Source: Patescibacteria group bacterium
Lineage (GTDB): Bacteria > Patescibacteriota > JABMPQ01 > JAHIRA01
Length of the DNA stretch: 64,000 nt
Direction: 5' to 3'
NCBI GenBank assembly: GCA_018818205.1
Contig: JAHISJ010000006.1
Location: 41,817 to 105,816, forward strand
In this document: piece after piece, positions 1 to 64,000 of the stretch
Position numbering within the stretch: the first letter of the stretch is position 1
How the letters are laid out: each line of letters begins with the position of its first letter
Made by a program: the position numbers and the translations under genes
Notes under the pieces: generated by a model
Database searches by the model: none
What the model was told of the DNA's origin: nothing
Seen by the model: the letters and a program-made list of their open reading frames with translations, nothing else

Positions 1-23
1 GGATTGTCGCAAGGGATCGTCAG

Positions 24-449
24 ATGGAAGAAGATGCGAGACGACGAGAGAATGCAAATACACAGACAGACCTACAGAGTTTTGAAGAAGTTCAACCAAT
101 GGTAGAAGAAGAGGGGGATACTCCCTATGACAGGAGTAATCGAGATCCTATGAAAGAGAGGATCCACTTTGACGCTGATCAGACACGGAGTGTATTAAAA
201 GAAGTAATAGCTCAAATCGATGATCCTGAGATTAAGGCTCGATATGAAACACAATTGGCTCTCTTAGAGCAGGGGAACAAGGATGAGGACGCATCTCAGG
301 AAAAATCAGGCCTACCACCTAAAGAACGTTTACGAAAGCTACAAGAATCATACACACAAAATAAAGATAACATGAGTGATAAGGAGCGTGGGGCCTTTCT
401 TCTGGCAATTGACAAGCTTCAAGAACAGTTGGGCCCGGACAGTAGGTAA
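24..449 (+). CDS. hypothetical acidic protein, paralog of the next ORF (possibly 5'-truncated by window edge)
   Basis: ORF 141 aa; C-terminal ~40 aa (ERLRKLQESYTQNKDNMSDKERGAFLLAIDKLQEQLG) aligns ~50% with C-terminus of ORF 472..1104; E/K/D-rich, coiled-coil like; no recognisable family. Confidence 0.4.
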   Translation: MEEDARRRENANTQTDLQSFEEVQPMVEEEGDTPYDRSNRDPMKERIHFDADQTRSVLKEVIAQIDDPEIKARYETQLALLEQGNKDEDASQEKSGLPPKERLRKLQESYTQNKDNMSDKERGAFLLAIDKLQEQLGPDSR

Positions 450-471
450 ATAACACGCGTAATATAAGACG

Positions 472-1104
472 ATGAAGGAAGGTATGCCAGGGGATGTCTT
501 TCCTCAAGAAGAAACACCGAGAAATATGGATGAACGATTACCACTTCCGAGTGATGTTGATAATTTTGTGTTGCTCCAAAGTGCAACAGAGCAGTACGAA
601 CACGAGCAGGATCCTCACGAAAAAGAAAAATATAGGAAAGTTGTTGCAATGATTGAACGAAGCATAGAAGAAAAGCGTCAACATGACTTAAGAAGTGCAC
701 AAAGTGGTGAAAAAGCGTCTTCTGCCAAGCAACACTATAGATCTGCCACAGGGGAGTCAGACGTATTTGAAGAGTCTGAAGCAAAGGTACAGGGGCAGGA
801 ATCTTTCCCGGAAGCCTCTGACCTATTAAGGGGGTATACAGAAGAAGATCTTGAGGACGCCAAAAAGACTTTAGCTAAAGAAACTGATCTGGAAGAGAAG
901 GAAAAATGGCAAGCGGTGGTTGAGATAATTGAAAGAGTACTTAAAAGTCAACGAGATACCAGTGAGCACGCCAAGAGGGAGCGGCTGGAAGCACTCCAAG
1001 AAACGTATCGTCAAAATAACGAACGTATGACTGAAAAAGAACAGAACAGTTTTCTTGAAGCAATAGTTGCTCTTGAAGAAGAGCTGGGAGTTGAAAGAGA
1101 ATAA
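472..1104 (+). CDS. hypothetical acidic protein with internal repeats, paralog of 24..449
   Basis: ORF 210 aa; repeated motif (DPHEKEKYRKVVAMIERS / EEKEKWQAVVEIIERV) and shared C-terminal module ERLEALQETYRQNNERMTEKEQNSFLEAIVALEEELG. Confidence 0.45.
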   Translation: MKEGMPGDVFPQEETPRNMDERLPLPSDVDNFVLLQSATEQYEHEQDPHEKEKYRKVVAMIERSIEEKRQHDLRSAQSGEKASSAKQHYRSATGESDVFEESEAKVQGQESFPEASDLLRGYTEEDLEDAKKTLAKETDLEEKEKWQAVVEIIERVLKSQRDTSEHAKRERLEALQETYRQNNERMTEKEQNSFLEAIVALEEELGVERE

Positions 1105-1162
1105 AAGTATCCGCTATATTTGCTGTTGACATTGTCTTTGAGTATGGTATTATTATTACATA

Positions 1163-1185
1163 AAGAGCCCGGCAGGGGCTTTTTA
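1163..1185 (+). terminator. putative intrinsic terminator (AGCCC-ggcag-GGGCT + T-run)
   Basis: short GC stem followed by TTTTT after the stop of ORF 472..1104. Confidence 0.4.
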
Positions 1186-1239
1186 AAAAACTCAAAAATT
1201 TGGTATACTTACTCTATATCATTTGTAACATTTTGACCT

Positions 1240-1437
1240 ATGACATTTAGTCTAACTGAGAACAAAGTCGTTACCTTTTTAAAAGAAGCACGTGTAGAGC
1301 TTTCTAAGGTAGTCTGGCCTACACGGCAAGAGCTTATTAGACACACTGCAATTGTTATTGGTATATCACTTGGTACTGCGTTGTATCTTGGAGTATTAGA
1401 CTTAATCTTCCAAGGAATTCTTGAGAGAGTGATATAA
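1240..1437 (+). CDS. secE: preprotein translocase subunit SecE
   Basis: 65 aa, single C-terminal TM helix (IVIGISLGTALYLGVLDLIF), KVVWP motif typical of SecE; immediately upstream of nusG as in the conserved secE-nusG cluster; TGgTATACT extended -10 at 1201-1209. Confidence 0.8.
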   Translation: MTFSLTENKVVTFLKEARVELSKVVWPTRQELIRHTAIVIGISLGTALYLGVLDLIFQGILERVI

Positions 1438-1498
1438 CACCACACTTTTCTTTGAATATAAAATTGATTATTAACTATTGTAATATTAATTCGTCTAT

Positions 1499-2044
1499 AT
1501 GCCTAAGCAAGTAGGAAAACAGGAGCGAGCGTGGTACGTTTTACATACTTATTCCGGGTATGAAGAAAACGTTGCAGAAAATTTGGACCAACGTATTGAG
1601 TCCATGAACATGAAGGACAGGATTTTTAATATCATTGTCCCTAAAGAAAAGAAGATCAAAATTAGAAACGGTAAACGTCATATTGTTGAAGAAAAGGTGT
1701 ATCCCGGTTATGTTTTGGTTGAGATGATAGTTACCGATGATTCCTGGTACGTGGTTAGAAATACGCCAAACGTCACGGGTTTTGTTGGGTCAGGAACAAC
1801 ACCAACACCTATTGAGCAAGAAGAGATGGATCTTCTTAAGAAACGTATGGGTGTTGAGGAACCTAAATATACCATTGAACTTTCAAATGGCGATCCGGTC
1901 AAAGTTACTGATGGACCATTTAAGGACTTTGATGGTCGTGTCGAGTCTGTTGATGAAGAAAAAGGAAAAATAAAAGTACTGGTGAACATGTTTGGCCGCG
2001 AAACACCAGTTGAACTTGATTATCTACAAGTTAAAAAGTTGTAA
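1499..2044 (+). CDS. nusG: transcription termination/antitermination factor NusG
   Basis: 181 aa; N-terminal NGN (WYVLHTYSGYEENV) and C-terminal KOW (GDPVKVTDGPFKDFDGRVESVDEEKGKIKV) motifs; synteny with secE/rplK. Confidence 0.9.
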   Translation: MPKQVGKQERAWYVLHTYSGYEENVAENLDQRIESMNMKDRIFNIIVPKEKKIKIRNGKRHIVEEKVYPGYVLVEMIVTDDSWYVVRNTPNVTGFVGSGTTPTPIEQEEMDLLKKRMGVEEPKYTIELSNGDPVKVTDGPFKDFDGRVESVDEEKGKIKVLVNMFGRETPVELDYLQVKKL

Positions 2045-2050
2045 CACCCT

Positions 2051-2605
2051 ATGGGGGTACTTCTGTTTTTACTACAATTGCTCTGGCTGTGCTTGCCTGG
2101 TGCGCTTGCAAATATGGCTCCGGTATTGCTTAAGAATCATTTTTCTGTTTTGGCGGTTCCTATTGACCTCGGAAAAAAGTGGCGCGGAAAACCAATTTTT
2201 GGTAGCCATAAGACGTTTCGGGGGTTTCTCTTTGGGACGCTTGCAGGAGTCATCATTGGAACGCTCCAGGGGGTGTTGTATCATAATTTTGAAGTGTTCA
2301 GGACGATTTCTGTTGTGGATTTTGATGTGTTCCCTGGATGGCTTCTTGGTTTATTGATGGGGTTTGGTGCTCTTTTTGGTGACGCGGTTAAAAGCCTTAT
2401 TAAGCGGAGGCTAAGCGTTGCTCCGGGGAAGCCGTTTTTCCCGTGGGATCAGCTCGATGCGTACTTTGGCGCGATACTGTTTGTTCTTCCGTTTGTGCCG
2501 CTTCCACTCGACATCGTTATTGGAGGAGTGATTTTTGTTCCTTGTTTTCATATTATTTCAAACACTGTAGGCTATTTACTTGGCCTTAAGAAAAGTATTA
2601 TTTAA
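2051..2605 (+). CDS. CarS-like (DUF46, CDP-archaeol synthase family) CTP-transferase membrane protein
   Basis: 184 aa, ~5 TM segments; motif GSHKTFRGFLFGTLAG...GDAVKSLIKRRLSVAPGKPFFPWDQLD resembles the GDGKTxRG / GDxxxSFxKRR / DQxD signature of CarS/DUF46 proteins (recalled from memory, not searched). Confidence 0.5.
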   Translation: MGVLLFLLQLLWLCLPGALANMAPVLLKNHFSVLAVPIDLGKKWRGKPIFGSHKTFRGFLFGTLAGVIIGTLQGVLYHNFEVFRTISVVDFDVFPGWLLGLLMGFGALFGDAVKSLIKRRLSVAPGKPFFPWDQLDAYFGAILFVLPFVPLPLDIVIGGVIFVPCFHIISNTVGYLLGLKKSII

Positions 2606-2607
2606 TC

Positions 2608-2637
2608 TTTACAAATACCAAGATTCTTTGGTAGAAT
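2608..2637 (+). promoter_or_regulatory. candidate sigma70 promoter for rplK (TTTACA-N18-TGgTAGAAT)
   Basis: extended -10 TGGTAGAAT at 2629-2637 with -35-like TTTACA 2608-2613; ~65 nt leader before rplK ATG. Confidence 0.45.
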
Positions 2638-2702
2638 GAACGGTATTCGACATTAGAAACTTTGTAACTCTCATGATTATGGCAAAAAAAGAGGTAAAAA
2701 CG

Positions 2703-3107
2703 ATGATCAAGCTTCAGATCCAAGCAGGGAAGGCGAATCCAGCTCCTCCTGTTGGGCCAGCGCTTGGTCAGCACGGCATTAATATTCAAGATTTTTGTAC
2801 GCAGTTTAACGACAAAACTAAAGATCAGGGTGGTGATGTAATCCCTGTTGAAATTACTGTCTATGAGGACAGAAGCTTTGATTTTGTCTTAAAAACACCG
2901 CCTGCTGCAGAACTTATTAAAAAAGCTGCTGGTCTTAAAAAAGCTTCCGCGGAGCCTCATAAAGATAAAGTAGGAAAGATTACCAAAAAACAAGCTCAGG
3001 AGATTGCAGAACGTAAAATGCAAGATCTTAATGCACATGATTTAGACGCAGCAACCAAGATTATTGCGGGAACAGCACGAAGTATGGGGATTGAAGTTAA
3101 GGGTTAG
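2703..3107 (+). CDS. rplK: 50S ribosomal protein L11
   Basis: [28 protein letters not shown]... canonical L11 N-terminus; start moved to ATG 2703 which has GAGGT RBS 7 nt upstream (ORF track start 2673 lacks RBS). Confidence 0.9.
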
Positions 3108-3140
3108 GCTTTAACACAGTGACAAAACATGGTATTGTTG

Positions 3141-3170
3141 AAAGCGCCTGAAGGGCGCTTTGTTTGTTTG
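3141..3170 (+). terminator. intrinsic terminator after rplK (AAAGCGCC-tgaa-GGGCGCTT + T-rich)
   Basis: perfect GC hairpin followed by TTGTTTGTTTG; unexpectedly separates rplK from downstream genes. Confidence 0.6.
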
Positions 3171-3756
3171 TAAAACGTTTTATATGTTTATCTCCTGGGC
3201 AAAAAAGAAGACTGACAAGCAAATTCCTCGAAAATCGTTTAGAGTGCTCTATTCATGGGGATTTACGCCAAATCGACTGACATTTTTGTCAGCAGTTTTT
3301 AAAGTACTTGCTGGGTACTTTTTTTATACTGGTATGTTTATGTGGGGAGGGTTTGCCATTATTTTTGACTATTTTTTTGATTTTCTTGACGGTGGTATTG
3401 CAAGACATTTAAATAAAACAACAAAGCGTGGGGCTATTTATGATTTTTTAGCGGATAGGGTTTTAAGAGAAGGATGGATAATTGCGCTGGCGTTTGGTGG
3501 ATGGATATCATTTGAACTTGCGCTTATAGTGGTGCTTGTTGATGCGTTTTCATACTTTTTCCATGACTACGCTGAGCTTAACAAGCTTAAGCAAATCGAT
3601 TGGCTTCCGGCAAATCATAAATTTGTTGTCTATGGTGCTTTTTTAGGACACATGCCCTTATTTTTAATGATTGGTATAGTGGTTAATGCAATTTTTACGG
3701 TTACAAACGTTGTTTCGCTTATTGTTTTGAATAAGGAGGAGAGAGACAAAGAATAG
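3160..3756 (+). CDS. CDP-alcohol phosphatidyltransferase family protein
   Basis: 198 aa polytopic membrane protein; motif DFLDGGIARHLNKTTKRGAIYDFLADRV matches D-G-x2-A-R-x8-G-x3-D-x3-D signature of CDP-alcohol phosphatidyltransferases; exact start uncertain (3160 or 3184). Confidence 0.7.
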   Translation: MFVCKTFYMFISWAKKKTDKQIPRKSFRVLYSWGFTPNRLTFLSAVFKVLAGYFFYTGMFMWGGFAIIFDYFFDFLDGGIARHLNKTTKRGAIYDFLADRVLREGWIIALAFGGWISFELALIVVLVDAFSYFFHDYAELNKLKQIDWLPANHKFVVYGAFLGHMPLFLMIGIVVNAIFTVTNVVSLIVLNKEERDKE

Positions 3757-3977
3757 ACTGCTGTTGGCTTCAGTATCTTGATCATCACATCATACAGTTT
3801 CCAGCCAGGAAACTGGAGCTAACAATTTTTAACTCAAAATACCTCTTGAACAGTACGTTTCTTCCTGCTACACTACGAAGGTACAAATATCGTTTGTACT
3901 CATTTAATAAGTCATGTGGGACCAAGTGCCGACCGTTAGGTCTGGTACATGGGTTTGCACCACATAACACTACATAT

Positions 3978-4658
3978 ATGTCAAAAAGAGGTAAGAAGTA
4001 TACAGAGGCGCAAGAATTAATAGGTGCAGATGAGTATTCGTTAGCAGATGCCGTTGATAAAGTTATTGAGACATCCAAAACATCGTTTGACTCATCGGTT
4101 GAATTACATATGGCACTTGGGATTGATCCATCAAAAGGAGATCAACTAGTGAGAGGCACAGTTACCCTTCCGCATGGTACGGGTAAAAAGCTTAGAATAG
4201 CCGCGTTCGTGCCGCAAGACAAAGTAAAAGAGGCAGAAGATGCGGGCGCAGCACTTGTTGGCTCTGAAGAGCTTATTGACAAGATTCAAAAGTCCGGGAA
4301 GTGTGATTTTGATATTGCTGTCGCAACCCCTGATATGATGCGCTTTCTTGGTAAGGTTGCTAAGATTTTAGGACCAAAAGGACTTATGCCTAACCCAAAA
4401 AATGAGACGGTGACGCCGGATCCAGCAAATGTGATTAAAGAGCTTTCTCAAGGTAAAGTCAGTTTTAGAAACGATGACGGAGGCAATATGCACCAGGTCA
4501 TTGGTAAAGTTTCGTTTGGGAAAGACGCACTGCTTGAAAATGCCGAAGCCTATCTTGCTATTATCAAAAAAAACAAACCGTCTTCATCTAAGGGAGTCTT
4601 TTTAAAGAAGGTAGTTCTTTGCTCTTCAATGGGGCCTTCTGTTCGAGTTAAGATCTAA
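3978..4658 (+). CDS. rplA: 50S ribosomal protein L1
   Basis: MSKRGKKYTEAQELIG...typical L1; ORF track start 3846 gives non-homologous N-extension, ATG at 3978 chosen. Confidence 0.9.
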   Translation: MSKRGKKYTEAQELIGADEYSLADAVDKVIETSKTSFDSSVELHMALGIDPSKGDQLVRGTVTLPHGTGKKLRIAAFVPQDKVKEAEDAGAALVGSEELIDKIQKSGKCDFDIAVATPDMMRFLGKVAKILGPKGLMPNPKNETVTPDPANVIKELSQGKVSFRNDDGGNMHQVIGKVSFGKDALLENAEAYLAIIKKNKPSSSKGVFLKKVVLCSSMGPSVRVKI

Positions 4659-4663
4659 TCTCT

Positions 4664-5098
4664 ATGCTTTCAAACGGAAAACTCAAGATTAAGCAGCTTA
4701 TAGAAGATGCAATGATTCCGACATACAATCATGACACTGATGCCGGACTTGATTTGTATAGCTGCGAAGATACGTTAGTTGCGCCAGGTGAGCGTAGAGC
4801 GGTAGGTACGGGCATTTCTGTTGCATTGCCCAGAGGTCACGTAGGGCTTGTCTGGGATAGATCCGGCCTGGCATTAAAACAAGGACTCACCACATTTGGT
4901 GGAGTGATTGACGAGGGGTATCGGGGAGAAATTAAAGTGATTTTGTATAATACTACGTCTCAGTACGTAGAAATAAAAAAACACGACAGGATTGCACAAT
5001 TGCTTCTGCAGCGCGTTGAAAAACCAAAAATAGAGATTGTCAATTATCTTGCAGATTCCGATCGGGGAGAGAAGGGATTTGGTTCAAGCGGCAAGTAG
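4664..5098 (+). CDS. dut: dUTP diphosphatase
   Basis: 144 aa; dUTPase motifs AGLDLYS, GxGISVALPRGHVGLVWDRSG, GVIDEGYRGEIKVIL. Confidence 0.9.
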   Translation: MLSNGKLKIKQLIEDAMIPTYNHDTDAGLDLYSCEDTLVAPGERRAVGTGISVALPRGHVGLVWDRSGLALKQGLTTFGGVIDEGYRGEIKVILYNTTSQYVEIKKHDRIAQLLLQRVEKPKIEIVNYLADSDRGEKGFGSSGK

Positions 5099-5165
5099 TT
5101 TTTTTGCGTATACTTCGTTTGATTGGTATACTAAAGAAAAGAATAACTATACTAAATAAAACAAA

Positions 5166-5942
5166 ATGGCTCAGGAAAAAAATTCAGTGATGAATATTGT
5201 CTCGGTGCTTTTGATGATTGTGCTTATTTTTATTCTTGGTGCAGGGCTGGTTCTGTTTTTAGTTAAAGATTCTGTTAAAGTACAGCTTTCCGGCATTCCC
5301 GGTAAGGAAGAAGACAGAGGTATCACCGTTTCCGGAACCGGCACAGTAGAAGCAGTGCCTGACATTGCGTCGTTTACTGTAACGGTGAATTCCGAGGCAA
5401 GTACACTTGAAGCAGCAAGGGACGATGCAACAAATAGAATGAATCGTGTTATTTCCATGCTCAAAGATGAAGGTATAGATGATGAGGATCTGGTCACATC
5501 GTCTTATGACGTAAAGCCAAAATACAAATATGATGATAGTTATAATAGAGAGATAGATGGCTATACCGCAACACAAACGCTGACAGTGAAGGTACGAGAT
5601 ACAGAAAAAGCAGGAGAGCTTCTTACAAAAACCACAGAAAGTGGCGCAACTAAGGTTTCTAGTCTTTCATTTACCGTTGATGACAGAGAAAAATTGGAGG
5701 ATGAAGCACGAGTAAAAGCCATTGAAGATGCAAAACAGCGAGCAGAAATGATGGCAGGAGCTGTCGATCAAAAGGTAGGTGCGATTATTTCTATCTCGGA
5801 AGGATCAACGCCAGGCGGGTTTAATTATTCAGGGGTTGCAGCAAAAGAAACAGCGGATGCAGAAGCACCGCCAGAGCCACAAATTGAACCGGGCGAGCAA
5901 GAAATTGTAAAAACTGTTTCAGTGCGGTTTGAGATTTTGTAA
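5166..5942 (+). CDS. SIMPL/DUF541 (BP26/OMP28-like) periplasmic protein with N-terminal signal anchor
   Basis: 258 aa; N-terminal TM; GTGTVEAVPDIASFTVTV...YTATQTLTVKVRD...VKAIEDAKQRAEMMAGA pattern of the SIMPL/DUF541 family. Confidence 0.7.
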   Translation: MAQEKNSVMNIVSVLLMIVLIFILGAGLVLFLVKDSVKVQLSGIPGKEEDRGITVSGTGTVEAVPDIASFTVTVNSEASTLEAARDDATNRMNRVISMLKDEGIDDEDLVTSSYDVKPKYKYDDSYNREIDGYTATQTLTVKVRDTEKAGELLTKTTESGATKVSSLSFTVDDREKLEDEARVKAIEDAKQRAEMMAGAVDQKVGAIISISEGSTPGGFNYSGVAAKETADAEAPPEPQIEPGEQEIVKTVSVRFEIL

Positions 5943-5945
5943 CAT

Positions 5946-6557
5946 ATGAATAATCTTCAAGACCAAGAAGAATATCCGGGGAACCTTATTGTTCTCTACG
6001 GGGTAAACAACTGCGGAAAAACAACTCAAGCCAACATGCTTGTTGAATCTGTACAGGAGCTTGGGTATGATGCAGAGCATTTAAAGTACCCGATTTATGA
6101 CATCAACCCAAGTGGTGAGTATATCAATGAGGTTTTGCGTAAAGGAAAAAAAGTTTCGCCAAAAGAATTGCAGCTCTGGTATGCGCTTAATCGGCATCAA
6201 TATGAAGAACAATTGTTTAAAAAGCTACAAGAGGGCATTGTGGTCATTGCAGAAGACTATATAGGCACTGGCATTGCATGGGGGATGGCACATGGGGTTC
6301 CCAAGGAGACGTTAAGAGAAATAAATAAGGACTTATATCCCGAGGATCTAGGGATATTGCTTCGAGGTGCACGTTACACCGATGCGGTCGAGAAGGGGCA
6401 TTTGCACGAGGAAGATGATGAACTCGTGGAGCGATGCACAGAGATTCATAATGAATTGGCGGCGCAGTATGGCTGGGTACCAATAAATGCCGCTCAAGAG
6501 AAAGAGAACGTGCATAAAGACATTATGCGCGTCGTTGATCCATTTTTAGATCTATAA
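5946..6557 (+). CDS. tmk: thymidylate kinase-like P-loop kinase
   Basis: 203 aa; P-loop LYGVNNCGKTTQ, DRY-like region EDYIGTGIAWG, lid/LID-like region; sits next to dut (dUTP->dUMP->dTMP->dTDP logic). Confidence 0.55.
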   Translation: MNNLQDQEEYPGNLIVLYGVNNCGKTTQANMLVESVQELGYDAEHLKYPIYDINPSGEYINEVLRKGKKVSPKELQLWYALNRHQYEEQLFKKLQEGIVVIAEDYIGTGIAWGMAHGVPKETLREINKDLYPEDLGILLRGARYTDAVEKGHLHEEDDELVERCTEIHNELAAQYGWVPINAAQEKENVHKDIMRVVDPFLDL

Positions 6558-6572
6558 CTAACATTTCAAGAA

Positions 6573-8075
6573 ATGAGCTCTACGTCATCTCAGATTGTCA
6601 TTGGGCTTGAGGTCCATATTCAGCTTTCAACAAAAAGTAAGTTGTTTTGTAGTTGTTCAAATGACTCGTTTAATGTAGCACCAAATACACATGTATGTCC
6701 GCTTTGTATGGGACATCCGGGGACATTGCCGGTACCTAATATGAAGGCTATTGAATATGCAATAAAAGCAGGGCTTGCGTTTAACTCTGAGATTCCTCAT
6801 GAAACCAAGTTTGATAGGAAAAATTATTTTTATCCCGATCTGCCAAAAGGCTACCAAATTTCTCAATATGATCAGCCTTGCTGCGTGGGAGGATTCATTG
6901 ATGTTCCACTAGACGATGATAAGAAACGTGTGAGACTCAGACGTGTGCATCTTGAGGAAGATGCAGGAAAGTTGGTACATCCAGTTGGTGCTAATTATAG
7001 CCTCGTTGACTATAATCGCTCCGGAACGCCGCTTATAGAAATAGTTACTGAACCAGATATTAGCTCAAGTGAGGAAGCGTATTTACTTGCTCAGAAGGTT
7101 CAGGAGGTATGCAGATATATTTCCGTATCAGATGTTGATATGGAAAAGGGGCACATGCGGTTTGATATGAACATCAGCTTAAATGATGGTGACGGAAACC
7201 AGGTTACGGAGATTTCTGAAATAAAAAACCTCAATTCTTTTAGAAGTCTTAAAAAAGCGATTGAGTTTGAGGCAGTGAGACACAAAGAAGCGTATGAAAA
7301 AGGGGAGCGGCTGATTCATGAAACTAGAGGGTGGGATGATGACAAGGAAGCAAGTGTTTCTCAGCGGAGTAAAGAAGATGCACCTGACTACCGGTATTTT
7401 CCTGAACCGGATATTCCTAAAATCGTCTTATCCAGTGATCTTGTTTCTAAGATTAAGCGTACACTTCCGGAAATGCCAGAAGAAAGAAAAGCAAGGTTCG
7501 TGGAAGAGTATGGTATTTCTAAAAAAGAAGCCGGGACAATCATTGCCAATAAGTATGTCGCAGAGTTTTTTGAAAACACTCTCTCAGAGCTTATTGAGTG
7601 GGCAAGCACACTTGAGGGCAAAGAGTCAAAAAAAGATGATGAGAAGAAAAAACTAGCAAAGCTTGCTTCAAATTGGCTTCTTTCTGAACTCTACGGCCTA
7701 ATGAGACCAGAAAGGGTCAAAATTCAAGAAATAAAGATAACTGCAGAGAACTTTGCTGAGCTTATCGCGCTGGTATATGAAAAGAAGGTAAACTCAAGTG
7801 CAGCCCAAGAGATACTAAAAGAGATGTTTATGACCGGCAATGACCCCACGCACATTATGAATGAGAAGGGTTTAAAGCAGGTTGATGATATTGATGAGCT
7901 TTCACTGGTTTGCGATACGGTTATTCAAGAAAATAATGAAGTTGTAGAGAGTATTAAAGAGGGCAAAGAGAGCGCATTGCAGTTTTTGATGGGACAGGTT
8001 ATGGCAAAGACCAAAGGGAGTGCCAACCCTCAAAAGGTAATGGAAATTCTGAAGACTAAGATTATTGGTGGATAA
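6573..8075 (+). CDS. gatB: aspartyl/glutamyl-tRNA(Asn/Gln) amidotransferase subunit B
   Basis: 500 aa; VIGLEVHIQL...CSCSN...HVCPLCMGHPGTLPVPN signature of GatB. Confidence 0.9.
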   Translation: MSSTSSQIVIGLEVHIQLSTKSKLFCSCSNDSFNVAPNTHVCPLCMGHPGTLPVPNMKAIEYAIKAGLAFNSEIPHETKFDRKNYFYPDLPKGYQISQYDQPCCVGGFIDVPLDDDKKRVRLRRVHLEEDAGKLVHPVGANYSLVDYNRSGTPLIEIVTEPDISSSEEAYLLAQKVQEVCRYISVSDVDMEKGHMRFDMNISLNDGDGNQVTEISEIKNLNSFRSLKKAIEFEAVRHKEAYEKGERLIHETRGWDDDKEASVSQRSKEDAPDYRYFPEPDIPKIVLSSDLVSKIKRTLPEMPEERKARFVEEYGISKKEAGTIIANKYVAEFFENTLSELIEWASTLEGKESKKDDEKKKLAKLASNWLLSELYGLMRPERVKIQEIKITAENFAELIALVYEKKVNSSAAQEILKEMFMTGNDPTHIMNEKGLKQVDDIDELSLVCDTVIQENNEVVESIKEGKESALQFLMGQVMAKTKGSANPQKVMEILKTKIIGG

Positions 8076-8082
8076 CACACAA

Positions 8083-8111
8083 TTGACACGGGCACAAATC
8101 TATGCTACAAT
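8083..8111 (+). promoter_or_regulatory. near-consensus sigma70 promoter TTGACA-N17-TACAAT
   Basis: TTGACA 8083-8088, 17-nt spacer, TACAAT 8106-8111, ~55 nt upstream of ATG 8166. Confidence 0.6.
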
Positions 8112-8165
8112 AAAAGCAACTCAAAAAGCGTTCTTTACAAAAAAACAAAAATAAAACTAAATACA

Positions 8166-11003
8166 ATGAAGAAACATCGAGTTAAAGCGCTTGTCGCGCT
8201 TGTTCTTGCAGGGGTTATGTCCTTTGCAACCTATTACTATGTGGTTCCAAATCAACCACAGGATTTAGATTTGAGTGCAAAAGAGGCTGAGGCACTCACG
8301 CAAAATTGGGATCAAGTGTCCCCAGTGGGAATTAATGCAAATGCAGCAAATATTGGTAAAGCCACAGATACTTTAACGGCTTCCGGAAGCTATCTTTATG
8401 CTACTGCAAGAAGGACCGATCCGATATTGCCATCACTTTGGCGATACGAATATGTTAATAGTCAAAATTCATGGACACAGATTACTGAGGATGCCTGTGG
8501 TGCTTCTGCTGAAGCAGAATATTTTACTGCATCGGTTGATTTTGAAGGTGATTACGTTGCAGCAGTTTTTGATGAAACAAATGGTGCTTCCGTTGTTAAA
8601 ATAAACAATGGGCAAGTAGGCTGTACTGCAGCAAATAAGTTGGGTACAACGGGGCTTGGGTATGGAAGTGACCTTTCAAACATTACTGACTTGTTTGTGC
8701 TCGAAGGTACTCTGTATGCCTTTGGTACTTTTGATACAGGTCATTCAGGAGCAGTCTTGCTTCAATATAACGAAGGATCAGGTACATGGTCGCATGTTGC
8801 ATCTCGTGAGGATGGACAGTTTGGCGCGACAACTACTGATTCTCAGCGGTGTGATGTTTCTGAAAGTCGAGCATACTGTACTTTTATGGGTAGCTCAGGT
8901 ATCCAGTTTTATACTGCAAGTGTAGGGAATATGCAAACTTGGGAGCAGCTAGGTCCACAAGGAAATAAAGATGGGTTTGGTGATCCGGGTAATGTACTTG
9001 CATGGGGGGTTGCTTTCACCTACGGGAAAGTATACGTTGGAACATCCCATCCTACAGGTGGGCAGCTTTGGCAGTATGTTGAAGGAAGTGCACATGACTC
9101 AATGAAGCAGATAAATCAGAATGGCTTTGGATCAGCAAATAACCAACATGTATGGGATATTGCAGAGCTGAATGGATACGTGTGGGCGACGGTATTTGAT
9201 ACCAATAGGAAGGCAAGCGTGTATCGTCTACAAGATCCGGATGCGAAAACTTGGGAATTGGCAAATATGCAAGGAGGGAGTTTTAAAGCAACAAATGAAC
9301 CTGTAATTGCGCTTACAAATTACAACAACAATATGTATGCGCTTGGGTATGACTATGATGGAGCTACAGACAGTTATATACAGGCGTATCGTTTTAAAGA
9401 CTATACCAAGCCTGAAGTATCAAACCGTGATCCCATGCCTTTATCTGGAGCAATCGTTGCACGTCCGGAAATGAAGTTTACCACAACTGATGATGAAACG
9501 GGAAACGATGTTGGAACTATTGCGGTAACTGTTACTGGTCAAACGAGTGGACAGCATGCTAATTTAACGATTGGCAAAACGCTTGCATCTGCTACTGAGA
9601 CAAACGCGCGAGTGTACAACTGGACTGTTCAATCGGACAAGGATTTTGCTTCAAGTGAGTTTGTCACTATTGATGTAACGATTTGTGACCGGTTTGTGTT
9701 GCAAAATTGTACAACCGATTCATGGGACTTTAGAGCACTTGCTATAGTTCCTGGTGGTCCAGGTGGTATTCTCAGGTTCAAAGCCCCAAGTGGTGTATGG
9801 CAAAATGACGACAAAACATATCAAGCTAAGGGAATGGTGCAGGTTGGTGTATTAGATGTGAGTGGCATCAAACAGGTCAGGTACACAGTTGATGGCTCAA
9901 ATCCAAATCAAAATTCAAAAGAACTTAAGAAGTGTGAGACGCTGTCATTTGTTAAGGATACTGTACTTAAGTATATTACGATTGATGACAGCGGAAACGT
10001 ATCTGAAGTATACTCGGTAAATATTCTTCTTCCAACGTCTACGGCAAATAAAACTCCCTTCATAGCAACAGCCCCCGGTAAAACAGGTGGTCCTGATGTC
10101 AAAGTATTTGACAAGAATGGAAATATGCAAGCTGAGTGGAATGCATTTGCCAAGGACTTACGCTGTGGTGCACGAGTAACTACCGGTGACATAAACGGTG
10201 ACGGTACTGATGAAGTCATTGTTGGATCCGGTGAAGGATGTACATCTCACGTGAGAGTATTCTCACCAAACGGTGTCGCAAAGCCTATTGATTACTTTCC
10301 GTTTGGCACTGACTCACGTACCGGTGCGGATGTTGCCGCAGGTGATGTTGACGGTGATGGTAAAGATGAAATTGCTATGATGCAATTTAGAAACGGTGAG
10401 ACTTGGGTAAAGGTGTATCGTTACAACAATCCTAGAGACATTGTTGGTGAGTGGCGAGCATACGAGGCTGGACAAGAATTTGGTGGAACTGTAGCTATGG
10501 GTGACTTTGACTACGATGGTAAAGCAGAGGTAGTAACCGGTGCCGGACCATCAGGCGATCCTCATATACGAATGTTTGAAGCAGACGGAGCGTTTAAAGG
10601 TGATCTCTACGCATTCCCACATTATGGTCTTGGATGGGAGCGTGAGGATGTCAGACGCGGCATAGACGTTTCAGCAGGCGACACTGATTTTGATGGTAAA
10701 GATGAAATTATGGCAACCGTTGCTGAAGGCGCACAAGCATACATGAAGGTCTACAGATGGAACAAGAGACGAAACATCATCATGGAAAACAAAGCATATG
10801 ACGCGCATGTTGGTACCAATGGATCACTCGGCGACGTTGACCAAGATGGATTTGCTGAGGCAGTCTCAGGTCCCGGATTTGGCGGCGGCCCTCAGGTGAG
10901 AGCGTTTGAAATGAACAAAGAACCTATAGAAAACACCGACTTCTTTGCCTACCTGAAATCATTCAGAGGTGGTACGGACATAGAGGTTGGGTATAGAAAG
11001 TAA
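8166..11003 (+). CDS. large secreted protein with C-terminal FG-GAP/VCBS-type beta-propeller repeats
   Basis: 945 aa; N-terminal signal peptide (KALVALVLAGVMSFA); >=5 repeats of GD(I/V/F/T)(N/D)GDG(T/K)DE(V/I) with intervening FG-like segments typical of FG-GAP repeats. Confidence 0.7.
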   Translation: MKKHRVKALVALVLAGVMSFATYYYVVPNQPQDLDLSAKEAEALTQNWDQVSPVGINANAANIGKATDTLTASGSYLYATARRTDPILPSLWRYEYVNSQNSWTQITEDACGASAEAEYFTASVDFEGDYVAAVFDETNGASVVKINNGQVGCTAANKLGTTGLGYGSDLSNITDLFVLEGTLYAFGTFDTGHSGAVLLQYNEGSGTWSHVASREDGQFGATTTDSQRCDVSESRAYCTFMGSSGIQFYTASVGNMQTWEQLGPQGNKDGFGDPGNVLAWGVAFTYGKVYVGTSHPTGGQLWQYVEGSAHDSMKQINQNGFGSANNQHVWDIAELNGYVWATVFDTNRKASVYRLQDPDAKTWELANMQGGSFKATNEPVIALTNYNNNMYALGYDYDGATDSYIQAYRFKDYTKPEVSNRDPMPLSGAIVARPEMKFTTTDDETGNDVGTIAVTVTGQTSGQHANLTIGKTLASATETNARVYNWTVQSDKDFASSEFVTIDVTICDRFVLQNCTTDSWDFRALAIVPGGPGGILRFKAPSGVWQNDDKTYQAKGMVQVGVLDVSGIKQVRYTVDGSNPNQNSKELKKCETLSFVKDTVLKYITIDDSGNVSEVYSVNILLPTSTANKTPFIATAPGKTGGPDVKVFDKNGNMQAEWNAFAKDLRCGARVTTGDINGDGTDEVIVGSGEGCTSHVRVFSPNGVAKPIDYFPFGTDSRTGADVAAGDVDGDGKDEIAMMQFRNGETWVKVYRYNNPRDIVGEWRAYEAGQEFGGTVAMGDFDYDGKAEVVTGAGPSGDPHIRMFEADGAFKGDLYAFPHYGLGWEREDVRRGIDVSAGDTDFDGKDEIMATVAEGAQAYMKVYRWNKRRNIIMENKAYDAHVGTNGSLGDVDQDGFAEAVSGPGFGGGPQVRAFEMNKEPIENTDFFAYLKSFRGGTDIEVGYRK

Positions 11004-11009
11004 ACAGTA

Positions 11010-11092
11010 GGGGCGCCCCTTGTGGGCGCCCATCTAATAATTGTATCGCATTCAATACGGGCGCCCACAAGGGGCGCCCGTACGTTTTTTTT
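11010..11092 (+). terminator. GC-rich 21-22 bp palindromic hairpin + T8 run (terminator / REP-like element)
   Basis: arms GGGGCGCCCCTTGTGGGCGCCC (11010-11031) and GGGCGCCCACAAGGGGCGCCC (11059-11079), 27-nt loop, followed by TTTTTTTT; between convergent genes. Confidence 0.55.
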
Positions 11093-11978
11093 ATTTTAAA
11101 AACGTTTCAATAAGAGACACAGCCTCTTCCTTATTCTTGATCTGGTGAACATTTTTGTATCGCTTAAACCAAGTAAGTTGCCTTTTTGCATATCTTCTTG
11201 TTTCCTTCTTTATGTCTTTGATTGCGTGATCTAGCTCAATTTCACCGTCTAAATAGGGGAATAATTGCTTGTATCCAAGCGAAGAAAGTGCTGGTAGATT
11301 TTTAGGATATCTTTTAAGCAGTTCTTTTGTTTCATCTATGAGACCTTCCTCAATCATCTTATCTACACGCGTGTTGATTTGTTTGTACAGATTAAACCGT
11401 GAGATCTTTGGCATAAGGTAGAGCGGTTCTAAGAAAGGTTCTCCAGGTTTGTAATAAAAGGAAAAAGGTTTATCTGATTTTTTACATACCTCGAGTGCTC
11501 TAATAACCCGTCTGGGATTTTTTGGATCGACAATATTTTTTGAATCAGGATCTAATGTAATAAGTTCTTTGTAGAGTGTTTTGAGGCCATCTTTTTTAAT
11601 TCTTTGCTCAAGCGTGTGTCTTAATTTTTTGTCAGGTGGAATGTTTGGAAAATTGAGATTCTTAACTAACGCATCAATATAGAGGCCTGTTCCTCCGACC
11701 AAGAAGGGGAGACCTTGCTTGGTGTCAATAATGCTCTTTGAATCTTTTTTAAAGTGAGAAACGGTATAGTCTTCATCAGGACGTACCATATCAATAAGAT
11801 AATGGGGGACTAACTTTCTCTCTTTCTCACTTGTTTTTGCGGTCCCTATATTCATACCGGTATACACTTGTCTGGAATCAGCGGAAATAATGTATCCTTG
11901 GAATTTTTTTGCGAGGAATAAAGACAAATCGGTTTTCCCTGATGCGGTTGGTCCCAATATGACGATTATTTTTTTCAT
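11091..11978 (-). CDS. miaA: tRNA dimethylallyltransferase
   Basis: 295 aa; IVILGPTASGKTDLS...IISADSRQVYTGMNIGTAK canonical MiaA. Confidence 0.9.
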   Translation of the reverse strand: MKKIIVILGPTASGKTDLSLFLAKKFQGYIISADSRQVYTGMNIGTAKTSEKERKLVPHYLIDMVRPDEDYTVSHFKKDSKSIIDTKQGLPFLVGGTGLYIDALVKNLNFPNIPPDKKLRHTLEQRIKKDGLKTLYKELITLDPDSKNIVDPKNPRRVIRALEVCKKSDKPFSFYYKPGEPFLEPLYLMPKISRFNLYKQINTRVDKMIEEGLIDETKELLKRYPKNLPALSSLGYKQLFPYLDGEIELDHAIKDIKKETRRYAKRQLTWFKRYKNVHQIKNKEEAVSLIETFLK

Positions 11979-13267
11979 GCGCGTACCACTTCTCCCTCAA
12001 ACCCCCAGTCACGTGCATTTGTTATTGCTACTCTAACAAACTGGCCGGTTTCTATAGGCTTTTTGGAGTTACATTTAACTGTTTTAAACGGTGCCGTTTT
12101 GCCAATATAGAGAGTGTTTTTTTCTTCGCGTGTTTTAGTGACAATTTGTTTGTCTATGAGTACGGTGACTGTTTCTCCAATCATCTTTTTATTGTTTTGT
12201 ATATTTTTGTTTTTTAAGATATCCAGTATCAAATGTTCACGTTCTTTTTTTCCCTGTGGCGAGACCGTTTCTTCCAGTAATGCTGCCTTAGTTCCCGGAC
12301 GGGGAGAAAATCTGCTAATGTACGCCATGTTAAAGTCGATTCGTTTACATAAATCGAGCGTATCATCAAAATCTTTTGTAGTCTCACCGGGGAATCCAAC
12401 TATGATATCAGTTGAGAGGGATACGTTTGGGATTGTAGCCTTAATATAGTCCGTGAGTTCAATGCAGTGATTATGGGTATAATGACGATTCATTGCTTTT
12501 AAAATAGTATCTGATCCTGATTGCACCGCAAAGTGAATATACGAACACAGTTTTTGTTCACGTGCTATGGTGTTGATCAATTCTTTTGACATGTCTTTAG
12601 GATGTGATGATACAAACCATATCCAAAAATCAGCATCTATTGCACAGATTCTTCTGAGCAGTTGTTCAAAATTAATATCTTCTTCAAGGTTTTTGCCGTA
12701 TGAGTTAACGTTTTGTCCAATGAGTGTAAACGCTTTATATCCCTTTTTCACCAGTTCATTGATTTCTTGAATGATGTTTTCTGATTTTCGTGATACTTCT
12801 CGACCTCGAGAATAGGGGACAACGCAGTATGAGCAAAAATTATCACAGCCGCTCATGATTGGGATATACGCATGGATTTTTGATTCAAGGCTAGGAGCAA
12901 TGTTTAAGTAGTCTGCAGAATCAATTGTTACTGCTTTAGTGGTTTGTTTTCCTATTATTTGTGGTAAATTCTCTAAATCTTTTATTTCAAAGCAAAACGA
13001 TGCCTTCTCGCTCAGCTTTTTTTTCTGTATGTTGACCATGCAGCCGGTAACACCAATGGTAGGACCATCTGACTTTTTATTGCGCGATAAAAAGGTAAAT
13101 ACGCGATCTTCAGCAGACTTTCTTATTGAGCAGGTGTTTAGAATAATCACATCAGCATCTTCTGGGCAGTCAACGTGAGTCATGGAAGCGTTTTGTAGGG
13201 TGGTGACAATGCGCTCAGAATCTGATTTGTTCATCTGACAGCCAAATGTTTTGATAAAGAAATTCAT
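11975..13267 (-). CDS. miaB: tRNA-i6A37 methylthiotransferase (radical SAM)
   Basis: 430 aa; N-terminal MTTase FFIKTFGCQMN, radical-SAM CDNFCSYCVVP, TRAM C-terminus; 4-nt overlap with miaA. Confidence 0.9.
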   Translation of the reverse strand: MNFFIKTFGCQMNKSDSERIVTTLQNASMTHVDCPEDADVIILNTCSIRKSAEDRVFTFLSRNKKSDGPTIGVTGCMVNIQKKKLSEKASFCFEIKDLENLPQIIGKQTTKAVTIDSADYLNIAPSLESKIHAYIPIMSGCDNFCSYCVVPYSRGREVSRKSENIIQEINELVKKGYKAFTLIGQNVNSYGKNLEEDINFEQLLRRICAIDADFWIWFVSSHPKDMSKELINTIAREQKLCSYIHFAVQSGSDTILKAMNRHYTHNHCIELTDYIKATIPNVSLSTDIIVGFPGETTKDFDDTLDLCKRIDFNMAYISRFSPRPGTKAALLEETVSPQGKKEREHLILDILKNKNIQNNKKMIGETVTVLIDKQIVTKTREEKNTLYIGKTAPFKTVKCNSKKPIETGQFVRVAITNARDWGFEGEVVRA

Positions 13268-13361
13268 ACAAAATGGTTTTTAGGGTTTCTAAACGATATC
13301 GAGAAACCATGGAAAAGTCAAATACATTTGTGCTATACTACTACCTAGATAATCAAAAAAT

Positions 13362-14714
13362 ATGCCAAACTCAAATCAACCACAAAAAAAAGCACAGGCG
13401 CCGCAGGATTTGCCACTTTCCGGACAAGGAGGAGTGCCGCAGACGCCAGCGAGTCCACCTGAACCAAAGGTTCCCTCTGCAAGTGAACCTAATAAACAGC
13501 AACCTGAGCCGCAAAAACCAGTTGAGCCTACTATGAAACCACAGCCGCAGGCAGCAGCACCGGAACCCGCAGCTCAGCCTAAGCCGGCTGAAGCTCCGAT
13601 GCAGGGGAATGTACCCCCAGATAAACCTCTCATGGACGATGTATTAAAGCCAAAAGAAGCACCACGTCCTAATCCTTCTTTGCAAAAAGAGCCCCCCACT
13701 CCAAGCATGGAGCCAATTGAAGGTGTACCTCAGTCGTCTAATGAGGCTTCATTGCCACCTGAGCCGTTTGCTGAAAAAACACCAGAGGTACCTGAACCAG
13801 GAGCTCCCATTGCTGATGCCCCGCTTGAGGAAGTGCCGCAAGGAGGGAGTCCAGAGGACATAATGGAATCACTTTCAGATAAGACTATTGCGTCTTCTGA
13901 ACGCAAGGTTTTACTCTACAAAATCGTAACGGTTCTTATTGTGGTACTTATTTTGGGGGGATTGGTATTTGGTGGTGTTTTTGTGTACAACAGGTGGGTA
14001 AAACCGTCACTTGATAAAGATGTTGTTGAGGAGCAGGGTGGTGTTGTTCCATCTAATGAACAAGGTACTGGTACCGGGCAGGCGACTGATTTAGATAAAG
14101 ATGGTCTTCCAAATGACTGGGAGACAAACCATGGGTTAAATCCCAATGATCCCGCAGATGCGTTTGATGATCCTGATTTTGATCAGCTAAACAACAGTGA
14201 AGAGTATAAATATGGTTCCGATCCAGACAATCCAGATACGGATAGAGACGGGTTTAGAGATGGGATAGAAGTACAAAAAGGCTATAATCCAAGTGGAGAA
14301 GGCAAGATCGGAGACGGAAGCACTACCGATCAGGGGGGTGGGAGTGATTTTGCAGACGTTGCTGGTTCCTGGAAGGGTATAATGACTGGAGCACAGTATA
14401 CTGCAGATGATCTTGAGTTTACAATCAATAATGATGGCACCATTTTGGCCACGTATAATCTCAAACGTGCAGGTGGAGGTGACCCGGTTTTTAGTAGAGG
14501 TAAGGGTACATTTACGTATAGTAAGAGCACCCGCGTTTTTACTTCTGAGCTTTCTGTAAAAGGATTTTTTCAGCAGGATAGCGTTGATTATGCATTAAAG
14601 CTTAACGGGCAATCAAAGGGAGACGGATCGATTTCTGGAACATGGAATCTGGTTCCATCGCGTGAAGTGCCATGGCTTTTAAAGGATGGTGGAACGTTTA
14701 CGTTGAATCAATAA
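13362..14714 (+). CDS. type-II membrane protein with Pro-rich cytoplasmic tail and thrombospondin-type-3-like Ca-binding repeats (family member 1)
   Basis: 450 aa; PQ/PE-rich N-terminus, one TM (IVTVLIVVLILGGLVFGGVFV), then DLDKDGLPNDWE...DPDNPDTDRDGFRDGIEVQKGYNPSGEGKIGD; paralogous to 17397..18599 and 18623..19552. Confidence 0.6.
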   Translation: MPNSNQPQKKAQAPQDLPLSGQGGVPQTPASPPEPKVPSASEPNKQQPEPQKPVEPTMKPQPQAAAPEPAAQPKPAEAPMQGNVPPDKPLMDDVLKPKEAPRPNPSLQKEPPTPSMEPIEGVPQSSNEASLPPEPFAEKTPEVPEPGAPIADAPLEEVPQGGSPEDIMESLSDKTIASSERKVLLYKIVTVLIVVLILGGLVFGGVFVYNRWVKPSLDKDVVEEQGGVVPSNEQGTGTGQATDLDKDGLPNDWETNHGLNPNDPADAFDDPDFDQLNNSEEYKYGSDPDNPDTDRDGFRDGIEVQKGYNPSGEGKIGDGSTTDQGGGSDFADVAGSWKGIMTGAQYTADDLEFTINNDGTILATYNLKRAGGGDPVFSRGKGTFTYSKSTRVFTSELSVKGFFQQDSVDYALKLNGQSKGDGSISGTWNLVPSREVPWLLKDGGTFTLNQ

Positions 14715-14735
14715 CATTTGTACGAATATCAATAT

Positions 14736-14760
14736 AAAAACGCCCTTGCGGGCGTTTTTT
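14736..14760 (+). terminator. intrinsic terminator (AACGCCC-ttgc-GGGCGTT + T6)
   Basis: perfect GC hairpin and T-run 22 nt after stop of 13362..14714. Confidence 0.7.
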
Positions 14761-14763
14761 CGT

Positions 14764-14846
14764 TTGTTATCGTAGGGGCGCGTCTATTGTACGGACGTGC
14801 CTATGTATCGTACGGGTGCGCCGCGGCGCACCCGTACGATAACAAT
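14764..14846. repeat. GC-rich nested palindromic element (36-nt perfect palindrome inside 11-bp outer inverted repeat)
   Basis: TATCGTACGGGTGCGCCGCGGCGCACCCGTACGATA (14806-14841) is a perfect palindrome; outer arms TTGTTATCGTA (14764-14774)/TACGATAACAA (14835-14845); no T-run on either strand; shares CGTACGGG(C/T)GC core with element at 11059-11084. Confidence 0.5.
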
Positions 14847-14847
14847 G

Positions 14848-16059
14848 TTATGAAATAACGTTCAATTCTTTACCGACCTTCTCAAATGCGGCAATACCGG
14901 TGTCTAAGTCTTCTTTGGTATGCGATGCGGAAGGCATGACTCGGATTCGTGCGGTTCCTTTTGGTACCATAGGAAACTTAATGGCCGTTGCGTATATGTT
15001 GTTTTCAAAGAGTTTAGTGCTAAAATCCTTTGCGGTGTTTTCATCACCAATCATGACGGGGGTAATAGGGCTTTCGCTTTTACCGGTGTCAAACCCAAGG
15101 GCCTTAAGCTCTTTTTTGAGATACTCAGCATTTTCCCACAGTTTTTTCACTAGTTCGTCCGACTCTTCCAAAGTGTTTACTGATGCAATAAGTGCAGCTG
15201 CATCAGGAACTGAGAGGCCGTTTGAGAAAAGAAACTGTCGTCCTTTTTGGCGGTAATACTCAATTAACTCTTTTTTCCCGGTAATAAATCCACCCATAAC
15301 GCCAAATGCTTTTGACATAGTGCCAACTTCAATATCTACTTCACCATCGAGGTTAAAATGGTTAACAATACCGCGACCATGATCACCTAAAACTCCCTCG
15401 CCATGAGCGTCATCTACCATCGTAAATGCATCGTACTTTTTGGCGAGCTCGACTATGTGTGGCAGGGGAGCAAGGTCACCGTCCATAGAAAAAACTCCAT
15501 CAGTAATAATGAGGATTCTCTTTTGACCACCATCTGACCGTAATTCCTTTTGAGCTTCTTTTGCTTCTTCTAGCCTTTTAGAGAGATCATCCATATTTGC
15601 ATGAGCATAGATGAACTTTGTTTTAACTCCTGAAAGTCGTACACCATCAATGATTGATGCATGGTTGAGCTCGTCAGAAATAACAATATCTTCTTTACCA
15701 ATGATGGTTTGTATTGCACAAAGATTAGCCATGTAGCCGCCGGTAAGGGCAAGAGCTGCCTCAGCGTGTTTAAAGTGTGCAAGCTTCTCTTCCAGTTCAA
15801 TATGAAGAGCGTTTGTACCGGAGAGTGCTCGTACTGAACCGGTACCAACACCGTATTTTTCTACCGCTTCTAGCACTGCCTTTTTTAAATTGTCATGTGC
15901 AGCAAGCCCGAGGTAATTATTTGAACAGAGATTAAGCTTTTTCTCTCCATCAATAGTAAGCCATGCACCCTGGCTCGACTCGATAACTTTAATGGTGTTA
16001 AAGAGTCCGTCTTCTTTCATTTGCTCTATTTCTTGAGCAAACACGTGGTATTTATCCAT
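14848..16059 (-). CDS. kbl: 2-amino-3-ketobutyrate CoA ligase (glycine C-acetyltransferase), class-II aminotransferase
   Basis: [11 protein letters not shown]...[12 protein letters not shown]...TMSKAFG (PLP lysine) typical of Kbl/BioF family; adjacent to tdh; start set to ATG 16059 (MDKYHV...) because the upstream 49 codons of the ORF-track call run through a MITE-like repeat. Confidence 0.8.
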
Positions 16060-16094
16060 AATTTTTTGTGAGTTCTTAATACTATTTTTTATTC

Positions 16095-16201
16095 TGTCAT
16101 CCCGGACAGTCTTTCCTGAGACTGATTCGGGATCTCCTTGCTTACAGACTAAACCACACGATTCCGGATAGTCACTTAAGAAAGTGGATTCCGGGATGAC
16201 A
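16095..16201. mobile_element. MITE-like element copy 1 (107 bp, perfect 12-bp TIRs TGTCATCCCGGA/TCCGGGATGACA)
   Basis: terminal inverted repeats plus internal hairpin modules (CAGTCTTTCCTGAGACTG; CACTTAAGAAAGTG) and a central module TTCGGGATCTCCTTGCTTACAGACT shared with copy at 47225-47333; located in the tdh-kbl intergenic region. Confidence 0.6.
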
Positions 16202-16221
16202 ATCACTATTTGAGTGTGTTT

Positions 16222-17238
16222 TTACGGCGTAAGAATTATTTTACCTGCTTCACCACTCTTCATAATCTCCATAGCTTTTTCAAATTCCTCGAGTTTAAGT
16301 TCATGTGTGATAATTTTACCTAGATCCACTTTTTTGGAAAGCAGAAGATCAGAGGTTCTGTGCCACGTGTCCCAAATCATGCGACCAAAAATGCTCTTTA
16401 TGGTGAGCTCTTTATTAATCATATACTTACCCCAATCAATACATATTTTTTCCTTTGGGATACCAAAAGCTATGATTGTACCGCACAGCCTTGCAGCCTC
16501 AAACGCTTCTTCTGTTGCTTGCTTGTTTCCTGACATTTCAAGGACAATATCAAATGACCCCAATCTCTCCTTGGAAACAGCATCAAATGTTTCATCACAC
16601 CCCATTTCTTTTCCGAGGTTTTGTCTAAATTTGCTGGGGTCAATGCCGGTTACCACATGAGCACCGTATGCTTTGGCAACTGCAGCAGCACACAGTCCTG
16701 TTGGGCCAAGCCCATATATCAAGACTCGTTTTCCGGGAACGTTAGCAGTGGTAACAACATTAACCGCATTTCCGAGTGGTTCTTGTACGCTCATTTGGTC
16801 TACGGGGATCGTGGGGTCGTTTTTCCAGGTTGTTGCAATGGGGAGTGTTGCGTATTCGGCAAATGCACCATCTCTGCTGATACCAAAGAGTTTCATATTT
16901 TCACAAATATGCGCATTGCCGACGCCACATTGATAGCATTGCCCGCAATAAATATGTGTTTCTGAAGATACGAGATCACCTATTTTAAGGTCTCTTGGGT
17001 CATCAGAATTTATTTCCAGTATTTCTCCTACAACTTCATGACCAATCACAATTGGCGGTGTAATATGTCCCTTTGCCCAGTCACCCCAGTCGTAAATACC
17101 AATATCGGTACCACAGATGGATGCCTTAATGACTTTAATAAGTACTTCGTCTTTTTTGGCCTCAGGAACGGGAACATCTGTGATAGAAACACCTGGTTCA
17201 GGTTTGTTTTTTACCACAGCTCGCATTGTGTCTTTCAT
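16222..17238 (-). CDS. tdh: L-threonine 3-dehydrogenase (zinc-dependent MDR alcohol dehydrogenase family)
   Basis: 338 aa; GHEVVGEI and CGTDIGIY Zn-ADH motifs, NAD GxGxxG (GLGPTGL); operonic with kbl (threonine -> glycine + acetyl-CoA). Confidence 0.8.
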   Translation of the reverse strand: MKDTMRAVVKNKPEPGVSITDVPVPEAKKDEVLIKVIKASICGTDIGIYDWGDWAKGHITPPIVIGHEVVGEILEINSDDPRDLKIGDLVSSETHIYCGQCYQCGVGNAHICENMKLFGISRDGAFAEYATLPIATTWKNDPTIPVDQMSVQEPLGNAVNVVTTANVPGKRVLIYGLGPTGLCAAAVAKAYGAHVVTGIDPSKFRQNLGKEMGCDETFDAVSKERLGSFDIVLEMSGNKQATEEAFEAARLCGTIIAFGIPKEKICIDWGKYMINKELTIKSIFGRMIWDTWHRTSDLLLSKKVDLGKIITHELKLEEFEKAMEIMKSGEAGKIILTP

Positions 17239-17316
17239 ATGATTTTGTTAAATAGTACACGGTAAGTGTAACGTGTTTTGTGTATCGTTGAAAGGGAAAC
17301 TGTGAACTATTTGGAG

Positions 17317-17345
17317 TTGACTCGGTTCATAAAATATGCTATAAT
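17317..17345 (+). promoter_or_regulatory. near-consensus sigma70 promoter TTGACT-N17-(TGc)TATAAT
   Basis: TTGACT 17317-17322, 17-nt spacer, extended -10 TGCTATAAT 17337-17345, ~50 nt upstream of ATG 17397. Confidence 0.6.
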
Positions 17346-17396
17346 GAGAGTGAACATATCTGGATTTTCTAGTTCAAGACAAAATAACAATGTAAT

Positions 17397-18599
17397 ATGA
17401 ATACTATACAGAGATCAGACTCTGATGTTTCTGGTCGTGAGTCTTCTAAATCTGAAGAAAATCAAACAGCTTCTAATCCTGAAAAGGTAGATTTTGTGAA
17501 AACACAAGCAGAAGATTTTCATGTTGAAACCATGCCACGTGCAAGCGGTGGTGGTGGAGGAGGCGTCAAAAACAAAAAGAAGCGAGTAGTTGTAGTAGTT
17601 ATTATTCTTGCCGTTTTTATTTTAATACTGAGCGGTGTTTTTGCTTATCTCTATAGAGAACAACTCGGAATTTCTACTCTTTTGGGTACAAAAGTAACTC
17701 CCGTGGTAGAGACAGAAACGAAGGTTACCAAAGAGGTTACTGGTCCTGATGATCAAATGCATATTTATGAAGAACTTACTAAGCGCGTTGCACTTCTTGA
17801 AAAAGGAAAAGATGGTGACACCGTGGTTCTTCTTGAAGGAAAAATTACTAAAATTGAGACTTATCTCAAACAAACTGACACTGATGAGGATGGAATCTCT
17901 GACTATGAAGAAATTGTTGATCATGAAACGGACCCTGATAATAAAGACACTGACGGTGACGGTTTTAATGACGGAGATGAAATAAATAATGGGTACAATC
18001 CCAATGGTGAAGGCGAAATTGGGGACGATACTTCTGATGTACAAGATGAATCGACAGATAATGATCAAGAAATTGTCGATGAACCAGCTGACGATACAGA
18101 TGGTCAAGACGTCCCTGATGATACAGACACTAATGGTTTACATGAGAAAGGCTTTAACTCAGCGGTCCCAGGTGACTACGTAGGTCGTTTTGCCTTGACA
18201 GATGTGGAAGTTTCTGGTAATGATATAAAGCTTACCATAAATGAAATTGGTGAGGTTTCAGGGAGTTTTACCTTTGAATACGATGGTTCCGCGTATCGCA
18301 CCGAGTTTAATGGTGCGCTCGAGGTAGATGACTCAGGTGAACAGTACTATACGAGCTTGGAGGCAAAAACGATATCTGGATCTAATCAAGATGATCTAAA
18401 AGTAGATATGTTTTTGACCTTTAACGCAGACAAGAGTGAGTTAAATGGGGTAATGCAGTTTTTAGACAGTGACTATGCATTCCTCAACGATCAGAAGGGT
18501 GAAGTATTCTTAAATCAAGGGGAAATAGCGTTAAACGGTATTTCCATTACTACTGAGGATGCAGGTGGAAACGAGGCGACAACTGTATTGCTCCAGTAA
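17397..18599 (+). CDS. type-II membrane protein with thrombospondin-type-3-like Ca-binding repeats (family member 2)
   Basis: 400 aa; Gly-run then TM (VVVVVIILAVFILILSGVFAYL); TDTDEDGISDYEE...DPDNKDTDGDGFNDGDEINNGYNPNGEGEIGD; acidic linker; C-terminal beta-rich domain alignable to that of 13362..14714. Confidence 0.6.
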   Translation: MNTIQRSDSDVSGRESSKSEENQTASNPEKVDFVKTQAEDFHVETMPRASGGGGGGVKNKKKRVVVVVIILAVFILILSGVFAYLYREQLGISTLLGTKVTPVVETETKVTKEVTGPDDQMHIYEELTKRVALLEKGKDGDTVVLLEGKITKIETYLKQTDTDEDGISDYEEIVDHETDPDNKDTDGDGFNDGDEINNGYNPNGEGEIGDDTSDVQDESTDNDQEIVDEPADDTDGQDVPDDTDTNGLHEKGFNSAVPGDYVGRFALTDVEVSGNDIKLTINEIGEVSGSFTFEYDGSAYRTEFNGALEVDDSGEQYYTSLEAKTISGSNQDDLKVDMFLTFNADKSELNGVMQFLDSDYAFLNDQKGEVFLNQGEIALNGISITTEDAGGNEATTVLLQ

Positions 18600-18622
18600 A
18601 TTTTTTGTGAAAAATAGCAAAT

Positions 18623-19552
18623 ATGATTGATATTATTCCCGCAGCAGCCTTTGACTCAGGAATGCATGCCAAGGAGATGGATGAGCAAGGCAAAAGCGCG
18701 GATCAAAAATTAGAGGTGACCCTTAAAGAAGAGAAGAATCTTACTTCTCCTCCTTTGGATACTGAAAAAAAAGGAGAAATAAAACCGCCAAAGAAGAAAC
18801 GTCCTTGGGGTGCGTATGTTGGGTTTATTGCGTTGATCCTTGTTTTGATTGCAGGCGTTTTAGTCGGATATATTCAGCGAGATACCATCGCTAAACTTTT
18901 TAGTACAAGCGATGCGGGTTTTACTGACGATGAAAAAAAGTCCTTTGGCTATCTTGATGAAGATAATGACGGGTTAACGACCCTTGAAGAAATGGCGTCA
19001 GGAACGCTCGTGCTTGAGCCTGACACAGATGGCGATGAACTCCCTGATGGATATGAAGTTCAGTTTGGCTTAAACCCTCTTGATCCTGCCGATGCGCTGT
19101 ATGATCAAGACAAAGACGATCTTAAGAATATAGACGAATACTATTACGAGACAAATATCAGTGACCCCGATACTGATAATGATGGGTTTAAGGACGGTAG
19201 TGAAGTAAAAGATGGATACAACCCCAAAGGGACAGGTGCACTTAAAAAGCCACAAAAGGATGGGGTTCCCGTTGAGCGGGTTTCTAGCGAAGGTATGATT
19301 AAGATTCTCACCGGAGAATTTAATCCAGAGTTTATCAGAATCAAAGAAGGGGATAGTCTTACGTTTGTTAATGAAGATACCGTGACTCACTTTGTGACAG
19401 GACCGGAAATTGAAACTGATGCTATCCAACCGGGATCATCCTTTACCATATCCTTTCAAAAAGAAGGTGTGTATGAGTTTTATGATCGTGATGATGCTCG
19501 GTATAAAGGTAAAATTATTGTTGAAAAAATGGTGCAAAACGATGAGGAGTAA
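18623..19552 (+). CDS. type-II membrane protein with thrombospondin-type-3-like Ca-binding repeats and cupredoxin-like C-terminal domain lacking Cys ligand (family member 3)
   Basis: 309 aa; TM (VGFIALILVLIAGVLVGYI); LDEDNDGLTTLEE...DPDTDNDGFKDGSEVKDGYNPKGTGALKKP; C-terminal ~90 aa with plastocyanin-like strand pattern (no Cys). Confidence 0.55.
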   Translation: MIDIIPAAAFDSGMHAKEMDEQGKSADQKLEVTLKEEKNLTSPPLDTEKKGEIKPPKKKRPWGAYVGFIALILVLIAGVLVGYIQRDTIAKLFSTSDAGFTDDEKKSFGYLDEDNDGLTTLEEMASGTLVLEPDTDGDELPDGYEVQFGLNPLDPADALYDQDKDDLKNIDEYYYETNISDPDTDNDGFKDGSEVKDGYNPKGTGALKKPQKDGVPVERVSSEGMIKILTGEFNPEFIRIKEGDSLTFVNEDTVTHFVTGPEIETDAIQPGSSFTISFQKEGVYEFYDRDDARYKGKIIVEKMVQNDEE

Positions 19553-20827
19553 TCACTCTGAAGCGGGAAATTTCTTTAAAATTTCACCAACAAAATAGAG
19601 CGAGCCGGTCACAATGACCGGTTTTTTGTTATGTGTTATTTGAGCCAAACACTCATTCATGGTACACGAGAGTAGCCTAGGAAACTCTTTTTGAATGTCG
19701 TTTGATTTTAATTGATTATGTATGCCAGTGTCTACAAGAAGTATGTCTCGAGTAATGGTGAGTAAGAGGGTTATGTTTTTCTTGTACTCTTTATTTTTTT
19801 TTGAAGAAAAAAAGATAGTAGGTTCTTGTATGTCTAGATCACGTAGTGTCTTAATGAGCGTTTTTATGCCTGCGGGATTGTGCGCACCGTCAATCAAAAC
19901 AAGCGGATCTTTTTTTATTATCTGACATCTGCCGGGCCAAGATGTATGTGCAAGGGCCCTTCTCACACTCTTAGTTTTTGGTTTATTGGAGAAATATTTT
20001 TTGTGTACGAGCGTTTCAAATGCATACAGGGCAAGTGCGGCATTACAGGCTTGATGTGCTCCAAGAAGTGAGAGTTTGAGATTTTTGTATGTGTTTATTT
20101 TTGAAGTGTAGTCAAACCGTGTGTATTTCTGAGTAACGTTACGCATATGTACATAAGTGCTTTTTAGGATATATAATGATGCATTTTTCTTATCACACAT
20201 CTTCTGTATGACGTTTTGTATCTCTGGCTGATTATGCATGAACACGCACGAATTTTTTTTAATAATCCCTGCTTTTTCCCGAGCTATTTTTTCAAGCGTA
20301 TCTCCTAAATAGTCTTGATGGTCTAAGCTTACCTGGGTAATGATTTCAGCAAAAGAGGGGATCACGTTTGTGGCGTCAAGTCTGCCTCCAAGACCGGTCT
20401 CAATAACGCTTACATCTACGTTTTTTTCTTTAAAATACAAAATCGCTGCAGTAGTAAGTGCTTCAAAGAGAGTAAGCTCTACATTGTTCTTTTGTCTTGT
20501 TTTATAAATCTCACTAAGGAGTGCGAGCAGTTTTTTTTCACTGATTTTTTTGCGGTCTATTTGAATTCGCTCAGTGTAGGAAATGAGGTGTGGTGAGGTA
20601 ACAAGTCCCGTTTTAAGCCCATGTTCTATGAGCAAGCTGTGCAACACTGCTGCTGTTGATCCTTTGCCATTAGTACCTGCTATGTGGATTGTTTTAAGGT
20701 CCTTTTCCGGATTTTTGAGGTGTTTTAAAAAGCGAGTGATGTTCTTGAGTGACACATCACAAGCGCTTACGTGCTCCATGCCAAAAGCATCTTCAAAGTC
20801 TGTAAAGGATCGTAATGTAGCTGGCAT
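19553..20827 (-). CDS. folC: folylpolyglutamate synthase/dihydrofolate synthase (Mur ligase family)
   Basis: 424 aa; IHIAGTNGKGST P-loop, Mur-ligase middle/C domains; 4-nt gap after thrS stop. Confidence 0.8.
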   Translation of the reverse strand: MPATLRSFTDFEDAFGMEHVSACDVSLKNITRFLKHLKNPEKDLKTIHIAGTNGKGSTAAVLHSLLIEHGLKTGLVTSPHLISYTERIQIDRKKISEKKLLALLSEIYKTRQKNNVELTLFEALTTAAILYFKEKNVDVSVIETGLGGRLDATNVIPSFAEIITQVSLDHQDYLGDTLEKIAREKAGIIKKNSCVFMHNQPEIQNVIQKMCDKKNASLYILKSTYVHMRNVTQKYTRFDYTSKINTYKNLKLSLLGAHQACNAALALYAFETLVHKKYFSNKPKTKSVRRALAHTSWPGRCQIIKKDPLVLIDGAHNPAGIKTLIKTLRDLDIQEPTIFFSSKKNKEYKKNITLLLTITRDILLVDTGIHNQLKSNDIQKEFPRLLSCTMNECLAQITHNKKPVIVTGSLYFVGEILKKFPASE

Positions 20828-20830
20828 GCG

Positions 20831-22600
20831 TTAAAAGATAGTTCTCTTGGTAATATCGTCTTTAACAAGGGTGGCAAAATCATCAACTGAGTACTCTTTG
20901 ATCTCTTTTTCATCTCTTTTTCGTACGGCAATGTTGCCCGATTTTGCTTCTTTCTCACCTAACACAACAATGTAAGGCACTTTATCTTTAATCGCGTCAG
21001 CTATTTTTTTACCTACAGATTCTTCGCGCAGATCTTCTTCTATGCGAAGTCCGCGATCTTTGAGCGTTTGTACTAGAGTGTGTGTTTCTTTGAGCACTTT
21101 TTCTGATACAGAAAGTACTTTTACGTGATAGGGTGCAAGCCAGACAGGGAACTTCCCAGCGTATTCCTCTATGAGGATTGCCATGAGTCTCTCTGCCGAA
21201 CCAATAATGCCACGGTGAATCATTACTGGCCTTCTCTCTGTGCCATCCTTGTCTATATAGGTGAGATCAAATCGCTCTGGCATGTTTTTGTCTATCTGTA
21301 CGGTACAGATTTGCCATTCTCTCATGAGGCAGTCCTTGACGATAATATCCACTTTAGGACCGTAAAATGCCGCTTCGCCAATTTCTTCTTTAAAAGTGAT
21401 GTTAGTTTCTGTAAGGAGGTCTCTTAATAATGACTCAGATTCGTCCCATATTGTATCATCACCGATGTACTTTTCTTTTTTCTCTGGATCTCTAAGTGAT
21501 AGTCGTATTGAGTAGTCGGTAAGGCCATATGTTTTAAGCGCTTCTGTAATAACATCCATAACTTTGATAAACTCATCTTTGACCTGATCTTCAGAGCAAA
21601 AGCAGTGCCCATCATCGACTGCAAAATACTTAAGCCTGGTAAGCCCTGCAAGTTCTCCTGGTTTTTCATCGCGATAAACATTTGCGAAGTCTGAAAACCT
21701 AAGAGGCAGGTCCTTGTAACTTCTCTTTTTTGCAGCAAAAATTTGCGTATGCTGAGGACAATTCATTGGCTTAAGGTAGTACTTTTCTTCTGTGTAATGA
21801 GAATGTACCTCGAGCATGTCATCTTTATACTTCTCGTAATGCCCTGAGACTTTAAATAATTCTGCTTTATTTATATTGGGTGTGTGAACCTCCTCATAGC
21901 CAATCTTCGTGTTGAGTTCCCGAGAGTAGTTTATAATTTCGTTTCTAACAATGAATCCTTTTGGTGTATAGAGGGGGAGACCCGGACCAATAAGATCAGA
22001 AAAGGTGAATAGATCAAGCTCTTTACCAAGCTTTCTATGATCTCTCTTTGCAGCTTCCTTTTTTAGAGCTACAAAGGTGCGTAGTTCTTTTGGGGTATCA
22101 AATGCGAGTCCATAAATTCTTTGGAGCATGGGGTTTTTCTCATCTCCACGCCAATACGCGCCAGAAGTTTTCTCTAGTGAAAATGATTTTTGGTTTAGCT
22201 CACCAGAAGATTCTACATGAGGGCCTGAACATAAATCAACAAATGAACCGGTACGGTAAATAATGACTTCATCTTCACCTTCTTTTTTAAGTTCATTGAT
22301 GAGTTCGATTTTATAGGGCTGATTTGCTTTTTCAAACGCACTAAGTGCATCAGGTATTGATATCACTTCCTTTTCAAAGGGGAGGTTTTGACTGATAAGT
22401 GATTTCATTTTCTCTTCAAGGAGTGGGAGATCCTCTGGGATAAGTGTTCTAGGCAGCTCAAAATCATAGTAAAACCCAGTATCTATTGCTGGGCCAATGC
22501 CAAGCTTTGCTTCAGGAAACATCTCTAAAACGGCGGCTGCGAGGATATGGGAGAGCGAATGTCGCTTAATCTCTAGTGTAGGTTGATTATTTTTGCTCAT
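20831..22600 (-). CDS. thrS: threonine--tRNA ligase (short form lacking N-terminal TGS domain)
   Basis: 589 aa; HSLSHILAAAV (editing-domain HxxxH), class-II aaRS motifs, C-terminal anticodon-binding domain. Confidence 0.9.
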   Translation of the reverse strand: MSKNNQPTLEIKRHSLSHILAAAVLEMFPEAKLGIGPAIDTGFYYDFELPRTLIPEDLPLLEEKMKSLISQNLPFEKEVISIPDALSAFEKANQPYKIELINELKKEGEDEVIIYRTGSFVDLCSGPHVESSGELNQKSFSLEKTSGAYWRGDEKNPMLQRIYGLAFDTPKELRTFVALKKEAAKRDHRKLGKELDLFTFSDLIGPGLPLYTPKGFIVRNEIINYSRELNTKIGYEEVHTPNINKAELFKVSGHYEKYKDDMLEVHSHYTEEKYYLKPMNCPQHTQIFAAKKRSYKDLPLRFSDFANVYRDEKPGELAGLTRLKYFAVDDGHCFCSEDQVKDEFIKVMDVITEALKTYGLTDYSIRLSLRDPEKKEKYIGDDTIWDESESLLRDLLTETNITFKEEIGEAAFYGPKVDIIVKDCLMREWQICTVQIDKNMPERFDLTYIDKDGTERRPVMIHRGIIGSAERLMAILIEEYAGKFPVWLAPYHVKVLSVSEKVLKETHTLVQTLKDRGLRIEEDLREESVGKKIADAIKDKVPYIVVLGEKEAKSGNIAVRKRDEKEIKEYSVDDFATLVKDDITKRTIF

Positions 22601-22633
22601 ATGCGTGTTTTGTGATGATTATTTTTCGCTATT

Positions 22634-22793
22634 TCTTCAAAATCTCTCCTCCCTCTTTTTTTAGTTTTAAGGCCTCGGTTTCTTTTTAGCTTTGACGGTG
22701 TAATAGCAGAATATGAACATGGAGTGGACTTTTTAGTGTATGGAGGGAGGCACAGAGAAAAACTAAAAAAAGAGGGAGGAGAGATTTTGAAGA
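22634..22793. repeat. 160-bp element with perfect 35-bp terminal inverted repeats (MITE-like or long RNA stem) in thrS upstream region
   Basis: TCTTCAAAATCTCTCCTCCCTCTTTTTTTAGTTTT (22634-22668) is the exact reverse complement of 22759-22793; 90-nt spacer. Confidence 0.6.
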
Positions 22794-22863
22794 GGAAATG
22801 ATATTTTTTGTCCTAAATAAACAAAAAAACAGCTAGTAGTTACTTCTACTGTTTACTGTACCG

Positions 22864-24009
22864 CTATTTGACGAGAATTTCAATATTGCTGTCGCTTGAG
22901 GGCACTTTGGTTACCCAAAAAGGAGAGTAGGCGATGTCTACTGAGTCTACTTCCGGGAACTGTTTGTAGTAGGCAACCAAGTCGCCGTAATTTCTGCCTT
23001 GCAGCGGTGCTTTCTCGAATGCTTTTGACGGGATTTTGTTTATTGTTGCGGCTGATGCAGAGATGGTGACAATGGCACTTCTTTTTTCTTCGTCAATAGA
23101 GGCAAGTGAGTAGGATAAATCATCAGTGTTGAAGGATATTATTTCTTTTGCTTCGCTTATTTGTTTTTGGATTTTTTCTTCAGCGATTGTCTTCATTTGG
23201 GCTGTGTTGAAGGATACAAGAGTCAATTTTATTTTTTCTGTTACCTCAAACGCAGGGGTAATATCATCCTCTTTTACTTTTGGTGTAGCGTTAATAATTT
23301 CATAGTGTGTAGTTTTGGGGACGATAATTTCACTTGGAGGGAGCGTTTCTTTGATTTTGGCAATCTCTTCTTGGATGATTTGCGTTGCCACGTCTTCTTT
23401 AGCCTTCTCGATCGTCTCTGCAGTAACCACAAAGTCTTCAACACGTCCTCCGGTCATGGGAGTGTTGCTTTCTGCATAGATTAACTCTTGCCAGTTTGCC
23501 CAGAGCTTAACGATGACAAAATGTGTTGGCGCCACGTTGCCTTGTGCGCCTTTTTCTGCTGCGGTAACGGGAATATCAATTTTTCCTTTTGCGGGTACTT
23601 GTGCCCATGTATCAATTTTGAAAAGAACGCCACTATCACTTAGTAGTTGTGTTTTTTGCTTGAGTGGCTGAGGTTCGCTTCTGTTGTTGTAGATAGTGAC
23701 CGTTCCTTTTGCATACGAATCGACCTCCTTTTTTTCTACCGCATCAAACGTTTTGGTAGCGTCGATTGTTTTTTCAATAATTTGTCCTTTTACCGCATTG
23801 AACGCGGTGAGGTTTCCATCGGCGTCAGGGGAGATGGTGACATTGAGTGACGCATTGGTTGTATCTTCTTTTGGGTGAAGTGTTATTTCTGCTTTTGATA
23901 TGGTTGTATGTATTACAAAAGCGATAAGTACCAGCGATGCAATGATAAATAGGATAAGGTAGGGCTTATAGGAGGGGCCTTGTTTTATTTTTCCAAGATC
24001 AACACTCAT
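22864..24009 (-). CDS. hypothetical membrane-anchored (N-in, C-out) protein
   Basis: 381 aa; single N-terminal TM (YLILFIIASLVLIAFVI), large T/K/E-rich extracytoplasmic domain; 4-nt overlap with upstream HExxH gene. Confidence 0.5.
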   Translation of the reverse strand: MSVDLGKIKQGPSYKPYLILFIIASLVLIAFVIHTTISKAEITLHPKEDTTNASLNVTISPDADGNLTAFNAVKGQIIEKTIDATKTFDAVEKKEVDSYAKGTVTIYNNRSEPQPLKQKTQLLSDSGVLFKIDTWAQVPAKGKIDIPVTAAEKGAQGNVAPTHFVIVKLWANWQELIYAESNTPMTGGRVEDFVVTAETIEKAKEDVATQIIQEEIAKIKETLPPSEIIVPKTTHYEIINATPKVKEDDITPAFEVTEKIKLTLVSFNTAQMKTIAEEKIQKQISEAKEIISFNTDDLSYSLASIDEEKRSAIVTISASAATINKIPSKAFEKAPLQGRNYGDLVAYYKQFPEVDSVDIAYSPFWVTKVPSSDSNIEILVK

Positions 24010-24503
24010 CTAAGATAGCGTGAAAGTTTAGATACAATTTGGGAGAGGGGATCACGGTTAACGTATACGCGTCTTCTCCTTTGAATGTGGTAACCGTTTT
24101 TTTGAAGGTAGCTTTGCCAGTTGTCTTTGATCCACTTTTTTGATTTTGTGTGGAGTTCTAGTAGACCACGAGCCTCAAACTCTCTGCGCATTATACCATG
24201 CTTGTGTGGGTACTCATAGGATTTTTTAAGTGGGGAGCTAAAGCCGTGTGCATAGTGAATAAATTCATGGACAATAGTTTCTTCAACAACATAGGAGGGG
24301 ACTTTGGGATCTTTAAACAACCCCGATATGGTAATGAGGGTTGATTTGTCTGGAAGCATTTTGATTGATCCGAGCTGTCTTTTAGCTTTTTTGCCAAAGC
24401 GAATAGTAATAGCGTTTTTAATGGGGACATCACAAAAGTGATTTTCTGTATAGTGGGCGAGTGCGTTTTCTAAGTCAGCGTTGGCTCTCATATTGTTTCT
24501 CAA
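24006..24503 (-). CDS. SprT-like/DUF45-like zinc metallopeptidase-fold protein (HExxH)
   Basis: 165 aa; VHEFIHYAHG HExxH motif preceded by beta-rich region as in SprT/WLM/DUF45 minimal metallopeptidases. Confidence 0.5.
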   Translation of the reverse strand: MRNNMRANADLENALAHYTENHFCDVPIKNAITIRFGKKAKRQLGSIKMLPDKSTLITISGLFKDPKVPSYVVEETIVHEFIHYAHGFSSPLKKSYEYPHKHGIMRREFEARGLLELHTKSKKWIKDNWQSYLQKNGYHIQRRRRVYVNRDPLSQIVSKLSRYLR

Positions 24504-24538
24504 AAAAAAGATGGCCGCAGAAAAAAAATTTCCTTGGC

Positions 24539-24814
24539 CTAAGCAGCAGCAGCCTGGTCGGCGGCTGGCTTTTGTATAATATGCGCTTGAGGAGCGGGAA
24601 CAAAATCAAACTTTGTGTTCAATGTGACGTTTTGGTTACTCGTAATGTACCAACTGGCGCCTTGCCCAGTTGGAAAGGCCCAAACTGGTCCGGCAGGATG
24701 TTCGCCAAATTTTTGGGTTAATTCCATCAATTGTAATCGCTTTTTAAGCCGCATAAGCTTTGCGGCAGCATGGTTTTGCATGGGTCCCTCCGTATTTGAG
24801 ATGCTTGTAGACAT
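24539..24814 (-). CDS. small hypothetical protein (weak call)
   Basis: 91 aa ORF, weak RBS (GGAA); competes with antisense ORF 24461..24721; no family recognised. Confidence 0.25.
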   Translation of the reverse strand: MSTSISNTEGPMQNHAAAKLMRLKKRLQLMELTQKFGEHPAGPVWAFPTGQGASWYITSNQNVTLNTKFDFVPAPQAHIIQKPAADQAAAA

Positions 24815-24876
24815 AGTTCCTTCTATTAAAACACTAATATATATAGTTTAAACTGTCAATTGTTAATAACTCTTTA

Positions 24877-26904
24877 TTATCTTTGATCTTCACTATAAAC
24901 GACTTTTTTCATTTCTTCTTCTACATCTTTTCCTCCGATTACTACTTGATCGCGTCCGGAAACCTTAGCTTTTTTAAGTGCAACGTTTGCTCTTTCAAAC
25001 ATTTTTTTGGTGGTTGGTTCATTTTTTTCATCTCTGTACCCCTTGATATCTGCAAGACCCATTGAAGCAGTTACTTTTTTTGTGGTTTCTTCATCTACAG
25101 AAAACTTTGTAGCACGCAATACCTCCATAAATCTCTCTTCAATACGTTCCTTGGCACGTTTTGCATCCATACCTGGCAGGAGAATAACAAATTCCTCACC
25201 ACCTTGTCTTCCGGGAGTACCGTTTACGTGGTGTCGTCTTCCGGAGCCTACCACATCTAAATCTCCGCGTTTTCTTCTTTGATCTTCGCCGTTAAATTCT
25301 CCTTCATCTGTCCTAAAAATTTCCTTAAGAATTCTTCCAAGTTGTCTTAATACTTTATCACCGACTTTATGACCATATGCGTCGTTTAAATCTTTAAAAT
25401 GGTCTAGGTCAAGAATAGCTATTGTTAGATTTTCTCCGCTTTTAGCTGTCTTGTAGAAGAGCTTGTGGAATTCTTTTCCGATAATCTCACGGTTTTTAAG
25501 TCCGGTAAGTGAATCGGTGTTTGCCTTTTCACCAAATATGTACGCTTCTACCTCGGCAAATTGAGCATATTGCCACCATATTTTTTCTGTTCCAGAAATA
25601 GCCATTTCATCATTTTGCAGTCTTTCTGAAATTTCTTTTTCCAATTTAGACACTTCCGGAAACTCTCCGTAATCAAGGGGGTCTTGAACCAGTTCAGCAA
25701 AATCTAGCAAGTCAGCCCCACTTAATGCGAGCTCTGGATTGGGTTCAATGTCTTTCTTTTTTTCGATTTGTTCCTTGATTTCAGTTGATGTAACAAAGGT
25801 TCGTGGTTCTTGAAATGTTTCAAACTCTCCAGATTCTCTTGCGGTTTTTAGGACGAGGTCTTCTTTTTTTCTTTTTGTAAGCTCCACTTTACGTCTTCTT
25901 TGTACATCATCCGAGTATATTCTTGAGCCATCACCAAATTCACGTTTACCATCTTCTGCTTCAAATCCATGTTTTTTAACGTCAACGGCGGCTTGTTCTG
26001 CTTCATCTAAAAGGTGTTCAGCATTGTCTTTGGGCGTCAAGTTTTCTTGGACACGTAGTACGGTAATGCCTGCGCTTGCAGTGACCCCAACACTGTCAAC
26101 TGTCTCTTCACCTTCGCTATTTAGTATTTTTTCGGTTGCAAAGATGTGTTTTGGAAGCTCTTTAACATTTTCAGTTTGTCTTTTTAGCGTGGTATCTATG
26201 GTTCTAATAGCTTCGAGTACTTGTTCCGCTCTATTTTGAAGCATACGTTCCAAATTTTCTTCAGCTTGTTTTTTTTCGTCTGGAGAAAAATCGTTTTCAG
26301 TAAAAATAAAGACGAGTTCCTCGCCTCTATCGTGCTTTCTTGCTGCCATACCGGTTCCCTCAAATGCTCTACAGATTTGTCCAACGTGTCTCAGCACATC
26401 ATCACCACCGCTATAACCATATACCTCGTTAAAGAGCTTGAACTTATCAATATCAATATGAATTGCACCCATCTTTGAGCCTTTTCTAATTTCAGAAATC
26501 ATGTATTCTCTAAGTGCGCCGTCTCGTTTAAGCTGGGTAAGGCCATCTACCGTAAGAGCAAACTGTTCAGCACGACCCTCCGCGCGGTTAACCGCAGCGA
26601 CTGCTTTTGCAATAGTTATTCTTTTTTCTATGGATTCTGAATCTTCCCCTGGAATAGTTTTTAAAAAAGCGCTACGGATTTCTCTGGCACTGCTTCCTTG
26701 TTCTTGTAGCGCGTTAAATTGTTCTAGGTGGTCAGTATTTTGTTCTTTGTCGAGCGTACGAATTGCGTCCTCTCTGTCCTCAATTTCTGCAAGTCGTTCA
26801 AGTTGTGTAACAACATGGACTTTGTGTAGCTCAGTAGGAGTTTCTACTTTCTCCATCTCAGAAATCGATTGAAACATTCTTTCTTTTTTTGAATTTTCAG
26901 CCAT
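24877..26904 (-). CDS. tandem GGDEF-domain protein: N-terminal degenerate GGDEF-like domain (RGEEL) + C-terminal diguanylate cyclase domain (GGEEF)
   Basis: 675 aa soluble protein; domain 1 ~aa130-300 with DIDKFKLFNEVYGYSGGDDVL...RGEELVFIF; domain 2 ~aa470-620 with DLDHFKDLNDAYGHKVGDKVL...RQGGEEFVILLPG and an R/K-rich insertion. Confidence 0.8.
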   Translation of the reverse strand: MAENSKKERMFQSISEMEKVETPTELHKVHVVTQLERLAEIEDREDAIRTLDKEQNTDHLEQFNALQEQGSSAREIRSAFLKTIPGEDSESIEKRITIAKAVAAVNRAEGRAEQFALTVDGLTQLKRDGALREYMISEIRKGSKMGAIHIDIDKFKLFNEVYGYSGGDDVLRHVGQICRAFEGTGMAARKHDRGEELVFIFTENDFSPDEKKQAEENLERMLQNRAEQVLEAIRTIDTTLKRQTENVKELPKHIFATEKILNSEGEETVDSVGVTASAGITVLRVQENLTPKDNAEHLLDEAEQAAVDVKKHGFEAEDGKREFGDGSRIYSDDVQRRRKVELTKRKKEDLVLKTARESGEFETFQEPRTFVTSTEIKEQIEKKKDIEPNPELALSGADLLDFAELVQDPLDYGEFPEVSKLEKEISERLQNDEMAISGTEKIWWQYAQFAEVEAYIFGEKANTDSLTGLKNREIIGKEFHKLFYKTAKSGENLTIAILDLDHFKDLNDAYGHKVGDKVLRQLGRILKEIFRTDEGEFNGEDQRRKRGDLDVVGSGRRHHVNGTPGRQGGEEFVILLPGMDAKRAKERIEERFMEVLRATKFSVDEETTKKVTASMGLADIKGYRDEKNEPTTKKMFERANVALKKAKVSGRDQVVIGGKDVEEEMKKVVYSEDQR

Positions 26905-26913
26905 AATTTTTTC

Positions 26914-29900
26914 TTACGTTACTTTTCCTCGTCCCACAAGCTCCTCAATCTCACTAATGACCTCTGGGCGAGGATCAATATTGATACTTGTGTGAAGGCG
27001 TTTCATTGCACCTTCAGGACTTTTTACGTTTAAAAATACTTTTTTATCGCCTGGGTAATTTGCCAGCGTAGTTTTAAGGGAGACAAAAAATTGCTTTGTT
27101 GCCTTATTTGGTACGGCGATTTCAATAAAATCCTTTATTTTCTTTTTTTGAGGAAGGTTTTGAGGTTTCTTTTTTTCCCATTTTTTGATGGTTTCATCAG
27201 AGAGGGGATACACTTTTTCTGCCAGGACTTTTATTTCACCGTCTTTATCATTGAGACGACCCTTAATAAGTACCAAGGAGTCTTCATTCCATATTTCAGG
27301 ATCTTTTTTTAGGATTGAGGGAAACACTAAGACTTCTGTTGAGCCGGTATGATCTTCAAGGGTTGCAAAGAGCATCGGTTCATTGCTTTTGGTAATAATT
27401 TTTTTTGTGCTAATAATGACGCCGCCAACCAAAGCCTTAGTATCTGATGCGCTGTTTTTAAGTTCAGTGCAGAGTGTTGTATGAGCGCTTAAAAAATCTT
27501 TATACTCATCAACCGGGTGCTCGCTTACGTACACGCCTAGAAGTTCCTTTTCCCAAGAGAGCCGATCTTTTTTTGAAGCTGTTTCGACTTGATCTAGCAT
27601 GAGATGGGGGAGAGCGGCTGACTTTTTAGTATTACCAAACAAATCCTTTTGGCCGGAAAGCGCATTCTTTTGTGCGTTTTTTGAAAAGGAAAGGAGCTTA
27701 TCCATAGAGGCGAGTACCTGGTTTCTCTCGGCAAGGCTATCAAATGCTCCTGACTTGGCAAATGCCTCAATCGATTTTTTATTTAAATCCTTACAGAGCA
27801 CGTGTGAAAGGAGTTCATCGAGTGATTTGAATCGACCCTCCTTTTTTCTAACGTTGATTATTTCTTTTATTGCTCCGTTACCGACATTCTTTATTGCTGA
27901 GAGCCCAAATCGAATAATTGGTTTGTCGTCAGTGTTTTTAACAACAGTAAAATTTGCAAAACTTTCATTGATGTCCGGGGGAAGCACTGTAATACCCATT
28001 TGTTCACATTCAGCAATCTCGATTGCAACGCGGTCAGTGTTTTGTTGGTCGGCGGTGAGCAGTGCAGCCATAAAATCAACGGGGTAATGTGCCTTAAGAT
28101 ATGCCGTTTGATAGCCAATAAGTGCGTAGCATGCAGCGTGACTTCTGTTAAAGCCGTAGCCGGCAAACGGCTCAATAAACTCAAATATTTTCTTTGCAAT
28201 GCTTATCTTTACGCCATTTTTCTTGCATCCCTTGATAAAGTTTTGTTTCTGTTCCATGAGCAGTGACTTGATTTTTTTGCCCACTGCTTTTCTTAGCAGG
28301 TCAGCTTCACCAAGTGAGAACCCGGCAAGTTCCTGTGCAATCTTCATGACTTGTTCTTGATAGATTGCAACACCGTACGTTTTTTCTAAAATAGGTTTTA
28401 GTTTAGGGTGGATGTAGTTTGCCTCTTTTTTGCCGTGCTTTCCAGCGATGTAATCTGGAATCCACTCCATAGGTCCAGGCCGGTACAGAGAGACCATAGC
28501 AATAATATCTTCAAATTCAGTAGGCCTCAGCATTTTGAGATAGCGTTTCATTCCCGATGATTCCAACTGAAATACTCCGGTTGTTTGTCCTTTTTGGAGA
28601 AGCTCGAACGTTTTTTTGTCATCAAAGTCAGTTTTGGGAATCGCAACTTTTTTCCCGTGGATTTTCTCAATAAGCTCGAGCGTGTTTTGAATGATAGTGA
28701 GGTTTTTAAGTCCCAAAAAATCCATTTTAAGGAGGCCAAGAGACTCAAGGATTTGCCCGGGGTACTGAGTGACAATACTCTCTTTGTCTTGAGTCGACAG
28801 CTGAAGTGGGACGTAGTTTGTCAGTTTTTGTTTGGTGATTACGACGCCACAGGCATGGGTGGATGCATGGCGGGCTGCTCCCTCAAGCTTCTTTGCCGCA
28901 TCTACCATGCGTTTGGCTTGTGGATCACCGTCGTACAGTTCTTTGAGTTCAGAGTTTATATCCAGTGCTTGCTCAAGCGAGCGGAACTGAGGAATCATCT
29001 TTGCAATGCGATCACAATAGTCATACGGGTAGCCAAGGACGCGACCAACATCGCGAATGGCAGCGCGTGCTGCCATGGTTCCAAACGTAATTATCTGAGC
29101 CACGTTATTATGGCCATATTTTTCTGTGACATACGAAATAACTTCATCGCGACGGGTATCAGCAAAATCTAAGTCGATATCAGGCATACTCACACGTGCC
29201 GGATTTAGAAACCTTTCAAAGAGAAGGTCATATTTGAGTGGATCTATATCGGTAATATTGGTCAGGTATGATACCAAGCTTCCTGCAGCGCTACCTCTTC
29301 CGGGACCAACAATAATCCCTTTGTTTTTAGCGAAATTTACAAAATCCTGCACAATGAGGAAGTACGTAGCATAGCCGGTTTTTTTAATGATCGAGAGTTC
29401 ATAGTCGATTCTATCATTAATTTCTTTACTGTTTTCTGGATCGTTACCATATCTGTCTTCAATTCCTTTTTTGCATAGCTCTTTTAAATAATCGTTTGCA
29501 TCCTTTTTCTTTGGGACTGCATAAGCGGGGAGAATAGGTTTCCCGAGTTCAAGCTCAAGGTCACACTTGTCTGCAATTTCTACGGAATGGGTAAGTACTT
29601 CCGGATTATCTTTAAAGACGTCAAGCATTGCGTCGGTCGTTTTGATAGAGTAATCATCACCAATCATAGATAGTCGGTCTTTTTCATCGATTGTTTTTTG
29701 TGTTTGTATGCAGCACAGAATATCTTGAAATTGATCATCATTTGGAGCGAGGTAGTGCGTGTCGTTTGTAGCAACGGTGTTTAGGCCATATTTTGAGGCA
29801 ATACTAAACATACCTTCATTAACTTGTCCTTGCTTGTCAATGCTGGGGTGATGCTGAACTTCCAGGTAAAAGTTCTCTTCGCCAAAAAGTGACGTGTATC

Positions 29901-30381
29901 TCTTAATAACGTCATCAATCTCTTTTTTATTCTCTTTTAATATGGCTTGTGGCAGGTGACCTTGGATGCAAGCAGTTGAGGCAATGAGGCCGGAAGAATG
30001 TTTCTTAAGCAGCTCATAATCAATTCGAGGTTTGTAATAAAACCCCTCAGTATGTGCTCTAGTGGTAAGTTCAAGGAGATTTTTGTATCCCTCTTCGTTT
30101 TTTGCGAGCAAGATGAGATGGTAGGGGGAGACGTCTATTCGTGCGCGTTTGTTTTTTCTGCCATTTTTGGCAATATACATCTCACAGCCAATGATAGGCT
30201 TTATCCCTGCTGCTTTTGCTTTTTGATAAAATTCCACCGCACCATACATGACGCCATGATCAGTAAGGGCAATAGCCTTCATATTAAGCTCTTTTGCGCG
30301 TGCGATAATATCATCAATTTTGGGGAGCCCGTCAAGGAGACTATAGTGGCTATGGACGTGGAGATGGACAAAATCAGACAT
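26914..30381 (-). CDS. dnaE: DNA polymerase III subunit alpha
   Basis: 1155 aa; N-terminal PHP domain ([13 protein letters not shown]), polymerase core, OB fold. Confidence 0.95.
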
Positions 30382-30383
30382 TG

Positions 30384-31052
30384 CTACTTGGTGTTAGAGT
30401 TGTCAGAGGAAAAAGAGCTTTCGGTGCTGGCTATTACTTTTTTCCTTCTTTTTTCAAAATAGAAAAAGGTACTTAAAATAATGGTGAGAACTCCGGCAAC
30501 CAACAGAAAGGTAAAGAGTATCCACGAGAAGAGGAAGTGGGAGACAGAAACAAGACCTGACACCGCTTTTTTCCCGACTTGTGTTGAATCAAGAATGTAG
30601 ACTAGGAGGAAAAAGGCAAAAAAACCGATAATAAGACGAGTCATTGTTTTTTTGAACTTTCCTTTGCTCTTTTCTACACGCGCAATAACTTTGTTTTTGA
30701 GTGATGCATGCGCATGCTTTTCTGTCTCAGTGAGTGATCTGATTGCATCCATGTAGACGCGAAGTACCTCTTCTGCTTCTTTTTCTGATATTTCTGCGTT
30801 AAGATCGTTTTTGAGTTTTGACGTTACACGTCGAGCAATGATAAGCTCTTTTACATTATCCATTACTCCCGATGCAGCACGGACTTTCTCAGTTGTTTTT
30901 TTCCCCGTATAACCGAGTTTTTCTAAAAGAGCGTCGAGTACTTTATCGGTTTCTATGACAGCCATAGCTGAACCAGCGGGCGTTTTCTCGTTTAAATACG
31001 CTTGCACTGTATCCCAATCGAGTTTTTCTGCATTGATTTTTTTCTCTTTCAT
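30384..31052 (-). CDS. hypothetical protein, soluble N-terminal helical domain + two C-terminal TM helices
   Basis: 222 aa; 2-nt gap to dnaE start (co-transcribed); N-terminal ~130 aa helical domain, then [11 protein letters not shown] / [18 protein letters not shown] pair. Confidence 0.45.
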
Positions 31053-31136
31053 GTGTGTCTCATTTCATTAGTGTCATCTTTCATTTTACCGCACTTACGT
31101 GGGGAGATGCAAGTGTGATAATCTCTGCCTTTTTGA

Positions 31137-31178
31137 ATAAAAAAACCTACTTCTTTGGCTTTACGAAGTAGGTTTTTT
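31137..31178. terminator. bidirectional intrinsic terminator (A-run, CCTACTTC-loop-GAAGTAGG, T-run)
   Basis: perfect 8-bp stem flanked by A7 and T6. Confidence 0.65.
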
Positions 31179-31201
31179 AGAAAATTATTTGGGAGATCTT
31201 T

Positions 31202-31480
31202 TTAGTTCTTCTTAAATGCCTTCTTTGCTTTATACGCTTTATCTCGAGCTTCTTCAACACTTTCATCAATTTTTTCCTTGAAAAGACCTGCTTTTTCCAT
31301 TGCTTCCTTTTTTGCAAGATGACCTTTTATTTTTGCCTCGTCAGCTTTTTGCTTGAGTTGTTTTCTTGTCTTATCACCGCTTTGTGGTGCATAGAGAAGT
31401 GCAATTCCGGCTCCAAGCAGTCCTCCTACAAGAAAACCTGCAAAGAATCCTTTTGGTGACATACAACTGTTGTTTGACAT
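31202..31480 (-). CDS. YtxH-like small membrane/stress protein
   Basis: 92 aa; GFLVGGLLGAGIALLYAPQSGDKTRKQLKQK matches YtxH-family N-terminal motif (GxxxGxxxALLxAPxSGxxTR). Confidence 0.55.
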   Translation of the reverse strand: MSNNSCMSPKGFFAGFLVGGLLGAGIALLYAPQSGDKTRKQLKQKADEAKIKGHLAKKEAMEKAGLFKEKIDESVEEARDKAYKAKKAFKKN

Positions 31481-31491
31481 ATACTCTATAA

Positions 31492-31824
31492 TTATTTTTT
31501 CTTTTTATTAAATAAATCCATACCTTCTTTAATATTTGATGCCGTTTGCTTGATACCTTTTACTACACCTGCAAGCGATGCAATCGGCTTTAGAACATTT
31601 TCATTTATTGTCTGTACGCTTTTATTGATGTCGGTTAGTGTGGTGACTGTTTCATCTACCACCGGGTCCACACGTTTGAGCTTGCCATTAACATCCTCGA
31701 GAGTTTTTTGTGATTCTTGTACTGTTTTAGTAAGGGCATAAATAAAATAGCACAAAAAACCGGTAAACGCGAGAAGTGCTAATGAACCGCACAAATAAAG
31801 GACATCTGAACTTGTTTGTAGCAT
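31492..31824 (-). CDS. DUF948-like membrane protein
   Basis: 110 aa; N-terminal TM then coiled region, architecture of DUF948 (YtxG-like) proteins that commonly pair with YtxH. Confidence 0.45.
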   Translation of the reverse strand: MLQTSSDVLYLCGSLALLAFTGFLCYFIYALTKTVQESQKTLEDVNGKLKRVDPVVDETVTTLTDINKSVQTINENVLKPIASLAGVVKGIKQTASNIKEGMDLFNKKKK

Positions 31825-31926
31825 TTTCTTTTTATTTAAAATGACTTAATCGCTACGTTCATTGTATCATATTATTTCCACTTTGTCAAAGGAGAAATCC
31901 TGTGGTATATTGTAATCGATTAATAA

Positions 31927-32826
31927 TTGACACACATGCCATTTGGAATTGGGAAGAAGCCCGAGGAGCCGCTTTCTCCGCTTGATCAGAGGAAGAAGCA
32001 GGTAGAGGCCAAGGAGCAAGATATAGACAAAGAGTATGATCGAAAGCTCTTTATTGTGAAATATAAGAGACCTTTTATCTATGGTGCTATCGCTGTTATT
32101 TTGGGTATAGTGCTTACTATTGGTATTATAAATGGTGCTAAATACATTGAATCTTTTTTCCCTGAAGAGGATACGACTCCTATTGTAGAGGAGGAGAAGC
32201 CTTCTGCTGATTTTAAGATTACGTCAAAGGATGTGACGATTATTTCAGAAACTGATGATTCCTATGATGTATTTATGCGTCTTGTCAATACCGATCCGGT
32301 GTGGGGGGTAAGTAAGCTAGCATATACGGTCGTACTTAAAGATGCTGCGGGACAGGAAGTTGGGAGAAAAAGTGGAACTACATACAGTGCGCCTCGATCT
32401 ACGAGGACGCTTGCGGTGCTTGGCGTTGATGTTGCTGCAGAACCTGCTTCGATAGAGGTGCTTTTAGACCCGGTGATGGTCCAAAAGCTCAAAGATTTTG
32501 GTTCGATTCAGCTGACGCTTAAAAATGTTAGATACGAAGATTTTAGAGGGAGGGGGAGAGTAACGGGAACATTGGTAAACGATTCGCCGTTTAGTTTTAA
32601 TCAGGTTGACTTAGATGTGGTACTTTTTAATAAGCAGCAAGAGATAGTTGGTATTAATCATACCAACGTGAATGCGATACGTTCTGGTGAAGAGCGCGAT
32701 TTTGTGGTGACATGGCCGGATTATTTAGGCGAGTCAACTCAGGCTATTGTTGAGCCAAGTGTTGACGTATTTTCGTCTTCGGCGTTTATGAACGAATATC
32801 AAGAGGGGCAGGAACTCAGTTATTAA
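31927..32826 (+). CDS. hypothetical membrane-anchored protein
   Basis: 299 aa; one TM (FIYGAIAVILGIVLTIGII), beta-rich extracytoplasmic domain; immediately upstream of ftsW/rodA homolog. Confidence 0.45.
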   Translation: MTHMPFGIGKKPEEPLSPLDQRKKQVEAKEQDIDKEYDRKLFIVKYKRPFIYGAIAVILGIVLTIGIINGAKYIESFFPEEDTTPIVEEEKPSADFKITSKDVTIISETDDSYDVFMRLVNTDPVWGVSKLAYTVVLKDAAGQEVGRKSGTTYSAPRSTRTLAVLGVDVAAEPASIEVLLDPVMVQKLKDFGSIQLTLKNVRYEDFRGRGRVTGTLVNDSPFSFNQVDLDVVLFNKQQEIVGINHTNVNAIRSGEERDFVVTWPDYLGESTQAIVEPSVDVFSSSAFMNEYQEGQELSY

Positions 32827-32836
32827 GAGATAACGT

Positions 32837-33955
32837 ATGAGACGATTTTTTGAGATTATTAAAAATATGGATTGGCTGCTATTTGCAACCGTCTGTATTT
32901 TGGTAATTTTAGGTCTTGTACTGATATACTCTACAACAACAACTGAGGAAGCTCGGTGGAGCACTGAGTTTATTAAGCAGCTTGTAGCGTTTGGGATAGG
33001 CGTCATTTTAATCTTTGTTCTCGCTATTGTTGATTACAATACGTTTAAAAACTATGCATATGTGTTATATGCATTTTTAATTATTCTTTTAATTGCTGTG
33101 CTGTTCTTAGGCCAAGAAGTACGGGGGACGCGTGGTTGGTTTGATCTTGGGATTTTTCAGTTTCAGCCTTCTGAGCTTGGGAAAGTAATTTTGCTTATTA
33201 TCTTGTCTCGGTATTTTGCAAGTGTTTCCGGACGGGTGAGTCGGTTTCAGTTTGTTCTTGTTTCTGGTTTGATTACTGCAATTCCTTTTACCCTGGTGAT
33301 GTTTCAGCCCGATCTTGGGTCGGCCCTTGTGTATATTGCCATTTGGATTGGGCTTTTACTTTTTTCTGGAATTAAGAAAATTTATGCTTTTTTTCTCTTT
33401 GTCAGCGGTGCGGCACTCACAGTCTTTGCATGGCTCTTTTTTTTAAAAGACTATCAAAAGCAGCGCATCATCAGTTTTTTAAATCCAGCGTCTGATCCGC
33501 TTGGAGCAGGGTATAATATTATTCAGTCGAAAATTGCGGTTGGATCTGGTGGGTTTTTTGGACAGGGGCTTGGCCATGGTACGCAAAGTCAGCTCAGGTT
33601 CTTGCCGGAGCGTCACACAGATTTTATTTTTGCTGTGCTTACGGAAGAGCTTGGCTTTCTTGGGGGTATTATTATGCTTCTTGTCTTCTTTGTCATCTTT
33701 TGGCGTATTATTAGTATTGGAAGGCATTCACGCGACGAGTTTGGTATTATGCTTGTAATTGGTGCCGTCGTTATGTTTGTTTTTCAGATTTTTGTAAATA
33801 TTGGTATGAACCTGGGTATTATGCCTATAACCGGTATTCCACTTGTCCTAGTGAGCTATGGAGGAAGTGCGTTGGTTATGACGCTTATTGTTATTGGGAT
33901 TATTCAGAGTATTAAGGTGAGAGGCAGGAAAGACCAGGAACATATTGTTGAATAA
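32837..33955 (+). CDS. SEDS-family peptidoglycan glycosyltransferase (FtsW/RodA/SpoVE)
   Basis: 372 aa, ~10 TM; SKIAVGSGGFFGQGLGHGTQSQLRFLPERHTDFIFAVLTEELGFLGG signature. Confidence 0.85.
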   Translation: MRRFFEIIKNMDWLLFATVCILVILGLVLIYSTTTTEEARWSTEFIKQLVAFGIGVILIFVLAIVDYNTFKNYAYVLYAFLIILLIAVLFLGQEVRGTRGWFDLGIFQFQPSELGKVILLIILSRYFASVSGRVSRFQFVLVSGLITAIPFTLVMFQPDLGSALVYIAIWIGLLLFSGIKKIYAFFLFVSGAALTVFAWLFFLKDYQKQRIISFLNPASDPLGAGYNIIQSKIAVGSGGFFGQGLGHGTQSQLRFLPERHTDFIFAVLTEELGFLGGIIMLLVFFVIFWRIISIGRHSRDEFGIMLVIGAVVMFVFQIFVNIGMNLGIMPITGIPLVLVSYGGSALVMTLIVIGIIQSIKVRGRKDQEHIVE

Positions 33956-33993
33956 AAAAAGGCCACGCTTTCCTAAGGGAGAGGTGGCTTTTG
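33953..33993. terminator. bidirectional terminator (A-run GGCCAC...GTGGC T-run)
   Basis: hairpin between convergent genes. Confidence 0.5.
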
Positions 33994-34023
33994 TAATGTT
34001 GGCGTTTTTAAACATTTGTTGAA

Positions 34024-34599
34024 CTACTCTTCTGCAAGATAACTCGCGAGTGCAGAAGCGAGGTTTCTTAATGCTGTAAGTTCAAACGGTGAAATAGAAA
34101 ATGTTCCTTTTTGATGTTGTAAGAATCCTGCCATAAGCACTTCAACAGCAATGTGGTATGCGTCTCCTGCTTGAATAGTGCTTTTCAGCACTGTCTCAGC
34201 ACCTTCAATAGCGGTTTTAAGCCCAAGCTTAGATAACAATGAATGTAATGTTTCGCCCGGTTTGTTGTTTCCGAATTTAGAGAGCTCAACAAGCATGGCA
34301 ATGCCTAACCAAAACGGTAAGCAGTGGAAGATTGTGATAAAAAGGATTCGTTCTTGGTCAATTGTTTTGAGTGACGCAATTTTTTCTGAGCCCAAATACT
34401 TACTAGGATACAATGCGTGTTTGCAATTTGGAAAACATTGAACAATAGAAAATGGTCTACCTTCTGGCCTGGAATGCCAGATAATACCTTCAGAATTTTC
34501 TACGCCGTAGCCCACGATATCGGGGTTGCAATTTTGAACAAAAGGGAGATGAATCGTGGCAAGAGCGCTCTCTACGAGCGCGCGAGGGTTTTTGCACAT
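34024..34599 (-). CDS. hypothetical protein
   Basis: 191 aa ORF, Cys/His-containing, no recognised family. Confidence 0.4.
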   Translation of the reverse strand: MCKNPRALVESALATIHLPFVQNCNPDIVGYGVENSEGIIWHSRPEGRPFSIVQCFPNCKHALYPSKYLGSEKIASLKTIDQERILFITIFHCLPFWLGIAMLVELSKFGNNKPGETLHSLLSKLGLKTAIEGAETVLKSTIQAGDAYHIAVEVLMAGFLQHQKGTFSISPFELTALRNLASALASYLAEE

Positions 34600-34678
34600 T
34601 TTGGTCCTCCTGTGTGAAAAAAATCTACTACTATTAGCGGGTTATTATATGTGAAGGGTGGCTATTTGTCAATGTCCT

Positions 34679-36333
34679 TCAATCTACCTCATATACCCAC
34701 ACCAATTCATCTTCATAAACTCTTTTTAGTCCAAACGTTTCAACTATTTCAGCATCCATCCCATTTTCCAACACAACATATTTAACGTCCATATCCCTAA
34801 GAATTTCTTGTGCAATAAAAGCATCTGGGGTAGATACAGTAATTTCTTTTTTCCCGGTGAGCTCAGCAATAACTGGAGTAGCGTTTAAAAACGCTTGTGA
34901 CATGGTGGTTTTTCTTGATATGTATCCATCTACCATTTTTTTGCCATGAATCGTCTGAAAGTAGAGTGGCTTAGTGTAGTTTTCATGCAGATCAATAATG
35001 GCAAAGTCTCCTGGCTCTTTTGCAAGATCGTAGTAAAAAGACGAGACGGGATAGTGCGTTACGGTAAACGGGAATGCGGCAAGTTCAAGTACTAAAAATG
35101 TGCTTACGATTGTCATGAGAATGAGTCTTTTTCTTATATTTTTTGATCTTTTCAGCAAATAAGTAAGTCCTATGGCCGCAAGGATACTGATGCAAAAGAT
35201 CACCAAAGCAGTGAATCTTGTTGGAACGCCTGTAAGGGAAAATCCGGGGATATGTTTATACAAAAGTATATATGGAAGAGGAATAATAGAAATCGCACCA
35301 GCAAAATGCACGTGTGGCCCAAGTGCTAAAATGCCAAAAATAATAGTTGCACCTGCCAGAAAACGTACGAGCATCTTTTTTCTGTATTTCCACACAGCAA
35401 CTCCGGCAAAAAATAATGCTCCGTATCCTATATAGTTATTATTTTCTGATGCGTTTCCAATAAAATGCTTGGTAAGATTTTGAAAGAATGTGCCAATGGT
35501 TTGTATTTGGCTGGGCACAAAGAAGCTGAGTACGTCTGCTGACCATTCTTCTGGGTTTCTTTCTGCCACAAACTCGTGTGAAACAAGAGCACTTCCAATA
35601 TAGGCAATAAGTGGAGCAAGTACTACTAGACTTATTGCTATAATCGGAACACTATCTCTTATATAGGTAACCGTTTTGTGTCGACTTTTAAGCGAAAGAT
35701 ATATAAAAATTAATGCTGAAAGAAAAACAAGAAATGCTGCGTAGTATATTGATGATAGGGCAGTGAGTATAAAAAAGAGTGCTGCATGCCCCGCGTTTTT
35801 AAACGAGTATGCTTTAAACGTTTTAGGAGGTAAAGCACAAAAAGTGGCATCCACCCAAGAGAAATAAGATTCATATGACCGAGTCCATGGCCAAGGTGGT
35901 AGGGAGAAAAGGCAAAAATACACCCGGCAACAAAAGCTGCAAATCGATTTTTAGTGAGATAAAAGGCAAGAAGGTACATACTAAAGCCGCTCAAGGCAAA
36001 GTTAGCAAGAAAAACCACATTGTAGGACTCAGTAAAACTTATTACGTATGAAAGCAGCGCGCCAATAACACTATTTAATGGGGAGAGGGTGTGAAGCGCC
36101 AATGTGGTCCCATGTGGGTGGTGTAAAAGGTCAGTATAGTAAGGATTTTGAGCCTTTTCTAGCACAGTCGTTTTTACCCAGTAAATATTCCAAACGTTTT
36201 GCCAGGCGTCACCTTTGTTTCCGGCAACATGTGTGTTGAAGTTCAAAATGACTGAGTAAAACTGGATGCATGTAAGTACTACAAAGAGGAGTAGGATAAA
36301 GAAGTGCTTACTTGTTATGCGGTCTGGTTTCAT
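34679..36333 (-). pseudogene. large polytopic membrane protein (GT-C/YfhO-like architecture) split by a frameshift into 35710..36333 and 34679..35923
   Basis: two same-strand ORFs overlapping by 214 nt in different frames, both encoding multi-TM segments; ORF2 only has a GTG start with no RBS; both frames open across 35710-35950; A6 homopolymer at 35771-35776. Confidence 0.5.
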
Positions 36334-36523
36334 TTAAGACAAATTAAAATCCAAGAAAATCTTATAAACTAATAATGCTAACATATTGTTGCAAAACAAA
36401 AAATAAAGTTTTTTGATTTCAAAATAAGGGAAAAAGGTGCTTGACTTGAAGTTGAAGATATGACATTAATGCTGTAACTTAGAAGATTTCTGAGTTTTGC
36501 TGTACTTTTTAAGGAGGAAAAAG

Positions 36524-37483
36524 TTGAAAAATGAAGTAGAGGAAATTAAAAGTGAAATTAATAAGATTGGTGCAGATGGACATGAAGTAGATCCAGGTGT
36601 ATTTGATCGGTTGCTAGAGTTAGGGAAGAAAGTTCTTGATACCCCCTGGGCCTCAAGTGTTTGGACAGAGATTTCGAGCGTTCCTGGACTAACTATGCAA
36701 CAACTTGGAGAGATAGCAGGATTCTATGTCGATTATGATTTACTCAGGTCTATTATTAAAAAAATAGCACACTTGCATACTCAAACAGCACCTCATGTTG
36801 CAGAGGGAGACCAATTATTCCATGAACTTCTTTTTGGTGTTGCTCTTCAGGCGAGCAGGTTAAGTGATCCTCACGCTATTACGCAATGTCTCTTAACACA
36901 TGTTGATCTTGAGCTCCTTACTCTTGAGCAATTGTGTATTCTTGCGCATGGCACATGTGAATCTAGAGAGAGTGAGTTGGGAAGAGATACCGTTTTCCAA
37001 AAAGATGTATTCTTGACGATTATCAAAGCTTTTAGCAATTTTGATGAGGAAAGGTTAGCTAGAATTGTACAAGACGATTCGAGCAGATATGTTCTGAGAT
37101 TGGCGGCAGTTGCTTCTGGACGGGTAACGGTTGACGTTGCAGCGTCGGTATTTAATGCCAAAGATTTTGTTATCGTTCTTGACAATCTTCTTCTAGTTGG
37201 ACCTAAGACATATGAATTTTTGGTGAGACTGGCAAAGCACTATGACGACGACGAAGTGTATGCTGAACTTGCCAAGGAACTAACCTGGGCAGAGCTTGAC
37301 ATTGGTGCAGGTATTGATCTTTGCGTTCTTGCAGGGGAAGAAGTGTTTTGGGAGACTTTTTGCTCTAAGCTCAATGTCGATCTGGTTATTGGTTCGCATG
37401 TTCTAAGGTTTTTTGCCGATGCTCCAGGTACTATCTTTAGTTTTTTTACTACACGTATAAAAATGGATATTCATGGTTTGTAA
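36524..37483 (+). CDS. hypothetical protein
   Basis: ~319 aa from TTG start 36524 preceded by AAGGAGG RBS (36511-36517); terminator at 37503-37532. Confidence 0.45.
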   Translation: MKNEVEEIKSEINKIGADGHEVDPGVFDRLLELGKKVLDTPWASSVWTEISSVPGLTMQQLGEIAGFYVDYDLLRSIIKKIAHLHTQTAPHVAEGDQLFHELLFGVALQASRLSDPHAITQCLLTHVDLELLTLEQLCILAHGTCESRESELGRDTVFQKDVFLTIIKAFSNFDEERLARIVQDDSSRYVLRLAAVASGRVTVDVAASVFNAKDFVIVLDNLLLVGPKTYEFLVRLAKHYDDDEVYAELAKELTWAELDIGAGIDLCVLAGEEVFWETFCSKLNVDLVIGSHVLRFFADAPGTIFSFFTTRIKMDIHGL

Positions 37484-37502
37484 CACATGTTTTGTTGAAT
37501 TG

Positions 37503-37532
37503 CGAGCTTGTATGGGGGAGCTCGTTTTTTTT
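37503..37532 (+). terminator. intrinsic terminator (CGAGCT-loop-AGCTCG + T8)
   Basis: stem-loop followed by TTTTTTTT. Confidence 0.65.
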
Positions 37533-37613
37533 GTGCATTATTAGTGATTAGAAGTTATCAACTGTACATTTATTAGTGTCCAGTATAGGCTGTTTTTGGG
37601 CCAAAGATCAGGC

Positions 37614-37642
37614 TTGTATTTTTGGTAAAAATTTGCTATAAT
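37614..37642 (+). promoter_or_regulatory. sigma70 promoter TTGTAT-N17-(TGc)TATAAT
   Basis: -35 37614-37619, extended -10 TGCTATAAT 37634-37642, ~33 nt before ATG 37676. Confidence 0.55.
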
Positions 37643-37675
37643 ATAAGTACATTAACGATTTTTAAGAACATATAA

Positions 37676-38035
37676 ATGGTAGAAGGATTCGACGATAAAA
37701 ATCCAGACGGGCAAAATCCTCAAAATGGGAACGCTCGCTTTGCATCTGCATGCCCAATGTGTGGCACCGAGTATGCTCCTGAGGAAGCACGCGTTGTTTC
37801 TGAAAAAGAAGGTGCATTTCTTATTCACACTAATTGTAAGAAATGTCGCTGTTCTGTGGTAGCAACGCTTGTTGCAAATCAAATGGGTGTGAGCTCAGTT
37901 GGTCTTATTACTGATCTTACGTACGAGGATGTGATTAAATTTAAAGATGGGTCTGATATTACTGCTGATGATATTTTGCGTGTGTATACCGTTCTTTCAG
38001 AAGATAATCGAATAGAGAAGGCACTTAAAGTATAG
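37676..38035 (+). CDS. hypothetical zinc-ribbon protein (CPMC...CKKC)
   Basis: 119 aa; CxxC (CPMCG) and CxxC (CKKCRC) pairs. Confidence 0.45.
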   Translation: MVEGFDDKNPDGQNPQNGNARFASACPMCGTEYAPEEARVVSEKEGAFLIHTNCKKCRCSVVATLVANQMGVSSVGLITDLTYEDVIKFKDGSDITADDILRVYTVLSEDNRIEKALKV

Positions 38036-38174
38036 TTTCTCAATTGTTTCATGTGTATGTGAGACGTCTTTCTGGGCGTTTTTTTGTTTGGTCCAATTAT
38101 CAACAATGATTTTTACTTGCAATACTTGTGGTTACTGATATAATAGGATTCGTTTAAGGGTTAGCAAAAATTTT

Positions 38175-38915
38175 ATGGAATCAAAAAAACTCAAAGCACT
38201 TACGAGGGATAAAAAAGTAAACGCTGTACGGAATGAAGGATACGTTCCTGCTATTGTGTATGGGCATGACGTAACATCAACGAGCATCCAAATTCCTGAA
38301 AACGTTTTTACGAAGCTTTATTTAGAGATAGGTGAAAGTACCATTATTGATCTTGATGTTGATGGCAAGGTTCATAATGTACTCATTAAAGACGTTCAAG
38401 CAGACCCGGTAACCGGTGATTATTTGCACGTTGATTTTTATGCAATCAAAATGGACGAGGAGATTACTGCAGAGGTTGAACTTGAATACGTAGGGGAATC
38501 TAAGGCAGTCAAAGATGAAGACGGCATTTTGGTTAAAAACATCGATACACTTAACGTTACCTGTCTACCAGCAAATCTTCCTAAAAATATTTCGGTTGAT
38601 ATTTCTGTACTTGGTACCTTTGATGATGTTATCTCTGTTAAGGATCTTGTTTTGTCACCTGGCGTTACTGTCGATCGCGATAAAGACGATACCGTTGCAA
38701 CGGTAACACCTCCACGAAGTGAAGAAGAGCTCGCTGAGCTTGATGAAGCAGTTGAGGAAGATGTTGAGGGAGTTGAGGGTGTTGCTAAGGAAGGTGAGGA
38801 TGAGGAAGGTGAAGCAACAGAAAAGGAAGCCGCAGCCAGCCCGGAAAAGAAGGATGAGAAAGACGAGAAAGCCGAAGGTGAGCAAGATAAGGGTAAGACG
38901 GAAGAGAAAAAGTAA
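38175..38915 (+). CDS. rplY: 50S ribosomal protein L25/general stress protein Ctc with acidic C-terminal extension
   Basis: 246 aa; N-terminal L25 fold (VRNEGYVPAIVYG...DFYAI), E/K/D-rich tail. Confidence 0.85.
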   Translation: MESKKLKALTRDKKVNAVRNEGYVPAIVYGHDVTSTSIQIPENVFTKLYLEIGESTIIDLDVDGKVHNVLIKDVQADPVTGDYLHVDFYAIKMDEEITAEVELEYVGESKAVKDEDGILVKNIDTLNVTCLPANLPKNISVDISVLGTFDDVISVKDLVLSPGVTVDRDKDDTVATVTPPRSEEELAELDEAVEEDVEGVEGVAKEGEDEEGEATEKEAAASPEKKDEKDEKAEGEQDKGKTEEKK

Positions 38916-38958
38916 CCTAAAGAAAACAATAAAAGTCATTAATACAAGAACTACGTCG

Positions 38959-39276
38959 ATGATTAAAAATCCTTTAGAACATATTAAAAAAGCAGAAGAG
39001 AAAGCTTCCAAAGATCTTGAGGAAGCACAAAGAGAGGCACAGGAGCAGGTAGCTTCCGCAAAAAATGCGCAGGAAGAAGAACTGCTCAGCATAAAGAACA
39101 AAGCCAGTGAGAGCAGAAAAAAAGCGCTTGTTGGCGTTGAAGGGAAGATTACTGACCTTAAAGAGAAGAAAGTCGTTGAGATTAAGAAGAATTTAGAGGA
39201 CGTACAAAAACAGGGCGAGCAGAATATGGATAAGGCAGTTGATGCGGTGGTGTCCTCATTTATTAAACAAAATTAA
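38959..39276 (+). CDS. A/V-type ATPase peripheral-stalk subunit (G/H-like), coiled coil
   Basis: ~105 aa E/K/Q-rich helical protein immediately upstream of subunit I, position equivalent to atpG/ntpF-type stalk subunit; ORF-track N-extension (from 38719) is an out-of-frame readthrough of rplY tail; start uncertain. Confidence 0.4.
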   Translation: MIKNPLEHIKKAEEKASKDLEEAQREAQEQVASAKNAQEEELLSIKNKASESRKKALVGVEGKITDLKEKKVVEIKKNLEDVQKQGEQNMDKAVDAVVSSFIKQN

Positions 39277-39295
39277 GTAGTGATGTAATACGGAT

Positions 39296-41344
39296 ATGGC
39301 GGTATCTAAAATTGTTAAAATTGATTTAATTTCGCTTAAGAAGCACGAGGGTAAGATACTCGATTTTCTTCATAACACCGGTTTTGTCCAAATTATTGAC
39401 AAACAGCGGATGGAAGGAGAGGAAGTGGCACGTGAAGAAAAGGAAGATTTTGAGAGAAGAGCCTTGGACGTTGATTATGTGCTTTCTGTACTTGGGCCCT
39501 ATGCAAAAAAAGAAAAAGTAAGTCTGGCTGACAAAGTGGCGCTTGGCGGAAAGATTAAACTCACCACAAAAGAGTATGAGGATGTGGTGCTTAATTATGA
39601 CTACAAATCGGTTGTCTCATCAGTCAAAAAAGTTGAATCACACATTCAATTTATATCCGAAACAAACAGTTCGCTTATAGAAGAGCAGGAACTTCTTAAA
39701 AAATGGATTAATATTGATTTTGATCTTTCGTCTGTGAGAGAGAGTTTGCGTGGACAGCTTATTTTTGGAAAGCTCCCTAAAAAACAAGAAAACGATTTTG
39801 TAAAAAAAGTCGGTCATGAAATCTCAGAAATTGAGGTACTTACCGTTGATTCGGATGAGAGCAGCGCGTATATGCTGGTGACATTCAATAAAGAGAAACG
39901 TGGATTATTTGATGAGCATGCTTTTGAATTTGGTTTTGAAGAAGTTGACTTGCCAAGTAAGGGTGATACACCAAGAAAGCATATCGCAAGCCTTGAAAAG
40001 ACTATAAAAGAGAATACAGCCGAGATTAAGAAGCTTAAAAAAGAGCTCAAGGGTATTGCAGAAAAAGATATGCGTGCGCTTAAAGTTACGTATGACTATT
40101 TTACGTGGCAAAAAGACATGGATAATGCCCGTATTCATTTTGATTTAACCAATAAGTCGTTTCTTGTGTCGTGTTGGGTACAAAAGAGTCACTTAAGTAC
40201 TCTTAGCGAAGGACTTAAAACAATTACCACAGATTTTTATATTCAAGAAGTAAAACCAAACAAGAGTGAGAAGACTCCCGTGCTCATTGAGAACAGAAAT
40301 TTTATTAAGCCGTTTGAGACGGTAACCAAGATTTACGGACTTCCCAAGACAAACGAAGTCGACCCAACTCCATATCTTGCGCCGTTTTTTATTGTCTACT
40401 TTGCATTGTGTCTTACCGATGCAGGATATGGATTACTCCTTGCAGTCGGCACATTTCTTGCGATTAAACTCTTAAAGATTCCCAAAGAGAAGCAACGGCT
40501 GCTCAAACTGCTTATGTATGGAGGTATCATGACGTTTATTATTGGAGCACTATTTGGTGGATGGTTCGGTATTGAGTCTCAGTATTTGCCGCCTTTCTTA
40601 CAATCAATCCAAGTTATAAATCCGCTTGATGATGTTATGCTGGTTCTTGGTCTTGCCGCATCACTCGGGTTTATTCAGATTCTGGTGGGTATTTTGATTA
40701 AACTGTACTGGAGTGCTAAAAATAAGGATTATTCAAAAGAAGTGCTTATTGATGCGCTTTGGTTTGTTATTCTTCTCTCAGGTGCGCTGTGGATTCTATG
40801 TAACAGTGTATTCCATATTGCTGTTGCAGCTCAGATACTGTTGATTCTACTGCTTGCCGCGGCGTTTGTTGTGGTGTGGATATCTGGTAATAATGTTTTC
40901 AAAAATAAGATTACTGGTATTAAAGAGAAAGAGGGGAAGTCTACACGGTATTATACCTGGCTTATTCTCGGCACTATTATTGGTTTTCCCATTAGAATCC
41001 TCACGGGTATTTTGGGGCTTTACACGGTTGTTGGGTATGTGTCAGATGTGCTTTCATATTCTCGTCTCTTGGCTCTTGGCCTTGCAACGGGCATTATTGC
41101 TATGGCAATCAATATTATTGCGTTGCTCGTTAAAGATATGGTACCGTATGCGGGATATGTACTGATGATTTTGGTACTGGTTGGTGGGCATACGTTTAAT
41201 ATTGCTATTAACGTACTGGGAGCGTATATCCATTCCGGTCGTTTGCAGTTTGTTGAGTTTTTCCCTAAATTTCTTGAAGGTGGTGGTGAAGTCTTTATTC
41301 CGTTTGAAAGAAAAGGAAAATATATTGAACTTACTGCAAAGTAG
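39296..41344 (+). CDS. ntpI: A/V-type ATPase subunit I (a-subunit)
   Basis: 682 aa; hydrophilic N-terminal half, ~7-8 TM C-terminal half; start MAVSKIVKIDLISLKKHEGKILDFLHNTGFVQII typical. Confidence 0.85.
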   Translation: MAVSKIVKIDLISLKKHEGKILDFLHNTGFVQIIDKQRMEGEEVAREEKEDFERRALDVDYVLSVLGPYAKKEKVSLADKVALGGKIKLTTKEYEDVVLNYDYKSVVSSVKKVESHIQFISETNSSLIEEQELLKKWINIDFDLSSVRESLRGQLIFGKLPKKQENDFVKKVGHEISEIEVLTVDSDESSAYMLVTFNKEKRGLFDEHAFEFGFEEVDLPSKGDTPRKHIASLEKTIKENTAEIKKLKKELKGIAEKDMRALKVTYDYFTWQKDMDNARIHFDLTNKSFLVSCWVQKSHLSTLSEGLKTITTDFYIQEVKPNKSEKTPVLIENRNFIKPFETVTKIYGLPKTNEVDPTPYLAPFFIVYFALCLTDAGYGLLLAVGTFLAIKLLKIPKEKQRLLKLLMYGGIMTFIIGALFGGWFGIESQYLPPFLQSIQVINPLDDVMLVLGLAASLGFIQILVGILIKLYWSAKNKDYSKEVLIDALWFVILLSGALWILCNSVFHIAVAAQILLILLLAAAFVVVWISGNNVFKNKITGIKEKEGKSTRYYTWLILGTIIGFPIRILTGILGLYTVVGYVSDVLSYSRLLALGLATGIIAMAINIIALLVKDMVPYAGYVLMILVLVGGHTFNIAINVLGAYIHSGRLQFVEFFPKFLEGGGEVFIPFERKGKYIELTAK

Positions 41345-41397
41345 GACTATACTTACTAAACTTAGTTTATTTATAAGTTAATTAATTAAGCAAAACG

Positions 41398-41871
41398 ATG
41401 GTAGGATTAGCATTAGCAATCGCAGGCGCAGCATTTGCTGCTATATTTGCTGGAATCGGTTCAGCAGTTGGAGTGGGAACTGCAGGACGAGCCGGCGCGG
41501 GCGTTGTGTCAGAAAAACCTGAGCTCTTTGGTAAAGTTCTTCTTTTGGAAGCACTTCCTGGAACGCAGGGTATTTATGGATTTCTTGTAGCATTTATTGT
41601 AATGCTTCAAACTGGTCTTTTAGGTGGTGAGCCAGTAGAGCTTTCTGTTGGCCAGGGACTTGTCATTTTTGCCGCATGTCTTCCTGTTGCTTTTGGGGGA
41701 TTATTTTCTGGTATTCACCAGGGTAAGGTTTCTGCAGCAGGTCTAAACATTGTTGCAAAACAGCCTGATAAATCGGGTAATGCAGTTATTCTCTCAGCTA
41801 TGGTTGAGACGTATGCACTTCTCGGTTTGGTTATCTCAATTCTTACAGTCTTATTCTTCAAATTAGATTAG
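41398..41871 (+). CDS. ntpK: A/V-type ATPase proteolipid subunit K (4-TM c-subunit)
   Basis: 157 aa duplicated hairpin; PGTQGIYGF in TM2 and METYALLG (Glu) in TM4. Confidence 0.85.
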   Translation: MVGLALAIAGAAFAAIFAGIGSAVGVGTAGRAGAGVVSEKPELFGKVLLLEALPGTQGIYGFLVAFIVMLQTGLLGGEPVELSVGQGLVIFAACLPVAFGGLFSGIHQGKVSAAGLNIVAKQPDKSGNAVILSAMVETYALLGLVISILTVLFFKLD

Positions 41872-41879
41872 GAATAACG

Positions 41880-42443
41880 ATGGCATTAGACGACATAATC
41901 ACATCAATTGACAAAGAGAACAAGAAAGAGATTGCAAAACTGCAAAAGGAAGCAGACAATCGTGCAAAGGATATTCAGGTAGAAACTGACGCTAAGAAGA
42001 AAGAGCTTCACAGCGTGATTTTGGAAGAAGTCACCAAAGAAGCAGAAACCTTTGTTGCACAGGCTGAGTATGCCCTGAGAATGAAGCAAAAGAATGCTCT
42101 CTTGCAAAAAAAGCAAGCACTTATCACCGAGGCATATGATAAGGCGCTTTTGAAGCTCAAAGATCTTGATGACGCTCAGTATGGTGATATTGTTTCACGT
42201 CTCCTTAAGGAAATGGGTACGGGTGATTTTGAGATTGTTCCTGCAAAAGGAAGGGAAGATATCACCAAAAGGGCAGTGGAAGCTGCGGGAAAGGGATATA
42301 CAGTGAGCAGTGAGACAATAGAGGCAGTAGGCGGGTTTAAAGCAGTATCAAAGGACGTAGAAATAGACAACACCTTTGGATCATTGCTTGAATCCATGAA
42401 GGATGACCTTGACGTTACTGTTTCTGAAACTCTCTTTACTTAA
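41880..42443 (+). CDS. ntpE: A/V-type ATPase subunit E
   Basis: 187 aa, N-terminal long helix (K/E/A-rich) + C-terminal globular domain; operon position. Confidence 0.7.
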   Translation: MALDDIITSIDKENKKEIAKLQKEADNRAKDIQVETDAKKKELHSVILEEVTKEAETFVAQAEYALRMKQKNALLQKKQALITEAYDKALLKLKDLDDAQYGDIVSRLLKEMGTGDFEIVPAKGREDITKRAVEAAGKGYTVSSETIEAVGGFKAVSKDVEIDNTFGSLLESMKDDLDVTVSETLFT

Positions 42444-42459
42444 GTTTTCTCTATAACTA

Positions 42460-43482
42460 GTGAAATCATCAATGAAAAGTACTGCTGACTACATTTTGGC
42501 CACTGGTCGTATTAGGGTGCTCGAGAAGGATCTTATTACTTCTGATGCGTTAACTCGTATGATTGAAGCACGAGACGAAGAAGAGGCTTTTAAGGTTTTG
42601 AGTGAGTTCGATTATTCTGACGAGCTTTTAAAGGAAAGTAATCCTGAAAAATACGAACAGGTGCTTGCACACGATATGATGCAGACGAGGCAGTTTGTTA
42701 AGGAAGTTGTGGATGACGAACGTGTTTTGAATTGGCTCTTTTCTGAGCATGATTTTCACAATGCAAAATGCATGTTTAAGCAGAAGTTTTTTGAGGAAGA
42801 TCTCTCCAGTTACATATCAAAGCTTGGAAATGTGGATGTAGAAAAACTACGAGAAGCTATTGTGGATGAGTCAGATTCGCTGCCTGAGGGGGAATTTAAA
42901 ACGATTATTCAAGATGCTCAAGAGTTTTTCTCTACTGATGAGACAAAACACCCTGAGCGAGTGGATGCGTATCTTGATCAGCAGTACTATGGGTATCTTC
43001 TCATGACTGCAAAAGAACTTAATGACGAATTTGTGCTTAATCTCACCAAGAAGCGCATTGATCTTGCAAATAGTAAACTCATGGTACGAGGGAAAGAGCT
43101 CGAGAAGGACTTTGCGTTTATTGAAGAGCGTTTTATTGATGGGGGAACCTTAAACGTAGATCTGTATCGTTCCAGATTTGAAGATGAGAGTAATGAAACG
43201 TTTTTGCTTGAAGTGTCACATATCTTTGTATCACCGATTGTTGAAGAGTATATCAAACAGGCACTTGAAACTGGTTCATACTACTTACTAGAGAAAGCAT
43301 TTGAGGTTTTTGAGGCAAGCATTGCTAGTGAAGGAAAGAAGGAAGCGTTTGGCTTAGAGGTACTTCTTGCGTACGTTCTTGCTAAAAAGATTGCCAACAT
43401 GAACATCAGGAAAGTAATGGTCGGAAAGATTAACGGCATTCCAAAAGAACAGATTCTTGATAGAATAATTGAGTTTGCTTAA
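42460..43482 (+). CDS. ntpC: A/V-type ATPase subunit C (d-subunit)
   Basis: 340 aa helical protein at the C position of the operon. Confidence 0.7.
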   Translation: MKSSMKSTADYILATGRIRVLEKDLITSDALTRMIEARDEEEAFKVLSEFDYSDELLKESNPEKYEQVLAHDMMQTRQFVKEVVDDERVLNWLFSEHDFHNAKCMFKQKFFEEDLSSYISKLGNVDVEKLREAIVDESDSLPEGEFKTIIQDAQEFFSTDETKHPERVDAYLDQQYYGYLLMTAKELNDEFVLNLTKKRIDLANSKLMVRGKELEKDFAFIEERFIDGGTLNVDLYRSRFEDESNETFLLEVSHIFVSPIVEEYIKQALETGSYYLLEKAFEVFEASIASEGKKEAFGLEVLLAYVLAKKIANMNIRKVMVGKINGIPKEQILDRIIEFA

Positions 43483-43487
43483 AACCA

Positions 43488-43811
43488 ATGAAGACGTATC
43501 ACATTGCTATTTTAGGATCAAAAGACGCTATTTTAGGGTTTAAAGCTATTGGCGTAAAACCGGTATCTGTCACGTCCAAGACAGAGATGCTTGAGAAGCT
43601 CGAGAAGCTTTGTGATTCCGGAGAGTATGCCGTTTTGTTGATTACTGAAGACTTTTTTGCGCAGGGCAAAGATGAGGTATTTGAGTTAAGTAAGAGACCA
43701 CTTCCTGCAATTATCCCCATTCCGTCACACAGGGGAAGTGAAGGTCTTGGTCAAGAAAAGATCAAGCGTATTGTTGAGCAAGCTGTTGGTAGTGATATTT
43801 TAGATAAGTAA
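43488..43811 (+). CDS. ntpF: A/V-type ATPase subunit F
   Basis: 107 aa; MKTYHIAILGSKDAILGFKAIGVKPV Rossmann-like start typical of subunit F. Confidence 0.75.
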   Translation: MKTYHIAILGSKDAILGFKAIGVKPVSVTSKTEMLEKLEKLCDSGEYAVLLITEDFFAQGKDEVFELSKRPLPAIIPIPSHRGSEGLGQEKIKRIVEQAVGSDILDK

Positions 43812-43931
43812 TTCGCTTAAGGTGGGCTTATCCCACGTTGCGTGAATAATTTCTAATGTTCGATTTTCAATACGGTTTAGAGGAAGGTTTTGGAAATTGA
43901 ACATTAGCAATTGAAAATTAAATAATGTGTT

Positions 43932-45704
43932 ATGTCTGAAGAAAACAATAACGTTCACGGTACTATTGTTAAAGTCTCTGGTCCACTAGTTGTTGCCAAG
44001 GGGATGAATGGTGCAAGAATGTTTGATGTGGTTAAGGTTTCTGATAAAAAACTGACCGGTGAAATCATTGAACTTGCAGGTGATACCGCTTCTATTCAGG
44101 TCTATGAGGAGACTTCAGGTATTGGTGCTGGAGAGCCAGTATACTCAACGGGTATTCCGCTGTCTGTAGAACTTGCTCCAGGTCTTATTTCATCCATTTA
44201 CGATGGTATCCAAAGACCGCTTAACCTTCTTAAAGAAGTTGCAGGTGATTATATTACTCGTGGAATCGAGGTCCCAGGCATTGATCATGAAAAAAAATGG
44301 ACATTTAAACCACTAGTGAGTGTTGGTGACGAGGTTTTCTCGGGTGATTTCCTTGGTGAAGTAGAAGAGACGGTAACGGTTCTGCACAAGGTCATGGTGC
44401 CGGTTGGTACTCAAGGCAAGGTGAAGGATATTAAAGAGGGTGATTTTAACGTTACTGATACAATCGCTGTTATTGAAACAGAAGATGGCGACAAGGAAGT
44501 CGCTATGCTTCAAAAGTGGCCGATTCGCGATCCGCGCCCGGTTAAAGAAAAACTGGTGCCAAAAGAGCCGCTTATTACCGGACAGCGTGTTATTGATACA
44601 TTTTTCCCCATTGTAAAAGGTGGTGCGGGTTGTGTACCGGGACCGTTTGGTGCAGGAAAAACAGTTATTCAACATCAACTTGCTAAGTGGGCAGATGCAG
44701 ATATTGTGGTTTTTATTGGCTGTGGTGAACGTGGAAATGAGATGACCGATGTGCTTATGGAGTTTCCGGAGCTTAAAGATCCACGGTCGGGTGAACCACT
44801 TATGAAGAGAACAGTGCTTATTGCAAATACGTCAAATATGCCGGTTGCTGCCCGTGAGGCATCTATTTATACCGGTATTACCATTGCTGAATACTACAGG
44901 GACATGGGATTTAAAGTAGCACTTATGGCTGATTCAACATCACGTTGGGCAGAGGCACTGAGAGAAGTCTCCGGACGCCTTGCCGAAATGCCGGGTGAAG
45001 AAGGGTATCCCGCATACCTTGGTTCAAGAACAGCAAGTTTTTATGAACGAGCCGGTAAAGTCGAATGTCTTTCAAGCAAGGGGAGAGAAGGCTCGCTTAC
45101 GGTTGTTGGTGCGGTGTCTCCTCCTGGTGGTGACCTTTCTGAACCGGTTACGCAAAATACGCTTCGGGTTACCAAAGTATTTTGGGGGCTTGATGCAGCG
45201 CTTGCTTATAAGCGACACTTTCCCGCAATTAACTGGCTTACGAGTTACTCACTCTATTTAGATGATATTAAAGGATATCTAGCAAAAGAGGCAGGTGAGG
45301 ACTTTCCGGATCTTCAATCAGAAGCTATGAAGATTTTGCAGCACGAGGCTGAACTTGAAGAAATAGTCCGATTGGTGGGTATTGATGCATTGTCACCAAA
45401 AGAACAGTTGGTACTTAACACGGCAAAGTCAATTAGGGAGGATTTTCTCCATCAAAACGCCTTTGATGATGTAGACACCTATTCATCAATCAAGAAGCAG
45501 TACCTCATGATGAAAGCCATCTTAACGTTTCACAATAAAGGTGTAGATGTGCTTGAGAAGGGCGCGGATCTTAAGGATCTGTTAAAACTTCCGGTCCTAG
45601 AAAAGATTGGTCGAAGTAAAATGACGCCAGAAGATAAACTTGATGAACTCGAAGCTATGGTTGCCAAAGCAGCATCTGAGCCAGAGAGCGTCACATTGAA
45701 ATAA
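43932..45704 (+). CDS. ntpA: A/V-type ATPase catalytic subunit A
   Basis: 590 aa; Walker A GPFGAGKT, non-homologous region insert, Walker B. Confidence 0.95.
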
Positions 45705-45760
45705 TGTATTTTTGGGCGCGGATGACGCGTGAATGCACATAATTAGCTAATTTACGTAGT

Positions 45761-47212
45761 ATGCTTAAAGAATATAAAACAGTCAAAGAGATCACCGGAC
45801 CGCTCGTTATAGTTGAAGGCGTGTCTGACGTGAAATATGAGGAGCTCGTTGACATTGAGCTTCAAGACGGATCAAAAAGAAGAGGCCGGGTACTTGAGGT
45901 AGATGGGGACAAAGCGGTTATTCAGCTTTTTGAGGAAACCCGTGGTATTTCTGTAGAGGGTACTAAAGCAAAGTTTCTTGGTAAAACAATGGAGCTTCCC
46001 GTTTCTGAAGAGATGCTTGGCCGCGTTTTTGATGGTTCAGGAAGACCAAAAGATAAGGGACCAAAAATAATTCCTGAAAAGAAACTCGATATTAATGGTG
46101 CTCCGCTTAATCCGTATGCTCGTGATTATCCAAATGACTTTATTCAGACCGGTGTTTCAACCATTGATGGTATGAACACGTTGGTTCGTGGCCAAAAGCT
46201 TCCTATCTTTTCCGGTTCCGGACTTCCGCATGCAGAGCTTGCTGCAATGATTGCACGGCAAGCAAAGGTAACAAAACCGGGAGAAAAAGACGGTGACGGA
46301 GGAGAATTTGCAGTGGTGTTTGGTGCTATGGGAATTACCTTTGCTGAATCGGAATTCTTTATCAATGAATTTAGGAAAACAGGTGCTATTGAGCGCGCAA
46401 CTCTCTTTGTAAACTTGGCAGATGATCCGGTAGTTGAGCGAATCATTCTTCCTCGTCTTGCGCTTACTGCCGCTGAGTATCTTGCGTTTGAAAAGGGAAT
46501 GCACGTACTGGTTATTTTGACTGATCTCACCAATTACTGTGAGGCACTCAGAGAAGTGAGTGCGGCGCGTAAAGAGGTACCGGGAAGACGTGGATATCCT
46601 GGTTATTTGTATACTGATCTTGCTACGCTGTATGAGCGAGCTGGTCGTATTAAAGGAAAGCCGGGTTCGATTACGCAGATTCCTATTCTCTCCATGCCAG
46701 AAGATGATAAAACGCATCCAATCCCAGATCTTACCGGATATATTACTGAAGGACAGATTATGCTTTCTCGCGAACTGCACAATAAAGGCATTTTCCCTCC
46801 GATTGATGTGCTTCCATCTCTTTCTCGTCTAAAAGATAAGGGTATTGGTGAAGGAAAGACGAGAGAAGATCATTCCGGTGTGTTGAATCAGTTATTTGCT
46901 GCATATGCTCGGGGAAAAGATGCAAAAGAACTTGCCGTTATTCTTGGCGAGGCTGCACTTTCTGATGCAGACAAAAAATTTGCAAAATTTGCCGATGAAT
47001 TTGAGAATCGATTTGTCAGACAGAAATCAGATGAAGATAGATCAATTATCGAGACACTGACATTGGGCTGGGAGCTTATGTCAATTCTCCCAGAATCTGA
47101 GCTTAAGCGTGTAAAAGAAGAGCAGATAAAGAAGTATCTTCCGAGTGCTAAAAAAGAGGAAAAGAAGATAGAGAAGGTTGAGGAAGAAGAGAAAGAAAAG
47201 GAGCTCGTCTAG
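45761..47212 (+). CDS. ntpB: A/V-type ATPase subunit B
   Basis: 483 aa; regulatory B-subunit signature [18 protein letters not shown]-rich C-terminal tail. Confidence 0.95.
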
Positions 47213-47224
47213 AAGAATTTTTTA

Positions 47225-47333
47225 CTGTCATCCCGGAATTTCACTTCTGAGTGAAACATCCGGGATCTCGTGGCTTACAGACTGTAAGCGATAAGACTCC
47301 GGTTCAGTCTTAGGAAAGACTGTCCGGAATGAC
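47225..47333. mobile_element. MITE-like element copy 2 (109 bp; TIRs TGTCATCCCGGA / TCCGGAATGACA)
   Basis: same TIRs and central module CCGGGATCTCGTGGCTTACAGACT as copy 1, hairpin modules (CACTTCTGAGTG; CAGTCTTAGGAAAGACTG) in swapped positions; sits between ATPase B and D genes. Confidence 0.6.
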
Positions 47334-47351
47334 ACCTAACGCATTACTACC

Positions 47352-47969
47352 ATGGCTAAACTTAACGTCAATCCGACTCGCATGGAGCTTCTTAAGCTCA
47401 AAAAGCGAGCTAAGACAGCAACAAGGGGGCATAAGCTTCTCAAAGAAAAACGTGATGGGCTCATGAAGAGCTTCATGTCGATTATTAGAGAAGCAAAAGA
47501 TCTTCGCTCTACAGTTGAGCGTGATCTTGGCGAGGCGTTTAAGAATTTTATGTTTGCATCGGCATCAATGAAAACCGAGGCGCTTAACGAGTCGCTTGCT
47601 GTTCCTAGTCAAAAAATGAAACTTGAAGCGTCGACTAAGAACGTTATGAGTGTTAATATCCCTGAGTTTAAGTCGTCAGTTGAGGGTGATTTTGTGTGTT
47701 ACAGTTTAGCTTCTACAAGTGTAGAGCTTGATGGTTCGCTCAAAACATTTTCTCATGTGTTAAGTGATATTATTAGACTTGCCGAAATAGAGCACTCTGC
47801 GTATCTTTTGGCGTGTGAAATCGAAAAAACAAGAAGACGGGTAAATGCGCTTGAACATGTTATGATCCCGAATATGGAAGAAACGGTGAAGTATATCACC
47901 ATGAAGCTTTCTGAGCAAGAACGAGCAGCTATTACGAGCATTATGGCCATCAAAGATAGACTTGGTTAG
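47352..47969 (+). CDS. ntpD: A/V-type ATPase subunit D
   Basis: 205 aa; MAKLNVNPTRMELLKLKKR canonical subunit D N-terminus. Confidence 0.85.
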   Translation: MAKLNVNPTRMELLKLKKRAKTATRGHKLLKEKRDGLMKSFMSIIREAKDLRSTVERDLGEAFKNFMFASASMKTEALNESLAVPSQKMKLEASTKNVMSVNIPEFKSSVEGDFVCYSLASTSVELDGSLKTFSHVLSDIIRLAEIEHSAYLLACEIEKTRRRVNALEHVMIPNMEETVKYITMKLSEQERAAITSIMAIKDRLG

Positions 47970-48007
47970 TAGCCAGCGCTTTTTAGCTACTATCTAACTA
48001 ATAACAA

Positions 48008-48472
48008 ATGACAACATATACGTGTGAATATTGTGAACGCAAGAAAGCTGAGGCTCTTGCGATTTTTTGTATGGATTATCGGTTTCACGATGCACTCCAT
48101 GATTACATAAAAAATACTCTGGGCATTAAGCATTATGATCGCGTTGCTGTTGCCGGAGCAGGGAAGAGCTTGCTCGAGACGCATCATCACCCCGATTATA
48201 TCGTTCTTAAAAAGCAGATAGATCTTTCCGCAAAGTTACATGATATACAGAAGGTGATTATTGTACATCATACTGATTGTGGGGCGTACGGTGGTGTAAA
48301 GGCATTTGAGGACACGGAGCATGAAAAGACAAAGCATTTGCATGATATGAATAACATTGCAAAAGTCATACAAGAAGAAATACTTCCGGGCATTGAGATT
48401 ATTCAGGTTTTTCTCAATCTAAATGTTGAAGGAAATAATAAAAAAATTCGAGCTGAAGTGATTTCAAAATAA
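48008..48472 (+). CDS. beta-carbonic-anhydrase-like protein (CxDxR ... HxxCG)
   Basis: 154 aa; CMDYRF and HHTDCGAYGG motifs match the beta-CA zinc-ligand signature; shorter than canonical beta-CA. Confidence 0.45.
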   Translation: MTTYTCEYCERKKAEALAIFCMDYRFHDALHDYIKNTLGIKHYDRVAVAGAGKSLLETHHHPDYIVLKKQIDLSAKLHDIQKVIIVHHTDCGAYGGVKAFEDTEHEKTKHLHDMNNIAKVIQEEILPGIEIIQVFLNLNVEGNNKKIRAEVISK

Positions 48473-49155
48473 TGTCTACATTAAGATCAGTACTCAATTT
48501 TTTTGGGTTTTCTGTCTGTCATCAGATTCCCAGTAAAACATATTCGGCATTTGGTGTGCCGATTTGTTTTTGTGCTCGGTGTCTGGGCATATACACTGCG
48601 TTTTTTTTAGTCTTTACCTATTACTTCGGCATTAAAAGAGCCATTTTAGGAAAACACGCAAACAACGCACTACCGAGAGGGTACTATCTTTTTTCATTTG
48701 GGCTTGTTGTGCTTATGCCTCTTGATGTGTTGTTTCAAGCCATCGGATTGTACCATAGCAATACAATGAGACTTATAACGGGGCTTCTTTTTGGCTTTGG
48801 TATGGCCCAAATTATCCTGATGCTGTATGTGGATATTTTTAGGAGTGGTACAAAAAAAGTCAGGCAAGCTATTTTCAGTAGGTTAGAATTTTTGATTCAA
48901 CTGATTAGTATCGTTTTCATTGCCTGTATCATTCTTTTCCAAAACGATTATATTCTTTTTGGAACAAGTATTTTAGCTGTTTTGGGTCTTGTAATGCTGG
49001 GGATTGTTGTTCATCTTATTGCTTTTGCTATTTTCTCTGAATTCATACTAAAAAAGAAAATAACACGGGTATCCGTGCCACTTTTTATTCTTGCAGTAGT
49101 GTTTGTGATGGGTGAATTAGCCTTTTTGTATTTCCTGCACAAAACATTAGTCTAA
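48472..49155 (+). CDS. DUF2085-family membrane protein
   Basis: 227 aa; N-terminal CHQIPSKTYS...CARCLGIY motif typical of DUF2085, 5-6 TM. Confidence 0.55.
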   Translation: MSTLRSVLNFFGFSVCHQIPSKTYSAFGVPICFCARCLGIYTAFFLVFTYYFGIKRAILGKHANNALPRGYYLFSFGLVVLMPLDVLFQAIGLYHSNTMRLITGLLFGFGMAQIILMLYVDIFRSGTKKVRQAIFSRLEFLIQLISIVFIACIILFQNDYILFGTSILAVLGLVMLGIVVHLIAFAIFSEFILKKKITRVSVPLFILAVVFVMGELAFLYFLHKTLV

Positions 49156-49202
49156 ATACAAAACAAAAAGAGCAAAATTGTTTTACTCTTTTTGTTTTTG
49201 TT

Positions 49203-49544
49203 TTAGTACGTGTATGTGTTTGTAGTAACAGCATCACCAAAAAATGATAGACCGCCACCAAAAAGAACCATTACGAGCCAGCAAATACACGGGATAAGTG
49301 CAAAGATAATACCGACGGTAAGACAAATCTTACCAAACTTCTTTACCTCTTCACCTTCCTTGGTCATGTAAACGATACCTAAAATGATACCAACGAGAGG
49401 AATAACAGCTGAGAGGATATAGAACAGCCAAGTAGGATTCGGTGGTTTCGCAGGACCTTGTGGCGCTTTCTCAGTGCTTTGCGTAGGTTTTTGTTCCTCG
49501 GTTGGTTGTGTTTGTGTTGGTTGTGTTTCTTCCATTAGACTCAC
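49203..49544 (-). CDS. small membrane protein with T/Q/P-rich N-terminus
   Basis: 113 aa; 3 TM helices; TQPTQTQPTEEQKPTQ low-complexity head. Confidence 0.4.
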   Translation of the reverse strand: MSLMEETQPTQTQPTEEQKPTQSTEKAPQGPAKPPNPTWLFYILSAVIPLVGIILGIVYMTKEGEEVKKFGKICLTVGIIFALIPCICWLVMVLFGGGLSFFGDAVTTNTYTY

Positions 49545-49706
49545 CCCCTTTCAAAAAGGTTTTTTGTTTTTAATATGCCTATGTACTATTATAGCACATT
49601 TTTTAAAATTTTTAAAGTGTTTTTACAAAAACATGTGCAGAAGCAAATAGTTCTTTTTGCTACATGAATAATGTGATATACTTTTTGTGTTAATATATTT
49701 TAAACT

Positions 49707-50780
49707 ATGACAAAAAAACAATCATTTTTAACTCGTCTTAAAAGTGACCGGAAGACGCAAATAACGGTTTTTGTTGTTTGTCTTCTTGTTGTCTTTCTCA
49801 TTGTTGTTGTTGCGTATTTTGTGCGAAGGGATAGTGAAGAGACAGGTAAGATTGATGTTGAAGAGAAAGATACATTAGGTCTTATCTCTAGACACCTGGA
49901 TGGTGTACTAGTTGACGTAGAACATGCTAACCCATATCCTGAAGCAGTAATGATAGAAAACTTAAAAAGCGTGCGTCCTCAATCAGGTTTATCTGAGGCC
50001 GGAGTGGTGTATGAGGCATTGGCGGAAGGAGGTATCACTCGGTTTATGGCGATGTATGCAGGAGGTACATCAGATGTTATTGGCCCAGTGAGAAGTGCAC
50101 GGCCGTATTTTGTGGATTTAGCATCAGAGTATAACGCACTGTATGTGCATGCTGGCGGTAGCCCCGAATCTCTTTTAAAAATTCCTGGTTCAGATATCTA
50201 TAGTATCAATCAAATAGGTGGTGATCATGCGTATTATTGGAGGGATAAGAGCTTAAAGGCACCTCACAATCTGTTTACTAAATCCGAGCTTTTAGAATAT
50301 GCATTGAGAGATAAAAACCTGCTTGATAAAAAGCCGGAGTATCAGACATGGACGTTTGAAGATGAAGCTAGTTTAACCGCAAGGCCAGAGGGAGAAAAGG
50401 AGATGACTATTCCATTTTCTTCTGAGGCGTATGAAGTAGTATATATGTATGATCGAGATAAAAACGTGTATAAGCGATTCAATGGTGGCAATCCGCATGT
50501 AGACGCAACAACTGGTGAACAGCTTGAGGCAAAAAATGTGATAGTGCAGTATGCAGAAAAGAAAGTGGTTGACGATGAGGGAAGGCTTGAAGTTGAAGTC
50601 ATAGGAGAGGGTGATGCACTGTATGCTAAAAATGGAGAGGTTGCACAGGGAACTTGGAAAAAGGAAAATACAAATGCGAGAACAGAGTTTCTTGATGAAG
50701 ATGGTAACCCTGTCGCATTTGCGCGAGGGCAACTGTGGATAGAAATTGTTCCAACGGACAAGGAAGTTATCTATAATTAG
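49707..50780 (+). CDS. DUF3048 (YerB-like) domain protein, signal-anchored, paralog 1
   Basis: 357 aa; N-terminal TM; MIENLKSVRPQSGLSEAGVVYEALAEGGITRFMAMY...GPVRSARPYF motifs of DUF3048. Confidence 0.6.
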   Translation: MTKKQSFLTRLKSDRKTQITVFVVCLLVVFLIVVVAYFVRRDSEETGKIDVEEKDTLGLISRHLDGVLVDVEHANPYPEAVMIENLKSVRPQSGLSEAGVVYEALAEGGITRFMAMYAGGTSDVIGPVRSARPYFVDLASEYNALYVHAGGSPESLLKIPGSDIYSINQIGGDHAYYWRDKSLKAPHNLFTKSELLEYALRDKNLLDKKPEYQTWTFEDEASLTARPEGEKEMTIPFSSEAYEVVYMYDRDKNVYKRFNGGNPHVDATTGEQLEAKNVIVQYAEKKVVDDEGRLEVEVIGEGDALYAKNGEVAQGTWKKENTNARTEFLDEDGNPVAFARGQLWIEIVPTDKEVIYN

Positions 50781-50805
50781 ACAGTAACGTAATACAAAAA
50801 TTATT

Positions 50806-52041
50806 ATGGCAGCAGATACAATCGATTTATCACAAGGAAAAAAGTCAGGGAAGAAGCCTGTTTCCTCGTCTTCAAACCCTATGACTCAAAGAAAGTCTGA
50901 TGGTCCGTCACCAAAAATGACCAATGGAAAACCTGGTGGCAAGCAGGGTTTTTTTGCACGCGCAAAAGAAACGATAAAGAATAATCGAGCGCTTCAAGTT
51001 GTTCTCATATTTGTCGGCATCTTTTTGATTGCTGGCCTTACCTACGCTGCTCAGCAACTGTTCTTTAACAATAAGCCATTAGATGTAGTAGAGATAGAGG
51101 AAGAAAAGATAGAAGCAGTAGTAGATATGGGTAATCCACTTGAGAGAAGAACTGATGGAGTTTTGGTTGATAGTGAGTTGGAGGCGAATAAGTATCCAGT
51201 TGCGATTATGATTGAGAACTTATCATCAGTCAGGCCGCAATCCGGACTCTCCGTTGCAAACATAGTGTATGAAACTCTTGCTGAAGGGGGTATTACACGA
51301 TTTATGGCAATCTTTGCGGGTGATGCTGCAAAAGAAATACATCCCGTGAGAAGTGCACGGCCATACTATTTAGAATGGGTTCAGGAGTACAAAGCGCTAT
51401 ACGGACATGCCGGTGGGTCACCACAAGCGCTGGAAGCTATTTCTGGCTTAGGTGTCCATGATTTGAATGCATTGTCTAACGACGGGAAATATTTTTGGCG
51501 AGGACCTGGAAGTGCGCCACATAACTTGTATACTTCTACAACCCTTATAGAGCGCGCAGTGCGTGATAAAGGTCTTTTGGAAGAGGAAGCTGACTTTGAG
51601 CCTTGGCTCTTTGCTGATGCTAAATCTTCATCTGATAGGCCAGATGAAGAAAAACGCATTGAACTTGATTTCTCAAATGGCAATTACAATGTGAGGTATA
51701 CGTATGATCATGAAAATAACTGCTACAAACGATATCATGTAGCAACTGAGCATATTGATAGGGAAGACGGTGAGCAGCTTTGCCCAACTAATGTTGTAGT
51801 TCAGATAGTCCCTCCGGAGATTTCTGCGGGTGAAAAAGGAAGAATTGCACTCGATGTTACTGGCGAAGGAGATGTAATTGTGTTTAACAATGGTGAAGTA
51901 GCAAAAGGAACCTGGAAGAAGGAAGACAGAGATGCACGGACAAAGTTTCTTGATGAAGAAGGAAACGAGATTCCGCTTGCACGAGGGCAGGTATGGATAG
52001 AGGTTATTCCTAATGACAAGCGTGTTGTGTATGATGAGTAA
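50806..52041 (+). CDS. DUF3048 (YerB-like) domain protein, signal-anchored, paralog 2
   Basis: 411 aa; same motifs (MIENLSSVRPQSGLSVANIVYETLAEGGITRFMAIF...HPVRSARPYY) with longer basic N-terminus. Confidence 0.6.
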   Translation: MAADTIDLSQGKKSGKKPVSSSSNPMTQRKSDGPSPKMTNGKPGGKQGFFARAKETIKNNRALQVVLIFVGIFLIAGLTYAAQQLFFNNKPLDVVEIEEEKIEAVVDMGNPLERRTDGVLVDSELEANKYPVAIMIENLSSVRPQSGLSVANIVYETLAEGGITRFMAIFAGDAAKEIHPVRSARPYYLEWVQEYKALYGHAGGSPQALEAISGLGVHDLNALSNDGKYFWRGPGSAPHNLYTSTTLIERAVRDKGLLEEEADFEPWLFADAKSSSDRPDEEKRIELDFSNGNYNVRYTYDHENNCYKRYHVATEHIDREDGEQLCPTNVVVQIVPPEISAGEKGRIALDVTGEGDVIVFNNGEVAKGTWKKEDRDARTKFLDEEGNEIPLARGQVWIEVIPNDKRVVYDE

Positions 52042-52070
52042 AGTTTGCTAAAGAAAACATAGACTGATTT

Positions 52071-52100
52071 AAACCCCAGGGCAGTACTCTGGGGTTTTTT
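52071..52100 (+). terminator. intrinsic terminator (CCCCAG-loop-CTGGGG + T6)
   Basis: perfect 6-bp GC stem and T-run 30 nt after stop at 52041. Confidence 0.75.
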
Positions 52101-52117
52101 GTGGGAAGTGAAGTCTC

Positions 52118-52146
52118 TTGACAAAATATCTATTTTATGTTATAGT
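52118..52146 (+). promoter_or_regulatory. near-consensus sigma70 promoter TTGACA-N17-TATAGT
   Basis: TTGACA 52118-52123, 17-nt spacer, TATAGT 52141-52146; AGGAGG RBS 52204-52209 and ATG 52214 downstream. Confidence 0.65.
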
Positions 52147-52213
52147 TTTTATGCTATTTTGCATCAACTGTATGCATGTAGCACGGCTTGGGCAAGTTTT
52201 GCTAGGAGGAATC

Positions 52214-52645
52214 ATGTATAAAAAAGTGAGTGTTTTTATTCTTGTTATTATTCTTGTTATTTTGGGTGTCTATATGTTGAAGTCTCTCGATGAATCGAAA
52301 GCGAAAGCTGATAAAAAGATTAAGCTGTGCTTGACATTGAAAGCGAAAGCTCGCGAAAGCAATGTTGTTCTCGCGAAGAGAGTAACGAAACTTGTTGAAA
52401 AATTATCTGTTGATGTTGTTACTGTACATGCGAGCGCGGTGCAAAACGCGCGCGTACAAATTAAAGAACGGAAGTTGTTATGCGAACGATATTCCACTTC
52501 TCCCTGTTCTGAGTGGGCGGCGACCGTGATTTCTGAGTACAAATTTCTTATTGAGATTTGTCAGAACCGCGGATTAAAACACTGCCCCTCAAAGAAAAGT
52601 TGGCGTAAATTGTGGCACCAGATCATTAAAGTAAACTGTAACTAA
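52214..52645 (+). CDS. hypothetical signal-anchored Cys-rich small protein
   Basis: 144 aa from ATG with AGGAGG RBS; N-terminal TM (VSVFILVIILVILGVYML); 8 Cys in C-terminal half. Confidence 0.45.
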   Translation: MYKKVSVFILVIILVILGVYMLKSLDESKAKADKKIKLCLTLKAKARESNVVLAKRVTKLVEKLSVDVVTVHASAVQNARVQIKERKLLCERYSTSPCSEWAATVISEYKFLIEICQNRGLKHCPSKKSWRKLWHQIIKVNCN

Positions 52646-52732
52646 AAAAGAAGCTTTGCCCAAGCCTCTTTTTTTTATGCTAAAAAATATGAATGCTGTA
52701 GCAGAATTTAGGATAGTAGGTACAAAAAGAAT

Positions 52733-53617
52733 TTATCTAACAATCGTTGCTGCAAGTCCAATCTTAATCTTCTTAGCATTTTTTCTTTTTGGTGAACTCA
52801 AAGCCTCAATAGGGGCTATTTTTGTTTTTGGATATTTTTTGGTAATTAGTTTTTTGAGTGCAGTATACTGATGTGGGTCGATTTCTAAAAAGAGGAGCAT
52901 TTTCTTGTCTATAAAAGGCTCAAGCGACTCTATAAGCTCTTCGTAAAAATAAAGTCCGTAATTTTTTGCAACCAATGCTTCTTTTGGTTCATAATGTATT
53001 TCTGGTTGTACATCAAGATATACATCTTCAGAAAGATAGGGAAGATTGGCAATGACGGTGTTAATCTTTAAGTCCTTGGGATATTTTTTGAGCAAGTCGC
53101 TTAAAAGAATCGTGACATTGGATACAGTATGTTTATCTAGATTTGCTTTTACGACGCTGAGTACTTTTTTAGAAATGTCAGATGCAATGATAGTGGTTTT
53201 TGGGAACAGTTTTCCCAGTGTCACTGCGATAGCTCCTGACCCAGTCCCCACATCAGCAATACAGTAGTGCTTTTTATTTTTAGTATCTTTTTTTATGACG
53301 TTTTTTGCGTACTCAATAATTGTTTCTGTTTCAGGACGGGGGATGAGCACATCTTGGCTCACAATAATTTTGAGTCCATAAAATTCTTTCTCACTAGTAA
53401 GATATGCAATGGGAATATGAATTTTTCGTTTTTTAATAAGTGAATCAAATCGACTTGCTTGTTTTTTGGTTAGTTTCCTTTTTGGATGAGCAAGGAGCTT
53501 TGTTCTGGGTGCATTGAGGGTGTGCATAAGTAATACTTCTGCATCAAGGGGAGCGGTCTTAATCCCTGCATCTTCCAACGTTTGTGTTCCTTTTTTTAAG
53601 GCGTCTTTGATGATCAT
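52733..53617 (-). CDS. prmC: release-factor glutamine N5-methyltransferase (PrmC/HemK)
   Basis: 294 aa; SAM motif I ADVGTGSGAIAV, catalytic (N/D)PPY-like VIANLPYL; downstream of prfA on same strand. Confidence 0.7.
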   Translation of the reverse strand: MIIKDALKKGTQTLEDAGIKTAPLDAEVLLMHTLNAPRTKLLAHPKRKLTKKQASRFDSLIKKRKIHIPIAYLTSEKEFYGLKIIVSQDVLIPRPETETIIEYAKNVIKKDTKNKKHYCIADVGTGSGAIAVTLGKLFPKTTIIASDISKKVLSVVKANLDKHTVSNVTILLSDLLKKYPKDLKINTVIANLPYLSEDVYLDVQPEIHYEPKEALVAKNYGLYFYEELIESLEPFIDKKMLLFLEIDPHQYTALKKLITKKYPKTKIAPIEALSSPKRKNAKKIKIGLAATIVR

Positions 53618-53638
53618 TTTTTTTCTTTAATAATATGT

Positions 53639-54892
53639 CTATCCTGTCCAATATGAGTTAACAAAGAGCATGATAATAATCACAGAGAGCATGATTGAGA
53701 GGATTAGATACAGACTTTTCCACGGCTCTTTGCGAGTAATTTTAGCAAGAAATATGAATGCGGGAAACAACACAACGGTGAACCTACCCATGCTGATGTA
53801 ACTTTGTGTCATGCTGGCCATAATGAGAGAAAAGAACATAAACACTCCATACGATTTTCTGAGTTTAAAGAAAATGACGATACTCAGGATAAAGAAAATA
53901 ACAAACGAAAGGAAATCAAATGCATTGGTAAAGTAGTATGCGGCAAATTCTTGTGAGTAGGTGACAAAGTCGTGTAAGTATGTGAAGAACGTTTTAATAA
54001 ACCCCGTGATTGATAAATCCGTAGACCTGCCCCATGCCTCTTGTGCTTTAGCAAAAAGGAGGGGATCGCCAAATTTTGCGTAGAGAAAATACATAAAAGC
54101 ACCAATGCCAAGAGGAGTGAGTCCGATCCATAGAATGTTTGGCTTAATACTTTTAACCCTAAATTCTCGTTGTTCAAAATACTCAACGAGTAATACCAAG
54201 ATAAGGATTATTCCTGTGGGACGAGTGGCTGTTGCCAGTGCTGCAAACGTACCCGCAAAAAACCATTTGTCTTTTCTGGCAAAGTAGAGTGATGCAAGTA
54301 CTGTAAGAAGAAAAAGGGATTCGGTGTAGACGCATACTAAGAAGAACGCGTAGGGGAATATGAGGAGGTAAAGTACGCTACGATAGGCAAGTGATGATTT
54401 TGTGAGATCCTTTTTGGCAAGGAAATACAAAATAATACAGGCAAAAAAGAGTGCAGCAGTTGAGATAAGCATGCCCGCAATAAGATGGTTGCCACCAAGG
54501 AGATTCCCAATATATCGCATAAGAAGCGGGTAGAGGGGAAAGAATACGATATTAGATGGCTCTGCGGAGCCGCTAACATAGTATCCATTTTCTGCAATAG
54601 ATAAATACCATCCTGAATCCCATCTGGCAAAGAGGTTTAAAATGCCAGAAAGAGCTGGTTTCCATGGACTTTCTGGAACCCACGGATATGCGGTGTCTTT
54701 GGAAAGATTAAATCGATTTGCAGCAATGAAACCGATGATCCAGACAATGATGCGCCAACCCAAAAAAAGACCGGTAACCACAAGAAGTTCTTTTTTGTGG
54801 TGAACAAGTCTTTTGCGAAAAGAGCTCAGCGCTCGTTTAATTTTTGTTGGGATGGGCATGTTCAAGCTTTTGTTTTTGATCTTCCTCAGCAA
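53639..54892 (-). CDS. polytopic membrane protein, GT-C-like (mannosyl/glycosyltransferase-like fold)
   Basis: 417 aa, >=9 TM; start likely internal Met (MPIPTK...) overlapping prfA stop. Confidence 0.4.
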
Positions 54893-55916
54893 GTTTCTCT
54901 GTTATTCTTTCTATATTGCCATCTAAGAAATCTGGGAGGTTTTTTTGTGTTTCGGTGATCCGGTGGTCAGTTACGCGATCTTGGGGAAAGTTATATGTTC
55001 TAATTTTTTCACTTCTGTCTCCAGAACCTACTTGAATTTTTCTTTCAGTTCCGCGTTTATTTGCCTCTGCTTCACGTTTTGCTGCAAGAAGTCTTGTTCT
55101 TAAAACCTTCATTGCTTTCATCTTGTTTTTAAGCTGAGATCTCTCGTCCTGACAGATAACAACGGTATCTGTGGGGATATGTACAATGCGTACGGCTGAA
55201 TAGGTAGTGTTTACACTTTGTCCACCGTGACCGGAAGCGCAGAACGTGTCGATCCGTAAGTCTTTTGGCTCTATTTTTAGATCAACTTCTTCAGCTTCGG
55301 GGAGTACTGCAACTGTTATTGTTGAGGTATGAATACGTCCCGACTTTTCTGTCTCGGGGACTCGTTGTACTCTATGTACTCCGCTTTCGTATTTTAGGTG
55401 TTTATATACGTTTTTACCTTTCACTGAAAAGATAATTTCTTTATAGCCACCAATACCACTTCTGTTTGAGTTTAAAATTTCGACTTTGTATCCTTTTTTC
55501 TCTCCGTAACGCTCATACATTCTAAAAAGATCTGCGGCAAAAAGACCTGCTTCATCACCACCTGCTCCTGCACGAATTTCAATAATAATATCTTTTGAGT
55601 CGCTTGAATCTTTTGGGATGAGGGCAACCTTAATTTCTTCTTCGAGTTTTTCTTTTTCGCTTGATAGAGTAGAGAGTTCTTCCTCAGCAAGAGAGAGGAG
55701 CTCTTTGTCACTTTCTTCAGCAAGTAAGTCTTTTGCTTCCCTAATATTAGTTACTGTAGTTATGTAGCGGAGTGCGAGGTCATGCATTTCTTCAAGCTCA
55801 GAGAGTCTAATAGAAAGGTCTTTATATTTTTTTGGATCAGAAGAAACACTCGGGTCAGAGAGTTTTGTATTAAGTGAGTCGTATTCTTCTATGACTTTTT
55901 TAAGCTTTTCTTCCAT
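54837..55916 (-). CDS. prfA: peptide chain release factor 1
   Basis: 359 aa; GGQ motif ([11 protein letters not shown]), PxT-type anticodon mimic region consistent with RF1. Confidence 0.9.
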
Positions 55917-56038
55917 AGTTTTTCTTATCTAACAACAAAATTGTACCGCGGGGAAGGTGAAATGAAAAGAGCTTCTAGACTTACGTGTACAAAAAAGAAC
56001 AAGCGTGAACTTGTTCTTTGTAATACAAAATTGCGAAG

Positions 56039-56341
56039 CTATTTAACCTTGAGCTCGCTTAGATCTTTTTTAAGGCTTTTTTCCTGCTTCTTTGAAACTT
56101 TTTTACCTGCTGTTGGCTTTTTTAGCGATGCTTTAAGGGATTTGGTCTTCTTCATGCGTTCCTTAAACTTATCTACCATTCCTGCAGTATCAACGAGTTT
56201 TTGCTTACCTGTGTAGAAAGGATGACACATTGAGCAGATTTCAACGGGAATCTTTTCTTCTGTTGAACCTACCTCAAACGTGTTTCCGCATGCGCAGGTT
56301 ACGGTTGCCTTATAGTACTTTGGGTGAATGTTTTTCTTCAT
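56039..56341 (-). CDS. rpmE: 50S ribosomal protein L31 (with K-rich C-terminal extension)
   Basis: [10 protein letters not shown]...CxxC...[13 protein letters not shown] zinc-ribbon L31. Confidence 0.85.
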
Positions 56342-56403
56342 ACGTTTTAAAAAATGGATATAGACCTATTATATAGAAGTTCTAGCGTTTGACAAGGGAA
56401 TAA

Positions 56404-58059
56404 TTACTTATTCTTAAGACATTTTATCATGTACGTTTCACGGAGGCGATATCCAATTTTTCGATAATAATTTCTGGCTCCAATCCCAGAAATAACCGTT
56501 ATTCTTGAGAGATTACATTCTTTATTTGTTATTTTTTCAGCTTCTGTGATGAGTAGTTTACCGTAGCCTACGTGTTGAGAAGCTCGTTTCTTTCTATCCG
56601 AGAATTCAAGCGTTTCTCCATAAGTATGCACTTCTCTAATAATCGATGCGTTTTTAAGTACTGGGATAAATACATCAAGGGAGGGGATCCTAAGCCTAAG
56701 GAGTGCAATAAGTTTATCTTTCTTAGTATCTTCAAAACTTAAAAATATTTCGGTACCGCCTGATGCGTTATAGTCTCTGCGGACCATTTTTATATTTTCT
56801 TTGATGATTTTTTCGTCACGTATTTCTCTACATCTAATGCACTGACATTTTGCATGCTCTGTTTCCATTTTTTGGTGTACGATTTGCCTGATATTTGACA
56901 GTTTATTTCCTCCAATAATGTCTGGAGCAGGTATGTCTCTTCCAAGTCGCATGATACGTACGTAAGGTGGGATTACTTTCTTAATATTCATAATAAGCTC
57001 AACGAGTTGAGCATTGGTGTACGGTGTGAACTTTTTCTCTCTATAGAGCTTTTCTAAGTCTGAATCGCGTGTTACAACACATGGATATATTTTGATAAGA
57101 TCAGGCTTAAAGTTGGGATTATTAAAAAGTGTTTCAAACATTTCAAGATCTCGTTTTATTGTTGATCCGTACAAATTTGGCATGAGGTGGTAGTTGATCT
57201 TAAGCCCTGCATCTTTGAGGAGCTTGGTTGCACGAATAGTCTCTTTAACACTATGGCCGCGCCTGTTTTTTTTAAGCACATCATCATAAATTGACTGAAC
57301 ACCAATTTCTACACGCGTTGCACCGAGCTCCCTAAACCATAGAATTTCCTTTTTGGTGATGTAATCGGGACGTGTTTCTAATGTTAGACCGATGATGCGA
57401 TTTTTGGCGGATTCGTTGCGTTTTTGGGCAGTCTGTAGAGACGCAAAATGTAGAGGCGCAAGATTTTGCGCCTCTACATTTTGCGCCTCTACAGACCCAT
57501 TCGCCGCGTCAAAACATCGTTTAATAAACCACGTTTGATACTTTTTTGGCAGGGTTGAGAACGTACCTCCCATGACAATAAGCTCAATTTTATTGGTGAG
57601 ATGACCGGTGATATTAAGTGCGTTGATTCTGGCTTGAACTTGTCTAAAGGGGTCAAATTCGGTGAGCACTGCGCGCATAACTGCAGGCTCATCAGAAAAA
57701 TAGCTTTTGGGCATACCTTTTTCTGTTGGACAGTAAAGGCAGTTTCCAGGGCATGGCCATGGTTTTGTCAGTACGGCAATTGAGGCAATGCCAGAGAGTG
57801 TACGTGTTTTTTGTTTTTGAAGAACCTTAAAGAGTTTTTTATCTGGTGCTATTTCTTTTTTTTCGAGCAATTCTCTGTACGCTGCAAGCAGTTCAATATT
57901 AGAAAAGCAGGGCATACTGTGTTTTTCAGCATATTCCCTTTTGCGTTTTTCAAAAAGCTTTGTCGTGGTATGATTACCCGTGGACACGTCTCTAATAAAA
58001 TGTTTGGCATGTTTTGACATGGCTGTATTTAACCATTTGTGATCAATTTTTACAAGCAT
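56404..58059 (-). CDS. Elp3-like radical-SAM/GNAT tRNA-modifying enzyme
   Basis: 551 aa; radical-SAM CxxxxCxxC (CPGNCLYCPTEKG), HAT/GNAT C-terminal domain (QHVGYGKLLITEAEKI). Confidence 0.8.
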   Translation of the reverse strand: MLVKIDHKWLNTAMSKHAKHFIRDVSTGNHTTTKLFEKRKREYAEKHSMPCFSNIELLAAYRELLEKKEIAPDKKLFKVLQKQKTRTLSGIASIAVLTKPWPCPGNCLYCPTEKGMPKSYFSDEPAVMRAVLTEFDPFRQVQARINALNITGHLTNKIELIVMGGTFSTLPKKYQTWFIKRCFDAANGSVEAQNVEAQNLAPLHFASLQTAQKRNESAKNRIIGLTLETRPDYITKKEILWFRELGATRVEIGVQSIYDDVLKKNRRGHSVKETIRATKLLKDAGLKINYHLMPNLYGSTIKRDLEMFETLFNNPNFKPDLIKIYPCVVTRDSDLEKLYREKKFTPYTNAQLVELIMNIKKVIPPYVRIMRLGRDIPAPDIIGGNKLSNIRQIVHQKMETEHAKCQCIRCREIRDEKIIKENIKMVRRDYNASGGTEIFLSFEDTKKDKLIALLRLRIPSLDVFIPVLKNASIIREVHTYGETLEFSDRKKRASQHVGYGKLLITEAEKITNKECNLSRITVISGIGARNYYRKIGYRLRETYMIKCLKNK

Positions 58060-58780
58060 GAAACAGGAATTTGCAGAAAAACTTATAGAGCAAAATCGGA
58101 AAAATTATAACTTTCTTTCCGAAGATTTTGCAAAAACACGCGCGTATCCATGGGAAGAAATGAAAGAGCTGTTAACGTACATAAAAAAGGGAGACGTTAT
58201 ATTAGACATTGGTTCAGGGAGCGGGAGAACATTTAAGCTGTTGCAGGGAATGGATGTTACATTTACCGGCATAGACATTTCTGAGAAAATGGTTATGCAC
58301 TGCAAAAAAGAATATGGAGATCATGCGCTTAAACCCACATTTGCCTGTCAAAATGCTGTTTCTCTGTCTTTCGACGATTCAATCTTTGACCGTGTTTTTG
58401 CTGTTGCGGTACTGCATCACATCCCTTCATATGATCTTAGGCTAAAAGCTATGCAAGAGTTTTATAGAGTGCTTAAAAAGGGTGGTTTGGTTCTTATGAC
58501 AAACTGGAATTTATGGCAGCCAAGGTATATTACAAAAGTGTTAAAAAATGGTGTCAAAAGTATTTTTGGTATGAGCAGGTACGATGTTGGCGATGTTATT
58601 GTACCGTGGATTACCAAGCGAGCGGTGCTTAAGCGCTATTATCATGCTTTTACTGTTAGTGAGCTTGAACGTCTTGCAAAGGAGGCCGGTTTCATGGTAG
58701 AAAGGAACTATCTTTTCCCGCAAAAAGGGAAGTCATCATATCTTAATTCAAGGAATATATGTACAGTATTAAAAAAATAG
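58058..58780 (+). CDS. class I SAM-dependent methyltransferase
   Basis: 240 aa; motif I VILDIGSGSGR, motif post-I; overlaps start of divergent Elp3 gene region. Confidence 0.7.
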   Translation: MKQEFAEKLIEQNRKNYNFLSEDFAKTRAYPWEEMKELLTYIKKGDVILDIGSGSGRTFKLLQGMDVTFTGIDISEKMVMHCKKEYGDHALKPTFACQNAVSLSFDDSIFDRVFAVAVLHHIPSYDLRLKAMQEFYRVLKKGGLVLMTNWNLWQPRYITKVLKNGVKSIFGMSRYDVGDVIVPWITKRAVLKRYYHAFTVSELERLAKEAGFMVERNYLFPQKGKSSYLNSRNICTVLKK

Positions 58781-59319
58781 TTACTATAGTGGTTCTTTTG
58801 TGTATGCTCAGTGTGGGTTTTTCTGCGTGTGGCAACAAAGCGCCTGATGGAGAGCTTGTGCCAACAGGCGAAGATCTTGAGGCAACCAAGGGAAGTCTTA
58901 TAGACAGTGCTCATCCAAGTGAGGAGTTTATGGAAGGCGTGTCTATTACACAAGTGTCTGATGATACGTTTGGATTTAATGGACCAGGAGGTGAGACAGT
59001 GATTGATGCGGAGCTTCCAGACGATTTTCCTGAGGATGTGCCGCAGGTGCTTAAAGGAGAGATCCTCTCATCTGCAAAAAGTAAGTCGGTTGATGGAGAA
59101 AAGACCGTTTTTACTGTTTTTTGGAGTTCAGGTGAGTCACTTGCTGACCTTGTTAAATATACAGAGACTATTAGAAGCCATGGATGGGAAGACAATGGTG
59201 CTGATGACTTTGAGACGTCTCAGTATTTTAGATATGCAAAAGACGGACGTGCCCTTGATTTTTCAGTTGCAGAAGCTGAAGAAGGTAAGCGAGAGGTCAT
59301 GGTCATGGTGGAGAAGTAG
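58759..59319 (+). CDS. putative lipoprotein
   Basis: 186 aa; signal + lipobox-like LSVGFSAC; acidic mature domain. Confidence 0.5.
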   Translation: MYSIKKIVTIVVLLCMLSVGFSACGNKAPDGELVPTGEDLEATKGSLIDSAHPSEEFMEGVSITQVSDDTFGFNGPGGETVIDAELPDDFPEDVPQVLKGEILSSAKSKSVDGEKTVFTVFWSSGESLADLVKYTETIRSHGWEDNGADDFETSQYFRYAKDGRALDFSVAEAEEGKREVMVMVEK

Positions 59320-59335
59320 TATAATCCAAGTAGTC

Positions 59336-59364
59336 TTGATCCTTTTTTTGTCCTTTGGTATAAT
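59336..59364 (+). promoter_or_regulatory. sigma70 promoter TTGATC-N17-(TGg)TATAAT for rpsB with ~125-nt leader
   Basis: -35 59336-59341, extended -10 TGGTATAAT 59356-59364; long leader before rpsB ATG 59491 (possible S2 autoregulatory leader). Confidence 0.55.
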
Positions 59365-59490
59365 CATCTTACTAATTTATAAGTCTATCACTCATGCTTT
59401 TCTGATTGTGAGGGTTCCTGTCCCACTTAGGTAAACCTACTTGGGTCTCTCTTACAAGATGACGAAAGCAGTGGCTAAGGAAAAATCATT

Positions 59491-60237
59491 ATGAAGGAAG
59501 TAACATTACAAGATTTGCTTAAAGCAGGTGTTCATTTTGGGCATCAGTCAAGCAAATGGGATCCCCGCATGGAACCATATATCTATGCGAAGCGAGAGGG
59601 GATTCATATTATTGATCTGCAAAAGACGTTAGACAAGCTTAACGAAGCATTAGAATATGCTAAAAAAACCGTAAAAGATGGTGGCATTATTCTTTTTGTT
59701 GGTACAAAAAAGCAGGCAAAAGACATCACCAAAAAACAAGCAGAGGAATGTGGTATGCCGTATATTGATGAGCGTTGGCTTGGGGGAACATTCACCAATT
59801 TTTCTGAAGTTAAAAAACAGATTGATAAGCTCAATAAACTCAGTGAGCAAGAAGAGAAGGGCGAGCTCAAAAAATATACAAAAAAGGAGCAACTTCAAAT
59901 TCATAAGAACATTGAGCGGTTAGAAAAGAAAGTTGGGGGTCTAAAGAAACTTAAGACTATCCCAGAGGCGCTGCTTGTAGTGGATACTATGGGTGAGAAG
60001 ATTGCGGTCGAGGAAGCAGTAAAGAAGCATGTTCCTATCATTGCGCTCATGGATACCAACGCCAATCCGGATCTTGTAACGTATCCGGTTCCCGCAAATG
60101 ACGATGCGATTAAAGCGATTGAGCTTATGTTGGGGACGTTTAGCGAGGCTATCAAGGAAAACTATGTTCCAAAGAAAGAACCTGATCCTAAACATCCAGA
60201 AAAGGGAAAGAAGAAATTTTTCCCAAAAAAGAAATAA
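59491..60237 (+). CDS. rpsB: 30S ribosomal protein S2
   Basis: 248 aa; MKEVTLQDLLKAGVHFGHQSSKWDPRMEPYIY canonical S2. Confidence 0.9.
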   Translation: MKEVTLQDLLKAGVHFGHQSSKWDPRMEPYIYAKREGIHIIDLQKTLDKLNEALEYAKKTVKDGGIILFVGTKKQAKDITKKQAEECGMPYIDERWLGGTFTNFSEVKKQIDKLNKLSEQEEKGELKKYTKKEQLQIHKNIERLEKKVGGLKKLKTIPEALLVVDTMGEKIAVEEAVKKHVPIIALMDTNANPDLVTYPVPANDDAIKAIELMLGTFSEAIKENYVPKKEPDPKHPEKGKKKFFPKKK

Positions 60238-60273
60238 ATTTGGTTACATTTGAAGCATTAACAATTAAAAGTC

Positions 60274-60861
60274 ATGGCTATACAACTTGAAGAGGTAAAA
60301 AAATTAAGAGAGATCACATCAGCGCCTATTACCGCTTGTAAGGAAGCACTTGAGGAAGCTGATGGGGATTTTGAGAAAGCACAGAAATTGTTACGAAAAC
60401 GTGGTGCAGAAGTAATGGATAAAAAAGCTGGGCGTGAATCTAAAGAAGGGTGGATTGGCTCATACGTCCATTCTAATGGTAAGATAGGGGTACTCGTAAA
60501 GATCTACTGCGAGACTGATTTTGTTGCAAGAAATGATGAGTTTAAAGCATTTGTTCATGATGTTGCTATACAGATAGCGGCTACCGGTGCTAACTATCTT
60601 AACCCTGAAGATGTTCCTGATGCAGATATTGATGAAGAAAAAAAAGGCATCATGGAAGCAGCAAAAAAAGAGGGTAAGCCAGAAGAAGTAATAGAAAAGA
60701 TTGTTGACGGTAAAATGAATAAAATGCGTGAGGAACGCTCATTGATGTTGCAACCGCTCGTTCGTGATTCTGAGCAAACGTTAAAAGATCTCCTTACCGA
60801 CATCACTGCAAAACTTGGTGAAAAAATAGAAATTGGCGAATTTGTTCGCTTTGAACTATAA
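60274..60861 (+). CDS. tsf: elongation factor Ts (short form)
   Basis: 195 aa; N-terminal UBA-like LREITSAPITACKEALEEADGDFEKAQKLLRKRG. Confidence 0.85.
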   Translation: MAIQLEEVKKLREITSAPITACKEALEEADGDFEKAQKLLRKRGAEVMDKKAGRESKEGWIGSYVHSNGKIGVLVKIYCETDFVARNDEFKAFVHDVAIQIAATGANYLNPEDVPDADIDEEKKGIMEAAKKEGKPEEVIEKIVDGKMNKMREERSLMLQPLVRDSEQTLKDLLTDITAKLGEKIEIGEFVRFEL

Positions 60862-60872
60862 ATAAAAATCAT

Positions 60873-61586
60873 ATGGAAACATCACCGTACAAAAAAGTTG
60901 TTCTCAAACTTTCCGGTGAGTTAATGATGGGAGATTTAGAATTTGGCGTCGATTTAAACTACATGAAGCAGTTTGCAGATGAGCTTATTGACGTTTCAAA
61001 ATCGGGGATTAAGCTGCTTGTTGAGGTTGGCGGCGGGAATATTTATCGTTGGCGGCAAGCACCTGAAGGTATGAAGAGAAACACCGCTGACATGATGGGT
61101 ATGCTTGGTTCTGTTATGACTGCGCTAAATTTGAGAGATGTAATAAACGATTCGTATCAGGCTGAGGCGCTTAGTCCTCTTTCTATGCCATATGTTATTC
61201 CACAGTATACGCCCAAGAAGGCTGCAGAGCTTTTAGATGAAGGCAAAATAGTTGTCGTAGGAGGTGGAACCGGTCAGCAATTCTTTACCACCGATTCAGG
61301 TGCAGCACTCCACGCTGCTCAAATTGATGCTGATATTGTGCTTAAAGGTACGGACGTTGATGGGGTGTATTCTGAAGATCCTCATGTAAATCCCAGTGCG
61401 ACAAAATATGACCACGTTTCATATTCTGAAGTGTTAGAAAAGAATCTCTCGGTTATGGATATGTCAGCGTTTGCATTACTCAGAGATGCATCTATTCCTA
61501 TTATGGTTTTTGATGTGCAAAACCATGGCAATATTTCCAAAGCTGTAATGGGTGAAAAAATTGGTACCATTGTTTCAGATAACTAG
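60873..61586 (+). CDS. pyrH: UMP kinase
   Basis: 237 aa; KVVLKLSGE amino-acid-kinase start, GGGTG nucleotide motif. Confidence 0.9.
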   Translation: METSPYKKVVLKLSGELMMGDLEFGVDLNYMKQFADELIDVSKSGIKLLVEVGGGNIYRWRQAPEGMKRNTADMMGMLGSVMTALNLRDVINDSYQAEALSPLSMPYVIPQYTPKKAAELLDEGKIVVVGGGTGQQFFTTDSGAALHAAQIDADIVLKGTDVDGVYSEDPHVNPSATKYDHVSYSEVLEKNLSVMDMSAFALLRDASIPIMVFDVQNHGNISKAVMGEKIGTIVSDN

Positions 61587-61594
61587 CTAAATGT

Positions 61595-62452
61595 ATGTTC
61601 AATTTGTTGCCCCCCATTATCATAGTCGTTGCTGTAGCGATTCTTATTGTTCTTATAGTCCGTAGGTTTCCTCGCGTGGAGGATGAAAAGGAACTTGACA
61701 CTTTGGTCAGTGAGAAGAAAAAAGAGGAAGAAGAGAAAAAGCAAAAGGAGCGAGTTGAGTATAAAGAGCAACCAATCGCAGACATCAAAAAAGAGGCTGA
61801 ATTAGGCATTGGGAAACAAGAAGAGGATAGTACAGAAAAAGAAGCTGTCCACGGCTCTGCTCAGCCCTCCTCTCCGAGTTTTGAGCTCAGTGTCGAAGAC
61901 TCTCAAAAAGAGAAGAAGGATGATAGGGAAGATGTCAGGATTGAAAAGGAGACTGAGCGGGCAGAGGCACTTAAAACAAAAAAAGAAATGCATAAAAATG
62001 TGCTCAAGGTTATTGATCGTGTTTCTTATCTTGGCAAGCGTGGAATTTCCGGAGTTAAAAGTGCTGGCTCTTCAGCGGTGAAAGCAGTTCGTGTAGGTAA
62101 AGCTAAACTTGCTAAAAAGAATAAGCCAGAATCGTTAGTGTCTGGAGAAAAAGTAGTCGATTTGCTTGAACGTGGTGCTAAGGATTTAGGCGCGGGAAAT
62201 TTTGGGGAGGCGGAGAAAAAATACATTGAGGTTATTAAAATGAATCCAAGAAATACACGTGCATACAAAGGGCTTGCAGAAGTTTTTGAAAAGCAGAAGA
62301 ATTATACCGATGCAATTTCTTCATTAAGACAAGTAGAAAAGTTGGATCCGCTGGATTACGAAGTGGGTAAAAAAATTACTGAACTTCAGTCAAAGTTAAA
62401 GAGTGGGATAGGTGTAAGCTCTACAAAAAGCAGTTCAGACGAGTTAAGCTAA
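61595..62452 (+). CDS. membrane-anchored protein with charged linker and C-terminal TPR-like repeat
   Basis: 285 aa; N-terminal TM, E/K-rich region, TPR-like AYKGLAEVFEKQKNYTDAISSLRQVEKLDP; occupies the position where frr usually follows pyrH. Confidence 0.45.
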   Translation: MFNLLPPIIIVVAVAILIVLIVRRFPRVEDEKELDTLVSEKKKEEEEKKQKERVEYKEQPIADIKKEAELGIGKQEEDSTEKEAVHGSAQPSSPSFELSVEDSQKEKKDDREDVRIEKETERAEALKTKKEMHKNVLKVIDRVSYLGKRGISGVKSAGSSAVKAVRVGKAKLAKKNKPESLVSGEKVVDLLERGAKDLGAGNFGEAEKKYIEVIKMNPRNTRAYKGLAEVFEKQKNYTDAISSLRQVEKLDPLDYEVGKKITELQSKLKSGIGVSSTKSSSDELS

Positions 62453-62453
62453 T

Positions 62454-62529
62454 GCCATCGTAGCTCAGTCGGTAGAGCGCATCCATGGTAAGGATGAGGT
62501 CACCGGTTCGATTCCGGTCGATGGCTCCA
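62454..62529 (+). tRNA. tRNA-Thr (anticodon GGU), CCA encoded
   Basis: cloverleaf: acceptor GCCATCG/CGATGGC, D-arm GCTC-AGTCGGTA-GAGC, anticodon stem CATCC/GGATG loop ATGGTAA, T-arm ACCGG-TTCGATT-CCGGT, 3' TCCA. Confidence 0.85.
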
Positions 62530-62574
62530 GTAATAGATGAGTGATTCGATATTATACTATTATTGCAGCAAAAA

Positions 62575-62619
62575 CGAGATCCCGGATATCCACTTAAGAA
62601 AGTGAATTCCAGGATGACA
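62575..62619. mobile_element. partial/rearranged copy 3 of the MITE-like element (right TIR TCCAGGATGACA + CACTTAAGAAAGTG hairpin + inverted central-module fragment)
   Basis: ACGAGATCCCGGATATCCACTTAAGAAAGTGAATTCCAGGATGACA matches right half of copy 1 and reverse complement of copy 2 central module; lacks left TIR. Confidence 0.45.
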
Positions 62620-62982
62620 GCTGGTTTTGGGGAAGAGGAAAAACATTCTAAAATCTTGCGTAGACCCCGGAGTGTAACTGAGTGGTACGTGAAAACAAGA
62701 GAATGGGCCCCCGCAAATTTCTGAATTTGTGGGGAAGAGGAGGAACACTATGGAAGTCGGAGTGGATCCCGTAGGCTTTGCGAAGGGATACACGCAGACT
62801 GGAATGATGGGCCCCCGAAAAGTTCCTACTTTTTGGGGAAGGGGAGAAACATCCTGGAAGCAGGAGTGTTGTATAAGAAAATGGAGGGGCCCCCGAGAAA
62901 TTCTGATTTCTTGGGGAAGAGGAGGAACACTATGTAAGTCGGAGCGGATCCCGAAGGCTTTGCGTAGGGATACGCGCAGACT
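62618..62982. repeat. degenerate tandem repeat array (~90-bp units alternating two subtypes; ~183-bp super-period) between tRNA-Thr and tRNA-Ser
   Basis: units beginning GGGCCCCCG...TTGGGGAAG(A/G)GGA(G/A)(G/A)AACA at 62705, 62809, 62888 plus diverged copy at ~62625; A-type units 62705-62800 and 62888-62982 ~88% identical. Confidence 0.6.
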
Positions 62983-63000
62983 TACATAGTGTTCCGACGA

Positions 63001-63091
63001 GGAGAGGTGCATGAGTGGCTTAAATGGACGGTTTGCTAAACCGTTGTACCGTGTTAAAGCGGTACCGAGGGTTCGAATCCCTCCCTCTCCG
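63001..63091 (+). tRNA. tRNA-Ser (anticodon GCU), type II with long variable arm, no encoded CCA
   Basis: acceptor GGAGAGG/CCTCTCC, anticodon stem ACGGT/ACCGT loop TTGCTAA, long variable arm, T-arm GAGGG-TTCGAAT-CCCTC. Confidence 0.85.
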
Positions 63092-63240
63092 AGGATATTT
63101 TAAATAGGAACACATCGATGTTCTTTTTTTGTGCTTAGAATAATGTCAGAAGTCAATTTCTTTGATAGAATGGATATGGACACTTTATCTTTTAAGCACC
63201 AAAGGGTTTGGAATATTCCTTGGACAATTTTTTGAAAATT

Positions 63241-64000
63241 ATGAACAATGCTAAAAAGCTATATTTAAAACAGGAATACATCTCACGAATTAATCTGGCA
63301 ATTAACTATATTGAACAGAATATTACTTCTGAATTGAACTTGGGGAATATTGCTGCCGCATCCGGATTTTCCGCATTTCATTTCCATAGAATATTTAAAG
63401 CTCTTGTGGGTGAGACACTTAATACTTTTATTAAGCGGGTTCGTGCTGAGAAAGCATCTATGATGCTTGTGTATAATCCAAAATATTCTATCACCCGTAT
63501 AGCATATATATATGGGTATTCAAGTTCTCAAACTTTTTCTCGGGCGTTTAAGGAATGCTTTAACATGAGTCCCAGTGAGTTTCGTGAAAAGGCTCAAGGA
63601 AAAAGCAAGATTTGCAACGACAAGAGCAAGAATCGAAACGACGCTTCTTTTGACCTTCGTTATGATCATAACGAAGGTCGACATATTATTACCATAAATA
63701 GAGGAAAAAAAATCAATATGAAGGTAGAAGTAAAGGATTTACCTGATATGGATGTAGCATATGTACGACATATTGGGCCGTATAAAGGAGATAGTAAGCT
63801 TTTTGAAGGACTCATTAATAAACTAACTAGTTTTGCAGGACCAAGAAATCTGTTTGGTCCAGATACAAAGTTTATGTCTCTGTATCATGATGATCCAAAA
63901 GTTACTGAAGATGCTAAGCTCAGACTCGATGTATGTATGACTGTTCCAAAAGACACAGAAGTCGATGGGGAAATAGGCAAACAAACACTTGCTGGTGGTA
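63241..64000 (+). CDS. AraC-family transcriptional regulator with GyrI-like effector-binding domain (3' end beyond window)
   Basis: not in ORF track (no stop in window); ATG 63241; HTH_AraC signature ...SGFSAFHFHRIFKALVGETLNTFIKRVRAEKA...IAYIYGYSSSQTFSRAFKECFNMSPSEFR, then GyrI-like domain (DVAYVRHIGPY...). Confidence 0.75.
   Translation, partial: MNNAKKLYLKQEYISRINLAINYIEQNITSELNLGNIAAASGFSAFHFHRIFKALVGETLNTFIKRVRAEKASMMLVYNPKYSITRIAYIYGYSSSQTFSRAFKECFNMSPSEFREKAQGKSKICNDKSKNRNDASFDLRYDHNEGRHIITINRGKKINMKVEVKDLPDMDVAYVRHIGPYKGDSKLFEGLINKLTSFAGPRNLFGPDTKFMSLYHDDPKVTEDAKLRLDVCMTVPKDTEVDGEIGKQTLAGG

Follow-up and report, generated by a model that had tools for sequence, protein, structure and literature searches.

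Background

The closest known counterparts of the loci described here are the GTAG-REPs, REPINs and REPtrons (PMC3733652, PMC3116915), especially those of 'group 3' such as the REP-Sm of Stenotrophomonas (PMC8266576). A GTAG tag together with a short perfect stem is the signature of GTAG-REPs (PMC3733652). RAYTs bind the folded single-stranded REP by its tag, stem and loop, cut at a CT close by and are able to join strands, and the mobile unit is presumed to be the REP doublet (PMC3733652, PMC8266576, PMC3116915). REPs occur between convergent genes, within a few nucleotides of both stop codons, and palindromic inserts that keep the reading frame have also been described, including some in tRNA-modification genes (PMC3733652). 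The degenerate tags listed in PMC3733652 do not include GTAC, and TnpA-Sm no longer cleaved in vitro once the tag had been changed to GTAC (PMC8266576). The REPs of E. coli are known to act in termination and in the stabilisation of mRNA, according to the summaries in PMC3733652 and PMC8266576.

Most descriptions of REPs and RAYTs come from proteobacteria with larger genomes, and RAYT genes are correlated with larger genome size (PMC6006769). A literature search for REPs or REPINs in CPR bacteria (Patescibacteria) gave only incidental co-mention of the two terms.

Three hairpin loci in a patescibacterial contig

The window, i.e. the whole stretch of 64 kb that was analysed, belongs to a metagenome contig of 125 kb (ENA ERZ27247128). 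The MiaA encoded there has the same sequence as NCBI MBU1118415.1, labelled 'Patescibacteria group bacterium', and the homologues of this MiaA and of the Elp3 protein bear the labels Patescibacteria or Parcubacteria; the host is therefore a CPR bacterium with ~40% G+C. A first-pass annotation had pointed to long GC-rich palindromes at two loci and read them as REP/BIME-like. Both palindromes are present, at 11010-11031 (GGGGCGCCCCTTGTGGGCGCCC) with its inverted copy at 11059-11080 (locus 1) and at 14806-14841 (locus 2), in a background whose G+C content was measured at 40-41% rather than the ~38% first given. The same annotation would have regarded them as plain terminators if only two copies existed, both at transcript 3' ends. 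A third locus, absent from that annotation, was found by searching the head shared by loci 1 and 2 with one mismatch, and this locus is intragenic (57431-57496), so that the case of two plain 3' ends does not apply. Coordinates are collected in Table 1.

Table 1. Elements, neighbouring genes and terminator in the window.
Feature	Coordinates	Strand	Description
FG-GAP protein gene	8166..11003	+	convergent with miaA
Locus 1, left REP unit	11007..11031	+	GTAG tag 11007-11010, 8-bp stem GGGCGCCC 11011-11018, loop CTTGT, stem GGGCGCCC 11024-11031
Locus 1, spacer between inverted units	11032..11058	.	27 nt, AT-rich, loop of the long hairpin
Locus 1, right REP unit, inverted	11059..11083	-	identical to the left unit except for the tag, GTAC instead of GTAG
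Locus 1, T8 run	11085..11092	+	immediately follows the right unit; overlaps the stop codon of miaA (11091-11093, - strand)
miaA	11091..11978	-	convergent with the FG-GAP protein gene
Ordinary bidirectional intrinsic terminator	14736..14760	+	AAAAACGCCC TTGC GGGCGTTTTT; just upstream of locus 2, outside the element
Locus 2, full extent	14764..14845	.	bounded by the outer inverted repeat TTGTTATCGTA / TACGATAACAA
Locus 2, unit 1	14772..14802	+	GTAG tag, 10-bp stem GGGCGCGTCT / GGACGTGCCT (one G-T pair), loop ATTGTAC; head GTAGGGGCGC
Locus 2, perfect palindrome	14806..14841	.	36 nt; GTAC-GGGTGCGC-CGCG-GCGCACCC-GTAC, TATC/GATA flanks; GTAC tag on each strand
Aminotransferase gene	14848..16206	-	
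Elp3-like gene	56404..58059	-	intact ORF of 551 codons
Locus 3	57431..57496	-	four 15-nt units GTAGAG(G/A)CGCAAAA(T), two direct and two inverted; 31-bp hairpin; within the Elp3-like gene

Locus 1 (11007-11083) is a head-outward dimer of the 25-nt unit GTAG-GGGCGCCC-CTTGT-GGGCGCCC, with the 8-bp perfect stem and 5-nt loop of a REP. The complementarity extends past the units, with arms of 30 nt (11002-11031 and 11059-11088) that are 90% complementary on either side of the 27-nt spacer. The word GGGCGCCC occurs four times in the window, every copy within locus 1, for an expectation of 0.16. The left unit begins 3 nt past the stop codon of the FG-GAP protein gene, the T-run lies over the stop codon of the convergent miaA gene, and the 87-nt gap between both genes is wholly occupied by locus 1. 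This is a position typical of REPs, as is that of locus 2, which stops 2 nt short of the stop codon of the aminotransferase gene. The spacer of locus 1 is AT-rich, unlike that of donor-type dimers.

Locus 2 starts 4 nt beyond a canonical terminator, which the first-pass annotation had also seen, and sits in the 3' UTR of the aminotransferase gene, upstream of the terminator that is shared. It combines a GTAG-headed unit with a symmetric unit having a stem of 8-10 bp, and a stem of the REP type is found in both. The symmetric unit had been described as a 36-nt palindrome nested in an 11-bp outer inverted repeat. The palindrome is indeed perfect, and so are the first 11 nt of the repeat, but the latter spans 19 nt (14764-14782 / 14827-14845, 89%) and its right arm overlaps the palindrome instead of enclosing it. 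Elsewhere, hairpins of the type GTAGGGGCGCG..., akin to unit 1, were seen in the contigs L010 and L047, and native-looking clusters of units with a GTAC tag in L013, L015 and L145. The pattern of the palindrome has no exact relatives in viral contigs or in the other loci compared. Because its stems are without exact counterpart elsewhere, the membership of locus 2 rests on the shared head of 10-11 nt and on architecture. With lower confidence, it is regarded as a diverged cluster of the same kind, in which a GTAG-headed unit is joined by a symmetric unit headed by GTAC.

Locus 3 lies within the gene of an Elp3-type radical-SAM tRNA-modification enzyme, where it is read in frame as ~20 residues (VEAQNVEAQNLAPLHFASLQ). 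Its 15-nt half-units build palindromes as expected of a REP stem. An alignment with 13 homologues places the locus in a length-variable loop following the conserved CFDAAN. This loop is ~14 residues longer than in the short-loop homologues, which form the majority of the 13 aligned, and ~9 residues longer than in the nearest relative (68% identical). For the palindrome type of locus 3, GTAGAGACGCAAnnTTTTGCGTCTCTAC, a search of viral contigs gave 41 stretches with G+C contents of 36-63%, at up to three copies per stretch and in some cases within long ORFs. A palindrome in a conserved ORF, keeping the frame and missing from orthologues, is the behaviour of Rickettsia palindromic elements (RPE). 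Locus 3 is best explained as a nested double dimer that was inserted into a tolerant Elp3 loop with the frame preserved, and its position in a variable surface loop would account for its being tolerated.

The three loci are related through their heads. GTAGGGGCGC occurs exactly twice (11007 and 14772, in loci 1 and 2) for 0.03 expected, a count that none of 100 shuffles reached, and the head of locus 3 is closely related to it, with one mismatch. The core CGTACGGGYGC, which the first-pass annotation had proposed as the common element, gives three exact matches and a related one with one mismatch against 0.34 expected; it is indeed shared, GTAGGGGCGC being the stronger word. No full unit is common to any two of the three loci. 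The GTAG tag heads the units at 11007 and 14772 as well as each of the four units of locus 3, and is replaced by GTAC in the right unit of locus 1 and at both tags of the locus-2 palindrome; half of the tags in the host loci are GTAC. RNA folds of the hairpins at the loci range from -59 to -64 kcal/mol, with z-scores of -6.8 to -9.7.

A search of Rfam at gathering thresholds returned two tRNAs only, with matches far below threshold at the loci (MicX, 26 vs 75 bits). Two other types of element were considered and dropped, namely an attC/integron site, whose core sites do not fit, and a CRISPR repeat, there being no array.

The locus-1 unit in other genomes

The 25-mer of locus 1 was searched exactly in one genome per GTDB species. 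It was recovered at 25/25 nt in at least 120 stretches of 8 kb (900 kb in total) from at least eight phyla, in several copies per genome and, for some genomes, in more than one stretch. The matches listed include Chloroflexota, Acidobacteriota, Latescibacterota, Proteobacteria (Alpha-, Gamma- and Deltaproteobacteria), Planctomycetota, Omnitrophota, Gemmatimonadota, Bacteroidota and Bacillota. The genomes listed are all higher in G+C than the window, and no Patescibacteria are among the matches listed. The same 25-mer also occurs in viral contigs.

Beyond exact identity, the template GTAG-GGGC-NNN-CCTTGTG-N'N'N'-GCCC gave 243 matches in the listed 900 kb. The variable triplets, of nine kinds, are complementary in 208 of these, i.e. 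the stem varies in a compensatory manner. The tag is GTAG in 237 of the 243 matches and GTAC in the remaining six. By another count, too, copies of the locus-1 unit headed by GTAC are rare elsewhere (2/88), and they also occur in L020 and L022. Head-outward dimers number 43 in the listed 900 kb and are spaced by 1-79 nt, with a median of 28 nt vs 27 nt at locus 1.

The family is linked to RAYT genes. ORFs with HUH...Y..NP motifs were found in six of the 120 listed 8-kb stretches (L071, L094, L108, L126, L157 and L178), whereas ~0.2-0.3 would be expected, by a rough estimate, for a single-copy gene in a genome of ~4 Mb. In all six, the RAYT ORF is flanked by units of the locus-1 type or contains them. 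L071 is a textbook REPtron, its RAYT gene having three units upstream and four downstream. In L094, L108, L157 and L178, a head-outward dimer lies in frame within the transposase gene itself, between the HUH and the tyrosine motifs. Three of the four RAYT ORFs tested match Pfam Y1_Tnp, two of them over its cut-off, and the ORF of L071 passes the NCBIfam model REP_Tyr_transpos (NF047646, 'REP-associated tyrosine transposase') with 81.7 vs a curated cut-off of 80 bits.

Judged from its sequence, locus 1 is a genuine member of a REP family that is associated with RAYTs. Multi-copy families were found for the locus-1 unit and for the locus-3 type, not for the stems of locus 2. The REP/BIME-like reading of the first-pass annotation thereby gains support from other genomes, through a GTAG family that is multi-copy and matches over 25/25 nt and through its linkage to RAYTs, as well as from the position of the elements. 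The head-to-head pattern GTAGGGGCGC-N30-60-GCRCCCGTAC was recovered in high-G+C viral contigs only and is too loose to inform. Searching the literature text for the repeat sequences of the loci gave nothing or unrelated primer matches, and the locus-1 unit was not found in the supplementary text of PMC3733652, in which 24 GTAG families are given.

Host DNA, relatives and controls

The host DNA covered amounts to ~82 kb, made up of the 64-kb window and additions of 8.4 kb (L006), 9.3 kb (L274) and 0.5 kb (L008). It holds three element loci, all in the window, and no further elements were found in the 8.4 kb and 9.3 kb added downstream. No RAYT gene was detected in these ~82 kb, by a scan for HUH...Y..NP in the six frames of the window and by Pfam matches. 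A control of ~810 kb from other MiaA-bearing metagenome contigs, whose MiaA is at most 47% identical to that of the window, yielded one marginal GC-rich hairpin headed by GTAG or GTAC, vs three loci in the 64-kb window.

At orthologous sites the elements are missing from the relatives available, which are all distant (60-68% protein identity). In two syntenic relatives (L271 and L272, MiaA 60-61% identical), the site of locus 1 is taken by ordinary terminator hairpins that are AT-flanked and unrelated in sequence. The locus-3 insert is missing from the closest Elp3 relative (68% identity), where 15.5 kb were free of such units. As neither the locus-1 dimer nor the Elp3 insert is present in the relatives, whose terminators at the former site are unrelated, insertion is preferred over local evolution.

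Possible functions of the elements

The first-pass annotation held that the elements are unlikely to be simple terminators. This stands for locus 2, where T-runs are absent on both strands as had been noted, and intrinsic termination is not indicated. It does not extend to locus 1, to which the T8 run gives the look of a terminator on the + strand. Indeed, on this strand an 11-bp stem with nine G-C pairs is followed by CGTTTTTTTT, the arrangement of an intrinsic terminator, whereas on the - strand the tail following the hairpin is weak (CTACTGTTTA). Either the right unit or the whole hairpin may be combined with T8 into a terminator-like site for the gene on the + strand. The long hairpin of locus 1, with 21-30 bp and -59 kcal/mol, exceeds the 10 bp of the host's normal terminators.

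The 87-nt spacer between the FG-GAP protein gene and miaA has no second terminator besides locus 1. Locus 1 is proposed as a terminator because of its U8 tail and because no other hairpin is present in this spacer. It is most likely, as far as sequence can tell, both a REP dimer and a working terminator. The hairpin with its T8 run would have taken over an intrinsic, probably bidirectional, terminator role in this spacer, serving the FG-GAP protein gene and probably also the operon of the miaB-like gene and miaA. Locus 2 would rather be a passenger in the aminotransferase 3' UTR, either passive or stabilising the mRNA 3' end; its effect may be neutral, or it may form a barrier against 3' exonucleases.

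Origin of the elements

Loci 1, 2 and 3 are probably GTAG-tagged REP elements that were copied to new sites by a RAYT (TnpA-REP, HUH/Y1). This explanation is favoured because of the sequence identity to a known family, the architecture, the position, the linkage to RAYTs elsewhere and the absence from syntenic relatives. Mechanistically, a RAYT would recognise the folded single-stranded unit via its 5' GTAG tag, its stem and its loop, and would then copy it into new sites. The arrival in the Patescibacteria lineage may have occurred by horizontal entry of a REP-RAYT system or through a RAYT acting in trans, followed by transposition. The occurrence of an identical G+C-rich sequence in a genome of 40% G+C would point to strong constraint or to recent arrival. 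If the cognate RAYT acts like TnpA-Sm, the one enzyme tested (PMC8266576), the GTAC-headed units are probably no longer cleavable, and half of the units in the loci may be immobile. It is plausible that a REP family is resident and proliferating in the host genome.

A serious, though not preferred, alternative is that the elements are genuine REP derivatives but dead relics, delivered once by a transient RAYT or by uptake of foreign DNA, not proliferating in the host genome and kept only as co-opted terminator or UTR hairpins. The low density of the elements, the lack of a unit common to the loci and the failure to find a RAYT in ~82 kb all agree with this alternative. CPR genomes are small. 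RAYT genes go with larger ones (PMC6006769), and half of the tags of the loci are GTAC, which abolished cleavage in one tested system (PMC8266576). However, the native-looking GTAC-tagged clusters of other contigs indicate that GTAC need not mean a dead copy. Moreover, the stems of locus 1 are perfect and equal to the family consensus, i.e. undecayed despite the 40% G+C background, and three different REP types within 64 kb would not be expected from one accidental event.

At the other extreme, an ultra-small and presumably episymbiotic CPR genome could have been colonised by at least two or three different REP families distributed over many phyla, with units that match those of Chloroflexota and Acidobacteriota base for base, by recent inter-phylum transfer of a REP-RAYT system or by a RAYT provided in trans from a host or a co-resident element. 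So extensive a colonisation is considered unlikely.

Evolution in place of idiosyncratic intrinsic terminators or 3'-end stabilisers, with only a coincidental likeness to REPs, is very improbable. Locus 1 does have a canonical hairpin with T8 at the very site where the relatives have their terminator, and loci 1 and 2 both stand at the 3' ends of convergent genes. Nevertheless, identity over 25/25 nt to a repeat in at least 120 stretches from many phyla cannot be due to chance, and the hairpins of the relatives are unrelated and AT-richer. Likewise, locus 2 lacks a T-run and comes right behind a complete terminator, and locus 3, with its head one mismatch off, is in a coding region.

Slightly less credible still are organism-specific sites at which a host protein binds, or which signal DNA uptake or recombination, for instance uptake sequences set in inverted pairs where genes end. 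GC-rich palindromes in an AT-rich genome, sharing a head motif and lying at gene ends, could suggest such sites, but the same sequences are found in unrelated phyla beside RAYT genes, the three loci differ outside the head, and two or three sites in ~82 kb are far too few for an uptake signal.

Finally, an assembly artefact or a chimeric join from co-assembled high-G+C organisms, to which the break of the Logan contig SRR6514274_11957 within the locus-2 palindrome and the presence of units typical of high-G+C bacteria, possibly in the same sample, might point, scarcely deserves credence, given that loci 1 and 3 are identical between the ENA (MEGAHIT) and Logan assemblies, that relatives, too, have the two genes flanking locus 1 side by side, which speaks against a chimeric join, that the Elp3 reading frame is intact across locus 3 and that the composition is the same on both sides of locus 2.

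Significance

Footprints of RAYTs in a CPR genome are mildly surprising, as RAYT genes favour larger genomes (PMC6006769). Units identical to the consensus in a CPR genome of 40% G+C would widen the host range of the family to reduced genomes. They would also offer a mobile hairpin in a terminator role, an Elp3 decorated by a repeat and a lead for tracing the flow of DNA between CPR bacteria and their neighbours. If colonisation by families of many phyla, unlikely as it is, were true, the REP sequence type could trace the donor or the host lineage, and the RAYT genes with their own in-frame REP dimer (four genomes) could be self-contained transfer vehicles. The practical value is modest: the elements explain why one assembly broke, and it is advisable to mask or annotate them instead of reading them as regulatory sites.

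Comparison with known systems

Bidirectional intrinsic (Rho-independent) terminators resemble locus 1 in their strong G+C-rich hairpin, with T8 on one strand and an A-rich leader, and locus 1 occupies the exact site of such terminators in syntenic relatives. The difference is that the stem of locus 1 is a mobile-repeat unit common to several phyla, and that locus 2 has no T-run at all.

RPEs and intragenic REPs share with locus 3 the in-frame location in a conserved enzyme gene, in a tolerant loop, with ~20 residues added. The likeness to RPEs is one of behaviour, the sequence family of locus 3 being of the GTAG type with 15-nt half-units.

The REPs and BIMEs of E. coli are similarly extragenic palindromes at 3' ends that bear a GTAG tag and are partnered by a RAYT (TnpA-REP). 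Their stems, however, are bulged and imperfect, and BIMEs are mosaics with IHF or gyrase sites. The host loci show no such mosaic motifs and no sequence similarity to them past the tag.

The GTAG-REPs come closest. Both they and locus 1 have an 8-bp perfect G+C-rich stem and a short loop, with an unpaired GTAG right in front of the stem, and both form inverted head-outward dimers with a spacer of tens of nucleotides. They are alike in lying within 20 nt of convergent ORF ends or, as intragenic in-frame dimers, in encoding ~20 residues, and the identical locus-1 unit is tied to RAYT genes in other genomes. The dimers elsewhere usually pair two stem variants, whereas the units of locus 1 have one and the same stem. 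Other differences lie in the tags, half of which are GTAC, in the number of loci, three with no RAYT in ~82 kb, and in the host, a member of the Patescibacteria (CPR) with ~40% G+C. The class is a known one, that of GTAG-REPs and REPINs; what is new is the host phylum.

REP units within coding sequences

Four genes for the REP-associated tyrosine transposase (RAYT) carry a head-outward REP dimer of their own, placed in frame between the HUH and catalytic-Tyr motifs and translated as VGAPLVGA...ATTRVAPT, so that the transposase gene bears its own substrate. These genes come from four unrelated GTDB genomes, namely two Dehalococcoidia, one other Chloroflexota and one Cellvibrionales (Table).

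In the window, the hairpin of locus 3 also lies in frame, within a variable loop of an Elp3-like radical-SAM gene. In the mRNA, this hairpin pairs fully because its sole mismatch turns into a G-U pair, and its energy is -59.9 kcal/mol. The same Elp3 loop holds a different insertion of 25-45 residues in the CPR homologues P0003, P0005, P0011, P0018 and P0021, whose inserts are mutually homologous (alignment A2, columns 190-235). Judging from this alignment, the loop that accommodates the REP-encoded insert appears to be an insertion hotspot.

Table. Location and structure of the repeats in the window and in other sequences (L-numbers)
Feature	Location	Context	Structure
Head-outward REP dimer	L094 2046-2367; L108 6052-6161; L157 1644-1726 (reverse strand); L178 5310-5416	inside RAYT gene	
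Locus 3, four GTAGAG(G/A)CGCAAAA units	57431-57496	inside ORF 56404-58059, - strand	31-bp hairpin
Clusters of GTAC-tagged hairpins	L013 1786-1900; L015; L145		
MITE-like element, ~108 nt	16094-16201; 47225-47315	two intergenic copies	terminal inverted repeat TGTCATCCCGGA...TCCGGGATGACA
Perfect 35-nt inverted repeat AAAACTAAAAAAAGAGGGAGGAGAGATTTTGAAGA	22634-22668 / 22759-22793		arms separated by 90 nt
Blocks AGGAGGAACACTATGGAAG, CGAAGGCTTTGCG	62738-62995; L006 16833-16899	common to both sites	

Other repeats and an assembly break

Clusters of GTAC-tagged hairpins were found in three other sequences, one example being CGTAC-GGGCGCAC-GGC-GTGCGCC with a period of 30 nt; separate GTAC-tagged families may therefore exist independently, beyond mutated GTAG units. 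The MITE-like element, whose copies are ~75% identical and alignable in both orientations, is a second small repeat family of the genome and is unrelated to the GTAG units.

The AAAACTAAAAAAAGAGGGAGGAGAGATTTTGAAGA repeat includes a Shine-Dalgarno-like GGAGG, and the gene 20831-22600 (- strand) starts 34 nt downstream of its left arm. The window region with the AGGAGGAACACTATGGAAG/CGAAGGCTTTGCG blocks adjoins a tRNA-Ser and contains a 29-nt inverted repeat (62924-62995), the second site being located ~5.5 kb farther along the contig.

In an independent assembly, the Logan contig SRR6514274_11957 ends at window position ~14835, exactly within the locus-2 palindrome of 36 nt. Such a break is consistent with a repeat or with a coverage or graph problem induced by the hairpin.

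Palindromes shared with viral contigs

The palindrome GTAGAGACGCAA[G/T/A][A/G]TTTTGCGTCTCTAC, of the locus-3 type, is conserved base for base across viral contigs (L030-L070) ranging from 36 to 63% G+C. It is present in at most three copies per viral stretch and is at times included within long ORFs, as in L031, L044 and L057. The viral contig L047 has it together with a hairpin of the GTAGGGGCGCG type, a combination also seen in the window.

Follow-up and report, generated by a model that had tools for sequence, protein, structure and literature searches.

Three genes in a 64,000-nucleotide stretch of DNA from a Patescibacteria group bacterium (the whole stretch is referred to as the window), here termed M1, M2, and M3, encode proteins composed of an N-terminal tail, a transmembrane (TM) helix, a stalk of thrombospondin type 3 (TSP3) repeats, and a small C-terminal beta domain. 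We consider it reasonably likely that these are co-functioning N-in/C-out envelope proteins, which hold their beta heads on calcium-stiffened stalks and are encoded by an old gene cluster.

Architecture of the proteins and their stalks

The three open reading frames of the initial annotation are all present, on the (+) strand: M1 (13362-14714; 450 aa; at NCBI "hypothetical protein KKH43_00875"), M2 (17397-18599; 400 aa; "thrombospondin type 3 repeat-containing protein"), and M3 (18623-19552; 309 aa; "cupredoxin domain-containing protein"). Their description as signal-anchored proteins with a long N-tail and a single TM helix is supported by the one strongly hydrophobic segment in each (Kyte-Doolittle 2.8-3.4). 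Hydropathy places the TM helix at residues ~184-209 in M1 (13911-13988; also a helix in the AF2 model), ~64-86 in M2 (17586-17654; just after KNKKKR), and ~66-88 in M3 (18818-18886; just after KPPKKKR). Upstream of the TM segment, M2 and M3 have a net charge of +4 to +5, against 0 downstream, arguing for an N-in/C-out orientation; the bias of M1 is ambiguous (+2 upstream vs. +1 downstream). We infer an N-in/C-out bitopic topology for the trio. The predicted cytoplasmic tail of M1 (residues 1-183; 13362-13910) is disordered and Pro-rich and, according to alignment and a motif test, contains the conserved islands D(D/E)VLKPKEAPR (residues ~92-103) and, adjoining the membrane, SLSD..(V/I)..SERK. 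The tail of M2 is basic with Gly, and M3 starts with an invariant M.DI.P. The ectodomains are short (about 220-315 residues) and would be anchored in the cytoplasmic membrane without a wall-spanning region. Cys residues are absent from all three proteins, which match each other in pairwise BLASTP (M1-M3 8e-22, M1-M2 1e-12, M2-M3 1e-11).

Two copies of an acidic motif per protein had been reported, but the repeat cores number three in M1 (stalk at 14088-14309; DxDxD cores at residues 243, 270, and 292; final GYNPSGEGKI), two in M2 (17877-18020; residues 161 and 184; GYNPNGEGEI), and four in M3 (18956-19243; residues 112, 134, 161, and 183; GYNPKGTGAL). In M2 an acidic linker follows the stalk, and a segment predicted to be helical and possibly a coiled coil precedes it (residues ~117-159; 17745-17873). 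AF2 models this segment with low confidence (H62-81 and H85-104 in construct numbering; pLDDT below 50); it has counterparts in P0159, P0160, P0180, and gene 2 of locus L087. The repeats are genuinely of the TSP3 type, with predicted Ca binding, and not unrelated low-complexity sequence: Pfam TSP3_bac (PF18884) matches M1, M2, and M3 with E-values between 3e-5 and 1e-4 (22.5-24.3 bits, slightly short of the gathering threshold, 25), 5/5 M1 orthologues (best 2.8e-8), 8/8 M3 orthologues (best 8.5e-11), and the relatives P0180 and P0160 at 42-48 bits. The conserved block described for the trio does exist, although it is simply one complete PF18884 repeat, and translation of the window in six frames yields exactly three copies of its GYNPxGxG motif, all of them within the M1, M2, and M3 reading frames. 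The block does not, however, define a family. TSP3 stretches in Shewanella, Nitrospiraceae, and Heimdallarchaeota are 45-54% identical to it, equal to the similarity within the trio, and at least 405 bacterial and archaeal loci have repeats of this type at around 50% identity, the level also seen among M1, M2, and M3. Other proteins carry the same stalk with a GYNPxGxGxL ending fused to sortase and YkuD (L,D-transpeptidase) domains, and the stalk may be a generic spacer.

By analogy with thrombospondin type 3, OmpA TSP3, and binary-toxin Ca-binding domains, the DxDxDGxxDxxE loop would chelate Ca2+, so that an Asp-rich segment that is otherwise disordered would become a compact, stiff spacer and thereby keep the heads at a fixed, short distance over the membrane, below the wall or S-layer. 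The AF2 models of the stalks have pLDDT values below 50, so that a Ca-bound geometry is not visible in them. Bacterial TSP3 proteins (PF18884, e.g., those of the OmpA family) share with the trio the tandem 22-residue Asp-rich repeat, DxDxDGxxDxxE...G(T/Y)(D/N)P, and its place outside the cytoplasm, where it links a membrane anchor to a globular domain. The trio differs, however, in its anchor, an N-terminal TM helix after a long, probably cytoplasmic tail and not a beta-barrel or lipid, and in its heads, where a new barrel or a copper-less cupredoxin stands in place of the OmpA peptidoglycan-binding domain. A further difference is the lack of Cys: the solved OmpA TSP3 structure, going by the title of the report on it (Dai 2017, cited in 10.1101/2023.11.21.568195), reportedly needs an intra-repeat disulfide for Ca binding, and the absence of Cys from the trio counts against the reading as a Ca-binding stalk. 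The trio repeats also have the ligand spacing of thrombospondins and COMP (DxDxDGxxDxxD/E), whose order of coiled coil, TSP3 "wire," and C-terminal globular beta domain recurs in the M2-type proteins. However, the trio lacks Cys pairs and a Pfam TSP_3 match at E of 1 or below, has only 2-4 repeats, and is membrane-anchored, not secreted; the M1/M2 head is a calycin-like barrel where thrombospondins and COMP have an L-lectin-like domain, and the coiled coil of the M2-type proteins is a low-confidence prediction only. The likeness is one of analogy, not family membership. Finally, the M1 segment DLDKDGLPNDWE...NP...D aligns to DTDRDGIPDEWE of C2-II (2j42, E 0.007), within Ca-binding domain 1' of binary toxin B and anthrax PA (PF03495), and 4/5 M1 orthologues match Binary_toxB (best E 1.7e-5), but the scores stay below the cutoff (maximum 24.7 vs. 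25 bits), the toxin domains are absent, and the likeness is confined to the Ca-binding loops.

The barrel and cupredoxin-like heads

The C-terminal beta domains had been described as different from one another. For M1 and M2 this is incorrect; both are homologous barrels, confidently folded by AF2 as eight up-and-down strands (M1, residues 329-450, 14346-14711, pLDDT 80-93; M2, residues ~254-374, 18156-18518, pLDDT 76-86). A broad profile links them with 97.1% probability in hhalign (E 5.8e-11 over 114 columns) and 36.8 bits in hmmsearch, and does not match M3, used as a control; a narrow profile yields 20.7 against 12.2 +/- 2.3 for shuffles (maximum 20.2), with 0/200 shuffles reaching 20.7. 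Foldseek retrieves avidin, nitrobindin, nitrophorin, and PsbO barrels for M1 and lipocalins and nitrophorins for M2, with nitrophorins 7 and 2, avidins, and rhizavidin as common targets, although the similarity is weak (E-values of 5e-4 to 0.03, TM-score no higher than 0.55). The barrels thus resemble calycins (lipocalins, avidins, nitrobindin, nitrophorins) in their eight antiparallel up-and-down strands, length of about 120 residues, and a family consensus G-x-W-x-G motif at the first strand, and the best structural matches within this group are avidins, nitrobindin, nitrophorins, and retinol-binding protein. They differ from calycins, however, in lacking a significant match to Pfam lipocalin-type families (GH43_C 19.9 bits vs. 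23.4; Lipocalin_4 E 0.11) or to PDB sequences (best E 0.37), and for M1 the C-terminal helix is not predicted. No Pfam family covers the barrel, and a census recovered about 23-25 true clusters among 1.84 billion, every true match in this search having the tail-TM-TSP3-barrel layout. Judging from the models, the head of M1 and M2 would be a previously undescribed eight-stranded calycin-like barrel.

The head of M3 (residues 226-300; 19298-19522) had been called cupredoxin-like but devoid of the Cys ligand, and this proved correct. Pfam Cupredoxin_1 matches at 32.8 bits (cutoff 27), and the M3 family profile matches PDB entries 9cck (4.6e-11) and 1bxu (1.8e-8), indicating clear fold homology to type-1 blue copper proteins (plastocyanin, amicyanin). 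In contrast to these proteins, M3 is tethered by a TM helix and TSP3 stalk, and of the copper-site ligands His-Cys-His-Met only the first His is retained; the ligand loop reads D-R-D...Y, with the Cys position occupied by Asp in 7/7 cupredoxin-bearing M3 orthologues and in L086 and by Ser in P0180, and Cys, second His, and Met are missing in all orthologues. The M3 head is, as far as its sequence indicates, a cupredoxin-like sandwich that lacks a type-1 copper site.

These small heads are interchangeable among stalks; in other lineages they are exchanged or absent. In P0180 (aligned to M2 at 5e-22), a single chain combines an M2-type stalk with a barrel and a Cupredoxin_1 domain (37.9 bits), and in L087 gene 2 a cupredoxin-like head sits on an M2-type stalk. 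Headless versions are the M2-type proteins in L086 and L088, L087 gene 3, the M3-type protein in L085, and P0008, the latter two lacking the cupredoxin head. Because heads are dispensable in some lineages, a function centered on them is weakened.

The gene cluster in relatives

In the window, M1 is separated from M2 by kbl (14848-16206) and tdh (16222-17238), which are on the (-) strand (span 14848-17238), with tdh between kbl and M2, and stand outside the system. The initial annotation described the trio as bracketing the kbl-tdh operon, but a meaning in this arrangement is not supported. In L085, L086, and L088 the genes miaB, M1, M2, and M3 follow one another directly, three stalk genes adjoin miaB in L087, and none of these four loci has tdh or kbl between the trio genes. 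In the subclade of the window, kbl-tdh and folC both seem to have been inserted; the trio order is unchanged in L002-L004, with kbl-tdh inserted and additional small ORFs between tdh and kbl. It was also suggested that the trio is a lineage-specific expansion. This does not hold: since the order is conserved among diverged orthologues (30-57% identical) and the miaB-side cluster is contiguous in more distant genomes, the paralogues are old. M1, M2, and M3 thus appear, on sequence grounds, to be an old, conserved three-gene set in a Patescibacteria clade and not a recent expansion. M2 and M3 are a tight pair (gap of 23 bp), separated by 3-58 bp in every locus examined where both genes occur, and the near-consensus promoter noted ahead of them was confirmed: the sigma-70-like site at 17317-17345 on the (+) strand (TTGACT-17-TATAAT with an extended -10 TG) has 11/12 consensus matches and is the best in its region, where the total of promoter-like sites is not above shuffled expectation. 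A large FG-GAP surface protein, syntenic in relatives, is encoded close to the trio (8166-11003).

Possible functions of the trio

We propose that M1, M2, and M3 are probably active jointly, either co-localised or in a complex, in which the barrels could offer a pocket for a small ligand or partner and the cupredoxin-like domain could be a non-redox binding module. It seems rather unlikely that they have no joint function at all and are independent TSP3-stalk exoproteins, whose likeness stems solely from a repeat cassette that is ubiquitous and easily shuffled, and which are adjacent by descent. In small, stable genomes, genes can stay clustered by descent even when no functional link exists. 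The flanking miaA, miaB, thrS, dnaE, and gatB are syntenic too, so that the whole region may simply be stable, head content differs among lineages, and unrelated bacterial and archaeal proteins resemble the TSP3 stretch just as closely. However, the fusion in P0180, the exchange of heads among stalk types within the cluster, the consistently tight M2-M3 spacing, and the rare barrel common to M1 and M2, found in this search only in tail-TM-TSP3 proteins, all argue against such independence.

A role as a lineage-specific set of Ca-binding adhesins attaching an ultra-small cell to a host or partner is distinctly unlikely. Patescibacteria have been described as epibiotic (PMC12931201), the FG-GAP surface protein is nearby, and TSP3-repeat proteins include CglD and MtsD of Myxococcus, which act in gliding, adhesion, and cohesion. 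Yet the NCBIfam models of the latter match weakly and in the repeat region only, at 12-21 bits where the equivalog cutoffs are 400 and 800; the trio has no VWA or other CglD/MtsD domains and does not belong to these families. Because the ectodomains are short and membrane-anchored and the stalk is shared with sortase and L,D-transpeptidase, i.e., wall enzymes, host adhesion becomes less likely, and the headless versions and the conservation of the trio beyond one lineage also speak against it.

Electron transfer by M3 is unsupported. In some Patescibacteria, proteins with a single cupredoxin domain have been taken to be electron carriers (PMC12931201), and M3, which exceeds the Cupredoxin_1 cutoff and whose profile matches plastocyanin, amicyanin, and the extra cupredoxin domain of nitrite reductase (9cck), might likewise be a membrane-tethered, plastocyanin-like blue-copper carrier with M1 and M2 as accessories, but its ligand losses, the complete lack of Cys, and the M3-type proteins without a cupredoxin head make this highly improbable. 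A tie to threonine catabolism, e.g., through shared regulation, is scarcely credible: M2-M3 and tdh-kbl do diverge from a single 158-bp intergenic region that includes the promoter, an arrangement retained in L001-L004, and thrS is nearby, but the trio contexts without kbl-tdh largely refute the link and the tdh/kbl interval in L002-L004 resembles an insertion-prone spot. The likely true start of kbl is the ATG at 16059, and between the convergent M1 and kbl lies an intrinsic-terminator-like hairpin (14736-14759 on the (+) strand) with a 10 bp stem, five GC pairs, and a T-tract.

Three anchored proteins and their gene order

The three ORFs described in the initial annotation are indeed present on the forward strand at 13362-14714 (M1, 450 aa), 17397-18599 (M2, 400 aa) and 18623-19552 (M3, 309 aa), and each encodes a long N-terminal tail followed by one strongly hydrophobic segment. 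For M2 and M3 the net charge beside the TM helix (+4 to +5 just upstream, 0 downstream) predicts an N-in/C-out orientation, while that of M1 is ambiguous (+2 upstream vs. +1 downstream). The three proteins recognize each other in pairwise BLASTP comparisons (M1-M3 8e-22; M1-M2 1e-12; M2-M3 1e-11). Their NCBI records, with the source label “Patescibacteria group bacterium,” name M1 “hypothetical,” M2 a “thrombospondin type 3 repeat-containing protein” and M3 a “cupredoxin domain-containing protein.”

In three loci of related genomes (L002, L003, and L004), with orthologues that are 30-57% identical, the genes are arranged as they are in the window, i.e., miaA-miaB, M1, kbl, tdh, M2, M3, folC, thrS. 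In three other loci (L085, L086 from GCA_030603885.1, and L088) the trio is contiguous, co-oriented and adjoins miaB, and the threonine catabolism genes kbl and tdh are absent between its members; in L087 (GCA_964395185.1) three stalk genes also adjoin miaB. The gap between M2 and M3 measures 3-58 bp in every examined locus having both. The trio is, therefore, old and not the product of a lineage-specific expansion, as had been supposed, and it looks like kbl-tdh was inserted into it. The reported bracketing of kbl-tdh by the trio is a real arrangement, but the loci devoid of kbl-tdh deprive it of a functional meaning, and on the same grounds a tie between the trio and threonine catabolism was rejected.

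The near-consensus promoter at 17317-17345 was confirmed with 11/12 matches (TTGACT-17-TATAAT with an upstream TG) and is the best site of the region, in which promoter-like sites are in total no more numerous than expected from shuffling. A strong terminator-like hairpin occurs 3' of M1 (14736-14759). At the other end, the M3 stop (19552) directly abuts that of the convergent folC (19553), and a terminator-like hairpin at 19602-19624 (+), within the 3' end of folC, could end an M2-M3 transcript. For kbl (14848-16206, minus strand) the longest ORF, from a GTG, comprises 452 aa; the orthologues have 402-403 aa, and the ATG at 16059 (MDKYHVF...), yielding 403 aa, is likely the true start. L002 carries a fourth TSP3 gene (12197-13105) between folC and thrS, encoding 302 aa with a TM helix, a helical segment, two TSP3 repeats and a Ser/Thr/Asp/Gly-rich tail. 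The folC-thrS gap of the window is just 3 bp and, consequently, the copy number varies among close relatives. The order tmk-gatB-...-miaA-miaB-trio recurs in L085, L086, and L088.

Stalk and C-terminal domains

Beyond the membrane segment, all three proteins carry tandem DxDxDGxxDxxE cores at a spacing of ~22-27 residues, ending in G-x-(D/N)-P. Instead of two copies per protein, as originally counted, there are three in M1 (residues 243, 270, and 292), two in M2 (161 and 184) and four in M3 (112, 134, 161, and 183), at positions that are invariant in the alignments of orthologues. The Pfam profile TSP3_bac (PF18884; gathering score 25 bits) scores 24.3, 22.5, and 23.5 bits (E 3e-5 to 1e-4) on the window proteins, slightly below the cutoff; it matches all eight M3 orthologues (best 8.5e-11) and all five M1 orthologues (best 2.8e-8) and reaches 38-48 bits on the related proteins P0180, P0160, and P0159. 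Because all M3 and M1 orthologues tested are matched, the acidic repeats are genuine TSP3 repeats, as proposed, and not chance low complexity. The conserved DPD..DTDxDGFxDGxE..GYNPxGxG block pointed out earlier is present as well, but it equals one full 22-residue TSP3_bac repeat; a six-frame translation of the window contains GYNPxGxG three times in all, once per trio ORF. The eukaryotic TSP_3 profile of Pfam gave no match to the trio at E <=1: eukaryotic TSP_3 repeats possess Cys pairs, with disulfides within and between repeats, whereas M1, M2, and M3 contain no Cys at all. The Ca-binding domain of binary toxin B and anthrax PA (PF03495) scores 17.8 bits on M1 vs. a cutoff of 25 (24.7 for the best relative), and C2-II in the PDB matches M1 at E 0.007, a resemblance confined to the Ca loops. 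Membership in CglD or MtsD (NCBIfam NF033765 and NF047639) was rejected, with 12-21 bits in the repeat region only vs. equivalog cutoffs of 400 and 800.

Species-representative genomes, scanned with the M3 alignment, yielded at least 405 confirmed loci in Bacteria and Archaea, including Shewanella, Nitrospiraceae, Hydrogenedentota, Heimdallarchaeota, and many others; the scan patterns fell within the generic TSP3 stretch and this number shows the ubiquity of the repeat, not the taxonomy or a census of the trio. The matches span only M3 residues ~106-216, at 45-54% identity, which is the level that M1, M2, and M3 have in common among themselves and, therefore, the TSP3 block by itself defines no special family. 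The same stalk with a GYNPxGxGxL ending is fused to sortase (P0009, P0012, P0014, P0017, P0080, and P0095) or YkuD L,D-transpeptidase (P0096 and P0116) in proteins that are TM- or signal-anchored, and the stalk is also fused to OmpA and PKD domains elsewhere. Its behaviour is that of a generic extracytoplasmic spacer, and a “Ca-stalk” design for positioning enzymes of the cell wall may be widespread. In the AF2 models the stalk has a pLDDT <50.

The C-terminal domains (“heads”) of M1 and M2 are both predicted by AF2, on shallow alignments, to consist of eight consecutive antiparallel strands (pLDDT 80-93 and 76-86, respectively). Both matched nitrophorins 7 and 2, avidins, rhizavidin, nitrobindin, retinol-binding protein, and other lipocalins in Foldseek, albeit weakly (E 5e-4 to 0.03, TM-score <=0.55). 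In these models M1 and M2 would share the eight-stranded up-and-down antiparallel barrel of the calycins and lipocalins, whereas by sequence they are not members of the described lipocalin, avidin, and nitrobindin families. The two heads had been considered to be different, and homology was accepted only after shuffling controls and with a broader profile. A narrow profile-profile comparison of the two barrels was marginal (E 0.009, probability 4%); its score beats all 200 column shuffles (20.7 vs. 12.2 ± 2.3, maximum 20.2) as well as a reversed and a cupredoxin control. With a barrel profile seeded with M1, a full HMMER search over 1.84 billion cluster representatives gave 29 matches, of which we judge ~23-25 to be true, i.e., full-length and single-domain. 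Six (P0171, P0173, P0178, P0179, P0181, and P0182), all long FG-GAP, MBG or InlB B-repeat proteins, were rejected because their scores sum many weak partial stretches. The broader profile, from 29 full-length barrel domains, aligns with the M2 barrel alignment over 114 columns (hhalign 97.1%, E 5.8e-11) and scores 36.8 bits on the M2 of the window (profile positions 5-120), with no match to M3. The barrels of M1 and M2 are, therefore, homologous, and a tail-TM-TSP3-barrel layout was encountered in every true barrel cluster inspected. No Pfam family was found for the M1 barrel (best GH43_C, 19.9 bits vs. a cutoff of 23.4, and Lipocalin_4, E 0.11), Pfam had no relevant match on M2 barrels, and a PDB profile search with the barrel revealed no sequence relative (best E 0.37). 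We propose that tail-TM-TSP3-barrel proteins of the M1/M2 type represent a new family, with an undescribed barrel that deserves its own family model.

The head of M3 scores 32.8 bits on Cupredoxin_1 (PF13473), above the gathering score of 27, and seven of the eight M3 orthologues are matched. Searched against the PDB, the M3 orthologue profile retrieves 9cck (an extra cupredoxin domain of a nitrite reductase; 4.6e-11), plastocyanin 1bxu (1.8e-8), and amicyanins. The reported lack of the Cys ligand holds for the whole group: its position is occupied by Asp in every M3 orthologue with a cupredoxin domain, and the C-x-x-H-x-x-x-x-M loop aligns with D-R-D...Y in M3 and all orthologues. Since only the first His of the copper site (His-Cys-His-Met) is kept, M3 was rejected as a type-1 blue copper protein; the TIGR plastocyanin and amicyanin models give 24-27 bits vs. 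cutoffs of 88-110. This calls for caution in naming such cupredoxin domains plastocyanin-type electron carriers.

M2-type and M3-type heads also occur within one chain. P0180 (463 aa) combines an M2-type N-terminal half (aligning with M2 at 5e-22) with one barrel (219-347) and a Cupredoxin_1 domain (368-458, 37.9 bits). In P0159 and P0160 the M2-type stalk bears three barrels in tandem, and in the second gene of L087 such a stalk bears a cupredoxin-like head, while the M2-type genes of L086 and L088, the third gene of L087, the M3-type gene of L085 and the related protein P0008 are headless. Constant throughout are the tail, TM helix and TSP3 repeats; the heads are modules exchanged among the three subunits. 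The best fit to this pattern is a set of proteins working in the same place.

Cytoplasmic tails and possible function

The cytoplasmic tails of the trio have a short acidic-phi-phi-(x)-P(K) motif in common and are otherwise not alignable. In M1 it occurs at residues ~92-103 (13635-13670) as D(D/E)VLKPKEAPR, M1-type tails having either this or D(L/V)IPK; in M2 at residues ~30-37 (17484-17507), with KVDFVxP in the orthologues; and in M3 at residues 1-6 (18623-18640) as an N-terminal M.DI.P, positioned at residue 3 in M3-type proteins. Of 36 tails, 20 have the motif, compared with 0.9 ± 0.9 (maximum 5) in 2000 composition-preserving shuffles; orthology inflates this count. Among eight CPR loci inspected, only the product of the gene in the M3 position or bearing the cupredoxin starts with M.DI.P, and a scan of the other single-TM proteins of the window gave none with a convincing tail motif. 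The motif may be a putative cytoplasmic docking site. The arrangement of the N-tail motifs in the trio is reminiscent of PilN, which docks PilM through an N-terminal INLLP peptide.

By analogy with thrombospondin type 3, the TSP3 repeats of OmpA, and the binary toxin Ca-binding domain, the DxDxDGxxDxxE loops would bind Ca2+; the first two analogies refer to structures reported in Kvansakul 2004 and Dai 2017, both cited in 10.1101/2023.11.21.568195. Calcium would stiffen the stalk and the heads would be held a short distance above the membrane, where the three proteins probably act together. The heads probably bind ligands, the calycin-like barrel a small ligand or a partner, and the cupredoxin-like domain would be non-redox. 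A role in adhesion to a host had been suggested for these proteins; a membrane-proximal envelope role is more likely, because the ectodomains are short and the same stalk occurs on wall enzymes. A bolder reading, which we consider improbable, is that the trio forms one complex, a Patescibacteria-specific transmembrane coupling module. Its three bitopic subunits would assemble via an M2 coiled coil and the Ca-loaded stalks, the extracytoplasmic barrel and copper-less cupredoxin heads would capture a ligand or partner, and, on the other side of the membrane, the short conserved tail motifs would serve as docking sites for a cytoplasmic machine.

Patescibacteria, whose genomes are tiny, rely on other cells, and their envelope proteins are mostly uncharacterised. 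We found no description of the trio proteins in the literature on TSP3 repeats in CPR/Patescibacteria. The kinds of domains in M1-M3 were already known and annotated as such; new here are a three-gene module that is conserved, a barrel family without earlier description, a naturally fused protein, and the motif of the tails. Architecture, repeat identity, barrel homology, loss of copper ligands, conserved clustering and fusion are established. Three loosely similar ORFs become a defined, conserved three-gene envelope module with a new barrel domain, a copper-less cupredoxin and a fusion protein joining the parts. For Ca-binding assays, multimer modelling, and cryo-ET of CPR envelopes, the trio offers something concrete to aim at. 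Its practical importance stays modest as long as no function has been demonstrated.

Other genes in the window

Another putative Ca-binding surface protein, the second to remain close to the trio's locus, is encoded at 8166-11003 (+). Its 945 aa include a hydrophobic anchor at the N-terminus, a CHB_HEX_C_1/Fn3_assoc domain and, at the C-terminus, integrin-alpha-like FG-GAP repeats (DxDxDG). In L002 and L088 FG-GAP homologues precede miaA/miaB, and in L087 the trio is followed by an FG-GAP+SNase gene. An Rfam scan yielded two tRNAs and no other RNA family. The ORF at 24877-26904 (-) encodes 675 aa with GGDEF domains and a weak match to the Cas10/Cmr2 palm-2, and is syntenic in L002 and L003. 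It adjoins a 165-aa ORF and a membrane-anchored one of 381 aa (22864-24009), orthologues of which match Baseplate_J, while the window copy has no Pfam match at E <=1e-3. Upstream of tmk and gatB, the ORF at 5166-5942 (+) encodes an N-terminally anchored SIMPL/DUF541 protein (196 bits). The adjacent paralogues at 49707-50780 and 50806-52041 (+) are a further tandem pair of anchored exoproteins; in each, the N- and C-terminal domains of DUF3048 follow a TM helix at the N-terminus, and the second has, in addition, a cytoplasmic tail of 60 residues.

Follow-up and report, generated by a model that had tools for sequence, protein, structure and literature searches.

The window (the whole 64-kb stretch of Patescibacteria DNA that we analyzed) contains two operon spacers and one tRNA-gene spacer that carry copies of the same short repeat. 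The first lies between tdh (16222–17238, minus strand), which encodes a 338-aa L-threonine 3-dehydrogenase-like protein, and kbl (14848–16059, minus strand), which encodes a 403-aa 2-amino-3-ketobutyrate CoA ligase-like aminotransferase whose start is Met50 of a 452-aa open reading frame. The 107-bp element in this spacer (copy 1, 16095–16201, plus strand, taken as the canonical orientation) is located 20 nt past the tdh stop codon and 35 nt ahead of the true kbl ATG, and comprises a TGTC tail (16095–16098), arm A (16099–16133), a linker (16134–16160), arm B (16161–16197) and a GACA tail (16198–16201). The second spacer lies between the plus-strand genes for V-type ATPase subunits B (ntpB, 45761–47212) and D (ntpD, 47352–47969), where a 109-bp element (copy 2, 47226–47334, minus strand) is inverted relative to copy 1 and is located 13 nt past the ntpB stop codon and 17 nt ahead of the ntpD ATG; along the plus strand it presents arm B (47230–47266), a palindromic linker (47267–47295) and then arm A (47296–47330). 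Because the tdh–kbl operon is on the minus strand, its RNA reads arm B of copy 1 first, and the ntpB–ntpD RNA likewise reads arm B of copy 2 first. At the third locus, 41 nt downstream of the gene for tRNA-Thr(GGU) (62454–62529, plus strand) and within the 470-bp spacer that separates it from tRNA-Ser, there is a solitary arm B (copy 3, 62571–62619, plus strand), made up of a hairpin (62579–62615), the GACA tail and 8 nt of linker. Copy 3 is thereby one complete hairpin arm and not a random fragment, and solitary arms were found at other loci too.

These three loci had been claimed as copies of one repeat in an initial annotation of the sequence, and they are indeed copies, two of them full and one of them half. 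The coordinates given there stood for copy 1, were off by one for copy 2 and needed correction for the partial copy (to 62571–62619), and the statement that all copies sit in operon spacers holds for copies 1 and 2 and fails for copy 3. The reported perfect or near-perfect 12-bp inverted termini were recovered, with the termini of copy 1, TGTCATCCCGGA and TCCGGGATGACA, complementary at 12 of 12 positions and those of copy 2 at 11 of 12, as was the central module common to these two copies, which is visible as a 23-mer on the plus strand. When at most one mismatch was allowed, TGTCATCCCGGA occurred five times in the window, every time within the three loci, compared with 0.14 ± 0.35 occurrences expected from shuffles of the sequence, none of which (0 of 100) reached five. 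A copy count by profile search, a check that the annotation had suggested, was run on the whole 64 kb with an nhmmer profile built from four full copies (copies 1 and 2, together with two from metagenome contigs, L128 and L129), and it returned the three known loci (E = 6e-33, 1e-30 and 6e-10) and no match beyond them.

The element also affects how kbl is read. The first 49 codons of the 452-aa open reading frame read through copy 1, and the earlier proposal that they form an artefactual N-terminal extension agrees with the Kbl proteins of relatives, which are 399–404 aa long. Because homology to these proteins begins only after Met50, the true kbl start is the ATG at 16059–16057 on the minus strand. 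At the other operon we observed that V-ATPase subunit B is longer here (483 aa) than in relatives (462–475 aa), the extra C-terminal residues (window 47100–47212) forming a Lys/Glu-rich tail that ends 13 nt before copy 2.

Several other repeats were seen in the window. The tRNA-Thr/tRNA-Ser spacer holds a tandem array (62620–63000) whose first unit adjoins copy 3; its four units are spaced 102, 104 and 78 nt apart and are 79–89% identical. In each unit a GGGCCCCCG...GGGG hairpin precedes GAAGAGGAGGAACACTATG, which is Shine-Dalgarno-like plus an ATG. The last unit forms an inverted repeat of 29 nt whose end lies 5 nt short of tRNA-Ser. Copy 3 seems to have taken the place of the beginning of the first unit, and a comparison of the array with Rfam gave no match (best E 0.24). 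An unrelated palindromic doublet with a GTAG tail (11002–11088, AAACAGTAGGGGCGCCCCTTGTGGGCGCCC ... GGGCGCCCACAAGGGGCGCCCGTACGTTTT) resembles classic REP/REPIN elements. A perfect 35-nt inverted repeat (22634–22793, TCTTCAAAATCTCTCCTCCCTCTTTTTTTAGTTTT and its complement, with arms 90 nt apart) contains a Shine-Dalgarno-like GAGGGAGGAG and may point to an invertible segment or to a duplication of divergent 5′ regions. Finally, a 31-nt hairpin at 57431–57496 (GTCTGTAGAGACGCAAAATGTAGAGGCGCAA / TTGCGCC...) is 97% complementary, has a 4-nt loop and contains a repeated TGTAGAG motif.

Orientation and two-arm structure of the element

On the plus strand the 23-nt centers of copies 1 and 2 are identical at 21 of 23 positions the same way round while the hairpins that flank them are exchanged, an arrangement that the initial annotation had attributed to recombination between the symmetric ends, with the core inverted or the hairpin modules exchanged. 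Comparison of the complete elements gave a simpler picture. Copy 1, read on the plus strand, aligns collinearly over its full length with copy 2 once the latter is reverse-complemented, the identity being 78.4% in the inverted alignment versus 71.9% in the same orientation, and 73.6% versus 65.6% when the termini are left out. All six pairwise comparisons of the four full copies agree on one set of orientations (plus for copy 1 and L129, minus for copy 2 and L128), and the profile scores are 102–115 bits in the correct orientation versus 24–36 bits in the wrong one (102–110 versus 33–36 bits for the two window copies). The central module seemed to point the same way in both copies because the center is itself a palindrome, CCGGGATCTC-nTn-GCTTACAG / CTGTAAGC-nAn-GAGATCCCGG, which is nearly intact in L128 and of which different halves have decayed in copies 1 and 2. 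Moreover, the variable positions of the module, (C/G)T(T/G), are half-specific markers of 3 nt (nTT/ATC on the arm-A side and, on the complementary strand, GTG/GTT on the arm-B side) that keep to the same arm, in collinear order, throughout the four full copies. As judged from these alignments, the swapped hairpins are an orientation artefact that needs no internal recombination, the full copies being simply inverted relative to each other, and we regard a rearrangement as extremely improbable.

With the copies aligned in this way, all follow the plan 5′-TGTC-(ATCCCGGA – variable hairpin – TCCGGGAT)-linker-(ATCCCGGA – variable hairpin – TCCGGGAT)-GACA-3′, in which the sequence that had been taken for a 12-bp terminal inverted repeat (TIR) corresponds to an arm's foot together with an unpaired tail of 4 nt, TGTC or GACA, that is present in all copies. 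RNAalifold, applied to the five subfamily sequences, returned two arms and a linker and not a pairing of terminus with terminus. In this two-arm structure 97% of cells were paired and seven pairs had double changes, a result matched by none of 500 shuffles; an alternative cloverleaf had 95% of cells paired, with its inner stem at only 87.5%. In the hairpin top of arm B, six of eight pairs carried double changes among the five copies.

The same pairing was evident at the feet of the arms in elements from other genomes. Among CCGGA-type elements, a T at position 7 of the terminus was matched by an A in the adjacent internal motif in four of five cases, the single unmatched case being L115, and a T in the right internal motif was matched by an A in the right terminus in both of two. 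Among ten CTGGA-type elements, the variable position was Watson-Crick paired in 18 of 20 arms, versus only 2 of 10 terminus–terminus pairs and 3 of 10 inner pairs. The conserved pairing, on this covariation, is that of each terminus with the adjacent internal motif and not with the other terminus. Because the covariation falls within arms, each end is best described as an independently maintained hairpin, (TGTC)-ATCCCGGA...TCCGGGAT.

Insertion in the host lineage and occurrence across phyla

The corresponding spacers in relatives lack the element. In relatives with 77–85% identical NtpD and the same downstream genes, Pro_CA_2 and DUF2085 (L135–L140), the ntpB–ntpD spacer measures 21, 22 or 30 bp, versus 139 bp in the window, which corresponds to 13 + 109 + 17 and also to 30 + 109. 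In one of these relatives (L138, minus strand, ~3712; NtpD 77% identical) a related arm, TGTCATCCCGAACGAACGTGAGGGATCTCG, stands alone ~90 nt past the end of ntpD, and a sister hairpin family thus occurs near the same operon. For tdh–kbl, identity to the closest relatives reaches only about 68%; the spacer is 67 bp and free of the element in L126, is occupied by a cupin gene in L125, and in L124 is 207 bp long and filled by another kind of palindromic repeat (GTAGGGGCAGACC type; L124:4060–4170), which is similar to the doublet at 11002–11088 of the window. Filled and empty states were also seen at an orthologous locus between two co-directional genes of viral contigs, which is filled in L130, L131 and L133 and empty in L132. 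The exact insertion junctions could not be read from the empty sites, the spacers of the relatives being too diverged.

The initial annotation had described the repeat as a non-coding element inserted inside operons, and had named conserved operon-specific leaders as the alternative. Because the orthologous spacers of relatives are element-free (21–30 bp for ntpB–ntpD and 67 bp for tdh–kbl), the window elements are, by this comparison, lineage-specific insertions and not conserved operon leaders.

A scan of JGI metagenomes for the subfamily to which the window copies belong yielded only two further copies, L128:2916–3022 and L129:2718–2824, both from another organism. The L128 copy lies between convergent genes. 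On L129, a CPR-like contig, the truB open reading frame (2032–2742) enters the element by 25 nt, so that the element supplies the truB stop codon plus the last eight codons (CVIPDSLS). Orientation with respect to transcription is mixed, with arm B first in both window operons and arm A first in L129. The subfamily copies are 78–85% identical to one another, and the 78% identity between the two full window copies suggests that they are old insertions. The Tdh and NtpD proteins of the window are 100% identical to proteins listed by NCBI under a 'Patescibacteria group bacterium', and its sequence matches ENA contig k141_1439843 (125 kb). On these identities, and on the count within 64 kb of it, the host genome, a member of the Patescibacteria (CPR), appears to carry a low-copy, diverged subfamily.

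The position of copies 1 and 2 raises the alternative that the element is a functional cis-acting RNA: an attenuator, a processing site or a barrier to 3′ exonucleases that sets how strongly tdh is expressed relative to kbl, and ntpB relative to ntpD. Folding of each copy, which the initial annotation had also suggested as a check, predicted strong structures (free energies from −42 to −52 kcal/mol, z-scores between −4.3 and −8.0), compensatory changes keep the hairpin tops, and the transcription of both full window copies with arm B first leaves room for a role at the RNA level. We detected no terminator and no U-tract on the transcribed strands of copies 1 and 2, so that read-through is expected, and no promoter signal on the transcribed strand of the window copies. 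However, the same spacers in the closest relatives do without the element, the subfamily is also found between convergent genes, beside a tRNA gene and, transcribed the other way round, over the truB stop codon, and the structure is symmetric on both strands. Nor does any Rfam family match: at the gathering score there was no match for the window or for 18 loci, and matches at E up to 10 were only chance-level. We consider such a cis-acting function very unlikely. A terminator, riboswitch or ribozyme was rejected on the missing U-tract of the transcribed strand and the lack of an Rfam match.

The window copies would instead be old passengers that are co-transcribed with their operons and predicted to fold, and that carry no terminator. 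If the copies alter mRNA stability, or shift the expression of neighboring cistrons relative to each other, this would be incidental, as it is with REP, BIME and ERIC sequences, and by analogy with REP elements an influence on mRNA decay is possible. Nothing at these loci suggests a new regulatory mechanism in the window.

The family had been presented as novel, a view at odds with the presence of the same termini and internal motifs at many loci across phyla; nor is it peculiar to this genome. Scanning one genome per species with the pattern TGTCATYCYGGA-N70-100-TCCRGRATGACA, which required both termini, identified at least 120 loci, of which about 67 were in Caulobacter, Caulobacteraceae or Caulobacterales, with several per genome. 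Among the matches listed were also elements from Hyphomonadaceae, Rhodomicrobium, a Rickettsiales MAG and Coxiellaceae, and from Parcubacteria, Komeilibacteria, another Patescibacteria MAG, Omnitrophota, Endomicrobia, Dehalococcoidia and a Bathyarchaeia bin; five viral contigs carry a superfamily element as well. The elements among the matches listed were 94–124 bp long, and in 104 of 128 unique elements the internal motifs CCGGGAy and rTCCCGG were both present at corresponding positions, although the internal CCGGGAT-type motifs lie outside the search pattern. At least ten more elements follow the same plan with a variant foot, CTGGA/GATAGAATC. A few matches without the architecture, such as that in Paenibacillus (L075), are probably due to chance. 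BLAST of the window and Caulobacter copies against plasmids gave no matches, and a literature search for the terminal sequence found only unrelated primers, the Bru-RS papers printing no sequence. The superfamily thus appears to span phyla, its shared plan reflecting homology or possibly convergence, and to be commonest in Caulobacter and other Alphaproteobacteria.

Mobility and relationship to known repeats

A length of ~107 bp with no open reading frame, inverted termini of 12 bp that are perfect or near-perfect and begin TG...CA, and intergenic insertions missing from relatives are all features of a classical MITE, that is, a deletion derivative of an insertion sequence with a DDE transposase, moved by cut-and-paste through its 12-bp TIRs, and the initial annotation had called the element MITE-like. 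Such an element should be flanked by target-site duplications. We found no excess of direct repeats of 2–5 bp, at offsets of 0–3, flanking 117 superfamily copies, and no target-site duplication at the four full subfamily copies; past TGTCAT, only one or two degenerate bases (Y/R) continue the inverted repeat. In about 1 Mb of loci searched for a parent insertion sequence, no longer element with these termini, paired or solo and 0.4–6 kb apart, was found. Between closely spaced copies there was no transposase, the genes there being housekeeping genes (lepA, bioD/bioC/bioH), and a Pfam scan of the 137 nearest-neighbor ORFs revealed no recurrent transposase family and no RAYT. The existence of solitary arms and the covariation of each terminus with its adjacent internal motif, and not with the other terminus, likewise argue against a TIR-type MITE, which we consider unlikely. 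Together, the conserved pairing within the ends and the lack of target-site duplications shift the family from TIR transposons to hairpin repeats of the REP/REPIN/CIR-like kind.

In the model that we propose, a putative trans-acting, hairpin-specific enzyme would have moved or copied the elements in the form of single-stranded DNA that folds into hairpins. Because target-site duplications are lacking, each end has a compensated hairpin and solitary arms exist, we suggest, tentatively, that movement may have been of the REP/REPIN–RAYT or IS200/IS605 style and not by a DDE transposase acting on TIRs. In a tblastn search restricted to the superfamily loci and using approximate IS200 TnpA and RAYT queries, there was a single match, in L085. 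This match (L085:4476–5095, Caulobacter sp. BE254) is an apparently frameshifted RAYT-like gene (HUH, 'PNHVHLI') flanked by its own 16-bp inverted repeat, GTGAGTGTGTGTCCCC / GGGGACACACACTCAC (region 4390–5165), which differs from the repeat described here and suggests that this genome, besides its many TGTCAT elements, has a separate REP–RAYT system. TTAC, the target tetranucleotide of IS608, directly precedes the terminus in two of five subfamily copies (copy 2 and L129) and in one Parcubacteria copy (L007:2459); it is absent from the other copies and the numbers are too small to tell it from chance, and we treated it as coincidence.

Among the closest known systems are the REP, BIME and REPIN sequences of E. 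coli and Pseudomonas, which are mobilized by RAYT/TnpA_REP HUH tyrosine transposases. Like them, the elements described here are inverted hairpin doublets with a short linker, accompanied by singlets; they have a conserved stem foot, an outer unpaired 4-nt tail, and hairpin tops that vary and yet are compensated; and they are extragenic, often inside operons and co-transcribed, without target-site duplication. Unlike them, they have a TGTC tail in place of the hallmark GTAG or GTGG, each arm is longer, at about 37 nt, and the two are unlike in sequence, and no cognate RAYT flanked by arms was found at the loci examined with approximate queries. The distribution also extends to CPR and to other phyla in which, to our knowledge, REP/RAYT systems have not been described. 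The PATEs derived from IS200/IS605 share the hairpin ends, the lack of target-site duplication and a presumed single-strand mobilization, but in IS200/IS605 the left and right hairpins share a strand instead of being inverted copies, and insertion is 3′ of a fixed tetranucleotide, TTAC preceding only two of five subfamily copies here.

Two further groups of repeats share the size or the setting of the element. The Caulobacter CcrM-associated intergenic repeats (CIRs; Chen & Shapiro 2003) are described as ~110 bp long with two long inverted-repeat arms and a linker in the RNA model, and their mobility mechanism is given as unknown (PMC2229807). The likeness extends to their abundance in Caulobacter and related Alphaproteobacteria, their strictly intergenic location and the lack of pairing between 5′ and 3′ ends (PMC2229807). 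CIRs are defined there by conserved GANTC (CcrM) sites in hairpin loops (PMC2229807), whereas any GANTC at all occurs in only 14 of the 67 Caulobacter copies with TGTCAT termini; the other 53 have none, and in the three window copies 3, 1 and 0 sites were counted, always outside the loops. Bacterial MITEs found in operons, such as Chunjie of Geobacter (cited in PMC3184786) and the Correia/NEMIS or ERIC elements, are similarly small and non-coding with inverted termini; they form stable long stem-loops when transcribed, insert between co-transcribed genes without a terminator and may affect mRNA stability. They have target-site duplications (often TA) and pairing of terminus with terminus, unlike the elements described here.

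On balance, the window copies are probably a selfish, non-coding hairpin doublet of ~107 bp, REP/REPIN/CIR-like in kind and carried as a co-transcribed passenger. Selfish hairpin repeats are already known as a kind, and the low-copy subfamily in this genome is a new member. Its practical consequence is for annotation: the element creates the false 49-codon extension of kbl, and gene calls in CPR genomes benefit when such repeats are masked. It is also conceivable, if rather doubtful, that the two-arm elements with TGTCATCCCGGA termini constitute an undescribed REPIN-like superfamily with a stem foot and tail that hardly vary, copied without target-site duplication by a putative hairpin-specific single-stranded-DNA enzyme and spanning Alphaproteobacteria, Patescibacteria/CPR, Omnitrophota, Endomicrobia and possibly archaea. 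We know of no such hairpin-copying system in CPR genomes, and an undescribed superfamily of this sort, if true, would reach even into these tiny genomes. The same foot sequence occurs in very distant phyla, and the mobilizing enzyme, if found, would explain a class of intergenic repeats that is common and at present poorly described.

Follow-up and report, generated by a model that had tools for sequence, protein, structure and literature searches.

A 160-bp element with perfect 35-bp terminal inverted repeats upstream of thrS in a Patescibacteria genome

The thrS locus and its upstream inverted repeat

The window analysed here, a stretch of 64,000 nucleotides from a Patescibacteria (Candidate Phyla Radiation, CPR) metagenome-assembled genome, carries housekeeping genes including those for NusG, L11, L1, GatB, DnaE, FtsW, a V-type ATPase operon, RF-1, S2, EF-Ts and others. 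An intact thrS gene is located on the minus strand at 20831-22600 and encodes a threonyl-tRNA synthetase of 589 aa, with Pfam matches to tRNA_SAD, tRNA-synt_2b and HGTP_anticodon. The protein is 100% identical to the NCBI entry ‘threonine--tRNA ligase [Patescibacteria group bacterium]’, and its next relatives are 63–67% identical. The gene upstream (22864-24009, minus strand) encodes a 381-aa protein with a weak Baseplate_J-like match, and is conserved at this position in each of the four syntenic relatives. Together with a gene for a ~165-aa protein it forms a pair (22864-24503 in the window; loci L088, L090 and L091) conserved in all relatives between a GGDEF-domain gene or dnaE and thrS, which places a phage-baseplate-like protein in a fixed position within a CPR housekeeping neighbourhood.

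A repeat search identified, upstream of thrS, a 160-bp element whose arms at 22634-22668 and 22759-22793 are complementary at 35 of 35 positions and enclose a non-coding interior of 90 nt (22669-22758), in exact agreement with the earlier sequence-only reading. The left arm reads TCTTCAAAATCTCTCCTCCCTCTTTTTTTAGTTTT on the plus strand, and the right arm is its exact reverse complement. In a transcript of thrS sense, the left arm corresponds to the purine-rich 3’ half of the stem (AAAACUAAAAAAAGAGGGAGGAGAGAUUUUGAAGA), and the right arm to the pyrimidine-rich 5’ half. All 35 pairs are Watson–Crick, with neither a G-U pair nor a bulge, and the pairing ends sharply, the outward T at 22633 and G at 22794 being unpaired.

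Allowing up to 3 mismatches, the 35-mer was detected in the 64-kb window only as the two arms, and the mean number of 35-mer matches in dinucleotide-preserving shuffles of the window (n = 100) was 0.00. The purine-rich arm core AGAGGGAGGAGAG, searched with up to 1 mismatch, is also confined to the arms within the window. The arms form the longest inverted repeat of the window. Among perfect inverted repeats with wide spacing they are also the longest in the 686 kb made up of the window and the fetched loci, where the runner-up (loop of at least 30 nt) has arms of 20 nt.

No ORF of at least 20 aa is confined to the interior, and only three ORFs, of 23–25 aa, touch the 160-bp element, none of them lying inside the interior. 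A 17-codon ORF in the interior on the thrS strand (MFIFCYYTVKAKKKPRP) and ORFs of 7–8 codons on the opposite strand are too short and unsupported as peptides, and were treated as chance occurrences. Comparison of the predicted RNA fold of the interior with shuffled sequences gave z = +0.73, indicating no structure beyond chance. An additional copy of the arm core GAGGGAGG lies in the interior at 22743-22750, and the arms and interior have the short motifs GAGGGAGG and TTTTTAG in common; these sub-repeats were dismissed as meaningful features, their occurrence being within chance for such composition. The IHF consensus site WATCAANNNNTTR was not found in the element.

The element ends 33 nt before the thrS ATG (22600). 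The intervening A-rich stretch of 33 nt (22601-22633, minus strand) is mostly unpaired in the predicted fold save for one weak 3-bp pairing, and is presumed to be the translation-initiation region, untouched by the insertion. It contains no Shine-Dalgarno motif, as is the case for nearly all genes here. At ~62 ORF starts across the whole window, Shine-Dalgarno motifs are almost missing and the leaders are A/T-rich, often with TAA, which suggests Shine-Dalgarno-independent initiation in this Patescibacteria lineage. The GGAGG-rich arm was also considered as a Shine-Dalgarno sequence, and rejected because the motif is almost unused here and ~45 nt separate the arm core from the AUG.

The reality of the repeat was assessed from two assemblies. 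The window derives from a 125,165-bp MEGAHIT k141 contig (k141_1439843; ENA ERZ27247128), which carries the element mid-contig and crosses it unbroken in a single orientation, the orientation of the interior being resolved at k = 141. In the Logan assembly of SRR6514274, made independently with k = 31, the contig containing thrS (L001) begins exactly 30 nt inside the left arm, and the contig containing the upstream gene (L007) ends exactly 30 nt inside the right arm. Breaks at k−1 = 30 nt into each arm are the behaviour expected of a de Bruijn graph when a real inverted repeat exceeds k in length; since the Logan contigs break at the arms, the interior orientation is not readable from them. 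The source is a metagenome-assembled contig, in which an inverted repeat could be created by the assembler, but the recurrence of both flank-to-arm junctions in the independent assembly, and the mid-contig location of the repeat (125 kb in total), flanked by intact genes that are syntenic with relatives, make such an artefact exceedingly improbable.

Distribution of the element and transcription of the thrS leader

The window was compared with the contigs carrying the four closest ThrS proteins, which at 63–67% identity represent distant relatives and not strains. The window and the relatives have in common the gene order GGDEF gene, small ORF, 165-aa gene, 381-aa gene and thrS, which is visible in full in three of the four relatives, the fourth contig starting inside the 381-aa gene. 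The spacer between the 381-aa gene and thrS measures 73, 54, 64 and 66 nt in the relatives versus 263 nt in the window, and on the basis of these lengths the 160-bp element is an insertion specific to the lineage of the window. The excess over the relatives amounts to ~190–210 nt, most of which is explained by the element, with ~40–65 nt left over.

A broader survey covered 400 nt upstream of each of 40 readable Patescibacteria-type thrS genes (the four syntenic relatives and 36 more distant ones). None of the 40 regions contains a perfect inverted repeat with arms longer than 21 nt, or a wide-loop inverted repeat with arms longer than 14 nt; those arms that exceed 14 nt belong to tight, terminator-type hairpins. 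The comparison with thrS upstream regions of relatives that had been proposed for the element thus places it in none of the four syntenic and 36 distant regions, and a conserved thrS leader hairpin in Patescibacteria was rejected on the same survey.

Further copies were then sought, as had also been proposed. A single copy of the element is present in ~73 kb of this genome, comprising the 64-kb window with 8.5 kb on its right and 0.5 kb on its left, and a word-7 blastn search of the whole spacer against the window returned only the arms. The ~73-kb sample makes a family above ~50 copies per Mb unlikely and leaves room for a low-copy one. A 22-mer from the arm gave 0 matches in 185,579 species-representative genomes, a collection that lacks the host species and its near relatives, the best ThrS there being 56% identical. 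An arm 20-mer gave no true match in JGI metagenome contigs, where five unrelated GC-rich contexts returned one match each, and three arm k-mers gave 0, 0 and 2 matches in IMG/VR, the two corresponding to a phage terminator. Phage and plasmid records, searched by distant blastn for similarity to the 263-nt spacer, returned chance matches only (E ~1), and no match to the arm was found in ~622 kb of fetched loci. The 35-mer search, run on the ~73 kb and on these public collections, thus located the sequence only here. The sequence-only reading had named a 35-mer restricted to this site, together with relatives that lack it, as a weakly informative outcome that would weigh against it, and this is the situation observed as far as the data reach.

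The same reading had offered a miniature inverted-repeat transposable element (MITE) as one identity for the repeat. The element is short and non-coding (160 bp, below the limit of ~500 bp), is bounded by terminal inverted repeats (35-nt arms, 100% complementary), and shows presence/absence among related genomes, being missing from four distant syntenic relatives. The sequences directly outside the arms, ...CGCTATT| and |GGAAATG, have no direct repeat in common at the boundary, and so show no target-site duplication. An imperfect direct repeat does span the element, ATGATTATTTTT at 22615-22626 matching ATGATATTTTT at 22798-22808 in 11 of 12 positions; these sequences lie 7 and 4 nt off the arms, and ~3% of random window positions score equally. 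A canonical target-site duplication was rejected for this pair, given the offset from the arms and the borderline significance. No transposase or recombinase was detected among the 46 scanned window ORFs, the search including Phage_integrase and Resolvase. The part of the MITE proposal that stands is thus a small, non-coding insertion with perfect terminal repeats, and the part that finds no support is a second copy, a target-site duplication and a transposase. Since no second copy, target-site duplication or partner transposase was found, the element is described as a MITE-like or foldback relic, in which MITE membership is architectural only and unproven.

Candidate promoters for thrS were identified by consensus scanning with a threshold of 9/12 matches, at which promoter-like matches overall are no more frequent than chance. 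The spacers of all four relatives contain sigma70-like promoters (9–10/12 matches), of the forms TTGAAA-17-TATCTT, TTGACC-16-TACAAT or TTGATT-17-TACAAT, that end 22–34 nt before the ATG and imply leaders of about 15–27 nt. In the window, the only spacer site of at least 9/12 on the thrS strand is P1 (22855-22883, minus strand), with TTGAAA (22883-22878) and TACAGT (22860-22855) separated by 17 nt and a score of 9/12, for which one such consensus match is expected by chance per 700 nt. This top sigma70-like candidate for thrS overlaps the end of the upstream gene, near the positions of the relatives' promoters, and its predicted start at ~22848 would give a leader of ~248 nt containing the entire element. 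A weaker promoter-like site, P2 (22798-22824, minus strand; TTGTTT, 15 nt, TATCAT, 8/12), has a predicted start at the first bases of the arm (~22792), and would place the hairpin at the 5’ terminus of the transcript. The stretch from the element to the thrS ATG contains no credible promoter. An outward-facing promoter built on the outward TTGAAG of the arm end was rejected, because no −10 hexamer lies at workable spacing on either side.

RNA folds also predict a terminator-like hairpin on the minus strand at 22823-22859, consisting of a stem at 22859-22829 followed by a U7 run. Because its stem is imperfect, it was not called by the terminator scan; transcription of the upstream operon probably ends at this hairpin. 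The P1 −10 hexamer and start overlap the 5’ half of this hairpin (22823-22883), a compact terminator/promoter overlap, and P1 transcripts would therefore be without the terminator stem, which would form on read-through.

With P1 and P2, both upstream of the element, as the only credible promoter-like sites, the thrS transcript probably includes the element in its 5’ UTR, a conclusion that rests on consensus promoter matches. The earlier proposal of a long perfect stem in the thrS 5’ UTR is in keeping with this arrangement, in which the element is probably carried in the mRNA. The predicted leader has a minimum free energy (MFE) of −72.7 kcal/mol (z = −8.8), and the folding analysis that had been suggested bore out the proposed stem, the full 35 bp being present in both the MFE and the centroid structures, with the AUG unpaired. 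Bacterial RNase III needs a duplex of about two helical turns, longer than about 22 bp, and the predicted 35-bp stem has the required length of uninterrupted dsRNA of roughly two turns or more. No rnc gene was seen among the scanned window ORFs. At gathering thresholds, Rfam detected nothing in the whole window except two tRNAs. With the limit relaxed to E ≤ 10 for 22560-22900 on both strands, neither a T-box nor a threonine leader was matched, and the matches obtained were generic long-hairpin plant miRNA precursor models (16–40 bits against thresholds of 73–160). The absence of a T-box, previously judged by eye, was in this way confirmed.

Origin and possible consequences of the element

Small palindromic insertions that rewire gene expression are well known in Neisseria, enterobacteria and cyanobacteria, and no description of comparable palindromic insertions in Patescibacteria was found in the searchable literature. 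The closest parallel in size and position is with the neisserial Correia elements (CREE/NEMIS), which are 153–157 bp long with 26-bp inverted repeats and, at mtrCDE for instance, separate a gene from its promoter (PMC2649163). When transcribed, Correia elements form a hairpin, and cleavage by RNase III changes the fate of the mRNA (PMC2649163). The element upstream of thrS is near-equal in size (160 versus 153–157 bp), has long terminal repeats (35 versus 26 bp) and is likewise non-coding. The Correia elements have features of their own, namely 100–250 copies per genome, a TA target, a conserved core that has an IHF site, and ends that carry promoter halves; by contrast, the window element is single-copy, shows no TA or other duplication, no IHF consensus and no sequence similarity, and resides in a Patescibacteria host. 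The end sequences also differ, with TCTTCAAAATC... in the window element versus CCGGTACGG and TCAGGACAA in CREE (PMC2649163). The element is thus not a Correia element, and the resemblance is functional and architectural only.

With bacterial MITEs such as ERIC, RUP and Nezha, the element has in common a length below 300 bp, AT-richness, terminal repeats, a non-coding and intergenic character, and presence or absence between genomes; the multi-copy spread, target-site duplication and autonomous partner IS that accompany MITEs were sought here and not found. MITE ends are rarely identical over 35 bp, whereas those of the window element are. Taken together, we favour with moderate confidence a recent, lineage-specific foldback insertion, most likely a MITE-like relic or non-autonomous derivative, with an RNA side effect of the Correia kind. 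The perfect Watson–Crick 35-mer without a G-U pair points to an origin at the DNA level and not to selection on RNA. The element is best filed as an unclassified newcomer among small foldback or MITE-like insertions, a known class.

Several other origins were weighed against this foldback insertion. Through a replication template switch, 35 nt of the spacer could have been duplicated in reverse orientation 90 nt away, giving a local, non-mobile inverted duplication. Such an event would account for a single copy with no relatives found anywhere, for the missing target-site duplication, for a window without a transposase and for arms that are perfectly identical, and the arm motifs GAGGGAGG and TTTTTAG in the interior could be added in its favour. 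It covers only 35 of the ~190–210 extra nt, however, the purine-rich arm core is unlike the rest of the window, and the motifs in common with the interior are within chance for the composition; a local duplication therefore appears unlikely. If the arms were instead recombinase sites, the 90-bp interior could be flipped to switch a promoter or other signal beside thrS. Perfect inverted repeats around a short intergenic segment at a gene start are the architecture of known invertons (fimS of E. coli, the Bacteroides capsule promoters, and flgB and cwpV of C. difficile). The plus strand of the interior contains TTGACG and GAACAT at a spacing of 17 nt (8/12, below the 9/12 scan threshold), which points away from thrS and would face it once flipped, and the k = 31 Logan assembly is compatible with either orientation. 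Against inversion, no recombinase was identified in the 46 scanned ORFs or within ~9 kb on either side, the k141 contig passes the site unbroken in one orientation, and the neighbouring gene has an essential housekeeping role, for which on/off control would be unexpected. Characterised invertible segments span about 150–1000 bp, a range that 90 bp falls below. Known invertons also have a larger segment, a clear internal promoter and a recombinase, and usually serve surface or motility genes, none of which was seen for the window element, and no report of an inverton in CPR was found in the searchable literature. We regard an invertible segment as quite unlikely.

The remaining alternative is an evolved cis-regulatory RNA, in which the leader would be purpose-built to control thrS translation or stability. 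The E. coli thrS operator is a mimic of the tRNA-Thr anticodon arm, and Bacillus thrS has a T-box. The element is similarly positioned: the gene whose 5’ UTR it probably occupies encodes an aminoacyl-tRNA synthetase, and leader control is known for such genes. Its predicted structure is also very stable. In contrast to these leaders, it matches neither a T-box nor another Rfam family, shows by eye no anticodon-arm mimic of tRNA-Thr, and is unconserved, being missing from the four syntenic relatives and the 36 distant thrS upstream regions; its interior is unstructured, its stem lacks a G-U pair or bulge, and the stem stops 33 nt before the AUG, off the ribosome-binding region, and leaves the AUG uncovered. 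An evolved regulator of this type therefore has only a slight chance of being correct. The suggestion in the sequence-only reading of a dedicated thrS control element is weakened by the same combination of absence from all relatives, unstructured interior and all-Watson–Crick stem.

For the favoured foldback insertion, a scheme for its effect on thrS can be outlined, in which we infer transcription, the presence of RNase III and cleavage. In this scheme, the insertion would have taken place in one Patescibacteria lineage, downstream of the thrS promoter and upstream of the translation-initiation region. Transcription of thrS from P1 (or P2) would then carry the element in the mRNA, where the arms could pair as a 35-bp perfect A-form duplex ending 33 nt before the AUG. 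By analogy with the neisserial Correia elements, RNase III could plausibly act on this duplex. Once cut, the mRNA would lose the inserted leader and keep a short one of about the ancestral kind, and its half-life could change. The element would thus be tolerated at the site with a side effect on thrS expression, and would not have evolved to regulate thrS.

If co-transcribed, the element would place a 35-bp perfect dsRNA at the head of an essential gene in a streamlined genome, and would be naturally suited to testing RNase III processing and how CPR bacteria tolerate mobile DNA. We consider it very unlikely that the element is an active regulatory device in CPR, whether a 90-bp invertible switch or a domesticated foldback whose RNase III processing sets the synthetase level. 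If true, such a device, as a tiny inverton or a domesticated foldback, would be the first for the Candidate Phyla Radiation, and in the domesticated form the level of an essential synthetase would be set in an organism without Shine-Dalgarno-led initiation. As a single orphan insertion without conservation, the element is chiefly of value as a clean example, and as a warning against taking every conspicuous hairpin in a synthetase leader for a regulator.

Other repeats in the window

A 66-bp near-perfect palindrome is present at 57431-57496, with 31-nt arms (GTCTGTAGAGACGCAAAATGTAGAGGCGCAA / TTGCGCCTCTACATTTTGCGCCTCTACAGAC) that are 97% complementary around a 4-nt loop. It lies in frame inside a 551-aa radical-SAM (Elp3-like) ORF (56404-58059, minus strand), where it encodes ...SVEAQNVEAQNLAPLHFASLQT..., and falls within an apparent insertion in the Radical_SAM domain, reminiscent of the in-frame palindromic elements of Rickettsia. 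GC-rich palindromes were also observed between convergent genes at 11002-11088 and 14721-14845, with the common motifs GTAGGGGCGC / GGGCGCCC / CGGCGCACCCGTACG, and the in-gene palindrome is built of GTAGAGGCGC, which is related to these motifs. The sequence GTAGRGGCGC (up to 1 mismatch) occurs 7 times versus 2.4 expected. The GC-rich palindromes may constitute a REP-like repeat family in this 40% GC genome.

Four tandem, diverged units of ~80–115 nt are located at 62599-62998, between tRNA-Thr (62454-62529) and tRNA-Ser (63001-63091). Each unit consists of a hairpin (e.g. CCCCGCAAATTTCTGAATTTGTGGGG) followed by a conserved GGGGAAGAGGAGGAACA. The units have no Rfam match, and overlap a 150-aa ORF on the opposite strand without Pfam matches. 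Among the copies, compensatory double changes were observed in 5 of 11 stem pairs, and the units may be an unfamiliar structured RNA or a repeat array in the tRNA spacer.
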